Source: Fimbriosthenelais zetlandica (lineage: Eukaryota). From it: 64,000 nucleotides of DNA. Below the pieces are notes generated by a model. It saw only the letters and a program-made list of their open reading frames with translations. It was not told the origin of the DNA and did no database searches. Both the position numbers and the translations under genes were made by a program. Shown piece after piece: positions 1 to 64,000 of the stretch; position 1 is the first letter of the stretch, and each line of letters opens with the position of its first letter. Where the stretch lies: positions 12,028,001 through 12,092,000 of the forward strand of contig OZ365111.1 of NCBI GenBank assembly GCA_977030845.1, in the 5' to 3' direction.

Positions 1-3000
1 ACATATCATGTGTGCTGAGGATATAGAATCAAAAACGTGAAAATCCAACACACTTGATCCAGGAATATTTGACAGAAAGGAACTATTTTGTTTTCTAAAA
101 TGGTTTGGGATTTTGGATGGATTTTTGAACACAAAGAGGGGGAAATGACTTCTAGACTGGATTTATTTTGTAAAAAGTATTATTTTACAAATATATATTG
201 GATAGGGAAATACTTGTAGTGATATAACAAGTAAACTAGTTAAGTACCATCTCAAGGAAGTCGAGCATTTTTTTATCTTTTAACCACCAAACTAATTGTC
301 CCATAAAGACCTCCGCAGGGCAAGTAAACTCAAAAAGTCCTCAATCATTCTTTATATTTGGGTCGTGCGAAGTAGAGTGAAACCATGGATATATTTCTCC
401 ACAATGAATTAGGAATTTTTTTTTTTTTTTAAATCTGCTTCTTAACTTATGAGGCCATATGATGAGGTTTTTTAAATTAATTTCATATTGGTATACATAC
501 TGTATATATACTCCCGACCTCAAAGTAAACCTGGGAATATTTTTACCTTTTGTGTAAATCTAAGGTTGTGAAATATGTAATACTAGAAGGCTGGGAGAAG
601 GTTATGGTGCAAATAACATACAAATAAGTCGACCAGCTGTCCAAATGCAGGAAGAAGCCCTATAAATTGGTTGGACCAGTCTGGTGAGCAGCCAATACTG
701 TAATCATATCTCTGGGTACACGGAGTGAGTAAATCTTTGTATTTGAGGTCTAAAATGGGAAGTGGCTGAGCAGGAGCCCCAGTGTTTGATTACATGCCTC
801 TACAACCAATGCCCATATTCTGTCTGGGATGATATAGATGGTGGCTAGAGGGGGCAACGAAAAGGGGGAAGACTGCAATGGAAGGGTGAGATCCAGAAAG
901 TGATATTGTATGGAAGGCCAAGATCCTGAAATTGAGACTGTATGGATGGGCGATAGAAAGACAGAGACAGGGGAGTCAGAAGGACAGACTGAAGAACAGT
1001 CCAGTCCCAGAAAGTGAGATGTTATGAAATACTGAGATTCAAAAAGTGAGATGGTACGGAGATATATAAAGACAGAGACAGAAAGCCGAGGGAAGAGAAA
1101 GAGACAGGAGGACAGGCTGAAGAACAGAAGATATATAGTGACATAGCTGGAATGTAGGCCTACTATTACTAAATGTACTATAAGGAGAAATTCATCTTTA
1201 AGGGGCAAAAATCTCAGATAAAACAGCTAGATTTACCAACCGAAACCCGCACACAGAGGCTATGTATACTGGTTTATTGGGAGCAAAGAGTGGAGCCCAC
1301 AAATTAATATTGAACTGTAGTCTAGACATTCAAACTGGCGGCTAGAAATAATATTTCCCCTGGGCTCTGATCTTATCACCGTGAAAATAGTGAGACGGAA
1401 ATCTAGCCAGCTGTGCTAGTCTACCGTACGAGACATAGGCTGCCATTCAATCCAAAGATATTATAATGTATAAATTATACCCAAATCATAAATATCGCAA
1501 AATAAATAACTATAAAATTTATATTCATGGAGTGGGAACCGAAGAGATAAATCACAAATTCTATAGCTGGATATGACAGGTTGGGATAATTACGAAGAGA
1601 GGAATAGCACAGATTTATAAATTTAGTCAAGAAATGGGGTGGAGTTGAAAATTCAATTCAACATAGGTTAATGACATAATGTATATGTCTTAAAGTGTTC
1701 TAAGGACATTTATTGACAACAAATTCCGGAAAGTAGTTTTTAAGGAGATGGCCCGTCCTGCTATTGGATAAAGAAGCATGTGTTGGACATATGGTAAAGA
1801 TAGTGCCATTTGCCTTGTATTTGCTCTGAGCTGGTGCCTGGTCCACATACCTGGGACCATGGAAGGAAAGGAATCAAAAGCACGACAGGGCATATAACCC
1901 GGGGGGCTTTATCTACCGTTCCGCCTGGCTGCACCCACCAACATCCATGCAATATAGGTCACATGTAGCCCAGTGAGGACAGTGGAGAGGATAGGAAAAC
2001 AGCCATGAATGACAAATAAATGATTTTTTTTTATTTCTCATGGAATTTGAGAAACCTTCGGACAACAGAAGAGTTTTCAGGCACAAAGCAGGGTTTGTTG
2101 GGCTAGGGGTTTGTGTTATGTTTCCAGTATTTGCCCTGACTTTTTGAAGGTATTTTTGTTGACATCATATGGACAGTCAATTACAAGTGACAGTCCCTGC
2201 GGGACAAGTGCATATGGGAAGATGTAAGAGGATCCCGTTGAACATCTTCAACATAGTTGTCAGATGGGATATGGGGTGAGAGGCGGGGGTGGGGGAGGGG
2301 GGGAGGGGGGGGGGGGTGAGAGGAGCCTATAGGGAAACTCCAACTGTACAGAGGTTCAAAGCTGGATCAAAGACAAATCCCCCTTTCCCTGTTCATAAAT
2401 CCCACCATAAAAGAATATCTTCTTTGTTATTAATACCAACATAGGAATGTGGTTTATCTGGATCCAATAAAAACACATATATTTATCTAAATTTTGGAGC
2501 TGCTACTCAAACTACATAATGGGGGAGGAGTATTTTAGTCAATATGCCTTCCATTTGGCGGAATGAGAAACTGTCTGAAAAGATGAATTAGTTCCTCTTT
2601 GTGTTTTTGTCTCTATATAATGGGAGTGAATGAATTGTCTATAGTTCAGGAAGGGTCAGGTGCTCATAGTACTACCAAATAGAACCTGGCCTCCACTCTT
2701 TAAAGGGCCGTGTTGACATGGGTGACAATGGTCAACCATAGATCATTGGTAGACCCATGATGTGTGGCCTGGCCACAACTGAAAACCTCAGTGAATCTGT
2801 CACAAAAAGAATTATTCACTCACACACAAAATAAACAAAACCTGGCAAAAAGCCAGGGAGGGCAGAGGAAGAGGTTGAGGGCTAACTAAACCATTTTCTT
2901 GAGGCTCAGCCTTAAGGTTTAAGGGTATTCATAACCCATGGTTACTAGGGGGGCTCAATTTATCAATCTGACAGTTCAGAAGAACCTTTATTTTTCATTC

Positions 3001-3827
3001 AAAAAATGATTAATTTAAGACAATTTTTCTTCTTCAAATGGACAAAAATATGTCTGAAGTCAGACCCATAATCAAGTAACTGGCCAAAAGCCCTTAAACC
3101 AGCCAATAATAAGTCAAAGAAATCTTCATAAAGAAAAACCTCTTATAAGTATCCCGGCTGTAAGTAAGCTAAGATTATTTGAAGGTAATTATTAGAGATA
3201 CTTTCAACTGAGTGGAATGTGCAGCATTCTAGGCTTCCTAAGAAGAAACCAAAGGTCACTGATTGTAATAGTGTGTTGGGATTCTTGACAGGTGAAAAAT
3301 CTAGCACACAGCATATGATTGATTTAATTAAAGGGTAGAGACGACAGGACGGACCCCCCATGTTCATATTTGATTATTAAATTGCATGCCTATCTGAATA
3401 TTCCATCATATATGAGTAGTAAATTAACGAGTATTATAATGCTTCACAGCAAAACTATAAATCATCTGACAAACATAAGGATTCACATTGACATGAACAA
3501 AAAACTGTCATTGACACTCTAAATTACCTCAACTAATAGGTCAATAATCCTGAGTGTTTTCTAGACGAACAAAGATAGGCTTTAGAGTGTTATCAAGTGA
3601 TCTTTTTCTGTCACATAAGATCAAAGACAGAGAGAAAAAAACCCTGATCACAAGTGCATACTCGAGTAAATCACATGGATGCAATACATATCAAATGACA
3701 TACACAAAACCCTATTAGACATTGAATGACATATATGAGAGAAGAATTCGGCACAAAGGGTTTCAATGTCATATATAGAACTGTTGTATCACTTTCATGA
3801 GTTACATGCAAAAAGTAGACGACCTAC

Positions 3828-3995
3828 CTTGGTCTGGAGAAAGTTGAGACTTTTGTTACAGTTTTCCACCTTCTGTACACGGAGCACGCCTTTGTTAGGC
3901 CGGCCCAGGTTCTCACCTGAGATAATCTCCAGTAGTCGCATCAGCATCTTCCCATCTGCCAGATCCGTGAACAAGTCGTGGATCTGGAGATGGGC
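3828..3995 (-). CDS. SPTBN5: Beta-heavy spectrin (karst/sma-1/SPTBN5-like), CH1 domain coding exon; gene continues beyond the left edge of the window
   Basis: AG acceptor (3996-3997) and GTAGGT donor (3822-3827); 56 codons AHLQIHDLFTDLADGKMLMRLLEIISGENLGRPNKGVLRVQKVENCNKSLNFLQTK, the spectrin actin-binding CH1. The FLxTK-V ending resembles beta-heavy spectrin rather than conventional beta-spectrin (FLKEQRV). The next expected exon (VxLESIGAEDIVDG) was not found in 1-3800. Confidence 0.93.
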
Positions 3996-4228
3996 CTGGA
4001 AAAAAAATCGATTCAAAAGTTAATTAATTCATTAATGGTCTATTTTCACCATTCACATTTTTCTAGATGAGAAGAAAGGATTTCAACTTTTAATTTTTAC
4101 TGATAAACTTAAAAAAAAAAAAAAAAAAAAAAAAAATTTGGTTAAATGTTCATTCATTATTGAGCTACTTATGAGAGCTCAGCACATCCTTTTCTTCATA
4201 ATATTTATGGAAAAAATTATCTATTTAC

Positions 4229-4348
4229 CTTTTCCAGAAATGAGTTGCACCATTTTGTGAATGTTTTCTTTTGGATGTAGACACGCTCCTGCTGCAGGAC
4301 CTGAATCCGGCCCTTCTCAAACTTAGCCCCCCCGTCCTGCAGCTCCAT
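4229..4348 (-). CDS. SPTBN5: Beta-heavy spectrin, first conserved coding exon (exon begins at 4360, ATG at 4348)
   Basis: MELQDGGAKFEKGRIQVLQQERVYIQKKTFTKWCNSFLEK matches the karst-type N-terminus (KFExxRIxxLQxERxxIQKKTFTKW). Acceptor tttttgcAG at 4361-4362, donor GTAAAT at 4223-4228, phase 0 join to the next exon. Confidence 0.95.
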
Positions 4349-5432
4349 TTCATGAGCGCTCTGCAAAAAAAAAATAACACAATTTATCAATAAAATTGTC
4401 TTTAAAAAATACACAAATCTTCGCTGAATAGAAACAATTTACGGGGATTTATAATTAGTCAAGATGATCATAACAGTCACAATTGATCCACTGCAGGAAT
4501 TCATTTTATTCATTCCATATTTTTTATTCTTCAGCATATATTATTGGCACAGTATGTAGGGTATACATGTCTAAGAAGAGGACCCAGCCTTGGAGGATAC
4601 ATGCATGTTCCATTGTAATAACATTCACAACATTTTATCTCAGATCTTTATCTAAGTGGTAAATTTGCTCATCCTTATCTCACACATCACACCATGTCCA
4701 ATTGTTCTATCTGTAACTATATCATTATGTAGGTTGAACTCTTTATCTTGCCTCTGAAGAAAAAACACTTCAGCCCATAGGATTACTCATGAACCACATC
4801 CTAGCTAGCTAAAAGCCCAATTACGTTACTTCAGTGTCACTGGTACCCGTAAACATCTTAGTCCTTGTACCGAATTAATGTAAGAAAAGAAATTAGTGTA
4901 AGAAAAGACTGATCAAGCAAACTAGGTAGGACATTATTTATTGCTCCTTTCACAGAATACCAAGTAAGACAGGGGTGACTCTTTTAACTAGAACCCATAG
5001 TAACAGAAGTATTTAAATATCAGTGATTTAAACTACTAATAATATCCACTGATTGCATATTTGGATGAGTGCTGATATTCAGGATCTGGCTAAATCTATG
5101 ATTATTAGACAGTGCATGCCAAAGTGAAAGTGATGAAGGAATATATTATATGGAGTAATATTTGCTAAAAAAATTCTTATCTATAGTAATCACTGCCTTC
5201 AAGCAAGATGGGGAGATGTCAGGACATTCAAGGGCACCGTCTAGAGTGGATTTGAGGCTAGAACTCTACTTCATCAATAAGTGTGTACTCCGAGGTATAA
5301 TCAGGATTAGTACTGCTATAGCAGGGGAAGCCTCGGGGAGGTGCCTTTTTTCTGTCTCATTTTCTCTTCCTCTCATTTGCGATTTCCTTCAAATGACTTG
5401 GCATACTGATACAGTACTTAGTAAGTACAGCA

Positions 5433-5635
5433 TAAAGCTTGGAACACACTAATCCGTTTCTCTAATCCGTCGCCATCCGAATCCCCATTTCTAATGGTTG
5501 AAATTTTATCAGTGGTTAGCCTTATCTAGGTGTAAAAGTATGTTCAAATTACAAGCATTTGGTTTGTATAGAAATATAGTTTCAGCTTTCGGATGGAGCC
5601 GGATAGAGAATCGGATTAGTGTGCTCCAGGCTTTA
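5433..5635. mobile_element. ~200-bp MITE with 24-bp terminal inverted repeats
   Basis: Left TAAAGCTTGGAACACACTAATCCG versus reverse complement of right end TAAAGCCTGGAGCACACTAATCCG (2 mismatches); internal sequence similar to the element at 18985-19170. Confidence 0.75.
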
Positions 5636-6886
5636 CTATCTATGAGCGTGTACTTAGATATTCACATGCCCAAAGTCATATTATGTAGAGGCTGAGAATG
5701 TACAAATATTTGGCCAACTTCCAAATTCTTCCTTCTAATTGGAAGGAAGAAATATAGTTTAAAAGTGTGACTAGAGCAAAAATCATGAACACACTTCCTC
5801 ATATATGGTACGAGACAACCATGCTTACATCCCTGGAGCCTTGGCGTGATCCTAGCAAATTAATTGATCCCAATTAACCAGATTAGTATCGCACATATTT
5901 CATCAGCTATAATCACAGGGCTAAGAGATGGGAGTACATTTGAATGTTTTCTGCGTAGTTGGCCCATCTGTGGGCAGGGTTTAGAATAAGATATATGTAG
6001 CGATCATCTCAGACTGAAAATACAGCCTATGATCAACACCTCCGACAAGAGTGATTTCAGAAGTCTCAAGTGGAGATCCAAGAGATAGCGAGTGTGGATG
6101 ATCTAGTCCACTCAAAAAGATATATGAGAAGAGTTTATTGTCATTAACATATTTCTATTTATTAGAGAGATAAGGGGCTTGCCGCTAGGAAATTAGGTTT
6201 CCCAGTTAAAGAAGTGCAATGTCATTAATTAGAAAAATTAGTGAAAAACATAATGCAAAATTCAATGACAATCAATTGGGAGATTTGGGGAGGAGAAATG
6301 CATGAAACCTACAAGCCCATGTAGATACTTACAATATTAACCATAACATTATATAGGTACAAAAGGGGGCATCTAAACTATGTCAGTTACATCAGAGCTG
6401 CTCCATAGAACATAGGCTTATAGGATCAATTCATGATAATATTTGACCTTCATACTTTCACAACAATACCCCCAATGGGAGCCCGTATATGCACCAAATA
6501 CAAGCCAGGCATGATCATGCAAACAGAGTGTGTAATTATCTCAACACCATGATGTGTTTAGCCAACTGCCCCGATTAAAATAGCATCAAAGAATGGAGAG
6601 TCAAAGTGGACCAGCATATGAGCAACAAGTGACTAATTTACAACCCATATATACATTATAATGTCTATTACACGAGAGTATGTTAACTGGCCTGATCATC
6701 ATCATCATCATGCCACATTCTGTCACCACAATATTTATGTGCACATGATCTAATACATTACCCAACCCACACATGTTGTATAATGTTGCAGGAATCAATA
6801 TACTTCAATTCATTGATTAGATGCCATTCTGCTAATCAAATTCCATTAACATTCCAAGTTGTTTAGCTCCTGGCAAATCAACTTAC

Positions 6887-6913
6887 CGCCCTTTTCTGCC
6901 AGAACATATCCAT
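6887..6913 (-). CDS. Candidate alternative first coding micro-exon of the spectrin gene (MDMFWQKRA)
   Basis: ATG..GCG followed by a consensus GTAAGT donor (6881-6886); 9 codons, phase 0, in frame with the acceptor at 4360 (giving ...KRA-SAHEMELQ...). CpG-richer patch just upstream (about 7010-7110). No transcript evidence. Confidence 0.45.
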
Positions 6914-7714
6914 CTTGTTCAATCGTCTAATTGAATCTACACTATATAGTACTTGATGAAACCTTATTAAATCCCATGTTGAAAATGGTACTTCCAAAAA
7001 GACCTGAGCAGTCTGAGGCTCGGCTGCCGGATAAGCAACCGACAGACTTATACTTTGAAAGACTTTATAAGACGCGTAGACCCCTATATATAGGCGGTGA
7101 CAAAATGTTCTTATCTAACCTAGTAGGGTGATTTATAACTGGCTATACATGTATTCATGATTAAACATAGATAAATCAGACTCCAAAGAGGTTCTGTATC
7201 TAACATGATGAAACCATCGAACGTGCTTTATCTAGATTTATTATCATACATTACATCAGTATGCATACTTGTACACTTTTATCTTACTTATAAATAAATT
7301 TTTTCTCCTCATTTTGTATAATTTCCTTGATTTCATTCTGGATTACGCAACCATAATCCACTGGAATTTGAAGCGATAGAAAACGCCTTGTAACGGAAAT
7401 CGCCAAATCGATGTACAAATATCTGATAGAGCCAGACTGGGCTAAATAAGGTAGCTCCCTAAGTGTGATAATCCTGTGTCACTATGAAGATATTTATAAA
7501 TTATAATCTATAGGCATCCATCTAAGCAAAGAAGAACATAATTAGATACCATTTCAAGTTATGTTGGGGATTACGACGTGCCACATCAGCATTTTTAACC
7601 ATAATATTCTGTATCCATAGTTGCCTCAAATCAACTCTGTAAATGTTAACTTCTCAAAGCCAAGGTTATAATCAGGATTAGTTAAGTATACTCATAATCA
7701 AGGAGACTCTCAAT

Positions 7715-7950
7715 CTGAGATAACATCTTATCACCAGCATAGAGCTCTATTAGCAACACTGATATGTTAACTGGTTCTTACAACAAAGCCTTTATTTGGG
7801 TCAAGTACGGTACTTTTAGATCCAGAAGCCCTTTACGATAAAATTCCTCATCATCAACAAACCAATAAGTTAGACTTGGGAATAAATTGATGAGATATAA
7901 TCAGAAATCATGCCATATCTTGCCTCAGAAATGGGACTTTCTGGGATATG
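7715..7950 (+). mobile_element. Highly decayed CR1/L2-clade LINE reverse-transcriptase relic
   Basis: One frame with a stop reads EITSYHQH...STVLLDPEALYDKIPHHQQTNKL, which parallels the RT motifs ILSxxQHGF...IFLDFSKAFDKVPHxxLLxKL. Confidence 0.4.
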
Positions 7951-8828
7951 TTTATGGAAGCAAAAACATAATATAGTTTTACTTCGTTTTACTCCATAAT
8001 TGGAAATAAGATTTCTTTCTACACTTGGTTCAAATCATAGTAGAACCTTTATTGATAACTGGAGAAAATTGGAGTCCTAAACTGTGATACTGTGGAAGAT
8101 AGAAGTCAGGGTAGGTATTGACCTGCAACTGTATTGTGATTCCCATATACTACTGCATGTTTGTACCATTGGTGAGAAGTGAGAGAGACAGACCTGTGTC
8201 ATGCAACACTGGCCTGATTACTCAAGCATGGTTTGAGATTACAAAGATTACAACCCGGAAGGTTCCTTATATAGACTCCATGCATTAATGATAATAAAGT
8301 CATGGAGTAAAATCTCTCACTCTCACGATTTAATTAAGGTTCAATATACAATCAGCAAGGTGCTCCTGAACCACTATGTTGCATTCCTTCAGTTACTATT
8401 ACTTCACCAAGAAAATAAATTCTGTAGATATTTCCAGTGAGCATGTATACTGGTATTTGTGGCTTGAAGCATGCATAAATATCTGGTTCCTAAATAAACT
8501 GTTTTCTCATTAAATTTACTCATCCTGATAGGCAAATAAGTGTGCAGTGAGGAATTGTGCCAAGGAAAAATATTTCGTTAAGGTCCCAAGGGGTTTCACA
8601 GTGCAGTCATCAGCCAGGGACTTTTTTCTGGGTTATGAACATCAAATTATGGAGTCAGATTTAAGATAGAAACATTCTAAGTAAATATAAAGAGGGATCT
8701 TGGCTGTCACCCATGAGTATGACAAGGAGTCTGGTATATATAAAATGTTCTATGATTATACATCGCGGCTGATTACTTGATTCTGCTTGTCCATGTTCAG
8801 GAAAGCCACTGAGACTTACTTCTAGAAA

Positions 8829-8995
8829 GAGAGGTACTGACAGCCAAAGAGGAAAGGTACTGACTGCAAGAGTGGAAAGGTACTGACAGCCAAATAGGAA
8901 ATGTACTGACTGCCAGCTAGAGAAAAGGTACTGAGTACACTGCCAGCTAGAGGAAAGGTAAAGACTATCAGCGGAAAGGTATACAGAATGGTAAC
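8829..8995. repeat. Degenerate minisatellite, ~21-24 bp unit (GGAAAGGTACTGACAGCCAAAGA-like), about 6-7 copies
   Basis: Repeated AAAGGTACTGAC core visible directly in the sequence. Confidence 0.85.
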
Positions 8996-10089
8996 TGACA
9001 TACAGGCTTCTAGGACTGCATGGTCTGACTGATTGGTATGGCACAAGAACGTATATAGGCCTAGGTCAAAGTTGTAAGAGGAAATGGAATTAAGCGGACG
9101 GTTTAGGGAAATTAACATTTTTTGTGTTCACAATAAATGTATACTATTTCATGAAACTTAGCATGGACGGATGTAAAAAAGAACTCTCAAAAACATTCAG
9201 TTGGTAAAATAAATTACAAATTATACTGAACCTTGTCCTAACCCCAATCTGAATGATTTGTCTCTAAAATATTTAAATTCTTGGACTCTAATGCCAATTA
9301 TGCCAAACGTTCCTATTTCCTTTCATTTCATATACCACAGCCCCACTTCGATGCCAAGTGAACTAGTATACTTCCTGTTACGGCCAATGCATCAGAGCAT
9401 CAGAGTGTATCGGAATGTGACACTACCTTATCTTTCCAAAATGTCGGTGCGACTGCGAAGTACAAGGGAAAAAGTACTGCAGTAGCTAATATCCTTTGTG
9501 GAAGTATGTAAATTAGTGTTATTAGACCGAATGGATACCACTCTATCAGACGAACACTATAGCAAGTCCATGTCAGCAAATATTGACCTGACCTAGTCCC
9601 TTAGAGTTTTACAGGCCATTTGATTAAATGGACCCAAATTTCTCCTGACACCAAACCGACATGTTAGCTATTTGATATTATTCACAGGGCAGCCTACAAA
9701 AAAGGGAGAGCAGCTGGGGGCAGTGCAACGGTGAACCGAGTCATTTTACACTCGTCCCATGTGTTGCATCTATTATGTCATGTTTGGGTTAGACTGTGTC
9801 ACTGATGGGATGTTACATAACATAACTGACAATATAGGGTAAATGGTAATTATATTAGGATAGGGGTAGTGAATCATAGCCATCTGAAGGTAATAATATT
9901 GCCTAAAATATTTTTCATATCTTAGAGTAAAATTTTACTATATATTATTCCTTCAATTTTGGTGTTTTGGGGTCACTCCTATAGTCTGAGAAAGATATTA
10001 TGAATCTGGTATTGGGTTATGGTATTTTACCCCACACCATTCCAACCCACCCATGATCTCCCACCACCTGTCCCTGCCCTACCAATCTA

Positions 10090-10580
10090 CCCATCCATTC
10101 ATCCAGTAAGTTGAAATCTCTAGGCGGCCTATACACATTTCCCCCAGAGGACGATCCCTCAAACAACCAACCAGCCTTATGTGTTGACTGTGAACTTCTC
10201 TTGGTAAATATTCCCCAGTTCATATTTGTCAGAGTGATTCCAGAAATTGTCAAAGACTGTTTGACATGTTGAGCATCAGCTAATGGCATTTAAAGCCCTT
10301 GACAAGAAGGCGTGCATGTATTGAAAGTAAACTAGTTTATTTATTGCCCCAGACCGACTGGTAATAAATAATGGATATCATAAATATACTATATATATGA
10401 TGTCAAAAGTGTAGCCGATTTTGAAGGAAAAAAACTAGTTTGCCTGCAGCCCAGTGTATATGTGGAATGAATCATGAGAAATTGATATTCATGATATTTT
10501 TTATCAGAGGAATATTTTTCGATTTTTTCTAGTGTATAGAGCACAGGGGATGTTTCATAGGTGTTAAAACCTAGGGGGGA
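10090..10580 (-). mobile_element. Decayed LINE APE-endonuclease relic
   Basis: Minus-strand ORF 10017-10289 contains GNVYRPP-RDFNL (APE motifs GNIYRPP and GDFN with the spacer deleted); the upstream ORF has TLGCRQTSF, resembling ICLQETWL. Confidence 0.4.
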
Positions 10581-11298
10581 CATTATTTCATGTTGGCAAG
10601 TACTTTAAAGAAGTTCAGCAAGGAAGTGGCAGTTAAGTGAGGTGAGAAAATAAGCACACAAGATTTGAACAAGCATATTATACATGTATGAATACAAAAA
10701 ATATCCACAAAGAACAGGATATGATTGCGTTATAATTAACTCAGTTTAGGCTTTTTTTCTTCCTTATTATTCCTCTCACAGCCTTCACTCCTCTCTCCTA
10801 GCTTTTCTAAGTCTTCCAGAACCCTTCAAGCCTTCAGTTCTTCAGGTCTCTGTCTCTTCTGTCCATCGGTCTCAGTCCATCCCATGGCTCCCTCTCTATC
10901 CCTAATTCCTTCCCCCTATATATATATCTGTCCCACCCCACTTTATTCCCATGGTCTGGCTATAAGGGACTGACCCATAAGTGGAGTGACACGCTATGGT
11001 TACAGTAACTTACATGAATACATGATTGTAGTTTGTTCTACATTATCACCTAGAAACCTGACCTGAGTGTGTATGGAATCCTAGCTGAGTGGGAACAAGG
11101 GAGGTGCTTATAAACAGAGAGCCTTCATATGACACTCAGACAGTGTCCTCCTCCCACCTCCCACCACAGACATGGTGGTGGGTGTTACTAACCAACACTG
11201 TGGCTTTGACCATACCCTCTGACTTGCCAAAGGCTTTGATTTCTTCAAATAATTTGAAATTTCCCCCTCACAGACATTTAATTATAGAGGCTTTATAC

Positions 11299-11503
11299 AC
11301 CAACTGGATACATTAGATTTGCCCATATTTGTTCTTCATAAATCTTAATTTTTTAAATATCCGATTTAACATCCTGGCAAACAGGAGATTCAAGACCAAC
11401 TGGATACAGGAAAATTGCCCAGTATTTGTTCTGCATAAATCTTATTAAATTTAGTTAAAAATATCAGATTTAATGTCTTGGCAAACAAGAGATTCAAGAC
11501 CAG
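11299..11503. repeat. Diverged tandem duplication, ~96-bp unit x2
   Basis: CCAACTGGATAC...TTGCCCA.TATTTGTTCT.CATAAATCTTA...GATTTAA...TGGCAAACA.GAGATTCAAGACCA occurs twice head-to-tail. Confidence 0.85.
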
Positions 11504-14500
11504 TAGAGGTCCAGAAGAGGAGCTGACCAGTTTGAAATTCCAGTCCGGCCTTGGGAATGATAGCCAGTCTATTAATACCACAATAAATCATGAGATTTTT
11601 TCAGCTTTGCTGCTGCCGGAATGGGAGATAACATCCTCATTCTGGTGTTCCTCTCAAGGCAATTTCTACTCTGACATATCAGTGCCATCTACTACCAATA
11701 TCCTATGAAGCAAGGCATAGAAAAAGCATTTTCTCATCATATATAAATCGAAAAGTTTTATATATACCGGTATATGGAATTGTGCATTGCAGGAGAGGGA
11801 CTCATTTTTGTCAATTTTTTCTTATTCTGACAATCAGGAAAGGCCTGAAACAATCTAATTCTGTGGCAAACAATTAATTCCTTTTTTGACCTGGAGAAAA
11901 ATAACACTGTACTCCTAATGGTGCTGTAACATGGAGTGGGCAAGGTGTGCCAGATGCAATCAATGTATCCGGCCTTGTGTAAAGCATTGTACTCACTTTG
12001 CCCATTGTTCAGTATGGCTCTTAAGCTTACAGTAGACAAGACCATAGCTCACAACACGTGTCGGCTACTTATCTATAAATCTCTAATAGTTATAAGGCAG
12101 ACAATGAATGAAAGATCATCAATATCATAATTATTGAAAACCAGATCATAACTTTCTAACTTCCGATTTTATGAAAACATATTTGACAGATGTCTCCCAC
12201 ATTTTACTAGAATATATTCATGATGAATAACTAATAAAACAGAGATAGATAATTCACCAGAACACTGGGCATAGAAATTTATAATTTATAATAATAGATC
12301 ATAAATTGCCATATATATGTATGTATATGGCATCTGTTCAATATAGTCTTGCCATAAGAGCCAGCCAGAGCAATACAGTGTGATCAATACTACAAACATC
12401 TGTCTGGTGTTAGATGTGATTGGGAAAGGCTGGCCAGCTCAGTTAGAGGAGCTGCATGCCTGAGCAGGTCCTGATATAACCATCAGCTGCTCTCAATGAC
12501 TCACTTATACCCGGTCTCTAAAACAGGAGGCCTCACAGACTCCAGACAGAGAAACAGACACCTTTATTTTATTTTATTAGTAAACGATTTGTACCCAGAT
12601 CTATTCGAAAGCCATAAATCATTAAATGCTCGGACTTAATATTTTAATAGACCAGTCTGAACACTAATTTTCTTTAAATTAATTTTCATTTCTCTAATTT
12701 ATTTAATTAAAACTCTTCACTATTAGTTTAATACCCATCTTCGTGGTCTGAGATATACCCATTATAAGTATTAAATTATTTAAAAAAAATCAGTATTGAA
12801 GAAAGAATAATTCATGGTTTTACAAAATATCAAAGTTCAATTACAGTTTACAACCCGATTCGTTTGTTGCAGCAGCCCATACCAAATAGTAGGTCATTAT
12901 TTGGTTCTACATGGAAAATGGTTCGGAACGATCGATTGTCGTCCAAGCATGTAATAGGCAATATGAAAAAATCATGTAGGCCTACAATGTATGGTATTAA
13001 GTCAAATTACAATCCTAGAAATCCTATTTTTGAATTACTGAAAAATTAGTTTTCACTTATAATATTGATGAATGGGACCAGAACCTTCAAAATTCTGCTG
13101 GTGTAAACATTACAATACCTAATAGCTAAGTATGAAAAGAGAAACAACATATTAGGGAATAAATATTTTTTTCATCGAATAGTGTTAACGAACAGAGCCC
13201 TTAGGTTAATCATGGCCAAAATCATGGTTCGTTTATGACACATAAAGCCATTTCAAGATGCCTTGGGTCACTCAGCCAAAATAGATTTATGAACAAGTTG
13301 CATGCTGCTAAAAAATGTCCAAGGTCACCGTTATGTAGATTTGCATGCAAAGTAGTGTGAAGTGGAAAGTATCATGTAAGCCCAACATTCAAGTTTTATG
13401 TCATTACAGGAATCGATAAGTAACATGTTGAACTAAAAATATTCGGTTAAGGTCAGGACTAACTTTCATTTCAACTCTCTATAAGTTAGTCTTATGTCAT
13501 TTAAATTTCGTCATTTAAATTTCGAAAAACCGGATAATTCCTGTCAGAATTTAACTAGTGCCGTAAGAATAAATTATGTACATGTAAATGTGTTTTACAT
13601 GGATAATATAGCTAAAAATAGACATAGCTATGGAGCTTAAAATCGTGAAGGATAATTTGTATTCATACATGTACATGATACATGATGCATGTAAACATAA
13701 CGTGATTTTCTCCACTATGTTCACTTATGCAATATATCATTTATGATGCGCTCCCAATTTAGTCATCAAGTACAATTATGGCGGCAATAGTCATATATAT
13801 ACATATACAAACACTATATTAATCGTGTTTATGGGAAGCATGTAGGGTAAAATAGGAGTCTGACATAGGAGCACCTGCCTCCCGCCAACTCCAGGAAAAT
13901 GATCTCAAGAGCACTTGACCCAAGTCTAAGCAAAGGTCGGCGACCAACTATTCCGACTTGAAAAGTCATATAGGTGCTGACAAATACGCCTGACATGCAT
14001 AGAAACGCTGTGACATACATGTCAGGGCCAGGCTGAGTCCGTTTGTTTTTAGGGGGATGGTCTCAAGCAACAGAATTTTTAAAAAATGTCAGCACTTGGT
14101 ATCGAATGTAGTCAAGAAGCGATTCATAAAACAGCGACTATTGTCAATAGTATTGTAGCACTGACTCAAGATGGAATTCCAAATGATTATAGGCCTACAT
14201 ATGATAGAGTATTGAAATATTGAAAACTTTCTGTTAAAATATTCCTGGTGCAATTAGGATTTCAATAGGTTTATAGAAAAACCCGCATTTGGACATTTTT
14301 TGTTTGGTACCGAAAGCCTAATTCCTTGTTAACCGTAGGAAATGGGAATGTGATTTGCCCCAAAAAATTCTGTTCCTCACTGGAAAACCTCCAATTCTTT
14401 CCATCAGTGAAATTGTTCAGCTGGGGACTGTAGTTGCCAAGTAGATCAGTGCCTCGGGCCTGTAATAATCACTGAGGCCTCCAAATATGGGGGGGGGACA

Positions 14501-14857
14501 ACAACCGAGACCACAACACCCACCCAACCACCAAGCCTGAAAGCCAAGCTCAGCAAGGTGTAGAGACTGAGAAAAATACAATTAAATTCTGGGCTGATTG
14601 GGGTCTGAGGCCAGACTTGCATTCAGAATAGCATCACTCAGTGGAAACCATGGAAACATGGGTGTGTATTGGTCACGGTCCAGTGCACACACAAAAGTTG
14701 GATGCTCAACATGCAGGGGTGGAGATTATCACGTGGAGTCTAAACGCCCATTGTGTGGAAGCCTTATGATGATGCTTGCTTGGCAACTGATGAGTTATCA
14801 TTGATAATTTGGTACCAGGGGACAATGTGAGGCAGGGATGGAGGATTTGGATCATAT

Positions 14858-15237
14858 GTGATGCGTTTTCACTAAATGAGCCTAAAGTCGCACAGGCCCA
14901 TTCAGCGCTACAGGGCTGAAAGCTATGTACACAAGCTATTCTTTTCTCTAGGCATTTTCGCATTAAATGAAAGTTTACAATTTTACTATTTTTGTGAGTG
15001 AAATTGAGAAAAGTTCAACGGTGTGCGTCTCTTCAAGATTTTTTCCAGTTGGACAGAAAATTGTCTAAAATGGATATATAGTCACTGTGTAATTTTTGAA
15101 ATATTAAAACATTTTTGAAATATTATTATTAAAAATGTGATGATATATCAAGGTAACGCTCGTAATATTCGATATGAGAATCTGTAACTAACTCAAGATT
15201 TTTGCGAATTTAGACTAATTTAGGGAAAACACGTCAC
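14858..15237. mobile_element. 380-bp non-autonomous DNA transposon, ~37-bp TIRs, flanked by ATAT (AWWT, Sola-like target duplication)
   Basis: Left GTGATGCGTTTTCACTAAATGAGCCTAAAGTCGCACA versus reverse complement of right end GTGACGTGTTTTCCCTAAATTAGTCTAAATTCGCAAA; ATAT at 14854-14857 and 15238-15241. Confidence 0.75.
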
Positions 15238-16155
15238 ATATATATCCAGTTATTTCCCACCAACATTCCATGTGGTTAGCCATTTATAGATGATTCAGAT
15301 GAAATGGAGCGTTTATATCAATACATGGCTCTGATGGAGCTTGGCATGGGCCATGAAGGGGAAAAAATAAAACAATTATTATATATATATAGCATCACAG
15401 TTAGTGACTGAATCAATCCATCCTATGTATACAGCATACCTGTACACAGATAAGTATTCATGTAATTATACATGTACATAAAATTGAAATGATCCATAAA
15501 TTTATACTTTTAATACTATTTTCTATGAGAAATTGAATGCTGGACATAAAATTTAGTAAAGTGGGATTAAAAGATTCCTAATCTATTCGCTTTATGAAAA
15601 CATGTGTGACAAAACGGTGTGGTATGCCTTCACATGAACGTGTACTTGCATGTCAAGAGCCAAAGTCAAAACATTTAAGTGGCTGAGCCTCCCGGCGATT
15701 GTGTCATTGTATATAAATCACCTAAGGCCAGATCAAAGTGATGAAGAGGGAAGTGGTAAATACAAGAGCATGGACAAAAAAAACTGAACTGATCATCCAT
15801 GATTGAGAATATTGAGTTTCAGCCCAGTGGTAAAAACATTTCTGCCAGGGTAATTTAAATCTATTTAACTTTGATTGTCCTGCTCTAGGTAAGGTTGAGT
15901 GAATGAATGGGAATCTCAGAGTCGAAGATGCACGGAAGGACTTCAAGAGTGGATATGCGTAAACTTGAATACCCATGGACACATGTGCATACATAATATT
16001 ATGATCTATGTCAGAGATAGATAATGTTATCAGAAGATGGGAAAACAGTGATAAAGGATTTGTATATTGCCATCTTGTGGGAGAGAATGTAGGTAATACA
16101 ACCGCTATTATAACATGGGATTATTTCATATGATAATAATTAGTATGAATTATTA

Positions 16156-16191
16156 CTTCCAGAATGAGAAGTTAACTTCTCGTTCTGGAAG
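16156..16191. repeat. 36-bp near-perfect palindrome
   Basis: CTTCCAGAATGAGAAGTTAACTTCTCGTTCTGGAAG is self-complementary with one mismatched pair. Confidence 0.9.
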
Positions 16192-16413
16192 AACTATAGT
16201 CTACCAGATCCCAGGTCTCTCCCTTGCAAGAACCTTGAGACCGCCTTTTGGCTAGCCTTACCGTGAACTCAACCGAGGTCCCTAGCTTTACAGTCGGTAG
16301 GTGTTTGATACCTTTCTCGTTACAAAACAGGCAAAATTCGCAAGACTTTTGACGGTTGGTCAGCGAGGGGAGGTCCGTCCAGCCAAATCAGCTCCTTTGC
16401 TTCTTGCATTTTT

Positions 16414-16542
16414 GAGGTGTTTTCTGTAAGCGAGTCTAAAGTCGCACAGGGCCATTCGATGCTATTGGCCTGAAAGCACTGTGTACAAGCCACTTATATC
16501 TCACCTTTACGACTTTAAACTCATTTAATGAAAACGGGTGAC
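16414..16542. mobile_element. Short (~130 bp) deletion derivative of the 14858-15237 family
   Basis: Shares GAG.CTAAAGTCGCACAGG.CCATTC..GCTA..GG.CTGAAAGC..TGT..ACAAGC with the 14.9-kb copy; right end GAAAACGGGTGAC|ATAT; left TIR degraded. Confidence 0.7.
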
Positions 16543-17369
16543 ATATTGTTGGATGGAGGCTAGCAAACTTCATCATTGATCACTACATTAGTTTTAGCGC
16601 TTGGGCAAGTATACAAGCATACATGTGCTACAATGAAACACATTTCATTTCCATCACTATCTAAAATTTCTAACAGGGGACTCACCATCTCCATCCTTTT
16701 CCTCCTGCTTCCAATCATTCCTATAATAATCTCCTCTTTGAATTCTCTCATGCCCTTCTCTGAGTTCTCCCAGTCACCCTGTCTTACTTAGCCACTCTCC
16801 CATTCACTATACCACCCTCACCCTCCCTTATACTTTCTCCTATACCATCTCTCCCATCCCCCATGTTCTCCACTGTCTCTTATATTCTCCCGAGCACACC
16901 ATTTCCCTTTCCTCCAGCCATCTCTCCCCTCTGTCCTTAACCCTGTGTCTCATCCCCTCCGAACCTCATCATCTCCTTTCTAATTGGGGTATGTTTCATA
17001 AAATATTTTCAATAATTTACTAATTTCTCGCATACCCTTATTTGGGGCAATTTTCATAAAATATTTCAGAATATTATCTGTCACCCTTTTGGGGACATTC
17101 TATCTACAACTATCACTTGCACCATCACCATATCTCTTTCTGTGTTTGGGGCATGTTTCATAAAAATATTTCCATACCTACATACCCGCCCCCACCACAC
17201 AGACACTCACCTCAGTAATTTCCAATACCCATCACCCTAATCGTAGCGTTATTAAATATTTCTACCACTATTTCCCATCTGTCATCTTACACCCTCCAAA
17301 CAAAATTTAAGTTTAAAATATAAAGATTTTTTTTTTGGTGAGTTAGTCTTAGTCAACCGGATCCATTCA

Positions 17370-17658
17370 CCCTGGCATATCAACCCTGGCAAGGCTACAC
17401 ACTTGATAACCAACTGATCACTGTGGCGAATCGCTCCATGGCCGTACACACATATGATCAGTGCAAGTGTTCCACCTCTACGGATTGAATGCGGGCCCAC
17501 GCAAATCATGCTATGATCAGAACGTGGGGGACTTCACCAGTCTTTCACTGGAAACTTACAGACAGGACCACTACCATGGCTGTTGTGGGGGTTCGAACCC
17601 ACGAGTCTGTTAAAACTTACATCAGACTACCAGCGCCCTTGACCACTGGGCCAACGAG
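17370..17658 (-). mobile_element. tRNA-derived SINE-like copy (Pol III A and B boxes), minus strand
   Basis: Reverse complement reads CTCGTTGGCCCAGTGGTCAAGG (A box) ... GTGGGTTCGAACCC (B box, 17589-17600). No intact cloverleaf, so not called a tRNA. The 3' extent is approximate. Confidence 0.6.
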
Positions 17659-17871
17659 AACAGCCATTAGAGGTAGTAAACCAAATGGTAATATTTCCAG
17701 AACCTCCCCAACCGCGGAGGTTGATTATTCTACTGACCAGACACATTAAGCTGATACATTCGGTACTTTTTAAAAGTTTTAAATTATGAATTGATATTAA
17801 ATATATTTTCCTTTTCACCGTCGCTTCTCATGTACCACAATTTGTTGAACACCAACAGATCCAAGCAGTCA

Positions 17872-17990
17872 GTGGCCAAATGGTTAAAGAGATGAACTCT
17901 CAATACGAGGGGCATGTCAAACTAGCTTCGAGTCCTGCCATGTTCCGCGTTTTCGCTTTTTTTCCAACTGCTTATTTATTCTAACTCCCT
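17872..17990 (+). mobile_element. tRNA-derived SINE-like copy, plus strand (same family as 28140-28240)
   Basis: AGTGGCCAAATGGTTAAAG (A box) ... GCTTCGAGTCC (B box-like) ... TTTTTCCAACTG; aligns with the 28.1-kb copy. Confidence 0.55.
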
Positions 17991-18079
17991 TACTTGTATA
18001 TTGTAAGGTGCCATTTAGAGTAGTACAAGAACATGGGTTCGAATCCCAACAAGGTCATAATTTTTCTCTTTCAAACCAA

Positions 18080-18330
18080 ATCCCCTCTTCTAACTCCCAA
18101 GCACGTTTTTTCACCTAAAGTGAGCCCCAGACCAACATCTAATTCAGGTAATATATTTCGAGACAAAAAACCTATGTCCTTACGTTTAGGCCTACTATGT
18201 TCATCTAGGTTAAAATCTCCTATCAACATGATTTTGCTCATTAGTAAATAATTCATCTCCTCCATTAAACTATATATTCATAAGACTATAAAGTTATTCT
18301 GGAAGTGTTTGATGGGCCACATCATCGGCC
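18080..18330 (-). mobile_element. Decayed LINE APE-endonuclease relic
   Basis: Frame reads VGPSNTSRITL*SYEYSLMEEMNYLLMSKIMLIGDFNLD; IMLIGDFNLD is the APE IIxGDFN motif at the usual spacing from a YRPP-like segment. Confidence 0.55.
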
Positions 18331-18984
18331 TTGTTTTTAAAATTAATGTCAGTGGGAAAATCTGGCAGGAAATGTATAAATAAGTACGGTAAAAAAGGGC
18401 TAAGGCAATTTTCACATAATATGATTATGCAGATGCTGCTTGTTTTTGCATAAATTGTACTAAAAATCCATTAAAACAATATCATAATCTCCTGTGCTTG
18501 GTATGCCACATTAATATAATACGTTGTACAAAACGACAATGGGTGCTACGGCTTTTCACTTAGGTGTTTAAATAAGGAATTGTGCCAGTTTTAAGGGTGC
18601 AAAAGGGCAAGGGGAAACACGTGGCTTTAGAGCCAGAGGGGGGTTATGGATAATCTGTGGCCAGATTGTCCTCGTCAAACCATTGTGACTGGTTCCAAAT
18701 ATAGCTTAAAGAAAGCCGGGACAGGGGGTATTATATACAGTAGGGTTTACAGGTGAGGGCACGTCGGGTGTCAGTGGTGAATGGGTGAAGGTGGAAAGTA
18801 GAGTGGGTCGTGCACATACATGTCAACTTTCCTGTGAACTTTCAGCACATCCAGATAGAACTCTACACCACAGATCCAATCCATTCTCATATCTTCAATT
18901 TAAACACATAAATCATTTCCAATAATTCATAGATGCTTATTTTTACCATAATAAACTAAAATAGGGCTTTGTCACTCGTATCTG

Positions 18985-19170
18985 TAAAGGTGCCCACAAA
19001 CTAATCCGATCTCCCATTTCTAATGATATTTAATTATTGAAATTGTGTCAACTGGTAGTTACCCTAACCGATGTGTAGCGGACTGTTAAAATACCAATCA
19101 TTTTATGCATGAACAAAAATATAGGATCGGACAGCTATCGGATAGTCGGATTAATGTGTCGGTACCTTAA
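18985..19170. mobile_element. ~185-bp MITE related to 5433-5635
   Basis: Left TAAAGGTGCCCACAAACTAATCCGA versus reverse complement of right end TTAAGGTACCGACACATTAATCCGA; shared internal CCCATTTCTAATG...TGAAATT.T.TCA.TGGT. Confidence 0.7.
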
Positions 19171-22100
19171 ATTTATGTTCTGAATGAATTTGAAATGTTC
19201 ATTGAAGGTCTGTAATTAAGCCGTTTCAAGTCATCAACTAATTGACAAAGAGAAAATGACCAACCTGTTCAAGTATGAATAACATGTTCTATGGCATTCC
19301 CAAACAATGACAGGAAACAACATCAAACAGAAGGGTGATTGCCTAGATAAGGAAGCGTGTTGGCTCAGTCAATGTTTGTGCTGGTTGATTCATTCCCAAA
19401 GAGGACTATGATCAACAACTTGACCACACAAGCTTGTGACCACACTATAACTGGTCAGTGGGTGTCCGCACCCAGCAGGGGATATTAATAGGGGTCAGCC
19501 TGGTGTATATATATATATATATATGTCACCTGTAATTAAGTCACCTGATTCAAATGGAATCATTATCATGATCATGATGACACGGTATTCCATCTGTGTC
19601 ATTCAATGCCATGAGCTACAGAGACTAGAGCAATAAAAAATGCTCGCTTCCCATAAATCACAGAGACACATGCAGAGCCTAGTCTTATGTTGTCTACATT
19701 GGTTTGATGGGTTTTAGATCATGTTGATTGGTTGTAATGAATAAGATTGTTAACTCCAATCCATTAAATTTCTATACCAACAAAAAAACCCAATAAAAAG
19801 TGCACGAGTTCATTAAAAAATATTACTGAATATTAGCTTAATGCTTCATTTTGAGCCATATGATTCTCGGAAATATATATACATTGAATAAATATGGTCC
19901 AAATTCCATTTTCACCATTCCATTCCCACGTGTGTGCATACATAAAATGAGTCAGTATTATTTGAAGAGAGTCTGACAATGGTATACATGGAAGTGATGG
20001 TAGATATATAGACTGCACCTTGTTTTATATTGGGCACGTAAACTGAAGGAAATGGTTGAGGAAATGTCAACAGAGGAGCAGTGCCCGCATTTAGCTAGTC
20101 TACTTCTCTACAGAGATACATCCATGAATATGTATGCTTTATGAAACAGTGTGGGTTTGGGAGTTCCCCTAAAGTTGTCCATACTGAATGGCTTCATTTT
20201 TGTCGGAAGGTGCTTTAAAAATTATAATGGTCAATGACAGACACGAAGGATCTACTTCAACTGGCGAGGTCCACATGGTATGTGACCGACCGTCTGGTAC
20301 TTAGTAATGACTCGCATAATTATTGTACCTCTAGGAAAAGATCTGCTCTCAAGTCAATTTAGTACTCTAAACTAGTTTTACCATCATTTGGGAATTTTTA
20401 TGGATTTTTGTCAATGCATTTCTCAATAAAAATATATGGAAAGAAGTGGCATGCCCCTTGTTTCAAGTGTTGGTAAAGGCAAATAACAAGGTTAAAATGT
20501 ATGCAATATATTCATAATGCTATATGTCTGAGGTTTCAAGTCTTGCTAAATGCCAATTGGCAAGCATAAGCACCTCAGAAACCACACGTCCATGAGCACA
20601 CACTTAATATAGTCTATTCCAGCTCTTTAAATGATAAATTGAGGATGTTTGGTCAGAAACAAGTGGATAGAAAGATCACAGCGAATATTGAGACTTGATG
20701 GAAATTAGATTAAAATTAGATACTCCAGAACTCATAATTATAGAGCAGGATGAAGGGGGAAGTTTTGCCCTGGCCCAGCCCACTTTTCTGGTGACTGAGT
20801 CTCCGAGTACAGGTGTATATATACCTATAAGGTCTACCCGCATGTCATGCCAGTTCACCACTTAACTACCAGTTTTGCCTACCCCATTTGAACCTTCATG
20901 AATTTATAACTAAAGTAAGTCTTATTTAACCCCCCAAAAAAACTGGTTAAAAAAAACTCACCTTTCCTCCCCTGTTCTGGAAATACAGATCCAGATTGGA
21001 GGTAGGGGAGGAAGACAATCCAGGTTAAAATATCCAGGTAAAAGTTGCAATAATTCCGGAGGAGGGGAGGGGACAGTGGTAACTCCTATGATAGTTCAAG
21101 GTAGGCACTAGTAGTAGTGTGGGGGGTTATAGTAAACCAGAGTGGCCTACCACTACCAGTACCTGAGTGCCCATCCCCCTAGCCAGGCCAATCATAGTGA
21201 TGAAGTATATGCGCAATGACGAAGGTATGTGTGTACATATATATGTACGAGTGTGTCCGCTTTAACTGGCCAGGCTCAACAACACACTCTCAATGCAACT
21301 CCACGGACTGTGACAATGAATGAATGTGTGTATAATATAAGAGCATCTACTACGCACCGGGGGAGGGGAGTGGGGTGGGGTGGGGTTGATGCCTTACAAA
21401 TAGGATTAATTCATTCAGCCTTATAAGGCAGAGGGAGGGATGCATCTAGCTAAGACATGACTATTTTTTAAAAAATCAAATTTTTATTATGCTGGTAATA
21501 TCTCGGTTATGCAGCCGCTTTACAGACAAAACAAGACTTGACAAGACAAGTCCCATCTCTCTGAAACCTATTAAACCCCAACCCCTCAATCCCTACTTTT
21601 TAGGCTTGCATACCGCCCCCCACCCCAAACGACCATAGCCCGACCCCCTTTTCATGGACCAGTAAATATGGGCTATGTGTGTGCGTATGCAGTGAGTTGG
21701 GGGGGGGGGGTGTATGGGGGTGTGTCAGTGAGTTTCTGTGATGAGTAGCAAAACATTGCTCGGCATAAGTAGAAATAGATAAGAGTAGAATATATAGAAT
21801 ATGTTATGCTTATATTGATCACTGTTCAATAAAAAAAAATAAGGTCAGTCAAAATATATCTTTGACATTTGTGATGCATCAACTGTCAAAATTTGTATTA
21901 ATGGAGGTAGCGTAAATATGATAAATATCGTTCACTATTTAAGATAATAATTTTGAAAATCCTACAGGAGTCAATAAGGCTTGACTAATGTCGTAATGAT
22001 CAAGATCAATAAATTCTAATAATTTTATCAAGAAACACGACTTTCGACGAGGGGCGTTACTCTTCATAACAATCGTGATTTTCATAAACATGACTTCTGA

Positions 22101-25100
22101 GAAAATGGTCGCCAAAAGTAGTTTCTAATATTACTAATATAACTGTAGAACTGAACATTCCAATGTAATTTGCATGTAGACATGCAAGTCAAACAAATGA
22201 TATCCATATTTCTTAAAAACATATCAGAAAGCAGCACATGGCATCAACAATCATGTGATAGTGCCATGTGAGCAGATGCACTGAAATGATGAGAGGTCAA
22301 CTGGTAAAGTTCTTTAACCATCCTATCTGCTAACTTAAAAATTTTACCATCAGAAACTTTGCATACAGACATAGCCCCTGATGTAAAAATTAAAATATAT
22401 CATAGATGGCACCTTTTCACAAGTAGCAATCGGGAATTGTTTTAACATGTGTCCTGAAAGTCGGCAAAAAGCAGTTCACATTCCTCTTATGGGTGGATAC
22501 ATCTATAGGAGAGAATTTGAAACAAACCCTATCAGACTTTCACCGACACAATCTTTGGTATGGTAGGTTTATAAAAACCACATGTTTATGAATATGAACA
22601 AAGTACTAGTACTTGTAGATGCCATAAATGAATAATACGATTTCTGGCTAATATATATATTGAGGGTGTGTAGTTCTCTTTTCGGAGAAATGCTAGCAAA
22701 CGGCAATATTCCCAAACCCGTCAAGAAAATGCCTTAAAATAATTCATTTCGCCAATCAGAATTACTAAGGGAGGAGGCAGATTAAATGGTAAATAGCCTG
22801 GGAATCTGAGAGTGACTTATAATTAAGCAATAACACAAATCATTCAAGGTTCATAAGCATGAACAATAAAATGCACATAACAAGGTATAATGACTGCACA
22901 GGTTGTTGAAGGGGGATCTCTCTCAGAGGGTGGCTCATTTCCCTATTTGTATAATGACAATTTGAATCCCTTTGCACTGAGTGACATATTTTATACCAGT
23001 ATTTGTAAAGGTAGGGGGGGGGAGTGTTTGCAGTTCCCTCCTATCTCTAGACCTAAGATTCATCAGGGCTATTCAGGTAGCAAGGGGTAACAGTTATAGT
23101 ACTTGAATAAAGTGGTATTATAAGCTTAAAAAAATCCCCGTTGGATACATTTAAAACTACCGTGACATATATATATGTATTACATTTTTTTCAGACTAAA
23201 TTCACACTGTCGGTGTAATACTTGGAGGATTGGGTGTCACATCAGAAATATCAGATTCATCTTCTAGTCTGAGATATGAAGCAGGTGGAAATCTATTCAA
23301 AGTTTGGTAGTAATTTCATCTGACAAGTCACTAATTAAACTTCGTGTGTTGGCTAAAGATTGAAAGGCATATCATAGCTAAAACAAATGATGAGCTTACG
23401 CAATGTCATTTAGGAAAAAAAAGCCGCATAATCCAAATCTGAAACTTCTAAAATTCTGCTATGTTGAATTCTAGAATGACGCAGCAGCAGAATTTCTAGC
23501 AAAACAAATTACCCAAATCAAATTAAACGAACAAGTCTACAAATTATAGATTTCAAATTTTGATAGTTGCACATTAAATAGCATCTTACCTGGGGCTGAA
23601 CAATAGCAAAAATCCAAAAAGGTCCAAAAGTTTGAGTCAGCGTATCTCAAGCACTACACTAATGTCCATCCCAGTTTAAGAGAGTTAGCCTGTGTCTAAA
23701 GTGGGCGGGATCTGATCAGCACCATGAGACATAATCAGAACACCAGTGTCAGTGTACACTAAAATGATGGTGTGACTTATGAAGGGACCCATCTACAATT
23801 TAATCGATAGATAATATAATAAAATAGATAACAGGTCAGAGCTTATCATCAGGTAGCAATGCAGTTGTTTACTTTACGTATGAATGGAATTTCAAGAGTC
23901 ATCTCAGGGGATAAATAGCTAAGTAAAAAGTTGACTTATATGGCAATCCCTACCGGTACATAGTTTTAAGCTACTAAAATGCACTGCGAACGATTTATAA
24001 AAGTTCTATGAACTCTGGGGGTAAATGTGGAGCTTGGGTTGATTTATGAATTAATTAATTAGATTAATTTAATCTTAAATCTATTAATTAACTCGGGGAC
24101 GGATTATCTGTCATTAAGGGCAAAATGGGTTCAGAATGCAGCATCATCAAATTTTGAATTCTAAAATTCTGATTCAGCATTTCTCTGGAGATGGTATCAG
24201 TTGATATTGAAATCAATTTTCCAGTGGGTAAGTTCTCCAGTTTCATGGCGATAATAAATATCTTTTATCAGAACTAATTTGATAAAAATAAGATACTTTT
24301 CCCATAAAATAAGGAATTCCAAAATTTTGATGACATAATTATTAGTATATCATACCCATACATGTAATTGAACCCACCGAGGCGTTGTGACTAAATATGG
24401 AATGCTTAAAAGAGGGCAAAGATCAAAGTATTACAAATATTCATCCTGACATAGAATGAAAGTGTAACATGCTTGTTGCCTATGACTAGAGCAGTAGACA
24501 CTCTTCCAGTTCGCTAGCTGCCCTTGGCAGCCAGCTAGCCCCCACCTCGGCCAGCAAAGCTTGCCAAAACTAGCGATTAGGTGGCAGATTTCACAGACAG
24601 CTCCTGGCCCCCGTCAATTCACCCCAACAAGGGCTGATCTTAAAACGACCCAGGAGTTAGGGCGGGGAGAAAATGGCTAGAAAAGTCTGGAGATTTATAA
24701 AGGAACACTTGCATGTTGATCATTTGAGATAGCAGTCATTTTGGCATGGAAGGGTTGACACCCTGTAAATGTTATTTCCATCTGAGTAGAATCTTTCTGC
24801 AGGATGAGTCAGCCTAGTTAAAGGGGTAATTGATGAAGCCACAGAGGGAATCTTTTGACTCAAGGGTTGAATCATAATATTGTAGGAGAGAATGGGTGTG
24901 CTATCTAGAGTGAGGGTCATTTTATCTCAAATCAGGTACAATTTACTACACTTTATCAATTCACTAATAAATATTACAGACCTACATCGTGTAGGCCTAT
25001 ATCCCATTACTCTCAGGATCTACCATGTCAAGTCATAAAAGGTCGGCTATACCACCAGTATCAACTTCTAAACATAAAATATTAATAAGTTTGAAGTATT

Positions 25101-27216
25101 AGACCTACCTTGTCAACTTGAAATTAATAAAGATAACATCCAAATCCGAGACATAGAAATCCCTACAAAGAGAAAAAAGATGCGATCAGGAACAAGTTAT
25201 CACAAAATAGAGCACAGAAAGTTGGGATTTGTATAACTGAATGGAGGCTTAGGAGGCTACTCATTCGGACCATTTGAGGTTCCAATGTAATTCTCCTCAA
25301 TGGACTGAACTTGTGAAGTGACGTTAGTAGTTAGTACACTACCAATTTGTTTTTACACGGGATTTACTCGGAGCTGAAAAGATTTTTCAGAGCACCGTAC
25401 CCGGTATAGGTAATGTCTCTCACAATATTTTAACTAGCTCTTACGTTGAAGTAAGTTCTGATTTGTATTCAAACTGTATACACTGAATAATATTAGTAAA
25501 CCATTATAAGCCGTTCATTATAATCACTGAATCAGTCATGGGTTCACTGGGTCAGAGGAGGTCGGCGTTTAATATTAAGCCTTACTACATTGTCTATTAA
25601 TTTCCTTCATATTTAAAGTCTTAAAGATTGTTATGTCGTCTAAAAATAGATCTATGGAAAATCAGGATTATATCAAAGTATGCCTGATTCATGTCTATTT
25701 AAGATGGATTAAGCCATGCAGTGGTTTTCTAACACTGCCAGGTCCATGGTCACGCACGGCCAAGCAAGGTATGTTAAGAATGCTCCTCACATTTATAAAC
25801 AATCGCCCTCAGCAGCAGCGCGATTAGTAGTGCTCACATTATACTAGGTCTGTCTATGGGATATAAGGTAGAGAGAGGGAAGCAGGTAGAACAGGCACTT
25901 ATCAATCCCTCAACCTTTCTCTTAGACTCAGTCAAGACAACCAAAACATTCCCCTTGACTTTTTATATTGAAAAGATGGAAACAATTTCAAGCTTGTCTG
26001 GGCAGAGTCTAGAAGGGAAAATGACCTGCAGAGATTATTGCCTGAGTAGCCTATAGGAAGAGGGATTTCCAGGTAGTAATATAGGGATTTCTAGATTTAC
26101 CGGTGTATTACTACGGTATCGGTACCGGAAGCATTATTTAAATGCCCTGTAGGATTCTATAGATTTTTTATTTATTAATTAGGCCTACCGGTAGGTATTA
26201 AGTTTTTTAATGGGTTGGGGGATGATTGATCCAGTCAGAGAAAAGATTATGTCTGAGGAAAAATAAATTCCCTGGACTAGACAGGGAGGAGCTAAATAAG
26301 GTGAAGACCTGGACTCACTAAAATTAATGACCTAGCCTAATGTGTAGTCATAGGCCTCGTGAAAACCTAATTTCCATTTAGGATTCTTACTACCGGTACC
26401 TAGGCCTAGGCCTATCTAGGCCTATAGATATGCCTAGTATAGTGTTACCTATACTGGTCTTATAGGCCTTGGCCTCTAGATAATCCGCAATGTTTCAATT
26501 AATATTTGAACAATCTAGGGCCTTGAGGGTTATAGTACGTCTACCGTACAGGTACTCAATTATTAGATATTAATTTAAGCCTACATGCCTAGGGCTGATA
26601 GTGATAGGGCCTACATTGAATTTGAAGATTATGCCTAATTTTGTAGGCCTACCGGGTAGCCTACTAGTAACGTGTGTTGTTACTAATAGTAAATACTATC
26701 TGAGGCGAGCACATTCCCTCAGACTCGGTCCTGATGTCACTGACACTGTGTATTGACATAGACCACTATTATCAAATACCGATAGGTCTACTGGAGAAGC
26801 ATCAAGCATGCCATGAGCTGCCTATGATTAGGCTACGGTATCATTCATAGACATGACATAGAGGCCTAACTAAATTTATCAGCACGTGCTTTGGTCGACT
26901 GGGTTCCAACGTTTTCATCCCGATAAGGAAACCCACTCTAAATATGGCTAAAGACGTTATTAGTCAGTAAGCCTACTGCAGTGACTGAGTAGTGAGTGTC
27001 AAAGCAAGTCCCACCCTCCTCCTCCCCCGCCTCCTTTCTCAACGGCAAGGAGTAGAGGCAGCCCCCGACCGGTCCCACGAAACCTGTCACACTCGACCGC
27101 CATCAGTGAACCCCCCACAAAAACCAAAACATTTCACCACTTCCTCGTTGTCAGTGTCATTAGAGACCTACCACTGAAGCTCCAGAGCTGACCTGAACTA
27201 AGATAACAAGTCCTAC

Positions 27217-27325
27217 CTTTTGGTTCGCTGTTTTTGGAAAGTGTATCCCTAAGTGGTTAACTTGTGAGTGCCAGCGTTGGGCGACTTTTTCAAACTGTGT
27301 CACTTACAATCCAAGATGGCGGCAT
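27217..27325 (-). other. Candidate non-coding first exon of the spectrin gene (distal promoter)
   Basis: Minus-strand donor AAAAG|GTAGGA at 27215-27216 directly below a CpG-richer patch with YY1 and CTCF motifs. The spectrin acceptor at 4360 needs an upstream exon. The 5' boundary is approximate. Confidence 0.4.
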
Positions 27326-27353
27326 GTTCAGTGACCATTGCGCCCCCTGGCAG
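27312..27353. promoter_or_regulatory. YY1 motif (CAAGATGGCGGC) plus CTCF-like motif (reverse complement CTGCCAGGGGGCGC)
   Basis: Close matches to the established YY1 and CTCF core consensus inside a patch free of TAGGCCTA. Confidence 0.6.
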
Positions 27354-27599
27354 AAGTGGCCGACACTCAAGGCTTGGTCAGCGCATCGAGACCAGCGCAA
27401 CGTGTGGCAAATGGAGGCCTAATGCCTAAGGGCCGCCTTCTCCCTTACCTTAGGCTTTTTTTATCTGAACGTTTGGGGTTTTCCCCCACCTTAGCCTAGG
27501 CCTAGCCTTGTCCTACCTAAGTTTTCCCATGGCGCCTTGACATGATAAGTCAAGTCAGGTCAAAATTAGTAGGCCTAACGTTAGGCCTACCGGTGTAAA

Positions 27600-27860
27600 C
27601 GCCCGAAAACACTCCCCCTAAAAAACACTCCCCCGTGTTTTGAGCCTTGAGGCTAGCCTCAGAACACTGGGGAGTCTTTTGAGCCTAGCCTCAAAACACA
27701 CAACTTTTCAGCCCCATAACACTTACCCTAGCCCCAAAACATTCCCCATCTTGACAATTGTAGCCTAGAGTCTTTTGAGGCTAGCTTCAAATCACTCTAG
27801 ACACTTAGGCCTACCCTAGCCCCAAAACACTCCCCATCCAAAAATTGCAATTGGAGTGTT
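27600..27860. repeat. Degenerate internal repeats (AAAACACTCCCC / CCTAGCCCCAAAAC / TTTGAG.CTAGC)
   Basis: Several imperfect copies of these sub-units in direct and inverted orientation. Confidence 0.7.
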
Positions 27861-27880
27861 GGAACTCCTACACCGGTACC

Positions 27881-27964
27881 GTAGGCCTAGACATTGAGCT
27901 GAGACATAAAAATTAGTAGGCCTAGACATTGAGCTTAGACATAAAAATTAGTTGACATTGAGCT
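27881..27964. repeat. 35-bp tandem repeat x2.4, with a further related copy at about 28105-28130
   Basis: GTAGGCCTAGACATTGAGCT.AGACATAAAAATTA twice, then GTTGACATTGAGCT. Confidence 0.9.
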
Positions 27965-28139
27965 AATAGCGATTTCCTCACTTAAAACAGCTGGGAACTT
28001 TACCAAAACTTACCATAGTAGGCCTACAGGTGAGATGTTTCCTTATTGGAATCCATCCTGTCTCTTCAGAGTCATTGCCAGTTTTTGAGATTCAGCAACA
28101 CAAACAAATTAGTAGACATGGAGCTAATAGTAGGCCTAA

Positions 28140-28240
28140 TACCGAGTTAAGGCGTTGAACTCCCAGTACCGGTACAAGGTTCATGCCAATGTGGTTCGAT
28201 TCCTAGCATGGACTAGGTTTTTCACTTCTTTTCCAACTGT
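28140..28240 (+). mobile_element. tRNA-derived SINE-like copy (same family as 17872-17990)
   Basis: TTAAGGCGTTGAACTCCCAG...GGTTCGATTCC (B box)...TTTTCCAACTG. Confidence 0.55.
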
Positions 28241-28246
28241 GCTAAT

Positions 28247-28426
28247 AAGAGGTTAAACCACGAGTGAAACGAGTTTAACCTCTTTATACCACGACTGAAT
28301 TTTTTTTTTTCATACCAATCAATAGTTCACAAATAGGCTAGTGTAATTCGATTCCCTTTTCCTTGTATTGATACAAAATGACTACAAGGAGAAATTAAAC
28401 TTCGGAGTCGTCGTCGTGGTATAAAG
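28247..28426. mobile_element. Small element with a 12-bp-stem hairpin followed by 14-bp inverted repeats (HINE/Helentron-like architecture)
   Basis: AAGAGGTTAAAC-cacgagtgaaacga-GTTTAACCTCTT hairpin (28247-28283); CTTTATACCACGAC (about 28282) versus GTCGTGGTATAAAG (about 28413-28426). Confidence 0.45.
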
Positions 28427-29625
28427 TGTCACTACCCCTCTCTTGTAAAACAATTTGTTATAGCCTACATCTGCTCAATCATAGCAGATTCAGTGGCCGA
28501 GGAGACGGCAAACATCGAGGGCGTTGACAGGACTAGGCCTACCGGTACCAGATTTCTGGTTGAAATCGACACAAGATTACATTGTTGGATTGTTCTTTAA
28601 ATTGTATTCCAGTTCTACACATAGCCCTACATGTATGAACGATTTAACGTTAGGACCTAGGCCTAATCAAGGTTTGTCATAGGCCAACCATAGGCCTATA
28701 GTAGGAGGGCCAAATCCCGCGTACTGTCGCTGTGAACTTCATTGCGCGCTCACTGCAGAAAATCTGTCACTGTGTCTAGCAACGCTAGTCGCGGTAATGT
28801 CTATAGTGGCTTATATTTAGAGTTGTTTTGACACACTATAATTGCTTTAAATAGTTTCATTGTACAGACAACATGTTGCCGGTCATTTTGATACCAGGCT
28901 TTATGGGAATGAGATGATTAAAAACAAGTCTGTACTATGTTGAAAAATAGCGAACTTTGAGGGTCTGTTTTTCGATGTTATAACAATTTGCCAAAAAACG
29001 CAGAAGTTTATGAGAACCAGTAATATGTTATTGACCACATGTGGAAGTTTGGTATATCTAGTGTGTTTTAAAAAAGTAATATGAGTTGGGATCTAACTCA
29101 ATGGCCATTGCCATGCTACCCTAGTCAGTGTATGCACCTGGCCCTCGGTAGGCCTACGCGCATAGCAGCGATGAGGCTACTGGTCACCTACTTCCCCACT
29201 GCCCAAGTGTGGACACATTTTCTGCAGGAATAAACATGGATATACAGAGTTCTCAATGTAGTAATTTGGGCTAACGTTTGGGGTTATATCTCAAGAACGG
29301 AGTGTGATATAAACTTCATTTAAAAAGCATTAAGCATAGTGTCAACTCGTTTATGAGAAGAGACCTTCAAATCAGTTCAATGTTGAAATTTTTTTTAATT
29401 GTGGCCTCCCTACCTATAGATTTAGTATAACTGGATGGACCACGTCACCTACCATAGGCCTACCGACTAGTTGGCGGCAGGCTATAGGCCTAGGCTAGTA
29501 AGCATAAGGCCTAAAAAAACACCCTTGCCTCCTACCATCAATGTGGATAAGTACCTAGGCATGCTTAATTGGATTACAGGACTGTATCCATTCTAATGCA
29601 TAGCTAGGTAATGATCCACATTGAC

Positions 29626-29654
29626 ACTAGGTGGCAGTGGTGCTGCCACCTAGT
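29626..29654. promoter_or_regulatory. Inverted pair of CTCF-like cores forming a 12-bp stem
   Basis: ACTAGGTGGCAG-tggtg-CTGCCACCTAGT; each arm resembles the CTCF core CAcYAGGTGGCAG. Confidence 0.45.
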
Positions 29655-29980
29655 AAGCAATGGGCGATTCGTTATCCAGCCACACTTAGACTGCTGTAGG
29701 CCTATATAGGCTAGTCCAAGTATGGCTAAATAATGATTATTTGATCATCTGAAGGGAAGAGTTTTTGACATATAATTCTTTAATTGTTTATTCTCATTCA
29801 TTATAAATTTATTGTCATTTTCTATTCATTAACACAAATTCATACTCTCATAGGACCCCCTCCACCCGGGAACCCCCCTATAGGCCTAGTGCATAGAAGT
29901 GTCCGGCTCACGCTCGCGGACGGACTCCCAATAACCCCGGTGAGTCAAAAGGGGGGTCGTTTTAAGTTGTTTAAATTTAT

Positions 29981-30052
29981 GAACAACATAGAAAAAGAGC
30001 GAGGTCCCCACTTCAATACGACCGTATCTGACCCTTGTTGACCTGCACTTCC
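29981..30052 (+). repeat. Dispersed ~72-bp repeat, copy 1 (downstream of the GT7 gene)
   Basis: GAACAACATAGAAAAAGAGCGAGGTCCCCACTTCAATACGACCGTATCTGACCC...CCTGCACTTCC, clearly alignable with 32867-32938. Confidence 0.85.
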
Positions 30053-30478
30053 TGCAGACCATTATGGGTAGGAAATGAAACTTATTTGTTACAGGTGGTG
30101 TAAAAAGATATCAATAGGGAATAAATGTGTAAAAATACGGTTTCGTCATTTTTGACTCATCAGGCATTATTTTTGAAATAGGACTGCAGGCTAATGGGGA
30201 ATGGAATGACTGAGATAGATCCTGGGTGGCAGCACCAGTCTATCTGTCTGTCGATCCAAGCGAATGTTTAAATTTAATCTTAATTATGTCATGGACAAGC
30301 TAGCTGTATACCATCTCTATTATATTTCAATATATTTGCTACAATCCCAAAGCATCCAGCATTTTCTTATATTAGTAAAAAAGAATAACAACAGAACAAA
30401 TCAAAAATTCAAAATGTAAAAGACGTGAGACACAAAAGTTACAACTTTACTTTTAATATTAATAATTATCATTCTAGG

Positions 30479-30620
30479 TTATAGATGACCGGCACCCGGT
30501 TGTAGATCAACAACAATTAATGTATGTGTGTCAAACACTTCCTTTTTTACGACTGTGTATTGTAGATTAGAGAGACCGTCGGTTTTTTGCCTTTTCACAG
30601 CCTCTTTCAAAATTGCAAAT
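30479..30620 (-). CDS. GT7 beta-1,4-GalNAc/Gal transferase, last coding exon
   Basis: Acceptor ttttgacAG (30621-30622); FAILKEAVKRQKTDGLSNLQYTVVKKEVFDTHTLIVVDLQPGAGHL-stop, matching the B4GALT C-terminal DGLxxLxY...TxIxVDL. Confidence 0.92.
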
Positions 30621-30795
30621 CTGTCAAAATACATTAATTGATACGAATAAAAACAGATGTTCTGGTGAATTATTTGAATTGATTTAGTGTTAAATTAATT
30701 AGCAACAATTAGATTAGGTCAAGATCTAGATCACAATGGCGGAATATTATTTTTTTTTCTATGTAGGCATACACGTAGAAGTATAAATATTTTAC

Positions 30796-30903
30796 CTGGC
30801 AGGATTCTTCGCGGCTGCTGTGTGCGGACCCGTTTTGTATAACATAGTGTAGCGTGAAATAGACATGGCACGACGAGTGGGAACCACGCCAACTGCTTTA
30901 AGC
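30796..30903 (-). CDS. GT7 transferase, coding exon 5
   Basis: cctttacAG / GTAAAA; (R)LKAVGVVPTRRAMSISRYTMLYKTGPHTAAAKNPA(R); phase 2 at both ends. Confidence 0.9.
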
Positions 30904-31319
30904 CTGTAAAGGGAAAGATGTCTCCAATAACTACTATTTCTAATAAAATTAAAATAATGTGTATTATTACTGTTCTAAAACAAGCTATGAAGGAGGATAC
31001 ACCTTGACATCATAGGATGTGTACATGTATATAGTGGCATTAGTGCACCATACCATGAGAGTAGGCCTTAGTACTTAGCGCTCCCATAAAATTTACTTCT
31101 ATAATTTAATCCACCTAGTGGAGCGTTTATGAACTTATGCGGTTCGCAAATTTCTCCGCTCTCCATATTCTCACTGAAAGTACTATTTAGTCTCTCCAAT
31201 GTGTTGATGTCCATAATATTATGCCTTGCTCTTGCACGGCATTAATATCGAAGTTGGCAATGGAGGTAAAATATTGGACACATTTTAAAATGAAAGATAT
31301 ACATTATGTTTATACCCAC

Positions 31320-31442
31320 CTTTCCCACATATCGTCATCCTCACCACCCCAACCCCAGTAGCTGTTGGAGAATCCATTAGCAAGATTCACATGTTCACGA
31401 CTAATACTCACAACCCCACCGAACAAGGATTCATAAGGCAAT
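31320..31442 (-). CDS. GT7 transferase, coding exon 4 (WGWGGEDDD catalytic motif)
   Basis: LPYESLFGGVVSISREHVNLANGFSNSYWGWGGEDDDMWE(R); AG and GTGGGT boundaries. Confidence 0.95.
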
Positions 31443-31777
31443 CTACAATATACAAGATTCTTGTAAATGCATAAATTTATATAAAGATGTTTAAAAATAT
31501 ATAGTACTTAAAATATAAGTTACTTAACATTAACGAAAACTCGATTTTCCTCTGACAAATTAGATTCAAGCAAGCATGCATGCTCATTATAATTGTGTTT
31601 AATATAGCAGTACATGTATTGTACTATGTCATATAATAGGCTTTCATTATGTATTCCTTTGAAGCGGAAGACCGACCAGGCCTATATAGCCGAAATTCAG
31701 AGAACAAAAATAAATTGAACCTCACGGTGGCCATTATTTATAACTGGTAAGTTAGAAAACTTATTATTTGTACGTAC

Positions 31778-31962
31778 TTATAACTCATGGTATTCACAGC
31801 AGCTGACATATGAACTGGACGTTTTTCACATGTGTATGAATTATTTTCGACCTCAGGTATCAGGTCTACATCATGGAATATGAAACATTCATATTTAAAA
31901 TCATTCAAACTCTCCTTTATTCCCACATTGAAAAGCTTTGCTCTGTTGAATTTGCCTTTAGT
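31778..31962 (-). CDS. GT7 transferase, coding exon 3 (FNRAKLFNVG, DVD motif)
   Basis: TKGKFNRAKLFNVGIKESLNDFKYECFIFHDVDLIPEVENNSYTCEKRPVHMSAAVNTMSY(K); ccctccAG / GTACGT. Confidence 0.95.
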
Positions 31963-32074
31963 CTGGAGGGATAGATCAACATTAATTTAATCATGACGAA
32001 AGGTAGAAACAATTTAGAAATTTGAGACAATTTTCGTTTCTAAAAACTATATATGGGCCTACATCTGAAGTTAC

Positions 32075-32196
32075 CTGTTCTATGACATAGATCCTAGCTG
32101 TGGAGGCTTGTCGAAAAAGAAAAGTGTTCATGTAGTTGAGAAATATCATAAGATGAATTTTTCTGTCTCTATAAGGCACAATGATGGCAACTGGCG
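32075..32196 (-). CDS. GT7 transferase, coding exon 2
   Basis: (A)PVAIIVPYRDRKIHLMIFLNYMNTFLFRQASTARIYVIEQ matches VAIIxPYRxR...IYVIEQ; aattacAG / GTAACT. Confidence 0.93.
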
Positions 32197-32246
32197 CTGT
32201 AATTTTAGATTAAAAGGAAAAAGATTTAGTGTGATTTCCAGAAGAA

Positions 32247-32486
32247 TGTGTATAGCAATTGAGATCATCAAAGTCAACTAAAAAAATGAATTACAATACT
32301 TTATCGAGCCTATAGTTTGTCCATTGTATTGAGCAAATTATGTCTCTATTATTTACAGATCGATTCGTCTATTTCGTGTATAACAACTGAGATCATGAAA
32401 GTCAACTAAAAAATGAATTACAATACTTTATCGAGCCTATAGTTTGTATTGAGCAAACTATGCCTCTATTATTTACAGATCGATTA
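32247..32486. repeat. Tandem duplication (~120-130 bp x2) inside the GT7 intron
   Basis: GTGTATA.CAA.TGAGATCAT.AAAGTCAACTAAAAAA.TGAATTACAATACTTTATCGAGCCTATAGTTTGT...TTTACAGATCGATT occurs twice. Confidence 0.9.
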
Positions 32487-32536
32487 GTCATTTTCATGTT
32501 TAGATACCGGTATGTTAAAATATCGATTACATGTAC

Positions 32537-32795
32537 CTGAAGAAACATTAGTTTTATTAAACAGCAGCGGCTGTTTGTTTGATTGATTTGCGTCTAACGT
32601 TGCAGCAACATCCAGCTCCATACCACGATAAGGAAAGACGTGGTCGGCCCTCAAGTTGTAATGTGATTGATTTGGAAGCGGAAACACAGATGATGTACAA
32701 TATTGTCGGTGGAATCCGAAGAAGAATGCTTCGAGGAAAATAAGTGAAAGACAAATGCCCAAGACCACAAGTTTTGTTGAATCCGAAATGGCCAT
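32537..32795 (-). CDS. GT7 beta-1,4-N-acetylgalactosaminyltransferase (bre-4-like)/B4GALT family, first coding exon (type II TM plus stem); full model has 6 exons, 939 nt, 312 aa
   Basis: MAISDSTKLVVLGICLSLIFLEAFFFGFHRQY (signal anchor) followed by a stem with N-glycosylation sequons; donor TCAG|GTACAT at 32535-32536 gives a phase-1 join to exon 2. The summed exon length is divisible by 3 with no internal stop. Confidence 0.85.
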
Positions 32796-32866
32796 GATGG
32801 ACACGTACGCCCCTTCTGAACTAATAAGTTCTGGAATTATAAAATCCACACACAATTTAATTCATT

Positions 32867-32938
32867 GAACAGCATAGAAAAAGAGTGAGGTCCCTACTTC
32901 AATGCAACCGTATCTGGCCCGTCTTGTCCTGCACTTCC
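32867..32938 (+). repeat. Dispersed ~72-bp repeat, copy 2 (just upstream of the GT7 first coding exon)
   Basis: Same orientation as the copy at 29981-30052. Confidence 0.85.
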
Positions 32939-35900
32939 AGAAAAAATAAACAATTTAATACATTATGTAGGCCTACATGACACAGTCCTATTTGACTATA
33001 AATATCCTTGGCAATTACCGGTAATGCCATTAGCATGTCACAATTAATGAGAAAATAAGAGAAACTGGTTGAGACGATGCCGGCGTCCATAAGACCGCGC
33101 AAATTTTATTGAGTAATAAAATTGTTTTAAAAATCCAAGGAGCCAGGTGTGGACCTGTATAGATGGACTACGAGTTACTGGAGTGATGTGTGGGAGGCAC
33201 TGACAGGGTGGACAGAGGTGACCACTTAGTGCCACCAAAAGAGGCTCATTGCACTCCATCCATATTGATGTATGTCATCAAAATATTATATATACAAAAT
33301 GTTAACAACAGCCAAGGCATGTTACAAGTGTGTATGATCTTCTGTATACATCGTACAAATTATCTATAGTTTTCAAAATCGTTATGCAAATCATGAACCA
33401 GGTGTTACTCTCGAGCAAGCCAAAAATTTACATATATACAATGTACCCGGTAGCTTATATCGATTTAAATTTGATGTGCAATATGAAGAGTATTGTGATA
33501 ATGCGGGAAATTTATTACAGAAGCGTTCCGCGATTATTAATCTACTTTGTGGTACTGTAATTTTCGTTTCGAAAACACCAGCTCATCTATAGTATAATGA
33601 TATCGTAAAATACACATTCTAGCACACTATAATTATGCTCAGCAAAACGCACCGAAATTATGAAAATTCTGTAGCCTTACCTGCCGATTTTAAAATCTTC
33701 AAATGGGCGTATACCAATTCCTGACTAAAATAATCATATTAATGTGTGGCAGAACAGAAACTACTTATTATCCATCGAATCCTTTTTGGGGAACACCTGT
33801 TAAAATCTAAACGTGTGACGTCCCCCAGAGGTTCTGAAGTAGGGTAGTCAAATACCAAAATAGGCTATCCTCATACAAAAATCTATGAGAAGTCGTGCAT
33901 CCTTATAGTAGAACTAACCCAATGTCCACCCACCGCTTGCATGCGTGCATGCATGCTTTTGGTCAGCTTAGCTTGAAGATACACTTCTCATAAATGATAA
34001 TATTCATGTATTATAAGGTCCGGAACTAATTGTCTTAAACCCTATTCAATTCCAATTGTGCGAAGAGTCGTGGAAATTCCCACATGAAAAACAAACATCC
34101 CTGGGTTCATGGGCAGCAATGAAACTGCTTGCTTACACGACTCTCACCATTGGTAGAGGGTGAAAATGGTCGACCTTTGATCGTACAGGTAGCAGCACTA
34201 GCCACAAAACGAGAGTGGCAAATTTGGATAGTGCATGGGCAATATAATAGGTCCATTTACATGATAAATTCCAAGAAAAAACTCAACATTTTATGTTCTA
34301 CAGTTTATTGAAATGAACCGTGTAAGCTTCTTATCCAGGTCATAAGCAAAGGAAACATTCAATTACAAATTTGTACACAATGCTTTCTTTCCATAACACT
34401 TAAAATAAACATCAAAACAAGCCTCACATCGGACGAAGGCAGAGGTTTAATTTCACTGTGTTCAGTGTTATTTAACACAGAGACCTTCTTAAATGTACAA
34501 TCTATATGTTAATAATATGGCTGTATATTATATATATGAGTACATGTTTAGAGGTGGTTTGGTAGGCACGAGGACAATGCCAGTCGTGCATTAATATTCA
34601 TAGCTTTTAGCAACTATTTGTCTTACATAAGATTGGTGCTAATTAAATTCTACTGACAATTAAAATTGATCATTTGAATCTGAAGAAGTTTGACAATGGG
34701 TACACGTATATAATTATGTAACTGCATTAAGCAGTTATTATGTCCTGAAGAGGAGGTAAAACGTTCAAGTATTTAATATTTACATACATGGAACATGTAA
34801 GGGCATAGGCTCCACATTCATGAGGTTTTTAAAAAGTCTACAAGAAACTTTACGATTTTGACAAGAGATTATGATTACGGTACATAAAGGTATATTCATT
34901 TCGGCCTACTTCTTCACAAAGATCACTTTTACAATTTTCATATATTTTAACTTGTTAATTTTTCCTACCTAATCAAGATTATTATACATCAGGAATCATG
35001 AGGAAGTTTAGACATGCATGTAATATTTCATTTGCTGTCACTTTAGAGAAACCTATTCATGTGGCTGTCATCATTAGGACATTCGTAATAATAGTTTTTT
35101 TTTTAATAAGTAAAGAGGAATTACTGGTACAAGGAACAGGGCACGATTTGGAAGATCATCGAGAGGAGGGATGCTTAGTTGAATCCTGGATACATACAAA
35201 CAATATTACACTATTCATCTACTAACATTTACTATTTAAGTGACAATTTAAAAGGAATAAGGTAATCTTTTTCTCGTCCTCTTTCATCAGAAAACATGAT
35301 GGAATTCTGATCGAATGTGTTATAACCGAGAACACTTTTACAAATAAAGATTGGGGGCTTAATAGATAGGATTATATATAGGCCTACGTGTAAATAATAA
35401 TATACGCCTCCATGCCCACTTGGTTTAAACGTAACACTTTTAGTTATTTAGACAAAAGTTGTTCCCTACCATTAACACAAGGTGGCACAAGGTTGACAAT
35501 AATAGGACAAAGTGCCTATTATTCAAAGAAGATCCCTTCAACAGACCTGATTGTTCAAAGGACAGTTGGTGATTTCATGTGTACATCTGAAAGTTTCAAC
35601 TAAATGCCTCCAAGTTCCTGAGATTATAATTATATTTCCTGAAGGCGAATATAGGGCCTCGGTTAGAGGGGATTTATTTTCTAAGGTGGCAAGTACTTTT
35701 TCACTCTAACCTAAGTCGAAATTTTAAGAGTCGAAGGGAGTTGAATTCAGTCTGAACAATTTGCAATGTTCATATAAAGCTGGGATGATTTCCTCTAATA
35801 AGTGATACATGAGCTTTGCTTTGGCAATATTTTCATTTACTATTTTCTATGTCATCATATGAGGGCAAAAATAACCAAAGAAGGACATTTACATTCCCAA

Positions 35901-37846
35901 AGCGAAATAAGATTTAGTGAAATAATGTTAGGTGAATTTTTACGTCCATTGCAATCTAGTGCTCATACACAAAATGCAAATGGAGGCGAGGAGATCGTTA
36001 AGAATTTGCTAGCCGGATTCTGATAAAGCACTAGCATCTGATTATCACAGATAAAGTTACATTACTTTATAATATATAATGTCAATCATTGTCGATTTAA
36101 AGACAATTTATATTGATTACAACCCTAATGGTTACCTCAGCTAATGCAAGATAAAAGTTCACTGTCTTTCTTCTATCTTATAATATGAAAGGTCATCTAT
36201 CCTAGGAGCCAAGTAGCTTAGCTTTTCTACGATACATGTTACAATAAATATATACTATCTTAGTCACAAAACATGTCCCATCATAGGAGCAGCTTCTAGA
36301 TCACAAAAAGCTAGATAAATTTGAGTACCGGTAATGAAACCCAGATAAAAGTTCAATTTTACAGAAAAAGGAAAAACGGAATTACTAATGCAATGGCCGA
36401 CAGTCCAAAGGTATGTTAATAGGAAAAGCAATGCACTGCTACAGCTGGAACTATATGACCTATGTATTAGTAGCAACAGATATGAGTTTGCTATTCCAAC
36501 CAAATATTTTATGAGGTATACAACTCTTATTCAATGAGATTATATTAACGACATCTGAGTTACTCTTTAGTATCAAAACTCTGGTGTAAAATGAATGAGT
36601 ATGTTGCGATGGGGTTCATACAAACAAAAGCCATAAAATGCACTGGCAAGTTGACCCTCAATTTCTTTCTATTTTTGAGCCTATAGCTGTGGAAAGCCTA
36701 TAATATATATATATATATAAATAATAATTGAAAATCATTATAACTTCAAAAAGTTCTGCTTCTCATAAGTGAAAAAATATCTTGACTATGAAATAGGGGT
36801 TTATTAAAGCAAATAGTAAAGGTTTTAGAGCTTCATGCCTCGGTATTAAGTGGTAGTCATAATGCGGTTTCTTCGAAGCATCCTTTATCATATTATGATA
36901 AAATAAAGACAGACACCAAAAGCTACATCCTATTAAATGTGGATACATATATATAATAGCCATTGCCATATCACAATTTATAAATATGACAGCATAAATA
37001 TTGCATCTATCTATGAAAACCTAGAGTATTTCATTGAAGCTATATATAATAGTGTAAATCTACCCCCTTGTGTACAAGTACAACTCTAATATTTTCACAG
37101 GAGAGGTCAGCTCAAATTAACACTTTACAACCGTTTCATATAACCCTAATATTTCTACTTTGATATCTTTTAGTTTCATACCTCAAATTCAGAATTGTTC
37201 ACACTCTTGGAACTAACATGAAGAAATTCACATTTGCAATTTTTTTTTTCAATCAAATTTGTTTCACCATATCATGGCCTTTTTTTCCACTGGGCACTGA
37301 TTTTTCGACCAAATCCTGAAGATAACCTTTTCTATGTACAAGTGCATGAGCAGCATGTGAGTAAATGTGCGTGCAAAGTGCTATAGAATTCCATCTAGAA
37401 GATATAAAATCTATATCTTTTCCTTTTGTATTTTTACATATGTATGAAAAAGAACCACAATAGGAACCATAAAGTATAATCAAGGGAAACTAATTAAAGG
37501 GGGGGGGATAAATTCTCTTAAGCTCACCACTGAAGCCCAAAACAGATGGGATCAGCTTGTCATATATTATAGAGAAATAAATCTCACGTTCATCAAGTTG
37601 CAGTTAAAGAGTCCTATAGAAGTTCTACCTCAGAAAATATAGACAGAGGGAGGAAGATTCCCCCCAACTCCTTCGGTGTAGTTTCTCTACGAGGGAGAGT
37701 TGGGGGGTAGGAAAAGAAGGTAAGGTGGGGGGAGGAATAGTGGAACAGCACACGGTGTTGGCCTCCAGGATTTGTCGTCAGTGGTATAAACACTTCCTGT
37801 ATGACACTCAGCTGGCGTCATGACGATAAACCCCTTGACCCTGTAG

Positions 37847-38041
37847 TCAGATATTAGGCAGGTGTGGTGTGTCTTTTTCCTTCTCCTTAACATCCCTGCC
37901 GCCGCCGCCGCCACCTCCTCCACCTCCAGGTCCCTGGGACTGACCCGGCGGGCATTTCTTCTGTACGGGTTTGGCGTTCTGTGGTACGGGAGACTGTGAT
38001 GTATGCACGTTGGTCAACGAGGGAAGTGTGTTGAGATAATT
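37847..38041 (-). CDS. CDKL1: CDKL1 last coding exon (poly-Gly tract, ends HLPNI-stop)
   Basis: Long polypyrimidine acceptor ctctttctcttccAG; NYLNTLPSLT...GP(G)10RDVKEKEKDTPHLPNI*; the C-terminal [HF]xPNI is typical of CDKL1 orthologues. Confidence 0.88.
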   Translation of the reverse strand, partial: NYLNTLPSLTNVHTSQSPVPQNAKPVQKKCPPGQSQGPGGGGGGGGGGRDVKEKEKDTPHLPNI

Positions 38042-40628
38042 CTGGAAGAGAAAGAGGGAGAGTAAAGTTCCACATGTGGCTTATCATTTGAGAAAATTCA
38101 CCAAAGTTGTCCTTATAATAGGTGAACTGGAACCCTTGAAGAGAAGAAAGAAAGGATATGTCATAGTGATGCATCAGCCAAGTGAAAATAATTTTAAGGC
38201 AAGTAGTATTGAAGAGTGGGCATTCCCAGCACTGAAATAGTAAATGCAAGGTTATGTTTTTGCAGTAGAAAAAGTTGAAAAAAGAGTTGGAAGTTGAAGT
38301 AAAGGACTTATTCATGGCTGGATATAACAGAAATATACTCGACACATTTGGAAGAAGAAATTGTTCTAATTTTCGACAGTAATAGAATAAATTTTAGTCT
38401 ACAAAAATGGATAAAGTATCAAATATTCGAGATTAGATATTATACTACTGTATGAAGAAAATTTGGTGCAAAATCTACATCTTAATATCCATGTATATAG
38501 GTAATTGTAAATGCAATGGATAATTCTAAGTAAATTGTTAAAAATACTGACCATAATATAAAAAAAATACTGCAAAGGTGCAGCGGGATATGGGAAAAGT
38601 GCAAAATACTTGAAGCGAAAATATAAAGAGAATGTAAACATGATAGATATGGAGCAAGAAGCAAGTAACCAAGTCTGATATTTTGGAAAATTTGCAGAGT
38701 GGAAAATGGTGAAGAGTTGAATCTTCCACTGTATGGTATAGATGTGCCGATAAAATGGAATGAATTCTTAGATTGAGGTAAACTTGAGTGAAAGAAATAC
38801 ATGTAATTTATTCGCCTCTTCCTTATTATATAGGCTTAAATGTGGTAAGGATTCATAACATTGAGCTAATCTGAATGGAACCCCAATGTGAATTCTCAAA
38901 AGTGCAGGGGACCTAGATGTGGTCCAACTAAATAGAAATTCCATCTTTTAATTCCAAGACCGATATACTTTCTGTTCAGAAGATATAGGAGAAAGAGAGA
39001 AATCTATCTGGCTTTAGTCTATAACCAACCATTAAGAGATAAATGCATTGATCACCTTTCTAAGGCCAGGACTGACATTTAGGATGGAAAGGCAACCACA
39101 AAGAAAAGGTCTCACTTTTTATCTTCCCTCTCAACTAGTCAGTATAATATTTCCAAATTATGAAACCTATTACAAGAATAAACTTAACACTTTGAGTCAC
39201 TTTCCAGACTCACTCCGGACTGTCAATATCTAGAACTATATTACATAATTGAAATAAGAGAATTATTTTACAACCTAAAATGTATGTTATTAACAACTTA
39301 AAATCTAAGACTACCGGTCCTTTATTCATTTTAAGCATTTTTGTACGGTTGACATGGACCAATGACTAATATAGATTGTCTAACGGTTACCTTTTGGTTA
39401 TCTATCTCTCACATAGATATCAGAAGATGAGTACTACCTTTCTATGAATAGTTTTTGTAAGTTTGATTCGATGGATATGTGTTAATTAACCTAATAAGAG
39501 ACTAAATGGGTTATAGGGTTTGTGTTTAATATGTTACCTAATTCATTTACTAAATCTATGTCGATGATGGAGACTATTGTATGTGCATTTCTGAAAAAAA
39601 AATTGCCTCTACCAGCTTGTGCAAGTCTATTGAGGTCACTTGGAAAGCTTAAGAGCATATATATATTATATAGTAGCTACGGAGAGATTATGGTCACTTG
39701 CCTTTCCAGCCTTGTTTTTTATCTGCAGAATTAAAATTTTCGGAACATAAGCATTGATTAATGGCTTTGATCAACTTGACAATGTTTGGAGTAAGTAAAT
39801 AACTTGGCTTTGTCAGAAAAATGTCCTTTTGTAGTCGTAGTGCTTGACTAGAAAGGCAGAAATACTAAAAATGAAAAGCAAACAATATCTGGAACCATTG
39901 TCCCCACAGATGGAGAACATGCTTCGTCAATGCTGGATCATGACTTTTGAGATTTTTGAGTTAGTGGAAGGACATAAGCAGTGCTAGTCACCCATTGGAA
40001 AAGATGTTTGACAAAGACGAAATCCACAGACCTATGACAATAATTATGGGGTTTTCATTTACGGTATTAAATTTCCATCAAGATCAATGATTAAATTACA
40101 ACATATTATTGAAGAATGCAGTCCAGATAATCTACTGAATATAAATTCCATATAAAGGTCCCAAAACTACGTTGAAACGAACCAAATGAACATGAAGAAA
40201 ACTACGGGATGAAAGTTTTGAATGAATGATAACTAGGTATGTAAATATTCATAGGCGTGATAGGGGTCTATCTGCAAGAGATAAATGGAAATAAATCGGG
40301 ATATATTTCCATTATCTGCTCTTGCTAAAAAAAAAAAATGGAGAAAGGGGAGAGGATACATGTATTGAGAGGTAATACCGTAAATGTATTACCGATACTA
40401 AGTGTATACTAGAGAAGAAACACAACAAGATGACGAACTCCATCACATCTACCACAATGAAGCAGAGGGGAATGAGATTAAAATGATCTGGAAGAAAGTA
40501 AAATATCTGGATGGTGCTACGTAAGACGGCGATGTGTGAGAGAGAGACAAGACTTTGTTCAGGAGTACCATATATAGTAGCGAGTACCTAAGGAGTACTC
40601 CTCTAGTATTATCATGTTCATCACTTAC

Positions 40629-40685
40629 CATTCCCCTACCATCTGATTTCTGCATCATGACGTGATCATAATGAAAGTGGGACTT
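40629..40685 (-). CDS. CDKL1: Candidate CDKL1 cassette exon (KSHFHYDHVMMQKSDGRGM)
   Basis: 57 nt, phase 0/0, GTAAGT donor at 40627-40628, AG at 40686-40687 after a pyrimidine tract; no homology support. Confidence 0.5.
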
Positions 40686-40927
40686 CTTTTTTGTGGAAAG
40701 AAAACAAAATAAATGTCTTTAAACATTCTCCTATTCCATTTGATTTCTTAATTAAGGATTCTAGAGATCATATTAGAGTCCCTTATTATGCTAGGTAAGG
40801 TTTCCTAATTAGTAAGGGCGTGCCAAATGGTATATATTTCTCTTTGAGTCCTAAATAATATACTTTTTTCCTTTAAAAAAATATTATCCAAAGTTTTATG
40901 ATTTTAAGACTGATATTGGATACTCAC

Positions 40928-41098
40928 CGTCGTCCGAGACTTTTGCTGATCCCTTATATCTTTAGCCTTCCTCTCTCGCCGCCGATGCTCGTCTGATCTT
41001 CGTGTGTCTTCCTTTTCTAAGAAATTCTTGTCAAAGTACTCATGTTCAAGCAACTCTTCACAGGTTGATCTATCACAGGGATCCATTTTGAAACATAG
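40928..41098 (-). CDS. CDKL1: CDKL1 coding exon 8 (end of kinase domain)
   Basis: LCFKMDPCDRSTCEELLEHEYFD...QQKSRTT; ctacctAG / GTGAGT. Confidence 0.93.
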
Positions 41099-41259
41099 CT
41101 AGGTAGAGAAGAGACACGTTTTGTTATAACATCGATTAAGCCAAGTTCAAACCAAAGAAAGTTCACCTATCACTTAGAATTTAATAGAATTTAAAGATTC
41201 TAAATTTAGCTTAAATTCATGGTGAGATTATGTGGGGAATATATTTAACATCTGCTTAC

Positions 41260-41316
41260 CTGCATGAAGGACATGGCAGCAGGAGATATATTAGGAAACT
41301 TTTCTGTGAGAGGTTC
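41260..41316 (-). CDS. CDKL1: CDKL1 coding exon 7
   Basis: EPLTEKFPNISPAAMSFMQ; tttctAG / GTAAGC. Confidence 0.92.
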
Positions 41317-41426
41317 CTAGAAATGAAAATTTTGGGTGTCAGTGTAGGCGGAGAAATGAAAAATCTAGGCTAGCAAGATTAAAACAAAACGATTATATTG
41401 AAATGAAAGTAATTTATCTCGCTCAC

Positions 41427-41509
41427 CTGGCATTCAGGTACCGGGATTTGGAGACCTCTAAAGAAGGAGTTATTGGAGAAAATCTCCATATGTCGGGGCA
41501 ATAAATCAC
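41427..41509 (-). CDS. CDKL1: CDKL1 coding exon 6
   Basis: (G)DLLPRHMEIFSNNSFFRGLQIPVPECQ; cttacAG / GTGAGC. Confidence 0.93.
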
Positions 41510-41785
41510 CTGTAAGCAAGACAATACCATTAAAATATGTCCCTAAATATTTATAAGCCCTTTCCCTTGGAGTTGGGATGGAAAGGATCTCATTATTGGT
41601 TTGTTTTAACAAAATTAAACAATTTCAAGACGTGCACAAGTCTAAAACCTACACTAAAAGGTAACATATTGATTGAAAACTAATACTTTATATTAGACTC
41701 TAATTAAGAACCTGAAAAAATATCAAAATGCTTAGTCAGTTAAGAAATATTTATCCCAGGTTTTTAACACGATAGTTTTTAATTA

Positions 41786-42019
<234 letters not shown>

Positions 42020-42229
42020 TTACATTTGAATTTTTTTAGATTTATTTGTACTCGAGAAACAAGCGTTACCAGTCACAGGTTTTACTTCAAATATATGTTA
42101 AATTAATGTTTACCTGAAAAATATACAAGGTGTTATGATGTTATTAAATACCTTAATTTAATGCCTTTTTATGTTTGACTTTATTTTTTCTCTGTCTATT
42201 CATATGTCTATATCTCTTCTAGTTCTTTA

Positions 42230-42367
<138 letters not shown>

Positions 42368-44465
42368 CTAGTTTAACATTCCATCTCTTAATAACTTCTT
42401 TTTGATGTCAGATATTCAAATAGCGACATGCATTGTACAGATCTAAATATCTTAGAATTTTAGATGTACATGTACATACAACTCTGAAACTGTATGTACG
42501 TTAGGACATATCCAAACCTTTTGTTCAACCGATTTCACACCAACAAAAAATCCCTTGCAATAGTTTTAATCTAATGGGAAGGCTCTCGAAAATCAATGAT
42601 TCCTGGGAGCCTTGGCCAAATATTTGCCAAACAACCCACAGTGGGACTGTGGTGCACTGAGGCATAATGAACGGTCAACTGCAGTTCCCGACCCCTGATT
42701 TTCTCTTAGAAATATTATATTTTTATATCTTTAAATATATTGAATTTTTCAGTGAGATCATAAAAATAAAACGTTTTGTTTACAACATATCAGTTGAAGG
42801 GCCTTTGAATATTCTGTCGAACATCCTCAATACCCGAACAAAAATTAATAAAGCTAGAATAGTCAAGTGTTCATTTTTAAATTAATTAACCTGGCAAAAG
42901 TTCTGCCATTTCCTAGTAAATGCCCCGTGAAAAGCCAAGATTTGGCATTAAGTTTTATCGAATATATTTATAAACAAAATAATCTGGCATTGGTCTGGCA
43001 CAAGTCTATTGTCTAATTTGGTTGGAGCTTTTGTAATGGCCTCGCATGGGTAGGATCCTTGTTGCTATGTGTTCAACCTAAACAATGGAGGCGCAGGCAG
43101 CTGGGAGGGGAGAGAAGTGGCTTGGTGTTGGTGGGGTGGGTGGGTGTTTTGGGGGAGGTATTAGTATAGCTTACTCAACCTTGCACCTGTCTCCGCAGGT
43201 AATGTGTTAGCGGTTTAAAACCAGAATCATTGTGATATTTTAAAAATAAGTACAAGAAGGTCATGCATCTTTTCTACGATCTGTAGCTGATCAAATCTGA
43301 ATTCAAATTTTGGTTATTTGAACTCACAAATTGCATGGATCCTACAGCTTGATATCAATGTTTCACTAATTTATTTATTCAACCGAAGAGTAAGATATTT
43401 TGACTTGAATTACAAGTATTATTGTACTGCGCCGAATCTGATTAGAGAAGCTTATAATACGTACCTTAAATCATATACCATGGGAAATGAGGGGAAATCA
43501 ATGGGTAGATGATAAAGGTTGCTCAATCAATGAGATGAATTATAGATAAGATAATACATATTTCTGTGATGATACAATGTGTAGATCTATATACCAGTGC
43601 CAGCGGCCCTATCATACTCCAACCAGGGCTAATGTTTACTTAGGGATTGAACCTCAATCCTCCATTCCATATGGATACAATCACATATTTTAATCCAGTA
43701 TTTCAATGCAATAATCAATTGATATAGGTCTTGACCATATTTATACATTGACCCGATGCAATGGCTGATTTATTGTTGGGGGCAAGAAATGTATTAAGAA
43801 TTTGGTATGAAATTAAGAATAATTGAATTTTAACAATCAACTCAGGTGGCCGCAGGCAGGAATAATCTTTTCAGATCATAATATTTTACAGCCAAATCCC
43901 CTTCACAATTAGTAGCTCGAACCTGCTGCATAATTTTAGTTATACAAGTGCCTTCTGAGAAGTACCGAGTAATGTTCTTTATAATATTATTAGTTACTCC
44001 TGCCTCTATTTTGTGCATTGTGTGTTTTGGCTTGGACTACTCCGGGGCCGTATAACTGCCAACGTTAATTTAATCAGGGGAATAGAACTTTAAACAACAA
44101 GACCCAGAATTTACATCAAACTATTCAAACCGCTAGCGTTATAAATCAGTTGAACAATAATTTGGTCACCGCATTTAAGCGACAATGATAAAAATCACTG
44201 CAATAACTTTTTATGTATGTCAGAGTTAAATATATTGTTCTTTTGTTACAGGAGTTTGCTGGTATTTAATCATGAGGCATGGATTTCAAATATAGCTAGC
44301 TCTATATTAATTTATCCAAGTCATATGTAAATTAATATTGCATATTGGGTAATAACAAAACACTAAGTAAATAACATACTCTCTGGGACAGAAAATAATA
44401 TGTAATGGTATTAGTCGGAAGGAAATGTATTATATTTCAGAAGAGAAAATGGAAAAAATACTTAC

Positions 44466-44538
44466 ATTGTGACCGTGACAAAAGTTGACGGCATGTAACG
44501 TTTGCCATACTATTCGTTTTGTTAAAGTTTCGGGTACC
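44466..44538 (-). CDS. CDKL1: CDKL1 coding exon 3
   Basis: (G)VPETLTKRIVWQTLHAVNFCHGHN; tttttccAG / GTAAGT. Confidence 0.95.
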
Positions 44539-46350
44539 CTGGAAAAACAAAAGGTTACATCAAATTCATATTACCAATAATTACTCCGGAAAAAATAGAT
44601 TTTCCAAAGGATTTTGGCCCTTATATGACTGCCACTGTATTATCGAATAGTAGAGTTCATTGCATATACAAGTAAAATCAATTTTCAAAACATGATATAC
44701 TATTCGCAGAAAAAGAACAAATACATTTAAACTTTTCTAACTGAGAGTGTCTTTATCAAAGCAAATATTTATACATTGAATTGCAAATATATATATTCAG
44801 CCATTTTTGAAATTACTAAATTTTACCAGAAGATGATAAAATAACGCTAGACCTCCCTGCACTAAAGAGTTGAGAGGCGTGTGGATGAAGTAATACTATC
44901 TCATCGTTACCAAGGGTGAAAACCTTTCACCGCGCTGGGCAACATATTCTCATGTATTATTCACACCTAGTCATAAAGGTGCCTGGGGCTTACTAAATAT
45001 ACTGAGAATACCTGCCTAAATAACGCTTACATAATGTAATTGCTCCCGAATGTAATGTGAGGAGGGTAAAAGGCCAGGTTAAATTGGTATTAAAGTAGCG
45101 AGTTATAACAGGGGAGGGAACAATGCTGAGCCGGCGAGGGAAATGCAGGACAAGTCAGACTTTATGGCCATTCCTAATTCATTTAACATCGCAATTATAG
45201 ATTAGGAGTGAGTAATTTCACATCACTCTGCAATAAATGTCTCGTATAACTCATGAGGAAGGAAGGTTTGCCACAGGTGAAACTGGGACGTTTACAGGGA
45301 ATAGGCTTAATTACTATTTCCTGAAAGCCTTTAGAGTTTCTGATGTAAAAAAAAAATCATAACGGATTTAAGTGTGGGTTTTTTAAAAATGGGATTAGCT
45401 TTTAGAGATTCTAATTTGTTTAAATTTAAGCTTTACCGTTGGATTGATGTGTTTTTTTAAATAGGAAAGCCTGCATATGGGTAAATCTTACTGAAATCCG
45501 GTGATTTTTGTTAAATTCCTTTAAGGGACACCTGGGCAGCAGCCCGGCAGCTTTTATTCTATTTGCCATAACCAATCCAGAGACCTTATACAAGCAGACC
45601 TTATAATCTCAGCACTGTTAAAAGTACAAAGTTCTAACAAAGAACACTGGTGTATTATTACGTAACACCTAAATGAAACACACCTGTTGTGAAAAGAACT
45701 TTGTTTATATAGCCAAGTCTTGCATATCTTTTCCTTCAATATGTGTAAGCTACCAGAATGTAATATAAATGTACGTAAGAGATAATTGTCATAGCAAACG
45801 GCCAATAGAACGGAGTCAACAAGCTTTTATGTCGCCACTAAGTAGGCAACCATATGGCGTTGAGAGCAATATGGAGAGCTCATACCAATTTCACCCTGAC
45901 CTAACATACATTTTTTCCCTAAGGTTTTTTAACTCATAAATTAATCAATCAGGCCACGTCATTGATAAAGATATTCTGTCCAAGAATAATAACCTATTTA
46001 AGGGAGCATTCAATGCTTAATAGGTAAAAGTAGATAGAATCAAAATGGTCAATACCTTTGAACAATGTAGCCAAAGCTTTCATGTTTTATCAGACCATGG
46101 ATCAAACGTTGTCAGTACATTGATCAAGATATGGTGGGAGGGGGGGGGGGGGGGGGGTGGGGGAGTGGGGGAGGTGAACTCTTTGGCCTCAGAGCATTAA
46201 TTTCATGTGCAGAATGTCAATTCAACTTACCACCTGGTGCAAGATTCAACAGCAAAAATAAACTGACGTTTCTGTACTTAGTCTTTTTGTACAAGTTTTA
46301 ACCTTTTTTCAGGTTTTATTAGTAAATTTTCAAATTGGATAATAAACTTA

Positions 46351-46512
<162 letters not shown>

Positions 46513-46909
46513 TCATCAGGCATGATTATTTATTAAATATGAGAGGGCAACATATATTTTCCTCATTTTTGATTGTCTGGTCCCTGAAAATATATGTAAT
46601 GAAATAATTAATTTATTGCTTGCGGGTAAATATAGAGAAAATGTGTGTACGGGTACTATCTATTAATATTAATAATTATATTAAAACTAAATCTTTGTAT
46701 TAGAGAAGAAAGGATACATGTAGCTAGGGGACACACAGTCATGTTAAATAAGAAAATTGGGGCTTAACCACTAATACGAATTCTTGGAAATAATATTAAC
46801 TTGTTTTTTTTTCTGTCACGCTAATATCAAGGCTAAAACTATTGAGCGTCGGGAGTCTGCGCACTGCTCAATCACAGTGTCTCCTATGATTTTGTTCGGG
46901 TGTTACACT

Positions 46910-46923
46910 GTTACCATAGAAAC
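46910..46923. promoter_or_regulatory. RFX X-box in CDKL1 intron 1
   Basis: GTTACCATAGAAAC fits GTTNCCATRGNAAC. Confidence 0.55.
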
Positions 46924-47728
46924 GAGGTAAATATTCATGGACGTGCCACGGTTGTGTGTTTGAGCAGGACAGGTGGGCGTCATGAAGGGAGAGTGCTATA
47001 TACAAAGCTGTATTAGATATGTGTCAACCTAGGCTATACATAGACATTAATCATTATTTTTACCTGCCATTAAAATTGGGTTTTGCGTATATTGATTCAA
47101 TCAAGCAAATTGATTCAATTCAAGCCTAAAACAACTATAGGGCCTATTATGGTACCCTTTCAAGATTTTTCTTAATATGGAAGGACTTTAGATTCCTTAA
47201 TTAATATTTTAAATATCGACTTGAAGTCATTCCAATATAATTTTGGCCCGCAGCTTCTAGGTTTAACTCAAGGCCCTGCAATATGCTCCTGAAGTACTAG
47301 CCGGATTGAACATGTCAGAGTGCTCGTTACAATACATAGATGCAGGACACTAGAGATTTTCTGCAAGAGCAGAACATATTGGCGGAAATCATCCATTTCC
47401 ATGTGATAAAGCACCGAGTCATTGTATAGAGATTCTTATACAACACATATGTCCCTAAACTCTACTATAGTTAGTCTTTAGATCTAAGATTCTTGGAAGG
47501 CCATTTATTTTAACACTCGAAAGTGTCCTGCAATGTTTATACCCCGACAGATCGTGGAAATATTATATATCATTATATGGAATATGGTAACTTAGGAAAG
47601 TACTAATGGATGGAGTTTGTAGGCATCCAGAGTATATATCAGAAAGTGTTCAGGAAGGAGGTCTGTGGAGCGGCCGGGGGGATATAAAGTGGATAGAACC
47701 TTCATTTGGCCAAGGCCATGTCTTTCTA

Positions 47729-48685
47729 CAGTGGAACCTCGCTATCCGGCCACCTCACTTTACCGGCCACCTCGCTATGTGGCCAGAAAAAGCCCAGTCC
47801 CGAATTTGTTCCCTCTATATCATGTTTAATTCTTATTCAATAAAACGGCCACTCACTAAACCGGCCACCTCGCGTTATGGCCGGCATTTCATGGACAAAC
47901 AAAGGATTTACATCTCACTAAACCGGCCATGGTGACCAGAGGAGCAGACATTTCTTTGATGATGTAACAGCACGGCGCGACTGGGGGGCCGACGCCGAGT
48001 CTGAGGGGCGGATTAAATCATTAAAACTACATGTAGATAGCCCTGAATACACACATTCACCCCCTACCCCTTACCAGCAGGCATGATCATAGCCTCATTA
48101 ATGGTTTTCAAAACGACCTTTAATTCAGGCACTTTGCTGATGAAATCAAAGAAATGTTCTCATAATTTATTTAGCCATTTCACACTAAACCATCGAATCT
48201 AAACAAAGTTAATCGTAGCTTGACTCATATGTCTTCTGCGTGGGTAAATTTGAGTAAATGTTCTGTATGTGGTGTTTTATTTTAAATTTTGCCTTGATCT
48301 GATCTATTAACAGAAATTTATTCACAACTTAGGCCAATTTATGGGACAAATCGTGGCTGTCGGTAGGCGAAACCACCATAACGGGCCGGTGATGAAGCCC
48401 TACCAGGTCTATCAGTGGGAGAAACCACCAAAAAAGCACATTTTATTTATTTATAGAATAAAAATTGTTGGTTTCCTTTAAACAAGACCTGATCGTCCCT
48501 ATTTTATTATGAAAAGAGATGAGTATACCGGTAGTGTAAACATTGCGCATTTGGTGGTCAGCAATCTAATGACCAATATGGTTGTGTAGGCTATCGGGCA
48601 ACTGTACCTCACCAAACCGGCCATCTCGCTATCCGGCCAGAAAAGGCTCAGTCCCAATGGTGGCCGGATTAGTGAGGTTCCACTG
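47729..48685. mobile_element. 957-bp non-autonomous Tc1/mariner(pogo)-type DNA transposon in CDKL1 intron 1
   Basis: TA|CAGTGGAACCTCGCTATCCGGCCACC ... GGTGGCCGGATTAGTGAGGTTCCACTG|TA: ~26-bp TIRs, TA target duplication, subterminal CCGGCCA(C/T)CTCG repeats, no transposase ORF. Confidence 0.9.
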
Positions 48686-50942
48686 TATCTAGATGCGTCT
48701 GATAGACACGAGCTATCGAATCAATAAGCTTGATATGGAGGGAGTGAATTTCTCCTAAATCCTAATGCTTTCTATTTCCAAACCCCATAGATTTGATGTA
48801 TAGACATCGATCCCAGAAAATGTACTTGATGACCTTAGCTAGGGTAAAAAGGAAAAGAAGAATGTCTCGCCTAGTTTCCTCCCCCAGACACAGGCGAAAG
48901 CTGACCGCCTAGAGAGCTACATTGTTGTTTGACAAAAGAACCTAGAATCATTGTCCCCACATATATACCGTAATAACATAATCTTTTACACAATTTAGTA
49001 ATCAGGAAATGTATTACAAAGCAAGACGGGATCAAGGGATTTCCATCCTTGTTTTCAACATAAAGCCTCAATGAATAATCTAAGAAATGATCCCTTGGAT
49101 GAAGATTAAAGAATTCATAATCGCCCACTCGTTTTGTTTTCTGTGGTGGTGGGATATTTTCTAGTTTTTTAAGGCAAACTGGCGGGGTTATAGATAGAGG
49201 ATAGCTAAGTCATGAGACCTACAATATTTCTGAAAGTTGTAATTTAGTTGATCGATTCCCGGAGTCTGTCTTTGGCGCATTTCCCATTCACCATGTGAAT
49301 GATGTGCAAGCTTCACTTTATAGCTGAGCAGCGCTCGGAGAGTTACTAACAACAATCTAAATAAAATAAAATGATGACAATAAATCTGTATGGATTTACA
49401 GCCACCAACAATGCTGTGTGAATGTATGAAGCTTTCTTTACTAAACAAAAATATTTCCTTTCTTAAGAGTTAACTTCACAAGAGATTCCAGGTTCAGGGT
49501 ATAATTTACCTGGTATCGCACCGCATTTTGCGACTCAATTTGATGTATTTGCAATACAAAATCAAATTGGCATTTTGCGATGAATACAAATTATCTGCAT
49601 TCTTCAGGTGGCAAAGGAGAAATTGCGATGCAAAATCGCTTGATTGGATTCTGATTGCTATGCAAAATCAACTTGCATAGCAAATTTTTCCAATAGCAAT
49701 TTTTTTAAACCAAAATATAGGCCTATCCTGAGGTTAGGGAATTGGAGATGTACTCTGTATGCTAGTAATAATAAATAGAGTGCATGTACTAATATCTAGA
49801 TATTTCTCGGTAATTACAAGGTAGACGTTGCAATGGATGGTAATCTCCTTACATCATGTTACAATATAGTGGGTAGACCGGAAAGCAGGGAGCCTGGATT
49901 AAAGTAGGGACACACTGTGGGCCCCTATACCATTTCGCATAAATGTATAGACAAAAATAATCTTGATGAAATCCGGATGATTCAACAGTAAATAACGATC
50001 AAATGTACTTTGATGTGGGCTTTCTATAATAACCAAACAATTTAACTAGCGGAGCAATGAGTAGGTACGGTACGTTTAATCTTAGACAGTTCCTTAAAAT
50101 TGAAGACAAATGTAGGGGGTGTAGGGGGTTGGGGGTTGGCCGGGGGAGAGATGCTGTGAGAAATTAAAACTATTAGTAGCAGGGAGGAAAGGACTCAGGA
50201 GCTAAGAGAGGACTAATATGAACAGGAAACATGTTTTCCACCACTTCTGCAGGCTAGCTATTAGTGTCAAATACTTATGTATGGAATGCAACTAGAATCC
50301 TAATCCTAGGCTCGGGCAAGCTCAGTCATAACTCAGCTTAAGGTTGCTTGAATAAACATATTAGATTCTCCAAATAAATTAATTAAACAGAAATGACAAA
50401 ATTACATTTTCTTTATATATATTTCTCGCAAACCATTGATATTAACTGTAAATGTAGGCTTTCCTTTTTTTATTGTAACAATGTCAATGAAATTTTTCAA
50501 CTCTAATCTGCTCGAGATCTTTTTTTTAATGAATAAAATCGATAATTTAATGAGTGGTTTTATAAATATATGTGTGAAACTCATTCAATCGTACAGGACA
50601 CGAAGCATACTGCATGCAATATTGAGGGAAATCCACTGGAGCGTACTAACTACATGTATGAATTATTTAGTGGGAATAGCTAATCAATTTAAAGTGATAT
50701 AATGGAACACGCGTGTTTGGAGGGGAAAAAAATAAATATGGCAACCATCTTGCTTCTAATCTAGGCCCGTTAGGCCTACATAGAAATAGCCTACATTTTG
50801 AAATTGATCAAAAGCCAATAGCCTAATTCATAGACATAGGCCATGTTCTATGCCTAGGCTATGGGTATTTTTATTGTTAATTTCCGAAAAGGGATTTATA
50901 GATCTAGTAGAGGCTTAACTGGTAGATAGATCTATAGATCTA

Positions 50943-51179
<237 letters not shown>

Positions 51180-52031
51180 TCATTCATTTGCACTTTTGTT
51201 GATCTTTAGCAGGTGCACAAGGTTTCGCAGAGTCTAATGGGATCAGATTTCAATATAAGGGCAGAGAAGACTTAACGTTGTTATTGAAAATTGTATCCAC
51301 TGGGCTTAATTAAACCATTTTATTCCAATTGTCCCAAAACTGTGCTAAAATCGTGGTCCTTCCAAATCCAATGAGGTTAATGGCACATTCTGTAGACGTT
51401 CCCTAAATCCTTGAACTTCATGTCCTTAAATTATTGCCTTGGATCATCCACAAACGATATTACCGTTCAACAAGGTGTGTAGGAGCATAATCCTGATATT
51501 TAACTGTGTATTCCCGTCTGATCCGTCACTGGTGTGGCAAGCACCTGTAACTCTGACAGCTGATAAACAATGTAAAGGCTAAAGCGGGCACTGTCTTCTC
51601 CCAGCGGATCAAATTATCACTTATCTCACAGGATATTCACAGTTCCCATTGATGTCGCCTCAAAATTCCGACTGTTTGAAGTTCAGGGGATATAGCCACA
51701 CTGTCTCATTATGTCCATGGTCGATATAAAGGGAAATGAAAGCAAAAATTTAGAGAAATAAAACAGACCTGTAACGTTACATCGAAAAATAACAGGAATA
51801 GTCACAATCAATATGGCGGCTCAGGTAAGATATCCATGCGCACGGTTTGATGGGTTGATAGTCATGAATATCTAGTTTTATCCAGCATCACACGAATTTG
51901 TGTCATGAAATATCGTTTTTTCTTTTAAGAGATAATTTTCTGCACATCAAATATGCTTAGATGTGTAAATATCTCGGTTGATCATTGGTACTACTTTCCA
52001 GGGCGTGCAGACGTTGTGTGCTGTTCAGGTC

Positions 52032-52070
52032 AGCTCCATGGCAACGCGTGATCACGTGAACAAACACAAA
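52032..52070. promoter_or_regulatory. RFX X-box plus E-box plus forkhead-like motif upstream of CDKL1
   Basis: AGCTCCATGGCAAC (reverse complement GTTGCCATGGAGCT), CACGTG, AACAAACA; about 0.9 kb upstream of the CDKL1 ATG. Confidence 0.55.
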
Positions 52071-52649
52071 CTTTACACACACGGTCTACAGGCAGCCAGT
52101 CACTGTGGACGCTTTACATGCTTTCTATATAATATGTGGAGTAGGCATGTAGACTAGATAGGACTATTAATTACCTAAAATAGTAGTCCGTACATATAAA
52201 TAACTAGATATTAAAATATACATTATTTATAACCTAGGGCTAGGCATCGGTTGTTGTTTTTATAGAAAGCATCCTGACTAATATTAGTAGGTTGGTAGGG
52301 CCTAGGAATAGGCCTAGGCATAGTCATAGATGCTGATTCAGCATAAATCTAGCCTAGATAACAGGCCTAGTTATGCCTAGAATAGATGAAACCAGTAGCC
52401 TATAATTGATTCCAAGGTAGGCCTACCGGTAAGAATCGGAATATTAAGCCACTTAGGCAGTAGCCTAACATTATGGCTTAGGCTATGCCTTAGGCCTACT
52501 AGGCCCTAGCCTAGGCCTACTGATATGATTCAAAAAGGCTTCTAGAGCCATAGAAGCTAAGAGGCCTAAATAGATGATTCTATTTGGTGCTGCTACCTTG
52601 TGCGTCGCCAGTGAACTGAGCTCCTCCGCGCCTTTACTTCAGACGGAAA

Positions 52650-52664
52650 CCACCAGGTGGCAGC
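52650..52664 (+). promoter_or_regulatory. CTCF-like motif
   Basis: CCACCAGGTGGCAGC, near-canonical CTCF core. Confidence 0.6.
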
Positions 52665-52734
52665 TCTGTTAGTATTAGGTCTATGGTCGCCACCATCAGC
52701 TGAGTGCCCAAGCATCCGGTTATCTGAGGCGTGG

Positions 52735-52814
52735 CACACTCCGCATAGTGGCGCTCCAGTCGTTCCTCCTTAGAAGAAGGGAGGAACGACTGGAGCGCCA
52801 CTGTGCGGAGTGTG
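52735..52814. other. 80-bp GC-rich foldback (35-bp stem, 10-nt loop)
   Basis: CACACTCCGCATAGTGGCGCTCCAGTCGTTCCTCC-ttagaagaag-GGAGGAACGACTGGAGCGCCACTGTGCGGAGTGTG; the single mismatch is a G:U-compatible pair. Confidence 0.9.
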
Positions 52815-53529
52815 GAGGCGTGGTTTACTAATTTGTGAACTAACTTAGCAAGAATACTAGCCTAGGCCTATGTTTCCTCTTTTTAGGCCTATGTCCATGA
52901 ATTATATTTTCCAAATTTCACGAGGCTAGACCTAGGCCTAAAATCATCCCTTCAATTTTTTTTTTTTTTTAGTTAGATTTTTATAGGCCTAGGGCCTAGA
53001 GCCTGTTATGGGTGAATAGGCCTACCAGTAGGCTACCAGCTTGCACTCTTGATTAGGCCTACTCAAGTTTCTCGTATGATTTTCAGCTGGGGGCTCTTTC
53101 TATGCATAGGCTATGTGCATTAGGCCTAGGCCTACTACATTGCCTTGTGTGAGATGGATATTTCTAGGTGCATGTGGTAGATAGAACATAGGCCTATTAG
53201 TTAGGCCTAGCCTATATGCATAACCTTGAGGAGGGAGGCATTGGAAAAAACAACTGAGCTAACTCCCCTCCTTTCGATGGCATAGGCCTAGGTCTGACAT
53301 GTTGGGATCATGGCTCCATAGGCCTAGCCTACTAGCCTAGTTTTACCCGCTTTGCCGGCTACAGTCTATTCGCTCTAAGTTGATCCGAAACTACAGTAGG
53401 CCTACATATGTAGGCTATGGTGGTTTCGGATCAACTTAGAGTGAACAGACTGTACATAGGTGGCTTGCAGTAGGCCTAGGCCTAGTGGTGCCCTGAGGTC
53501 ACCATTTGGTAGCGTGCTAATAATGTCAT

Positions 53530-53589
53530 CCGGAAGCGTCTGACCGGAAACGACTACCGACCAATCAGAACAGAGAACCAGGTGGCGCT
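53530..53589. promoter_or_regulatory. Promoter-like core: two ETS sites, CCAAT box, CTCF-like motif
   Basis: CCGGAAG (53530), ACCGGAAA (53543), CCAATCAG (53561), CCAGGTGGCGCT (about 53578) in a CpG-richer patch. Confidence 0.55.
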
Positions 53590-54460
53590 CTTTGCACGAG
53601 GCCATTTCTTCACGAATCTCGGAAAAGTTGGATTAGGCTAAGCGAAGTCTCAAGATCACCCAAGACACAATTTTGATCGACGATCGATATCCTGAGCGCC
53701 GAGAAGACGCCTACCAACTTGGCAACTTTCGCTTTGCAACTTCAACTTGGCAGTAAAGTGGAGTAAACACCTTGCACGATTGTAGCAGGACGCGTTCAAA
53801 ACATCCTTCCTCGCCAATGTTATTAGGCCCTACCAACCAATGTGTCGAAAATGGATAGGCCTAGGCCTAATTCATTCTATTGATACTTAAACGTCACTAT
53901 GGACATAGTTTTAACTGCAGGAAGTGTGAGGGACGAGTTGAATTTGAGGAGCGGAAAGTGCCATGAAATCATCCCATGATTATGATAGGCCCTAGTGATT
54001 GTCTCCTTCGTGGTTCATCACGTCATTGTTGTTTATTCAACCACAAATCGCCAAGAATACATTGAGTGACTGAGCCATCTGACGCTATCGTACCGGTTCT
54101 GCATCAAACTGTAAGTATAGTTCGTAGGCCTATAGTTATCTGTAGGCCTAGGCTACACATTGTTTTCACTTTTATAAGAATCTTATAGTTATAGGCCTAC
54201 GGTGTTTACGAGAGTGGGAGACTTCTGAGAGATCTAATATTGTTTGGAGTTGATAATTATATTTTATCTAGGCCTATGTAGGCCTACAATCTGTAATTCA
54301 TTATAGAGTGATAACAGTTTGAGACATAGGCCTATATTCCTCTAGACGGAGTATCTGTCCCGGTGAGGAAGACGAGGCTTGTTTACAGGCTAATATTCCT
54401 CCAGCCATGTGTGTACAGGACCGCTGTGCGGTGGCAGCACTGTAGCCACTGATATACCTA

Positions 54461-55077
54461 GGCCTGCTGCATGTGAGATACAAATTGGGCTTTTCTAGGA
54501 AATTATAGGGCATATGCCAGCCAGGTATATTAGGACGGCATATTTTGAAGAAATTCAAATAAGTGAGTTGGCCTAATTAGGCCTAATTATCTATAGAATA
54601 TGGAAACAACTGACGCGCATAGGTCTATGCTGGCTGGCTGGGCAATGCGCCCTCTATGTGCGCTCATCTAAATCCGTTACCCTGATTGCACCCCATACAA
54701 GTACCCCACCACAGGCAAAAGTGGAAACTAACGCTCAATGGTAGGCCTGTGTCAATGGGAGAAAGCTTCTCGCCTCTCAAGATATTCAGCATGGACTCCA
54801 TAATGAAATGTATATGCAGGTAGGCCTAGATAAACCATTCATCTAGGCTTCGTCTAGGCTTATTCACTATTTAAAAAAACAATTTTGACTCCATTGAACT
54901 TTTGCCATTGTATTAGATTGTTTCCATATTCTATAGATAATTAATTAGGCTAACTCACTTATTTGGATTTCTTCAAAATATGCCGTCCTAATCTACCTGC
55001 CTAGCATATATGCCTAAGGATTAGACCTTATATCATTTCCTAGAAAAGACCAATTTGTATCTCACATGCAGCAGGCC
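54461..55077. mobile_element. ~620-bp foldback element with ~150-bp diverged inverted arms, bounded by TA|GGCC...GGCC|TA
   Basis: Left arm 54461-54610 aligns with the reverse complement of 54917-55077 (GGCCTGCTGCATGTGAGATACAAATTGG...TTCTAGGAAAT...TTAGGACGGCATATTTTGAAGAAAT.CAAATAAGTGAGTT...ATCTATAGAATATGGAAACAA). Confidence 0.75.
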
Positions 55078-58000
55078 TAGGCCTAATTGAGTGAATAGAC
55101 CCAGGCCTATGATTGCCTGCCTATATTTGATTTTGATAGCACCTTAATGAGTGAATGACCTTCTAGCCCTGATGACCCCCGTGTGACCTTCAGTCGGGGT
55201 GTAGGTCAGAATGTCTGGTATGTCTCACAGACAGTGACCGGTCACTCATCCCCCGCACTTCACCTGTTTTTCAGACACAAGTGTCTGGGTCCATATTTAA
55301 AGTTAGCGAAGTTATTTTTTAGCAGAAAAAAGGGCGTATCATAAAAATAATTAATAGGCCTATTATTGTATGTCAAATTAGCATAGCCCTATGTAAGCCT
55401 AAAGAAAAAAGGTGAAGAAAATAAAAACATATGTAAAAAGTATGTACATGTACCTGTGCATTGGCCAAGAGGAATTGACTTGTGGGTCCAAGTATTTAGA
55501 ATGTTGCCAGACTGCCACTTAGAGTAGGCTTACTTCCTCTATAGGCCTCGGAGTAGTCCTATTGGATACATTACAGGATTTACGGTTATGATCAACCTCT
55601 AATAGTCCTAATATTGAATCCCAAACTATTCATTCAAGGATCCCTACAATATTATTTGTTCAAAGTGAAGATGGAAAAACGATAGAAATATTCATCAATT
55701 TGTATGTGTTTATAGTATATTGGGTTGTCTTTCATCTATTTTTTTTAATGAAAATAACAGTTCTGCCCAACCCTATACTTGAACAAGATCCCATCCCCAT
55801 TATACCAAGCACTCCCCCCCCCCCATCCCAACCCCGCGCCACCCGTCCGCGTATTTTCCGGAACGTCCATTTACACTTCCATCACTTGTGGTCAATAATT
55901 GATGATCATAGGTCAATATTCGAGTTTGTACCACAAGAACTGTGTACTACCTATTGACCCATAGACCTTCCGTTACCTAATTTTGGAGTATTTAAAAAAA
56001 TTCTGAAACAGCCCCCTGGGTCTCGTGAATAGCATCGTTCAAGGGTCCTCCCAGCATTCCAACTTTTAATTTGGGTGGCAATGCAAGTAAAGTCAATTCA
56101 AAATTGAAAATTTCAATAATCTTGAAGAATGTATAGTAAATATTGTGAAATCCTTTTGATTAAATCTCTTGAGTTTTATCCTATATAGTTTATGACTCTT
56201 GAACCATCATCAAGATAATTATACATGTCATCCATCAATGTCAATGTCATTCATTACGTAATCTTTCAACCCCATATAAATGCGGTAACCACAGACACAC
56301 TGTTAATGAGATGAGCTGCACTGGTGTTCATTTTGGGTGAATGAATGGGTCCATAGAAAATGAACACATGGCAATTGAACTCGGTGCTGACTTCTGCTTT
56401 TGAAAAGTGTACACAACTTGATTGATTTTGCAGAGATGTAACCTAATATTAAGCCGACAGTTATAGAATCCATTGGCTTTTATCGAGTGTCCTTTTATTT
56501 CCAACCTTCTCCTCTGTGACCCTTTCCACTCTCCCAAGCCAAAGGTATGACTCATTCAAAGCTTGGGGTGAATGCATTGAGTGGTCTCGTTCAGCACCCC
56601 CTTGATTTACATTAAAAATATGTAGTTTTCAAAAAACCACTTAAAATTCACAAAAATATCGCGGCGGTGCATCCTGTTGAATATTTTTTGGGTGTGATTT
56701 ACAGTAATTCTATAATTCCACAAATGAACCGGGTGCGATGACACACACAAATCCACCTGTCTATACCCCTCCGCTTGACTAATAGTTCAATCCATTGCCA
56801 TGTCTCTCAGTGAAGTGGGTCGGTCCATTGAAGGTGAAGGGGGAGACTAGTGGGTCAGTCAGCGCCGGCACACCACATTTCATGTCCCCAGGTCCGGAGT
56901 ACCAGACATACCCACACCTCGTGTGTACAAATTTCGCGGGAATATTTCAGAATTTGGATACTGTCATCTTCTGAACTCGTCTGATAACTATCTCGGTGAC
57001 CTTCTCCCGTTCTAGATGTGAGTATATTTTCATTTAACTTGCTTAGAAAACAACATGAAGAGGCAATACACAATTTCTTGATGACCCTCTGTAGATACCA
57101 TGCCCAGTTCAAAATCTAATCGTTCTAATCCCGTTTTACAAGCCTTTCTCAATCAAATATCGAACTAGTTGAATGAAAACTGTTAATATTTTTCTCCTTT
57201 GGGACACTGACTTCAGTTTAGCGTGAAAAAAGTACATCAATCTTGGTTATGAGGCCCACGCTTTGACTTTCTTTGAATGAATGGAGGGAAGCATGAAAGG
57301 CGTTTCACTATAACTAGGTGGCTTGTAGTAGGGAACACAGATGGTGATTACATTGGTACTGGACAGCTGGGGTGGGGATTGGGGAGAGGGGGTATGGGAA
57401 AGGTAGAGGGAGAGGCGGGTATGGGGAATAAGGTAGAGGGGGAGGGGGGCTTGTACCAGACAGCGGAGACTGGGTCGTACTAGAGAGAGGGTGAATGTTT
57501 TATACCTCCCGCTGCATATCACACCCCCAAGGTAATATTTCATTTAAAATTTTCTTCTAAATTATCGTTGTTAAATTTGAGCCTTGAGGTGGTGGATGAT
57601 TATTTTTATTCACTTCACTACCAGCAGATGTTTTGTGGCGGGATGATGCTCTAATGATGACTTGGAGAGGTTCCGGAATCAATGTTGATTCTACATGATG
57701 ATTCATAAATTAGGAATCCTAGCGAGCTAGCCTTAATGTGATGATTGTGTCTGTAATATAATGAAAACTATTTCTAAAATTGGCAAATATTCAGCCGTCT
57801 TATCTGTGAGTTGCACCAAAAATAAGGAAAATATTGGGATCTATAACATTATCACTTCCTCTATTGACATTATGATAATATTATATTTGCGGTGCATCCT
57901 ATGACCAACGGTGTTTTATTCTAAGCTAACATTTGAGCAATATATTATTTAGTGGAGTATATTTCAATATACAAAATTGTCATTGAAGGGAAATCCAGGA

Positions 58001-58149
58001 TTTTTTTCTATAATACTTAGCTGCTGTTCAAATGGAGATCTTTACGAAATTCCCATTTCTTACTTCATATGACCACCGACAAAATATTTGCCAACCATTA
58101 AATGTTCAATTGTACCCCTCAATTGCGTCTAGTGTTCATCCCAAAAAGA

Positions 58150-58700
58150 AATAACGAGAAAAAGGCTTTCCATCTGGCATTGAACACTCAAGAAGCGCCA
58201 AAACCTGCCACCATGATGCTGAATCAGTTGTGAGATTCATTGGCTTGCTCACGTTCAGCAAACATCGTATTTCTCATCCTCAATTGCTCTTTATACTCCT
58301 TATAGGGCAGGGGACTGCTTTTATCTGGCCAACTCCATCTAATTGTCTCACTTCTGGGTTTGTGAAGTCTGATTGCACAATATCTTAACGCAATTTATTT
58401 GGAAATTGCAATCTATTTTACTTCTATGATCTCATTCCAAACCACTAATGTTAATCGATATATCCCACATTTTTCAGTATGAATGAATGGTCCTATTGAA
58501 ATAATATCGAACACATATTTTCCCAGCATTTCTACGCATAATCAGTGTGAACATGTGTGCGGATGACTGCAAGCATCCTTACATCATCAGTTAGTATGAT
58601 AAACATGAATCATCTCTCCTCCCAGTCATAGAAGGCATGGCCCTGCCAATGATAACACTTCTACAAGGCACTGCTCCCACACAGGCAAGGCTTATCTCTT
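58150..58700 (+). mobile_element. Decayed CR1/L2-clade LINE reverse-transcriptase relic
   Basis: RT-like motifs in the right order and roughly the right spacing across frameshifts: GFPSG...VVRFIGLLTFSK (GxFP...YRPISLLxxFSK), GFVKSDCTIS*RNLF (DFSKAFDTVSHxxL), SVNMCADDC (xxLFADDC). Confidence 0.5.
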
Positions 58701-61700
58701 GAACTCTCTCCTCACCCTAAATTCTTTCCCTGGAAGCGAGGACTGATTTTCTGCTGCCAATAGGGTTATTCCTACTATCTGGTGAAAAGGATTGATTACA
58801 CATTTACAGGGAAAGCACTTATACATGTATAGAAGCCAGGTATGTATGTAATATTGTATGGTTCATGACACCTGCACACTTCATTAAATTTGAGAGGTTG
58901 GGAGTGATTTGGGAATCCATGTTCAGTCCTAGATAGCGCCCCTGGGCATGGGTATTGTAGTTGGCTGCAGGGGGAGAACTCGGTGCAACCTTTTTGGGGA
59001 GGAGAAAAAAAGACAAATGACTGCATGGGGGTCACAGCCCAAAGATTTTTTCATTAGGTGCGCAGCAAATTACTACCATTTGAAACAATTAGTCAAGGTT
59101 AAAGTCACAACCCTGAGGCGTTTTCACCGTCGCACTATACTTTTGTGTTATGAATGATTTATCATTGAGGCGTTTAAATATCTAGTTATCAAACTGTTGA
59201 CTTTGGCAGTGACTCCCTCGTGCTCATAGCTAGCTTTTCCTTTGATGAACAATTTCTCATTGTGTAGGCTAGTTAGATTGAGAATACCTGTGGTACATGC
59301 TTGTGCCCCTTTTATCCCTCACCTCTGACTCAGTACGTCCGTCTAATGGCTGCAAAACCACAACATTGACAATCTGTTCATTTTTTATGCCGCTTCCAAC
59401 TTATGAACGGTCTATTTTGAACATTTTGTTTGGTGCAGTCTAAACCAAAGGTTGTACTTAATGTTTTAATGACATATTAGAAATACAAAAAAAAAGAGAA
59501 AAAATCCCATTGTCTTTTTCAGAACTGACTTAATTCTGTACCTAAATTAACCATATAGTTATATGATATACCTCTGTCATTGCCATCTACCACTTGTCTA
59601 TACAACTGAACATAGCATTGCTCAACCAAAATAGAATTGTTACCAGAGAACTGGATATCATTTTATTAGAAGCACATGTATGGACCATGTCCTGAGGTCC
59701 ACCCCTTCCCCCGCCTCCCCGAGGAAGGATCCCCATCCCTCAACATGCTGAAGGCTTGAGAAAAGGGTTGATAAATGATGTAGGAGCCTAATATAGGCCA
59801 TGCATCCATACTCCCCTTCCTTTTACCCATCTTACTATAGGGAGACAAGACATGTGCTTGATAGTAGGTGAGTTAGCATTTCATTTAGCCTTCATTTTCT
59901 TCCACATCATTAAACCCATTAGGATATTCCCCAGTGAAATGCTTTGAAATGCAGTGAAATGCTCTGAAACCAAAAGTTGTATTGAAAATAATTCGTTGTA
60001 GACCGTTTGTATAGAAAAATCATATATCCCACCATGTAATAGATTTAGAGTCCTAACATGTTGCAGGCCGCAACATGTGGAACAGTTGAACCCCCGGGAG
60101 ATGAAAGTGTCATTATAATATCATGTTTCTACTTGGAAAATCTTACTGCCACTGTGTAGTTGTATTCGGTTCTCACTTCCACCCGAGGGCTCTCACTCTC
60201 TCCCTCAGTGGCATTTGGTCACTTGCCATTGATTTAAGCTGTTGCTTCAAGTGGCTATCAGATTCTTCCTACTGTTGCCCCTGACCTATAACAAATATTG
60301 TGTTTTTTCTCTCGGCCATTCAGAACACGGGTATTCATTTATGGTTGTACTCACTTGCACTTAAATCTTTTAGCCCTTACATTTTTTTTCTAATGGTGCC
60401 TTAATTGGGGATGAGTGTATCTACTCTTAAATTTAATAATATTATTTAAATGAAATCAGAATCGTTGACATATTATGGGGTCCTGAATATAAATTTCAAT
60501 GAAATCTCAATAATACTATGGATATAGGACAAGAAATAATGGAATTATAATCATATGATATAATTGATTTATTCACTGCAGTCGTGCTCTCGAAATTGAT
60601 ATCTTTCGATAAAGTATGGACAAGTGAAGCATGTTATTTAGTTTTTCGTATCACAACCACGCACCTCTGTCATATATAAGATAACTGATTAGATTCCCGC
60701 ATAAAGGATATTGGCATCATGGAGATGTAATCAGATGGATATGTAACTAATAGAGGCGTGGAGATTATGATTATCACAGACATTGATTGATTGATTTGGC
60801 TTTTTTCCACGTATAGAACGTGTAAATAGGCCGAATCTAAGGTGATGCCATTGACATATCTTAACATTGATAAGAAGTGAGAATTCTCATTTTAAAACAT
60901 ACTGTATTTTACTTAATATAATTGATTAGTATTATTCATCCCCAGGTATTGATCCCAACAATATCTGCCACCATCAGAAGGTCTGAAGTTATTTGAAATT
61001 TTCTGGGGCAAAAATAAGACAATAGATATTTTTGATATCTTCACCGACCCTAGCCCCATGTAGGCCTACGAACCCCCAATCGCTCCCCTACCTATACATT
61101 CTAGTCAGTCCTCTGAACATTACTATTGGGATCCACTTTGAGGGTTTCGCTGATAACTGACCGAGCTTGTACATTTGTCTCCCTCACCATCTTAGCTTAT
61201 CACATTCCTACCCTGCTCAGATAACAAGTCAGGAAGTTGGCCACTTAACCCAAGTTGTGTTTGTATACCGGAAGATGCTGGCAATGGGTGTCAATGAATC
61301 ATAGATGTTCCCTTACATGCGGCTGACCATGCTTTGTCGGGCAGCGCTCCCGATATTTTTGTTACTTATTTGGCCATAAAGTAATGGAATCTGTACCTTC
61401 TAAACTAAATTGTATTTTTTTTAAATGTCTATAATTCTCAGTAATTATGTCATACAATTTAAATTTTTAAAAAATAATTATTTTACTCGTATTCACAGAG
61501 AAATTATCATAGACTGAAGTGGTGCTACGGCTGAAATCCTATCCAAAAAGTTTTAAATACTTTGAGCCTATGACATTTAACCCTCATTTAGTGAGCAGTT
61601 GTCATCTGGCAGCGTCACACCTGTCAAGTTATGTCAACCTAGACAAGAGTTTATATGGTTGGCAGCTGTTGTGGTCATCTAAATGACATTTTACTGAGTA

Positions 61701-62492
61701 AGGAACAGTATTACAGTATACTGTATGACAGTGGTGAGTTGTCCCAGCCCCTCCCTGCTTTTATCCTAAGCCCCACATATTGATTTTGCTGGCCATTATG
61801 TCAGTCGTCACTGTCCACTGACCACTGAGGTTCTGTCTAATCAAAGTACACCCTTGGGCTATCTGGCCATTTCGTTAGTCCCATTCATCCCTCATACTAG
61901 GTTTGACCGGCTCGTTTGTACCCAGTGGGTCATTGAGGTGGCCCTTCACACACACCCTCCCCCCTGCTATTGTCCACCCTTGAATCGCCCATCAATGTGC
62001 CTTACTATTTCCTTATGAATGGCAACGTGTCACACGGGGCAGGCGCCAATCAGAGCGCGAAATTAGACTAGACATGTTATGTAATAAACCCGAAAATCTC
62101 ACTGCTGGAATGTGGGAACCTACGAAAGAGTTATGCACTAAAAATAGCCACCTCAAATGGGCTAATATAAGATAGAATCAAAATGGCGATCTGACACCAC
62201 TTTTCAATACGTTTCAATGAGTAATCATTGGTATATTTGGGGTTACTCATTGGTATATTTTGGGGCTTAGAGTTCTCTAATTTGGGGAAAAGTATTAGAT
62301 TATTTTGTGTCTGTGGATTATACTAGAATTAAGATATAATATAGAATTAAATATTTAATCGTCCAGTCAGACACTGTTTCCAGAAAAGATTTATTGCATT
62401 TTTGGCATCTTCACGGAAGTAATTGTCTTATCATTCTGATCTAAGGAAGTGCAACCCGATCTGGATGCCATAAACCTTAGCACATTGGATGT

Positions 62493-62565
62493 CGGAAGTT
62501 GTAACCATGGAAACCATTTATATATTACACCTCCCCTGTTTCAGGGGGTGCGTTTCCATGGTTAC
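62493..62565. promoter_or_regulatory. ETS site plus two RFX X-boxes in exact inverted arrangement
   Basis: CGGAAGT (62493), GTAACCATGGAAAC (62501-62514) and its exact reverse complement GTTTCCATGGTTAC (62552-62565). Confidence 0.65.
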
Positions 62566-63861
62566 CAAACCTAGGTGTTATTTCCTCGTGCGCCATGTCC
62601 GACCAGCATGTTGCGAATTGGCAGCAGAATAATAAACAGAGCATTAAGTTGGGAGTAAAGTAGGGTTTGGACTTAATGAAAATCTCCTTGATGTCCCGGG
62701 ATTGTCTATCAGGGCTACCCAGCTGGGTGGAAGGCGGAGATGAGATGTGTTTACTATCTTTATCAGCCTGCGGCCTGAAAAGAGCTTATTTATAATCACT
62801 GGTAATCCAAGATTGCTTATTTTACTGAGATTCTTCGTTAATTCCCCAGGAATCTGTAGGATCATTTGGTCTTTGATGCAGAACATATTTCCTGAAAAGA
62901 AGTGGGTGCCACTTTCCCATCGTTACCATGTTTGTAATCTGTGGCAGAAATTCAAAGTGAAATGTCAACAGGTGTCACATGTTATGAATGGTTTAGAAAG
63001 CATAATGATTAATGGCAAAACTTAATTTCTTATATTTTAATCATAATAAGATATAGTGACAACCCTCTATGCATCTTCTTGATGGATGATGATTGATTAT
63101 AATGCCAGGATATAATATATGTAATTTCTTCAGAGATAACTACCTATCTCTTTCCTTTCACCCTTGCATTGAAATACATGGGATTGCAACTTCCATTTAT
63201 GAATTGAAACAAGCTGGTATATTTTGACAAAACAAAGTGTACCTAAATAGAATTTTTCATAATCAAATATACTATAGGAGGACCCAGCGGGTTAGCAAGT
63301 GCTCTTCCTGCCAGCACTGAGCACATTGGATGATTAGCTCATAATTATTATCATGTGTTTTATTGCTGACCCACCCAGGGAAATTAGGGTCCATGTTTAA
63401 TCACTGGCTTGATTGGTGCCCATACATTCATATGTACTGAATGATTGGGTTGGATTTAGTAGGCGTTCATATCATTGGGACGATGTATTACATATATTGT
63501 ATTATTTATATTACATATGCATAATGTTGTACAGATATCAAATATTATTAAGGAAATATTCACCTATTGCCATTTTCAATTCAATGTTATGGCATTATAC
63601 AGAAATGTACAGGATGAGGGGCCATATCATTTATACCATTAGTCCCTAACTTCATGAAATAGTTATGAAATCTGTACCTTTGTAGTAATAATATTAGGTA
63701 TCGTTTTACTACAGGACGGAAATACCGGTATTTCACATCCAGTATGTCAATGATTGATATGACTGTGACATCATCTCACACAATGAAACCCAGACTATGA
63801 TAATGGAACCACTATATACCATGACTAGTTGGTATTAGCCAGTATGTGTATTAACTTTATA

Positions 63862-64000
63862 CCGTACTTGCCGGTGTATAACGCGCTCCGGGCTATAACG
63901 CGCACCCCCCTACCTCTCAAGTAAAATCCATATATAGTGCGCACCGGTGTATAACGCGCAATTTGTATACCCGTTTCTCCCACCCCAGACAGTGTCCTCC
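63862..64000. mobile_element. Left end of a Tc2/pogo-type (CCGTA-terminus) DNA transposon, truncated by the window edge
   Basis: TA|CCGTACTTGCCGGTGTATAACGCGC with subterminal repeats of TATAACGCGC (x3), the typical layout of CCGTA-TIR elements; right end not visible. Confidence 0.65.

Follow-up and report, generated by a model that had tools for sequence, protein, structure and literature searches.

Excision of cut-and-paste DNA transposons goes almost unseen in ordinary repeat annotation; what Sleeping Beauty leaves behind, for example, is the footprint TAC(A/T)GTA. Short palindromes are also found as promoter elements, such as the DRE (TATCGATA) of housekeeping promoters. A full taCATGta scar is a documented but rare outcome of Tc1 excision in C. 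elegans, as stated in the passage of PMC3520976 that cites Eide and Anderson 1988. In Phytophthora, a transposon-scar origin was discussed for the upstream motif TACATGTA and rejected for a homeodomain site (PMC3520976). Among transposons of the PHIS superfamily (PIF/Harbinger, ISL2EU, Nuwa), GG or AG is a common beginning of the terminal repeats, and palindromic targets such as C|TNA|G are favoured in some groups (PMC4482050). Finally, AGGCCTAG is the vertebrate ZFX motif of CpG-island promoters (PMC5848610). Here we describe a 64-kb stretch of DNA (the window) in which an eight-letter palindrome is concentrated around two gene 5' regions.

The window holds 80 copies of AGGCCT where about 13 are expected (12.8 ± 3.7 in shuffles, with 0 of 100 shuffles reaching 80). 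Sixty-three of these lie within the eight-letter palindrome TAGGCCTA, so that TA stands on both sides, the frame that a footprint of a TA-duplicating transposon should have. The neighbours of AGGCCT are T on one side in 69 and A on the other in 71 of the 80 cases, there is little information farther out, and the TAGGCCTA context accounts for 30% of every GGCC in the window. A second palindrome, TACCGGTA, occurs 12 times in the window against 0.43 expected. When all 136 TA-NNNN-TA octamers were ranked by their departure from the expectation of a third-order Markov model, the first three were TAGGCCTA (63 vs 3.5), TACCGGTA (12 vs 0.95) and TACATGTA (18 vs 3.0), the very palindromes, with cores GGCC, CCGG and CATG, that an earlier sequence-only reading had singled out. 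That palindromes should top such a ranking is expected if the cores come from two inverted ends.

TAGGCCTA is strongly clustered: 52 of the 63 copies lie within two fields, delimited as 26.0-30.0 kb and 52.2-55.6 kb, which make up 7.4 kb or 11.6% of the window (binomial P ~3e-38). The counts of AGGCCT given by the sequence-only reading hold, with 26 copies at 26180-29890 and 8 in the first 24 kb; its mention of many TACCGGTA in the same 3.7 kb was generous, as the excess is real for the window and only 4 copies fall there. Its inclusion of TACATGTA in the promoter-flanking clusters did not stand, since this octamer is scattered through the whole window with only 2 of 18 copies in the two fields. 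The spacing of sites showed neither 10-bp nor nucleosome-scale periodicity, and an apparent 60-bp wave was not significant. At isolated sites, G before and C after the octamer are favoured (42% vs 17%), giving an extended preference tG-TAGGCCTA-Ca that could reflect a longer recognised motif. The base following TAGGCCTA is C in 27, G in 23, T in 16 and A in 14 cases, with no preference for G after AGGCCTA.

Judged by composition and position, both fields surround motif-free, GC-richer islands adjoining gene 5' ends. Field 1 (26180..29890) contains 26 AGGCCT (21 of them TAGGCCTA), 4 TACCGGTA and further 7-mer and 9-mer variants, and encloses an island at 26836..27491 without GGCC-type motifs, a putative core promoter by its sequence, with a GC content of 0.53 at 27.0-27.5 kb, a YY1-like site (AAGATGGCGGC) at 27313 and a CTCF-like site at 27340. 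Field 2 (52296..55362) is denser, with 38 AGGCCT, 31 TAGGCCTA and many 7-mers and 9-mers, and begins 1.1 kb upstream of where a minus-strand gene for a CDKL-type kinase has its first coding exon. Its motif-free island at 52520..52857 includes a perfect match to the CTCF consensus at 52650-52662, along with a palindromic element of 80 bp that lies between the two copies of a 9-bp direct repeat. A second, sparse island at 53485..53823 holds a single 7-mer, has a CpG o/e of 0.98 and carries a CCAAT box (53559) as well as a CTCF-like site (53577); the GTAAGT donor that closes a plus-strand exon lies near 54112. The words promoter and accessible chromatin are putative labels, drawn from such motifs and from position upstream of the first coding exon, and the fields would mark germline-accessible promoter flanks. 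Two marine metatranscriptomes have 9% of the words of a kinase exon in common with it, and on 50.9-55.9 kb their matches are only poly-T.

Comparison of paralogous copies bore out the expectation of 6-bp indels at TA. Four copy pairs show a difference of exactly GGCCTA or CCGGTA at a TA, all of them two-copy comparisons that fit insertion and deletion alike, and only about three other indels of at least 5 bp are seen in the window's paralogue alignments. The site at 54578..54585, in the left arm of a foldback, is filled, while the right arm, with its TA at 54940-54947, is missing precisely GGCCTA; once emptied, the left arm matches the right at 59 of 61 bases. The filled site CACTTAGGCCTACCCTAG at 27806..27813 corresponds to CACTTACCCTAG in a paralogous copy at 27720, and a tandem pair of 35-bp units (27882..27924) has two filled sites that correspond to TT or TA, with no GGCCTA, in related copies at 27948 and 28109. 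Lastly, TACCGGTA at 28167..28174 lies within a SINE-like, tRNA-related copy, and a diverged copy at 17899 reads CAATACGAGG, with no 6-bp insert. Neither Rfam nor ARAGORN formalised the tRNA ancestry of the SINE-like copies, emptied copies included, and their B-box region had no match in metagenome scans. A LINE-like fragment at 18187 with TAGGCCTA in frame gave no homologue and no Pfam match. We infer that the filled/empty differences arose by insertion and that a transposon made them.

The variants of the motif point in the same direction. The fields hold 52 exact 8-mers. Length variants number 31, of which 25 are one base shorter (TAGCCTA or TAGGCTA) and 6 one base longer, against only 18 variants with a substitution in the core. 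If exact copies were decaying, roughly ten substitutions per 1-bp indel would be expected; as mutational decay predicts the opposite of what is seen, the excess of length variants argues for heterogeneous junctions, as left by variable end-joining. Palindromic cores together with heterogeneous junctions are what an excision footprint would be expected to show. The motifs also form chains by sharing TA dinucleotides. The positions reported for TAGGCCTACCGGTA (26180, 28534 and 52418) and for the long chain from 26391 are exact, and the proposal that each new TA is targeted again is supported by 18 TA-sharing pairs, mixed types included (GGCC with CCGG or ACGT), a number near that obtained by sequential insertion at random TA (12.4 ± 3) and far from random placement (2.9 ± 1.6; 0 of 1000 reach 18). 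At 27570..27589, three members share both TAs (TAGGCCTA-ACGT-TAGGCCTA). At most two GGCC-type 8-mers are consecutive, and Tandem Repeats Finder gives only a 21-bp x2 array, not the head-to-tail arrays of a hexamer microsatellite.

Elements that could have served as a source are present for two of the three cores. A 617-bp foldback at 54461..55077, with ends GGCCTGCTGCATG... and termini matching at 24 of 24 positions, is a candidate source-type element. It can be read as TA|GGCC...GGCC|TA, and parses with a CTAG or CCTAGG duplication fit equally. The foldback occupies the TA of an existing octamer, its reconstructed empty site being TAGGCCTA, and its excision would yield the observed TAGGCCTAGGCCTA chain. 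No second copy of this GGCC-ended foldback was found, and scans of metagenome contigs gave no match to its terminus. In the scan for TA-flanked GG..CC inverted repeats, short arms are confounded by the palindrome itself and only the 24-nt criterion is informative. CA..TG ends are carried by a 957-bp TA-flanked element with CAGTGGAACC... ends (47729..48685) and by a 91-bp TA-flanked palindromic mini-element with Tc1-like CAGT ends (53362..53452), in which TAGGCCTA and TAGCCTA sit at mirror positions of the arms. The idea that each core has a TA-flanked element with matching ends is therefore borne out in part: one for GG..CC, with its ambiguous duplication parse, two for CA..TG and none for CC..GG in the window. 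ISL2EU was considered as the source family and rejected, since it duplicates AT rather than TA (PMC4482050).

Taken together, we put at about even odds (a probability of roughly 0.5) the interpretation that TAGGCCTA and the less frequent TACCGGTA are repair scars of a TA-duplicating cut-and-paste DNA transposon that inserted and excised repeatedly on the flanks of two gene 5' regions. The footprint reading of the palindromes, as first proposed, gains from the 6-bp indels, the chains, the variant spectrum and the TA-flanked elements, and is held back by the window's having no transposase and no CC..GG element. Mechanistically, a TA-duplicating transposon would excise and leave a few terminal bases of both inverted ends, turning TA into TA-GGCC-TA, a net insertion of 6 bp. 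GGCC-ended elements would have gone through many such rounds in the shoulders of the two 5' regions, insertions into the core promoter islands being not tolerated or not retained, and chains would grow by TA re-use, as each scar offers two new TAs. Two cleavage geometries could produce the sequences seen: GGC...GCC ends cut with a 3-nt stagger would yield exactly TAG[G/C]CTA, and religation of a self-complementary 4-nt GGCC overhang would give the exact 8-mer. We know of no family member that cuts 4 nt inside its ends. If full scars are as rare for Tc1 as the cited passage has it, the dominance of the 8-mer here would require a different cleavage or repair geometry. Some 90 scars would have gathered within 7.4 kb, or about one per 85 bp; this load likewise counts against the scar interpretation, as it means very many insertion-excision cycles.

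Much of this evidence, namely the indels, the chains and the variants, applies equally to a TA-specific insertion that involves no transposon excision, in which a domesticated nuclease or some other enzyme makes staggered breaks at TA, and fill-in and joining with a short fixed addition leave GGCC between duplicated TAs. Such a process would also fit the finding of neither a transposase nor a multi-copy source family, in the window and, for the foldback terminus, in the metagenome contigs. We nevertheless regard it as rather unlikely: palindromic cores with a TA duplication are the exact output of paired transposon ends, a GGCC-ended TA-flanked element is present in the window, and to our knowledge there is no repair pathway by which both ends gain a fixed GG. 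Polarity could also be reversed, with former (TAGGCC)n-like arrays or motif-rich DNA as the starting point and empty copies produced when microhomology between TA repeats led to the loss of 6 bp. The two-copy comparisons are neutral on this point, and a three-way comparison at 27.56-27.86 kb, a weak alignment, is open to a reading in which one copy is empty and two are filled. Still, Tandem Repeats Finder shows no array of more than two units, the sequence between motifs is unique, mixed-core chains cannot come from the decay of an array and the origin of the motifs would remain to be explained, so we consider reverse polarity very improbable. It is hardly credible that the octamers were carried in by a short dispersed repeat (a MITE or SINE) piled up near promoters. 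The 91-bp mini-element, with a motif in both arms, is the kind of carrier that this would need, but self-BLAST revealed no common flanks among the 63 sites and composition more than 2 nt away is near background; flanks that share no sequence set the motifs apart from any dispersed repeat.

A different kind of explanation is that TAGGCCTA is the selected site of a lineage-specific dimeric factor, of the ZFX-type (AGGCCT) or recognising a DRE-like palindrome, and that the fields are homotypic site clusters. Clustering at two gene 5' regions and the extended preference around the octamer are what such a factor would produce, the core is shared with the ZFX motif, and in one distant species three copies of TAGGCCTA precede the orthologous gene. 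However, the motif is absent from twelve orthologous loci of other animals; all the species compared are distant, with 74-78% exon identity, and their loci are unalignable outside exons. Moreover, the core islands are avoided and the sites, 26 and 38 AGGCCT per field, are spread over 3.5 kb, where a ZFX-type factor would place a few copies in or just downstream of the core promoter (start sites being putative here). The extended AGGCCTAG consensus does not apply, G being absent as the preferred base after AGGCCTA, and the commonest variants alter the spacing of the half-sites. Nor does selection predict exact 6-bp phasing, TA shared with other palindromes or filled/empty differences of 6 bp. 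We judge selection for a binding site unlikely as the origin of the fields. Both kinds of process might be combined if the octamers were more than passive scars and a TA-specific insertion machinery, either an active promoter-tethered GGCC-ended family or a domesticated transposase, kept adding the palindrome to promoter shoulders, in arrays that have since acquired a function such as factor binding, insulation or nucleosome exclusion; we think this improbable, and if true, transposition would build cis-regulatory sequence directly.

To return to excision scars, the fields may record past transposon traffic around promoters. If the octamers are indeed scars, they would provide a countable and datable record of germline transposon traffic far exceeding the resident copies, their density would map formerly open germline chromatin, and sequence turnover near promoters would owe a major, sequence-specific share to a defined 6-bp insertion. 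No published account of such motif fields, or of a genome-scale build-up of scars, was found in the literature searched.

The closest described systems each share part of this pattern. Akin to PHIS elements, the foldback starts with GGCC and sits in CC-TA-GG; unlike them, there is no transposase in the window, and the duplications reported for the superfamily are AT, TWA, ANT, CWG or TNA, not TA (PMC4482050). The ZFX/ZNF711 motif of vertebrate CpG-island promoters has the same AGGCCT core and the same nearness to gene starts (PMC5848610, PMC7293018), whereas the motif described here has TA on both sides and no preference for a following G, reaches 26 or 38 AGGCCT per field, avoids the core islands and behaves as a 6-bp indel. 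Phytophthora TACATGTA is likewise an abundant TA-CATG-TA palindrome in upstream regions, but in our window TACATGTA is enriched without promoter clustering and the main motif has another core. Tc1/mariner footprints differ in that the core here is GGCC or CCGG rather than derived from CA/TG, that the full 8-mer is dominant and that scars would reach about one per 85 bp in promoter-flanking fields; in common with them, the motifs have duplicated TA on both sides, a short palindromic core that would come from the two inverted ends, one-base junction heterogeneity and what would be a small net insertion at a former TA.

The window contains 80 copies of the hexamer AGGCCT, compared with 12.8 ± 3.7 expected from dinucleotide-preserving shuffles, and the palindromic octamer TAGGCCTA (TA-GGCC-TA) accounts for 63 of these: T precedes AGGCCT in 69 cases and A follows it in 71, with farther positions close to background. 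Two fields, at 26.0–30.0 kb (field 1) and 52.2–55.6 kb (field 2), make up 11.6% of the window yet hold 52 of the 63 octamers (P ~3e-38). When all 136 TA-NNNN-TA octamers were compared with their expectation under a third-order Markov model, the strongest three outliers had GGCC (63 versus 3.5), CCGG (12 versus 0.95) and CATG (18 versus 3.0) cores, the same palindromes that a sequence-only reading had taken for accumulated transposon excision footprints around a promoter; the palindromes TAGATCTA and TAACGTTA were also enriched, mildly. The 12 copies of the CCGG form, TACCGGTA, likewise exceed an expectation of 0.43 for the window, and a TA..TA frame surrounds 30% of the window's GGCC tetramers. 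All counts and coordinates of that reading were reproduced on recount: 26 AGGCCT in 26180–29890 and 8 in the first 24 kb, the 14-mer TAGGCCTACCGGTA at 26180, 28534 and 52418, and the start of a long chain at 26391. Clustering holds for the GGCC form and fails for the CATG form, TACATGTA, which is enriched but evenly spread (2 of 18 inside the fields). The motif pattern is real, strong and unusual.

In this stretch of animal DNA (GC 38%, CpG o/e 0.5), field 2 begins 1.1 kb upstream of the first coding exon (51158–50989, minus strand; Pfam Pkinase) of a CDKL-type kinase gene, with more minus-strand exons near 46.4, 42.3, 41.8–42.0 and 40.9–41.1 kb. The identity of exon 1 to related ORFs in many animals reaches 95%, and three related ORFs bear the jgi source name 'cyclin-dependent kinase-like'. 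Field 2 also contains a plus-strand exon ending at a GTAAGT donor near 54112. Each field encloses one or more islands with no or almost no motif, at 26836–27491 in field 1 (GC 0.53; YY1-like and CTCF-like sites) and at 52520–52857 (a perfect CTCF-consensus match) and 53485–53823 (CCAAT box, CTCF-like site, CpG o/e 0.98) in field 2; these islands are putative promoters. A putative untranslated exon near 27.2 kb may be part of a gene whose calponin-homology exon (Pfam CH) lies at 3798–4019 on the minus strand, with a probable preceding exon at 4220–4438.

The best reading of the octamers, to which we give a probability of about one half, is that they are scars left by excision of TA-duplicating transposons. 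The fields contain 52 exact GGCC-type 8-mers, 18 copies with one substitution in the four-base core, 25 one-base-shorter forms (TAGCCTA/TAGGCTA) and 6 one-base-longer forms, and every one of these classes is ~15- to 20-fold denser inside the fields than outside. In decaying exact copies, substitutions should exceed 1-bp indels about tenfold, as in general mutation spectra; the indel variants instead outnumber the core substitutions, and variable end-joining produces just such a majority of length variants. By analogy with Sleeping Beauty, whose scar is TAC(A/T)GTA, ends of the type GGC...GCC cut with a 3-nt stagger would yield exactly the 7-mers TAG[G/C]CTA, and a self-complementary 4-nt GGCC overhang would religate cleanly to the 8-mer.

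Scar-like motifs also form 18 TA-sharing pairs, including GGCC with CCGG or with a CpG-decayed CCGG form, and one triple, TAGGCCTA-ACGT-TAGGCCTA. When all scars were stripped and re-inserted singly at random TAs, those created by earlier insertions among them, 12.4 ± 3.0 sharing pairs arose (P = 0.04 for at least 18), compared with 0 when re-insertion was restricted to original TAs and 2.9 ± 1.6 at random positions (0 of 1000 runs reached 18). Re-targeting of scar TAs thus accounts for most chaining, as a consistency check rather than a proof, since stripping presupposes the scar model.

With terminal repeats of 24 nt as the criterion, three independent inverted-repeat elements flanked by TA emerge in the window as candidate sources of the scars. 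A 617-bp foldback (54461–55077) has perfect GGCCTGCTGCATG... termini, and its reconstructed empty site, CC-TA-GGCCTA, indicates that it occupies the first TA of a pre-existing octamer; because the flank is palindromic, the duplication may equally well be CTAG or CCTAGG. Excision leaving GGCC plus TA would yield the chain TAGGCCTAGGCCTA, which occurs four times; a search of metagenome contigs for a second foldback copy found none. The two other elements have CAGT ends, one at 53362–53452 and one of 957 bp (47729–48685) with CAGTGGAACC... inverted ends (18/24 matching); the ORFs of this longer one gave no Pfam match, and it is probably Tc1-like and non-autonomous. The window's TA-flanked inverted repeats comprise GGCC ends (one element, duplication ambiguous) and CA-type ends (two), with no CC..GG-ended element among them. 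An 80-bp near-perfect palindrome (52735–52814, within 52726–52823) lies between copies of the 9-bp direct repeat GAGGCGTGG and resembles a miniature element from a 9-bp-duplicating family.

Four comparisons between related stretches of the window show a difference of exactly six bases at a TA: the foldback arms (filled at 54578, empty at 54940–54947; the emptied arm equals the other at 59/61 bases), CACTTAGGCCTACCCTAG at 27802 and CACTTACCCTAG at 27720, a 35-bp tandem pair (27882, 27917) and related copies at 27948 and 28109, and a SINE-like copy with TACCGGTA at 28167 and a diverged copy with CAATACGAGG at 17899. Only about three other indels of at least 5 bp occur in the window's paralogue alignments. 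The SINE-like copies (17862–18110 and 28128–28300) combine a B box of tRNA type (GGTTCGA[A/T]TCC) with a T-run and were recognized by neither ARAGORN nor Rfam. The TAGGCCTA heading the 28-kb copy (28131–28138) may align, weakly, with GTGGCCAA of the other (17870–17885), a hint that near-matches, and not clean 6-bp insertions, could underlie some octamers. At 18187, TAGGCCTA puts an in-frame Arg-Pro into a putative LINE-like minus-strand ORF (18074–18277) with a GDFN motif reminiscent of LINE endonuclease, for which neither a Pfam match nor a homologue was found. A 135-bp tandem duplication (32248–32502, 87% identity) ends a few bases before TACCGGTA at 32505.

A different TA-specific insertion process is unlikely, yet the foremost competitor of excision scars. 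Slightly less probable is a binding motif under selection, a reading compatible with an origin as scars. Isolated octamers favour G before and C after (42% versus 17% at generic TAs of the same fields), which could reflect target preference or a longer recognized word. The ZFX consensus AGGCCTAG was not matched, there being no G preference after the octamer. That the filled state came first and empty copies arose by loss seems very improbable to us. All four six-base differences are two-copy comparisons, compatible with insertion and with deletion, and the three-way alignment at 27.56–27.86 kb was too weak to polarize indels. Least probable of all is a motif carried by repeats: self-BLAST returned just 11 pairs of repeats across the 64 kb and the sites lack shared flanks, so that parts of dispersed repeats were rejected, as was a microsatellite, GGCC-type 8-mer runs never exceeding two.

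Full-text literature searches returned no account of fields of TAGGCCTA or of scars building up on a genome scale. The octamer is absent from 12 loci orthologous to CDKL exon 1 in other animals, each of them distant (74–78% exon identity), whereas a GC-poor animal (ENA ERZ24900295, contig ctg6725l) has three TAGGCCTA within 1 kb (5268–6213; 0.18 expected), 4–5 kb upstream of the orthologous exon; the phenomenon therefore appears lineage-restricted, perhaps not unique to this genome. Among known systems, PHIS-superfamily elements often begin with GG, as the foldback does, but the duplications described for them are AT, TWA, ANT, CWG or TNA (PMC4482050), not TA. The full taCATGta scar has been described as rare for Tc1 of C. 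elegans (PMC3520976), whereas the 8-mer dominates among the GGCC-type motifs of the window, so that excision scars of this kind would need a different cleavage or repair geometry.

What the first reader, a model, noticed from the sequence alone, without database searches (positions are those of the whole stretch)
28140..28210. Filled versus empty site no. 2: TACCGGTA inserted in a SINE copy
Seen: GAACTCCCAG-TACCGGTA-CAAGGTTCATGCCAA (28167-28174) aligns with GAACTCTCAA-TA-CGAGGGGCATGTCAA (TA at 17904-17905) in the other copy of the same SINE-like family. The copy inside the promoter-flanking field has gained CCGGTA, the footprint predicted for a CC...GG element such as the CCGTA family at 63862.
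Basis: partly seen in the sequence, partly recalled or inferred. Interest (0 to 1): 0.72.

Follow-up and report, generated by a model that had tools for sequence, protein, structure and literature searches.

The report
Six-letter transposon scar in a SINE
One copy of a tRNA-derived repeat next to a likely promoter has gained six letters (TA became TACCGGTA), most likely the scar a cut-and-paste jumping gene left on leaving; this animal genome carries thousands of such scars, crowded beside gene starts.

Summary
TACCGGTA at 28167-28174 lies in a tRNA-derived SINE copy. About 30 other copies, and all 18 exact genome matches of the flanks, have plain TA, so this is a private 6-bp gain that duplicates the TA. 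The only other genome hit of flank-TA-NNNN-TA-flank is a second SINE copy that gained GGCC at the same TA.

TACCGGTA belongs to a genome-wide class of TA-to-TA-NNNN-TA insertions:
- TAGGCCTA occurs 113,146 times and TACCGGTA 18,503 times.
- The mixed form TAGGGGTA is not enriched, so the two halves of the core are coupled, as inverted terminal repeats would make them.
- Variants one base shorter or longer at the centre are enriched, as expected of a repair joint.
- Polarised events are about 80 times denser in the two palindrome fields than elsewhere.

The best reading is a Tc1/mariner-type excision footprint of a TA-flanked element with CC...GG ends. Such a family exists: CCGTAYTTGCCGG MITEs, 1,097 ends, 93% TA-flanked, one copy at 63860. 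No direct link to this site was found, and its extant copies do not track the octamers.

The scan has met the TAGGCCTA form of this phenomenon before on other DNA of this genome. New here are a polarised CCGG event, a parallel hit at the same TA, the coupling test and a candidate donor.

The parts
28167..28174 (.). Octamer TACCGGTA. Six of its eight bases (CCGGTA or TACCGG; the placement is ambiguous) are a derived insertion at a TA of the SINE copy.
28146..28243 (+). tRNA-derived SINE head (A-box and B-box-like; weak tRNA model match in a sister copy). It serves as the neutral reporter that polarises the insertion.
27904..28501 (+). Whole repeat block homologous to other genomic copies. Besides the CCGG event it has gained TA-anchored insertions at 27920 and 28019 (GGCCTA), 28334-28340 (TAGGCTA) and 28461-28467 (TAGCCTA).
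28243..28426 (+). Copy of a 183-bp dispersed repeat (93-96% identical to other copies) inserted into the SINE. It carries its own 5-bp TA-to-TAGGCTA gain, absent from 17 other copies.
17870..17960 (+).
28534..28547 (.). Composite TAGGCCTACCGGTA, two units sharing a TA. The same composite lies at 26180-26193 and 52418-52431, and occurs 1,360 times in the genome.
24992..29888 (.). Palindrome field 1: 22 TAGGCCTA, 4 TACCGGTA and trimmed or extended variants around a motif-free island (about 26990-27410) that holds AAGATGGCGGC at 27313-27323.
52309..55362 (.). Palindrome field 2: 31 TAGGCCTA and 1 TACCGGTA, upstream of a minus-strand kinase exon at 50940-51176.
63860..64000 (+). Left end of a CCGTA-family MITE: TA followed by CCGTACTTGCCGGTGTATAACGCGC, cut by the window end. 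It is the candidate CC...GG donor family.
27590..27876 (+). Repeat with ends CCGGTGTA...TACACCGG, flanked by TA here. The family has about 100-bp inverted arms, but other exact copies are not preceded by TA, so it is not a proven TA-duplicating donor.

Best explanation
The six extra bases are an excision footprint. A cut-and-paste DNA transposon of the TA-duplicating (Tc1/mariner/pogo) kind, with inverted ends beginning CC and ending GG, inserted at the TA of this SINE copy and duplicated the TA. It later excised. The transposase cuts the non-transferred strand a few nucleotides inside the element, so each flank kept TA plus the first nucleotides of an end. End joining then sealed TA-CC to GG-TA.

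Shown: the gain is derived, it is anchored on a duplicated TA, and it belongs to a recurrent, location-dependent class whose two halves are always reverse complements. A TA-flanked MITE family with CC...GG ends lives in this genome and in this window.

Inferred: an element once occupied this site; the size of the cut stagger; the donor family; and that the fields arise because insertion prefers open chromatin beside promoters.
For: 1. Polarity: about 30 family copies and 18 exact flank matches have TA, and only this copy has TACCGGTA.
2. Parallel hit: the only other 6-bp filling of the same TA in the genome is GGCC, in another SINE copy.
3. Recurrence: among about 25 independent 6-bp insertions between repeat copies in 233 kb, 7 clean ones are TA-to-TAGGCCTA and 1 is TA-to-TACCGGTA. 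Five-base versions (TAGGCTA, TAGCCTA) also arise at TA.
4. Word statistics: TAGGCCTA 113,146 against 2,970 for its control and TACCGGTA 18,503. The top TA-NNNN-TA words are all palindromes.
5. Coupled halves: the mixed word TAGGGGTA/TACCCCTA occurs 12,710 times, below its control of 18,704. Independent halves would give about 90,000.
6. Joint-like heterogeneity: words one base shorter or longer at the centre are enriched 3-7x.
7. Serial units sharing a TA: TAGGCCTACCGGTA 1,360 times, and the chains in L009 and L015.
8. A fitting donor exists: TA|CCGTAYTTGCCGG MITEs, 1,097 ends, 93% TA-flanked, in inverted pairs, with a full copy at L004:2360-2531.
9. Precedent: Tc1/mariner footprints are TA + 2-4 terminal nt + TA (PMC6943129), and Minos leaves 6 bp (PMC10992017, PMC3386967).
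10. Intact pogo-type DDE ORFs are present in the genome.
Against: - No filled allele or empty-site series was seen at this TA, and no sequencing runs could be listed.
- Extant CCGTA-MITE ends on C1 are no closer to TAGGCCTACCGGTA sites than chance at 2-20 kb. They are dense at 6-16 Mb, while the composites stay frequent at 18-24 Mb.
- About 550 MITE copies stand against roughly 10,000 or more dispersed octamers.
- The far commoner TAGGCCTA still has no identified GG...CC element: none turned up in 233 kb here, and the foldback at 54459-55079 is unique to the window. One unidentified agent could therefore write both words.
- The nearby CCGG-ended repeat (27590-27876) is not TA-flanked in its other copies.
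- Some TACCGGTA copies are spread by satellites and by a young TE rather than arising in place.
- Only one polarised CCGG event was found.
Confidence: 0.55

Rival explanations
1. One still-unidentified agent writes all the TA-NNNN-TA palindromes (GGCC, CCGG, perhaps CATG) near promoters without a full resident element cycling in and out. Examples would be hit-and-run or abortive activity of an active or domesticated TA-specific transposase, or another templated repair process. On this reading the CCGTA MITE is a coincidence.
For: - GGCC and CCGG units share the same fields, the same TA anchoring, the same 8-mer to 7-mer ratio and even the same SINE TA.
- No GG...CC element was found for 113,146 TAGGCCTA.
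- The distribution of extant CCGTA copies does not track the octamers.
- Intact pogo-type ORFs exist that could be domesticated.
Against: - The fixed cores and strictly coupled halves need a symmetric template such as inverted repeats.
- No known repair or transposase activity adds a constant palindromic tetranucleotide without element ends (my own knowledge).
- A low-copy autonomous element would be invisible in the 233 kb that could be read.
Confidence: 0.22
2. TACCGGTA is a selected protein-binding site (a palindromic promoter-proximal motif). The six-base gain is an ordinary indel that was kept because it created a site.
For: - The octamers crowd into promoter-flanking fields.
- Palindromic octamers of the TA-NNNN-TA form can be promoter motifs, for example the Drosophila DRE TATCGATA. 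That example is recalled from my own knowledge and was not tested here.
Against: - Sites arise by 6-bp insertion with TA duplication, not by substitutions.
- Centre-length variants and serial chains sharing a TA look like repair joints, not like a binding-site model.
- The same events occur inside SINE and other repeat copies and in satellites.
- Selection could still shape which scars are retained.
Confidence: 0.08
3. Chance indel or local slippage with no special mechanism.
For: Only a single CCGG event was polarised. An adjacent A-to-G change shows that the copy has mutated in other ways too.
Against: - A random 6-bp insertion matches this one word with probability of about 1 in 4,096. The word is 28x enriched in the window.
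- The only other filling of this TA in the genome is the sister palindrome.
- The inserted bases are not a duplication of the flank.
Confidence: 0.04
4. The octamer is a subfamily feature inherited from a SINE master copy, or an assembly error.
For: None found.
Against: - The filled form with CCGG occurs once in 447 Mb.
- The nearest relatives (87-88% identical) lack it.
- The window lies inside a contig of more than 50 Mb, and the same class of event is seen in many independent loci.
- Reads could not be checked.
Confidence: 0.02

Closest known systems
Canonical excision footprints of Tc1/mariner elements (Sleeping Beauty TACAGTA/TACTGTA; Minos 6-bp footprint; Tc1/Tc3)
   Same: A duplicated TA brackets the first and last 2-4 nucleotides of the element. 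The joint is made by end joining and shows variants one base shorter or longer (PMC6943129, PMC10992017, PMC3386967).
   Different: Here the scars are fixed in the germline in tens of thousands of copies, are the most over-represented words of the genome, and pile up in kilobase fields beside promoters. The donor is not demonstrated, and for the commonest word it is not even identified.
Tc1/mariner-derived MITEs (Stowaway-like elements)
   Same: The CCGTA family is short (about 120-410 bp), has terminal inverted repeats, is flanked by TA in 93% of ends, and numbers about 550 copies.
   Different: No autonomous partner or transposase has been tied to it. Its termini begin CCGTA rather than the usual CAGT or YYAGGT (my own knowledge).
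Promoter-preferring cut-and-paste elements (P element, plant MITEs such as mPing)
   Same: Insertion concentrated in DNA just upstream of genes would produce fields like those seen here (inference).
   Different: Those elements do not duplicate TA. mPing excises precisely and P leaves longer remnants (my own knowledge). No such field of footprints has been described, as far as two literature searches show.
Palindromic promoter motifs such as the Drosophila DRE (TATCGATA)
   Same: An eight-base palindrome of the TA-NNNN-TA form concentrated near gene starts.
   Different: The DRE is a binding site maintained by selection. Here the word is created by a 6-bp insertion with TA duplication, also inside repeats and satellites. 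The comparison is recalled from memory and was not tested.

Membership tests
Tc1/mariner/pogo-type excision footprint | Extra bases sit between two copies of the TA target | tested here: met
   TA in about 30 family copies against TA-CCGG-TA here.
Tc1/mariner/pogo-type excision footprint | Extra bases equal the terminal nucleotides of both inverted ends of a resident element | tested here: met
   CCGTA-family ends are CC...GG. The coupled halves are shown genome-wide by the lack of the mixed word TAGGGGTA. This is a match of sequence only, not proof that this family was the donor.
Tc1/mariner/pogo-type excision footprint | An element demonstrably occupied the site (filled allele, or a revertant series) | not testable with these tools
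Tc1/mariner/pogo-type excision footprint | A DDE transposase of this superfamily that recognises those ends | tested here: inconclusive
   There are 47 pogo-type DDE_1 matches, several with intact frames, and 21 DDE_3 matches. The mariner profile found nothing, but it also rang in no control genome. None could be linked to CC...GG termini.
TA-duplicating MITE (the CCGTA family) | Terminal inverted repeats, short length, many copies | tested here: met
   L004:2360-2531 has 15 of 16 nt inverted ends. Inverted pairs lie 120-410 bp apart. There are 1,097 exact ends.
TA-duplicating MITE (the CCGTA family) | TA target-site duplication | tested here: inconclusive
   1,021 of 1,097 ends are preceded by TA. 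No empty paralogous site was available to show that the TA is duplicated rather than part of the repeat.
tRNA-derived SINE | tRNA-like head with internal promoter boxes, and dispersed copies | tested here: inconclusive
   More than 40 dispersed copies exist. The Rfam tRNA model scores 18.6 bits against a gathering score of 29 on a sister copy, with recognisable D-arm and T-arm. ARAGORN finds no tRNA. The tail and target duplications were not examined.
Selected transcription-factor motif | Sites conserved across species and bound by a protein | not testable with these tools
   The tools hold no related animal genome and no binding data.

The most novel reading that the evidence does not exclude
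Promoter-flanking DNA of this animal is continuously rewritten by germline traffic of TA-specific cut-and-paste elements. Their scars (TAGGCCTA, TACCGGTA and trimmed forms) accumulate at a rate within an order of magnitude of the point-substitution rate per site. They become the commonest words of the genome and a readable log of transposon visits. Different element families, or one agent with several outputs, leave distinguishable signatures, and CCGG is a second, independently polarised signature.
Probability: 0.4. Interest if true: 0.75.

Novelty: new variant of a known kind. Interest (0 to 1): 0.5.

Why it matters
If the reading holds, transposon excision is a major source of small insertions in regulatory DNA in this lineage. 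It would be strong enough to set the k-mer spectrum of the genome and to create kilobase fields of palindromes beside promoters.

The scars would record where and how often mobile elements visited. Repeat copies such as this SINE would act as clocks that give rates. The signature words would let one separate the activity of different element families over time.

This site also gives a concrete handle on mechanism. The CCGG class, unlike the commoner GGCC class, has a candidate donor family that can be tested in an excision assay.

Tried and rejected
I did not try to read more genome sequence by other routes. All sequence work therefore rests on the window plus 58 loci (233 kb), and on pattern counts.
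2. Sequencing runs for a polymorphism test: none was listed.
3. Literature searches for the octamers gave only primers and unrelated hits.
4. Using the 183-bp repeat as a high-copy reporter failed. Only 47 exact copies of the chosen 22-mer exist, and none has an 8-base filling at that TA.
5. The foldback at 54459-55079, which starts TA|GGCC, was tested as a GG...CC element. It is unique to the window, so it is rejected as a family.
6. The CCGGTGTA-ended repeat at 27590-27876 was tested as the resident donor. It is a real family with inverted arms, but its other exact copies lack the TA, so it is not accepted as a TA-duplicating element.
7. The 18-nt inverted repeat at 10670/13656, which starts TA|CATG, is not bounded at the TA and holds no transposase domain, so it is not accepted.
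8. Spatial association of CCGTA MITEs with composite octamers on C1: none at 2-20 kb.
9. Looking for a transposase between the paired CCGTA ends 1.7 kb apart (C1:13485707-13487422): no DDE hit was listed there.
10. L035:1429 was dropped as an insertion event after inspecting the alignments.
11. Repeat ends of the form TA|GG were sought by k-mer counting. Only internal repeat sequence turned up, plus one boundary seen in two independent copies.

Full report
**1. What is at the site**

The window reads GAACTCCCAG-TACCGGTA-CAAGGTTCATGCCAA with the octamer at 28167-28174. The two copies are only about 70% identical, so I looked for closer relatives.

The window is part of a 447-Mb, 79-contig animal assembly (contig C11). 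A search of that assembly with 28140-28243 gave more than 40 dispersed relatives at 76-88% identity. In all of about 30 non-redundant copies that I could read, the homologous stretch is CCCAATAC(A/G)AGG with no extra bases.

Two exact pattern counts settle the polarity:
- The empty form ACTCCCARTACRAGG occurs 18 times in the genome.
- The form with any four bases between two TAs (ACTCCCARTA-NNNN-TACRAGG) occurs twice. One is this site with CCGG. The other is a different SINE copy at C10:4248030 with GGCC.

The octamer is therefore a private, derived 6-bp gain that duplicates a TA. An A-to-G change lies next to it. It is not a subfamily feature.

**2. What the carrier is**

The carrier is a tRNA-derived repeat. 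A sister copy aligns to the Rfam tRNA model through the D-arm, anticodon arm and T-arm at 18.6 bits, below the gathering score of 29. ARAGORN and Rfam at gathering level find nothing in the window. 'SINE-like' is a fair name, but full membership was not established.

The whole block 27904-28501 is homologous to other copies. It is interrupted at 28243-28426 by a copy of a 183-bp dispersed repeat.

**3. The event belongs to a class**

In the window, TACCGGTA occurs 12 times against 0.43 expected, TAGGCCTA 63 times, and TACATGTA 18 times.

In a 233-kb sample (the window plus 58 loci from elsewhere), the most enriched of all 136 TA-NNNN-TA words are:
- TAGGCCTA, 35x
- TACCGGTA, 9.4x
- TATATATA, a microsatellite
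- TACATGTA, 7.7x

Among TA-NNN-TA words the top one is TAGCCTA/TAGGCTA.

Genome-wide, TAGGCCTA occurs 113,146 times against 2,970 for its reversed control. TACCGGTA occurs 18,503 times. Many of the latter near the start of contig C1 lie in 21-bp and 40-bp satellites, and one window site (48526) is part of the consensus of a very young transposable element. Not every copy arose in place.

An all-against-all comparison of the 233 kb gave about 25 independent 6-bp insertions between repeat copies. After inspecting the alignments, 7 are clean TA-to-TAGGCCTA events and 1 is this TA-to-TACCGGTA event. Five-base versions (TA to TAGGCTA or TAGCCTA) also occur, one of them supported by 17 other copies.

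**4. Location dependence**

TAGGCCTA is packed into two fields, 24992-29888 and 52309-55362.

Field 2 lies upstream of a minus-strand exon encoding the start of a protein-kinase domain (50940-51176). Field 1 surrounds a motif-free, GC-rich island with AAGATGGCGGC at 27313-27323. This is consistent with promoters but unproven without transcript data.

Inside the fields, 1.2 kb of DNA can be polarised against other repeat copies, and it holds 7 TA-anchored insertions. Outside, about 55 kb holds 4. That is roughly an 80-fold difference. The outside events themselves lie in loci with several TAGGCCTA. Five of the 12 TACCGGTA sites lie in the 8 kb of fields.

The location test rests on the class as a whole, however, with only one CCGG event.

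**5. Mechanism**

Any explanation must account for four facts: the duplicated TA, a constant 4-nt core, the palindromic form, and the local pile-up.

TA duplication is the signature of integration by the Tc1/mariner/pogo superfamily. On excision these transposases cut the non-transferred strand a few nucleotides inside the element. End joining then leaves TA plus the first or last 2-4 nucleotides plus TA (PMC6943129). Minos characteristically leaves 6 bp (PMC10992017, PMC3386967). An element with ends CC...GG predicts TA-CC-GG-TA.

I tested three consequences.

(a) The two halves of the core should always come from the same inverted repeat. The mixed word TAGGGGTA/TACCCCTA occurs 12,710 times, below its own control of 18,704. 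Independent halves would predict about 90,000 from the counts of the two palindromes. The other mixed words are not enriched in the sample either. This rejects untemplated addition at a break.

(b) A repair joint should vary at its centre. Words one base longer are enriched: TACC[C/G]GGTA 5 against 0.9, and TAGG[G/C]CCTA 11 against 1.6. So are words one base shorter: TAGGCTA/TAGCCTA 73 against 25.7.

(c) Scars offer new TAs, so serial units sharing a TA should occur. TAGGCCTACCGGTA occurs 1,360 times, often flanked by GGCC units on both sides. TAGGCCTAGGCCTA is frequent. Chains such as TACGGTA-CCCGGTA-CCCTA are seen in L009, and TACCGGTACCGGTG in L015.

A rough rate supports the model. About 6 events against some tens of substitutions on this 600-bp block puts the process within an order of magnitude of the point-substitution rate per site in the fields. 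By my own estimate, a moderately active element family could supply that.

**6. The donor**

TA|CCGTAYTTGCCGG occurs 1,021 times, and the same word without the TA 1,097 times, so 93% of ends are TA-flanked. Controls give 0-5. Plus and minus ends pair at 120-410 bp. A complete 168-bp copy with 15 of 16 nt inverted ends lies at L004:2360-2531. A copy cut by the window end starts at 63860. Its ends are CC...GG, so under a 2-nt cut, or a 3-nt cut with CG pairing, its scar would be TACCGGTA.

I could not tie this family to the site, for three reasons:
- On contig C1 its ends are no nearer to TAGGCCTACCGGTA sites than chance at 2-20 kb.
- The family is concentrated at 6-16 Mb, while the composites stay frequent at 18-24 Mb.
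- About 550 copies stand against roughly ten thousand dispersed octamers.

A second candidate lies 290 bp upstream: 27590-27876, with ends CCGGTGTA...TACACCGG and TA on both sides here. It belongs to a real family with about 100-bp inverted arms. However, the four other exact copies on C1 are not preceded by TA. I do not count it as a TA-duplicating donor.

The genome holds 47 pogo-type DDE_1 matches, several with intact open frames of 349-551 codons, and 21 Tc1-type DDE_3 matches. No sequencing runs were listed for a polymorphism test.

**7. Rivals**

- **One unidentified agent writing all the palindromes.** This stays alive because the much commoner TAGGCCTA has no identified GG...CC element. 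None turned up in the 233 kb, and the foldback at 54459-55079 is unique. GGCC and CCGG events also share fields, and even share the same SINE TA.
- **A selected binding motif.** This does not explain creation by TA-duplicating insertion, the centre-length variants, or the occurrence inside repeats and satellites. Selection might still affect which scars are retained.
- **Chance, a subfamily origin or an assembly error.** These are very unlikely.

**8. Comparison and novelty**

As a single event this is an ordinary-looking Tc1/mariner-type footprint. What is unusual is the scale. The scars are the most over-represented words of the genome, and they build kilobase fields beside likely promoters. 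Two full-text searches found no description of this.

Earlier notes of this scan, on other windows of the same genome and on this one, had already read TAGGCCTA as a probable excision scar of an unfound element. I treated them as leads only. This report adds:
- a polarised CCGG event, and a parallel GGCC hit at the same TA;
- the coupled-halves test and the centre-variant test;
- a quantified location effect;
- a characterised candidate donor family for the CCGG class, together with the negative association result that keeps the donor open.

**9. Verdict**

- Excision footprint of a TA-specific CC...GG element: 0.55. The CCGTA family as the specific donor accounts for perhaps 0.3 of that total.
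- Unidentified common agent: 0.22.
- Selected motif: 0.08.
- Chance: 0.04.
- Subfamily feature or artefact: 0.02.

Noticed in passing
window 47727-48687; octamer at 48526-48533: A TA-flanked element with 16-nt inverted ends CAGTGGAACCTCGCTA. A 123-bp internal stretch has at least 10 copies at 100% identity and about 30 more at 98-99% across many contigs, so the family moved very recently. It carries TACCGGTA in its consensus.
   Followed up: partly
G000 contig C1, about 152 kb, 269 kb, 308 kb, 633 kb and 686 kb: Tandem arrays with periods of about 21 bp and 40 bp in which every unit holds TACCGGTA. They inflate the genome count of the octamer.
   Followed up: no
window 28243-28426 and loci L002-L030: A 183-bp dispersed repeat (93-96% identical copies) without inverted ends. 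It starts with a 15-nt hairpin (AAGAGGTTAAACCAC ... GTGGTTTAACCTCTT), has an internal T-run and ends in GTGGTATAA. Its class is unknown.
   Followed up: partly
window 54459-55079: A 617-bp foldback with arms about 82% alike, bounded by TA|GGCC on both sides and unique in the genome. One arm differs from the other by GGCCTA at a TA (54578).
   Followed up: partly
G000 contig C1, 3-27 Mb: CCGTA-family MITE ends are very unevenly spread: 12-24 per 2 Mb between 6 and 16 Mb, and 0-4 per 2 Mb elsewhere in the first 24 Mb.
   Followed up: partly
G000 C39:3010106, C38:551106, C10:13609191, C39:1991253, C19:8719092: Pogo-type DDE_1 domains matched over their full length (154-163 bits) in open frames of 349-524 codons without stops. 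They could be active transposases or domesticated genes.
   Followed up: no
window 26098-26140: The stretch TACCGGTGTATTACTACGGTATCGGTACCGGAAGC is a chain of CGG/CCGG units punctuated by TA. It could be a heavily deleted CCGTA-type element or serial scars.
   Followed up: no
window 10670-10698 and 13656-13684: An inverted repeat of 18 perfect nt that contains TACATGTA at both ends of a 3-kb stretch. It is not bounded at the TA and holds no transposase domain.
   Followed up: partly
loci L052:881 and L053:959: Two copies of a repeat begin at TA|GGCCTTCGTTCACCCACCACC with unrelated left flanks. This is a possible GG-started element end, but there are too few copies to judge.
   Followed up: partly

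Follow-up and report, generated by a model that had tools for sequence, protein, structure and literature searches.

Minos leaves a footprint of 6 bp, made up of four terminal nucleotides and TA; its four bases are not self-complementary and two alternative scars result, whereas GGCC would give a single product. In mPing and other PIF-Harbinger elements, the termini begin with GGCC or GG and there is a strong preference for landing just upstream of genes, and mPing excises precisely. The DRE (TATCGATA), which is bound by DREF, is an eight-letter palindrome with TA at both ends and is concentrated at promoters. When end-joining repairs the site of a Tc1/mariner excision, a footprint remains between the duplicated TAs; that of Sleeping Beauty is 3 nt plus TA, with two alternative centre bases (PMC2874221). 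Termini starting with GG or AG have been reported in the PHIS superfamily (PMC4482050).

The window analysed here, a stretch of 64,000 nt from Fimbriosthenelais zetlandica, contains a field of TA-bounded GGCC palindromes and their length variants (Table 1). Read as excision footprints, its units resemble those of Tc1/mariner elements (Tc1 and Tc3 of C. elegans, Sleeping Beauty) in being insertions at TA, with the TA duplicated and a few terminal bases kept between the two TAs, and the 3 nt plus TA scar of Sleeping Beauty mirrors the TAGGCTA and TAGCCTA of the field. They differ in that the main scar would be 4 nt plus TA, the core is self-complementary and up to 39% of promoter-flank TAs are filled; the parent family is a candidate only. 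The Minos scar, also a net +6 bp, is built in the same way from TA, four terminal bases and TA. DRE sites occur in small numbers near the start site, whereas the field has dozens of units at random TAs, frequent length variants and insertion polymorphism. Unlike the field, mPing and PIF-Harbinger elements duplicate TWA (3 bp), or AT in the case of ISL2EU, rather than TA (PMC4482050), and TAGGCCTTA-type products, as for PIF-Harbinger, showed no enrichment.

Content and setting of the field

Given the order of its exons (Table 1), the CDKL1-like kinase gene has the field on its 5' side. The motif-poor CpG-rich island within the field contains a CCAAT box at 53561-53565 and, judged by its sequence, is a candidate core promoter. 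Between 48 and 60 kb, neither an Rfam scan nor a tRNA scan gave a match.

The hexamer AGGCCT occurs 38 times in the 3.3 kb of 52280-55560, exactly the figure estimated in the first-pass annotation, and 31 of these occurrences are in the form TAGGCCTA. Across the window, it occurs 80 times, compared with 12.8 +/- 3.7 (maximum 23) in dinucleotide-preserving shuffles. The annotation had called this field the second and denser one, and its 11.6 AGGCCT per kb against 7.0 per kb in 26180-29890 agree. GGCC outside AGGCCT is at background in the field (8 seen, about 7 expected), and only the TA-flanked form is therefore in excess. Among the octamers of the window, TAGGCCTA has the strongest over-representation (63 against about 1.6 expected), followed by TACCGGTA (12 against 0.4) and TACATGTA (18 against 2.2, about 8-fold). 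The units of the field comprise 31 octamers, 15 seven-letter forms (8 TAGCCTA, 7 TAGGCTA) and 5 nine-letter forms (2 TAGGGCCTA, 3 TAGGCCCTA), where the density outside both fields, scaled to equal length, predicts 0.63, 0.58 and 0.06, respectively; with fewer than one of each expected, the one-short and one-long forms are as frequent as had been claimed.

Table 1. Coordinates of the features in and around the palindrome field (positions in the window)
Feature	Position	Strand	Remarks
Palindrome field	52280..55560	.	51 units TA+(GGCC, GGC, GCC, GGGCC or GGCCC)+TA
First field of the window, replicate	26180..29890	.	21 octamers, 9 seven-letter, 1 nine-letter, 12 point variants
Densest block	52290..53484	.	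34 units on 88 original TAs (39% occupied); between CpG-rich island and kinase first coding exon
Second dense block, other side of the island	53824..54340	.	11 units on 42 original TAs
Motif-poor CpG-rich island	53485..53823	.	CpG observed/expected 1.22; 1 unit on 12 TAs
Compound string TAGGCCCTAGCCTAGGCCTA	52500..52519	.	Nine-, seven- and eight-letter unit with shared TAs
Foldback, candidate parent relic	54459..55079	.	621 bp including flanking TAs; single-copy in the window
Filled/empty pair	GGCCTA 54580..54585	.	Filled in left foldback arm; matching right-arm TA 54942-54943 empty
Hairpin element with Tc1-like ends	53360..53454	.	95 bp; TA-CAGTC...GACTG-TA
Hairpin element with flanking 9-bp direct duplication GAGGCGTGG	52726..52823	.	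Hairpin 52735-52814, 80 bp
First coding exon, CDKL1-like kinase gene	50988..51158	-	Protein kinase domain
Further CDKL1-like exons	46346-46475 and 41810-42015	-	Same gene

Insertions at TA and their length variants

Each unit behaves like a separate insertion event at TA. Of the original TAs, 39% are occupied in the left block and 26% in the right block, and the domain has sharp borders, near 52290 and 55360, with 0/90 and 0/130 TAs occupied just outside. Hits are spread independently over TAs: junctions at which two units share a TA number 10 in 52280-55560 and 3 in 26180-29890, compared with 8.5 +/- 2.5 and 2.9 +/- 1.5, respectively, in a simulation of sequential insertion at random TAs. Occupied TAs favour a G-TA-C context (p = 2e-5). 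Because the flank signal stops at +/-1, the motif does not belong to any longer repeat, and as self-comparison of the window gave no repeat family with the motif either, we rejected an origin as the internal motif of dispersed SINE or MITE copies.

Short insertions between two TA copies were found opposite an empty TA in two cases (direction unpolarised), one between the arms of the foldback (Table 1) and one between two haplotypes of another, distant species, L005 and L006, in which TAGCTAGGCCTACATGG and TAGCTACATGG, respectively, differ by the presence or absence of a 6-bp GGCCTA. Neither pair is polarised by an outgroup, and for these two a 6-bp deletion between two TAs is an alternative. 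As the empty site consists of TA alone and the core stays constant, a hairpin or P-nucleotide (hAT-like) origin was rejected. So was a head-to-head telomere repeat (TTAGG/CCTAA), since the first flanking base, read outward, is A less often than expected (a T preceding the motif or an A following it).

The G/C core is tightly constrained in length, with 3 nt in 15 units, 4 nt in 31 and 5 nt in 5, and none of 2 or 6 nt; such a narrow spectrum of junction variants is what an end-joining footprint predicts. The 20 length variants of the core (39% of field units) compare with 19 point variants of all kinds, whereas haplotypes L005 and L006 of the other species differ by 1-bp indels and substitutions at a neutral ratio of 37:392 (binomial p = 7e-12). 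Because 20:19 lies so far above the neutral ratio, the length variants are mostly primary repair products and do not stem from secondary mutation alone. Together with the tight core lengths and the existence of filled and empty TAs, this bears out the proposal of the first-pass annotation that a repair product fits the spectrum better than a fixed binding site. Its further suggestion, that variants with three Gs betray a parent with GGG...CCC ends, finds no support, as the symmetric TAGGGCCCTA is absent from the window and from every fetched locus. The one-long variants are asymmetric in 7 of 7 cases (3+2 or 2+3), as expected if one extra base is added at the joint. The TACCGGTA family also has one-short satellites (13 against 3.3 expected).

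At the flank of the same gene, the motif is absent from four other sampled species; the distant species shows a moderate excess, with GGCCTA present or absent between its haplotypes. Among about six motif sites, L005 and L006 differ by a 6-bp indel, an adjacent TA indel and a single substitution, and variation at these sites is about as free as in the sequence around them. What had been named as evidence against a repair origin, variants arising by secondary mutation only and motif positions conserved across species, was thus not what we found: the variants go beyond secondary mutation, and the motif is missing from this flank in several species and haplotype-polymorphic in one. The neighbouring gene shows no synteny between L005 and the window, and a word search of proteins for the exon-1 peptide gave no copy from the same species or a close relative, the best exons having 74-79% DNA identity.

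Probable excision scars and rival explanations

We consider it probable, at about 0.58, that the field consists of scars left by end-joining after excision of a cut-and-paste transposon which targets TA and prefers the flanks of promoters. Such a DNA transposon, with ends GG(CC)...(GG)CC, would insert at TA and duplicate it; it would have landed repeatedly within about 1.5 kb either side of the promoter, its insertion perhaps guided by chromatin, and then been excised. Given the stagger length that we infer, excision would leave a few terminal element bases on the flanks as 3' overhangs, and end-joining would seal them. Because GGCC pairs with itself, these self-complementary overhangs would anneal in a single favoured register and yield TA-GGCC-TA, a net gain of 6 bp. 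If the register were one base shorter, or one base were trimmed, TAGGCTA or TAGCCTA would result, and one additional filled-in base would yield TAGGGCCTA or TAGGCCCTA. Since every scar would bring a new TA open to later hits, compound strings would build up.

One element with matching ends lies in the field itself. The foldback has arms of about 150 bp that are 93-96% complementary and ends of the form TA-GGCCTGCTGCATG...CATGCAGCAGGCC-TA, i.e. TA-GGCC...GGCC-TA, and is a candidate relic of the parent transposon. A scan for more TA-GG...CC-TA inverted-repeat elements gave the foldback only, plus weak or chance pairs, one of them a weak pair in L005/L006 of 10-14 nt with no extension. A metagenome scan for the terminal repeat of the foldback gave no match, and the ORF listing of the window has none above 152 aa. 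Several points count against the scar reading: an occupancy of 39% of TAs demands a very active family; neither a multi-copy parent family nor a transposase was found, the foldback being single-copy in the window and without a match in the metagenome scan; and known Tc1/mariner elements hardly favour promoters. As parents, KolobokP (PMC9587614) was rejected because its target duplication differs, and the PHIS families (PMC4482050) because the duplication here is TA and theirs are TWA (PIF), AT (ISL2EU), ANT, CWG or TNA.

Excision scars are usually regarded as rare by-products. If the scar reading is true, they would be a major and sequence-uniform mutational input here, reshaping the 1-2 kb around promoters through TA occupancy of up to 39%, higher local G+C and many identical palindromes. 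Scar density would then be a fossil map of transposon-reachable germ-line chromatin, the variant spectrum a natural record of how end-joining works in an animal without genetics, and the parent a promoter-seeking, TA-inserting transposon interesting as a tool. Full-text literature searches gave no description of such scar fields; excision footprints themselves are of a known kind, and it is their density that is without earlier report in the literature searched.

A homotypic cluster of binding sites for a palindrome-recognising factor, like TATCGATA at fly housekeeping promoters, is possible but unlikely. Selection would keep or multiply such sites, which may be co-opted scars, and perfect palindromes are indeed grouped on both sides of the candidate promoter. 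However, they fill TAs randomly instead of taking set positions, and the CpG-rich core has few of them, though it has only 12 TAs. Length variants, which would break a binding site, are as common as point variants, and both the absence of the motif from the same flank in the four other species and the free variation of the L005/L006 sites also count against such a cluster.

More doubtful is a six-letter writing process other than ordinary transposon excision, in which a domesticated or promoter-tethered nuclease or integrase would break TA and leave GGCC, or very short palindromic DNA would be inserted. A promoter-tethered and possibly host-kept cut-and-join system of this kind would, on each visit, write one and the same self-complementary hexamer at TA. 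It would accommodate the missing parent family and transposase, the extreme density and sharp borders of the domain around the promoter, and the co-occurrence and adjoining of several TA-NN-N'N'-TA palindromes, such as TAGGCCTACCGGTA (three times) and TAGGCCTAACGTTAGGCCTA. Against this, template-free writing of a fixed tetranucleotide has no known mechanism, and excision followed by end-joining predicts the +/-1 spectrum, the duplicated TA and an element whose ends match. Moreover, elements with TA-CAGT ends (47727-48687 and 53360-53454) and TACATGTA, the palindrome matching those ends, follow the same logic with identified parents. Were a cut-and-join system at work, the fields would be a heritable record of germ-line-open promoters and would supply the host with dozens of identical palindromes for possible use.

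It is very unlikely that the octamer is a preferred target rather than a product, with elements like the foldback inserting in GGCC and duplicating it while the motif has some other origin. The ends of the foldback can indeed be read as a TGCTG...CAGCA element inside a GGCC duplication (the empty site is motif-like either way), and its right flank runs on with another GGCCTA. This would leave the origin of the motif and the filled and empty TAs unexplained, and we know of no superfamily with a GGCC-specific 4-bp duplication. The PHIS groups checked use AT, TWA, ANT, CWG or TNA (PMC4482050).

A degenerate (GGCCTA)n microsatellite, seeded locally and spread by replication slippage, is the least credible origin: Tandem Repeats Finder reports short period-6 stretches (e.g. 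53471-53485) and TAGGCCTAGGCCTA strings occur three times in the field, but 32 of 41 runs are single units, 8 are double and the longest, found once, has three units, 6 of 9 compound strings join units of unlike length, the spacers across the 3.3 kb are unrelated, and the string at 52500-52519 results from independent hits rather than slippage of one unit.

Other DNA elements in the fields

Five of the approximately nine short-range inverted repeats of the window fall inside the two fields, which are therefore landing zones for DNA transposons. Three are in 52280-55560, namely the foldback and two hairpin elements with unrelated end types. The hairpin at 52735-52814 is a second, unrelated DNA-transposon insertion inside the field. 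The two arms of the hairpin with Tc1-like ends carry TAGGCCTA and TAGGCTA, respectively, at mirror positions; a secondary 1-bp change may account for this pair, and two independent hits are also plausible at such occupancy.

The palindrome field and its promoter setting

The hexamer AGGCCT occurs 38 times between positions 52280 and 55560 of the window (the field), exactly as counted in the first-pass annotation, which had also reported the forms one base shorter and one base longer. The window sequence, which contains no N, holds 80 copies, compared with 12.8 ± 3.7 after shuffling. In the field, 31 of the 38 lie within the eight-letter palindrome TAGGCCTA, accompanied by seven-letter (TAGCCTA, n=8; TAGGCTA, n=7) and nine-letter forms (TAGGGCCTA, n=2; TAGGCCCTA, n=3); from densities elsewhere in the window, 0.63, 0.58 and 0.06 eight-, seven- and nine-letter copies would be expected, respectively. 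The field is a real feature that far exceeds chance, and GGCC copies lying outside AGGCCT match the background frequency. Of all octamers in the window, TAGGCCTA shows the strongest over-representation (63 copies versus about 1.6 expected), with 52 of its copies inside this field and a first one (26180-29890) that served as a replicate. Behind it come two more palindromes of the form TA-NN-N'N'-TA, TACCGGTA (12 versus 0.4 expected in the window) and TACATGTA (18 versus 2.2). Copies of these two are scattered window-wide (e.g. at 13666 and 15469); only the GGCC family is promoter-bound.

The exon positions of a CDKL1-like kinase gene show that the field lies 5' of it, and the CpG-rich island within the field, with few TAs, is one we infer to be a candidate core promoter. 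Units (TA, a core of GGCC, GGC, GCC, GGGCC or GGCCC, and TA) number 51 in the field, and the borders of their domain are sharp. Within the two largest motif-free gaps of the field lie ccaccaggtggcagc (52650-52664) and ccaggtggcgct (53578-53589), which may be CTCF-like core motifs. Elsewhere the window has two long poly-G tracts, both impure, of 32 bases (2285-2316) and 36 bases (46136-46171).

Features in and around the field (window coordinates)
Feature	Position	Units/original TAs	Details
CDKL1-like kinase, ORF with first coding exon	50940-51176		minus strand
CDKL1-like kinase, further exons	46346-46475 and 41810-42015		by alignment
Left flank outside field	51177-52279	0/90
Left dense block	52290-53484	34/88 (39%)
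CpG-rich island	53485-53823	1/12	CpG observed/expected 1.22 versus 0.08-0.6 around; CCAAT box
Right dense block	53824-54340	11/42 (26%)
Field remainder	54341-55560	5/108
Right flank outside field	55561-57500	0/130
Foldback, 621 bp	54459-55079		arms 93-96% complementary; TA/GGCCTGCTGCATG...CATGCAGCAGGCC/TA
Tc1-like-ended element, 961 bp	47727-48687		TA/CAGTGGAACCTCGCTA...TAGTGAGGTTCCACTG/TA; long ORF absent

Insertion at TA and the length spectrum

The units behave as insertions at TA, with TAs used at random. When all 51 were stripped and 51 sequential insertions at random TAs were simulated, 8.5 ± 2.5 junctions had a TA common to two units, compared with 10 observed (2.9 and 3, respectively, in the first field), whereas placement that ignored TAs would give, by a rough estimate, fewer than one. 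The arms of the foldback differ, in a comparison without outgroup, by GGCCTA at one TA (filled at 54580-54585, empty at 54942-54943). Unit flanks carry no signal past the first base, where hit TAs favour G-TA-C (C in 34% versus 17% at unhit TAs, p = 2e-5); occupancy is 33% in GTAC and 5% in ATAA. Self-comparison of the window found no motif-bearing repeat family, and the units do not belong to any longer repeat. Since six of the nine compound strings mix unit lengths (e.g. TAGGCCCTAGCCTAGGCCTA at 52500) and 32 of 41 runs are single units, the units are not slippage products. Different palindrome families are also joined via shared TAs, in TAGGCCTAACGTTAGGCCTA (27570-27589) and in TAGGCCTACCGGTA (three times, at 26180, 28534 and 52418); the CCGG form adjoins a GGCC form more often than anticipated, in numbers too small for a test.

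Unit cores in the field measure three (n=15), four (n=31) or five (n=5) nucleotides and never two or six: TAGGTA/TACCTA occurs once (1.6 expected), TAGCTA is absent (1.2 expected) and there are no ten-letter forms. One-substitution variants (n=19) are distributed across all motif positions and, set against the 31 intact octamers, indicate a mean decay of ~0.08 substitutions per site, in agreement with the 4-12% arm divergence of local inverted repeats. The neutral indel yardstick was a pair of haplotypes from another species (L005 and L006, 97% identical), which differ by 37 one-base indels and 392 substitutions. Under that ratio, length variants, which make up 20 of the 39 variant units, are far too common for decay (p = 7e-12), so the short and long forms are mostly primary products and do not arise by secondary mutation alone, in line with the repair-product spectrum proposed in the first-pass annotation. 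Its suggestion of a parent with GGG...CCC ends had to be abandoned, as the symmetric TAGGGCCCTA is missing from the window and from every fetched locus, and each of the seven one-long forms is asymmetric. The first field shows the same proportions (21 : 9 : 1 for eight-, seven- and nine-letter forms), and the TACCGGTA family has its own one-short satellites (TACCGTA and TACGGTA, 13 versus 3.3 expected). A hairpin at 53360-53454 carries an octamer and a seven-letter form at mirror positions, which could reflect a secondary one-base change or, plausibly at such occupancy, two independent hits.

Other species and haplotypes

A protein search with the exon-1 peptide found no same-species copy; DNA identity to the nearest exons is 74-79%, and the source species are therefore distant. 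In fetched loci with the kinase gene, TAGGCCTA was absent from the gene flank in L001 (9.4 kb), L002 (6.8 kb), L007 (2.7 kb), and L008 and L009 (20 kb each). L005 and L006, two haplotigs of a single ENA assembly, contain five octamers each where 0.19 would be expected (p about 2e-6); of these, four lie upstream of exon 1. At one site the haplotypes differ by exactly GGCCTA at TA, again compared without outgroup, and a single substitution separates them at the adjacent motif. The flank absence and this polymorphism indicate that the motif is not a conserved part of the control region; positional conservation, which would have counted against the repair-product reading, is not seen across these distant species. 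The motif is present in more than one lineage and polymorphic in one.

An extra TA abuts TAGGCCTA in one haplotype (L005:4336-4345 versus L006:3934-3941; TGTATAGGCCTA versus TGTAGGCCTA), which may reflect either a variable target duplication left at a scar or plain slippage of TA. The segments L005:9590-9666 and L006:9400-9634, some 0.4-0.6 kb 5' of exon 1, are unrelated sequences (77 versus ~235 bp), a structural polymorphism adjoining the scars. The L006 version holds two of that haplotype's three extra TAGGCTA and one local inverted-repeat arm, and the third lies inside a 16-bp insertion just downstream. In another species, the sequence upstream of the kinase gene includes a tandem array (L008:1800-2358) whose repeat period is ~43 bp.

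Proposed excision scars, a candidate parent and rival readings

The best explanation of the field, to which we give a probability of just under 0.6, is that transposon excision scars are concentrated at promoter flanks. The Minos scar consists of four bases plus TA. After Tc1/mariner excision and end-joining, terminal transposon bases stay between the duplicated TAs, and the Sleeping Beauty scar is three bases long, its centre being one of two alternatives (PMC2874221). A parent with GGC...GCC ends and three-base 3' overhangs would have two annealing registers: a two-base GC/GC register, pairing perfectly and giving TAGGCCTA after one-base fill-in per strand, and a three-base register, whose central G:G mismatch would be resolved into TAGGCTA or TAGCCTA. 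Alternatively, four-base GGCC overhangs would self-anneal and be ligated directly; with either length a single scar would predominate, and variants would spread narrowly around it by ±1. This logic can be checked in the window on TACATGTA, because parents with matching TA/CAGT ends are visible (47727-48687 and 53360-53454); the palindrome is ~8-fold enriched, some copies lying within small tandem repeats. The first of these elements is probably a deleted Tc1-like copy. Full-text literature searches found no account of such fields, and the contributions made here are a quantitative variant-spectrum test, TA-occupancy statistics, the rejection of GGG...CCC ends, a candidate parent, and cross-species and haplotype evidence.

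The foldback is the candidate parent, a lead rather than proof: it is the only element with such ends in the window, a metagenome scan returned no match to it, and an alternative reading of its ends is TGCTG...CAGCA, flanked by duplicated GGCC. PIF/Harbinger and ISL2EU share GG termini with the candidate ends but were rejected as parents, since their target duplications are TWA and AT, respectively, unlike the TA here (PMC4482050). The motif aside, the fields are DNA-transposon landing zones: 5 of the ~9 short-range inverted repeats of the window fall in the two fields (11% of its length), and this field contains the foldback, the Tc1-like hairpin and a hairpin with a flanking 9-bp duplication. 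The element mPing, from the rejected PIF/Harbinger group, has promoter-proximal landing in common with the scars.

As the analysis turned up no multi-copy parent family, a process other than transposition may, with much lower probability, have written the units. A pure binding-site cluster would account for the promoter association but not for the random TA saturation, the frequent length variants, the haplotype polymorphism and the absence of the motif in other species; scars may have been co-opted later as binding sites. The run structure is incompatible with a microsatellite. If the units are excision scars, 39% of TAs hit during ~0.08 substitutions per site imply that a TA was scarred a few times more often than a base was substituted. 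With ~10^6 promoter-flank TAs per genome, scars would form at ~0.004-0.04 per gamete in each generation, which would fit the range of active transposon families.
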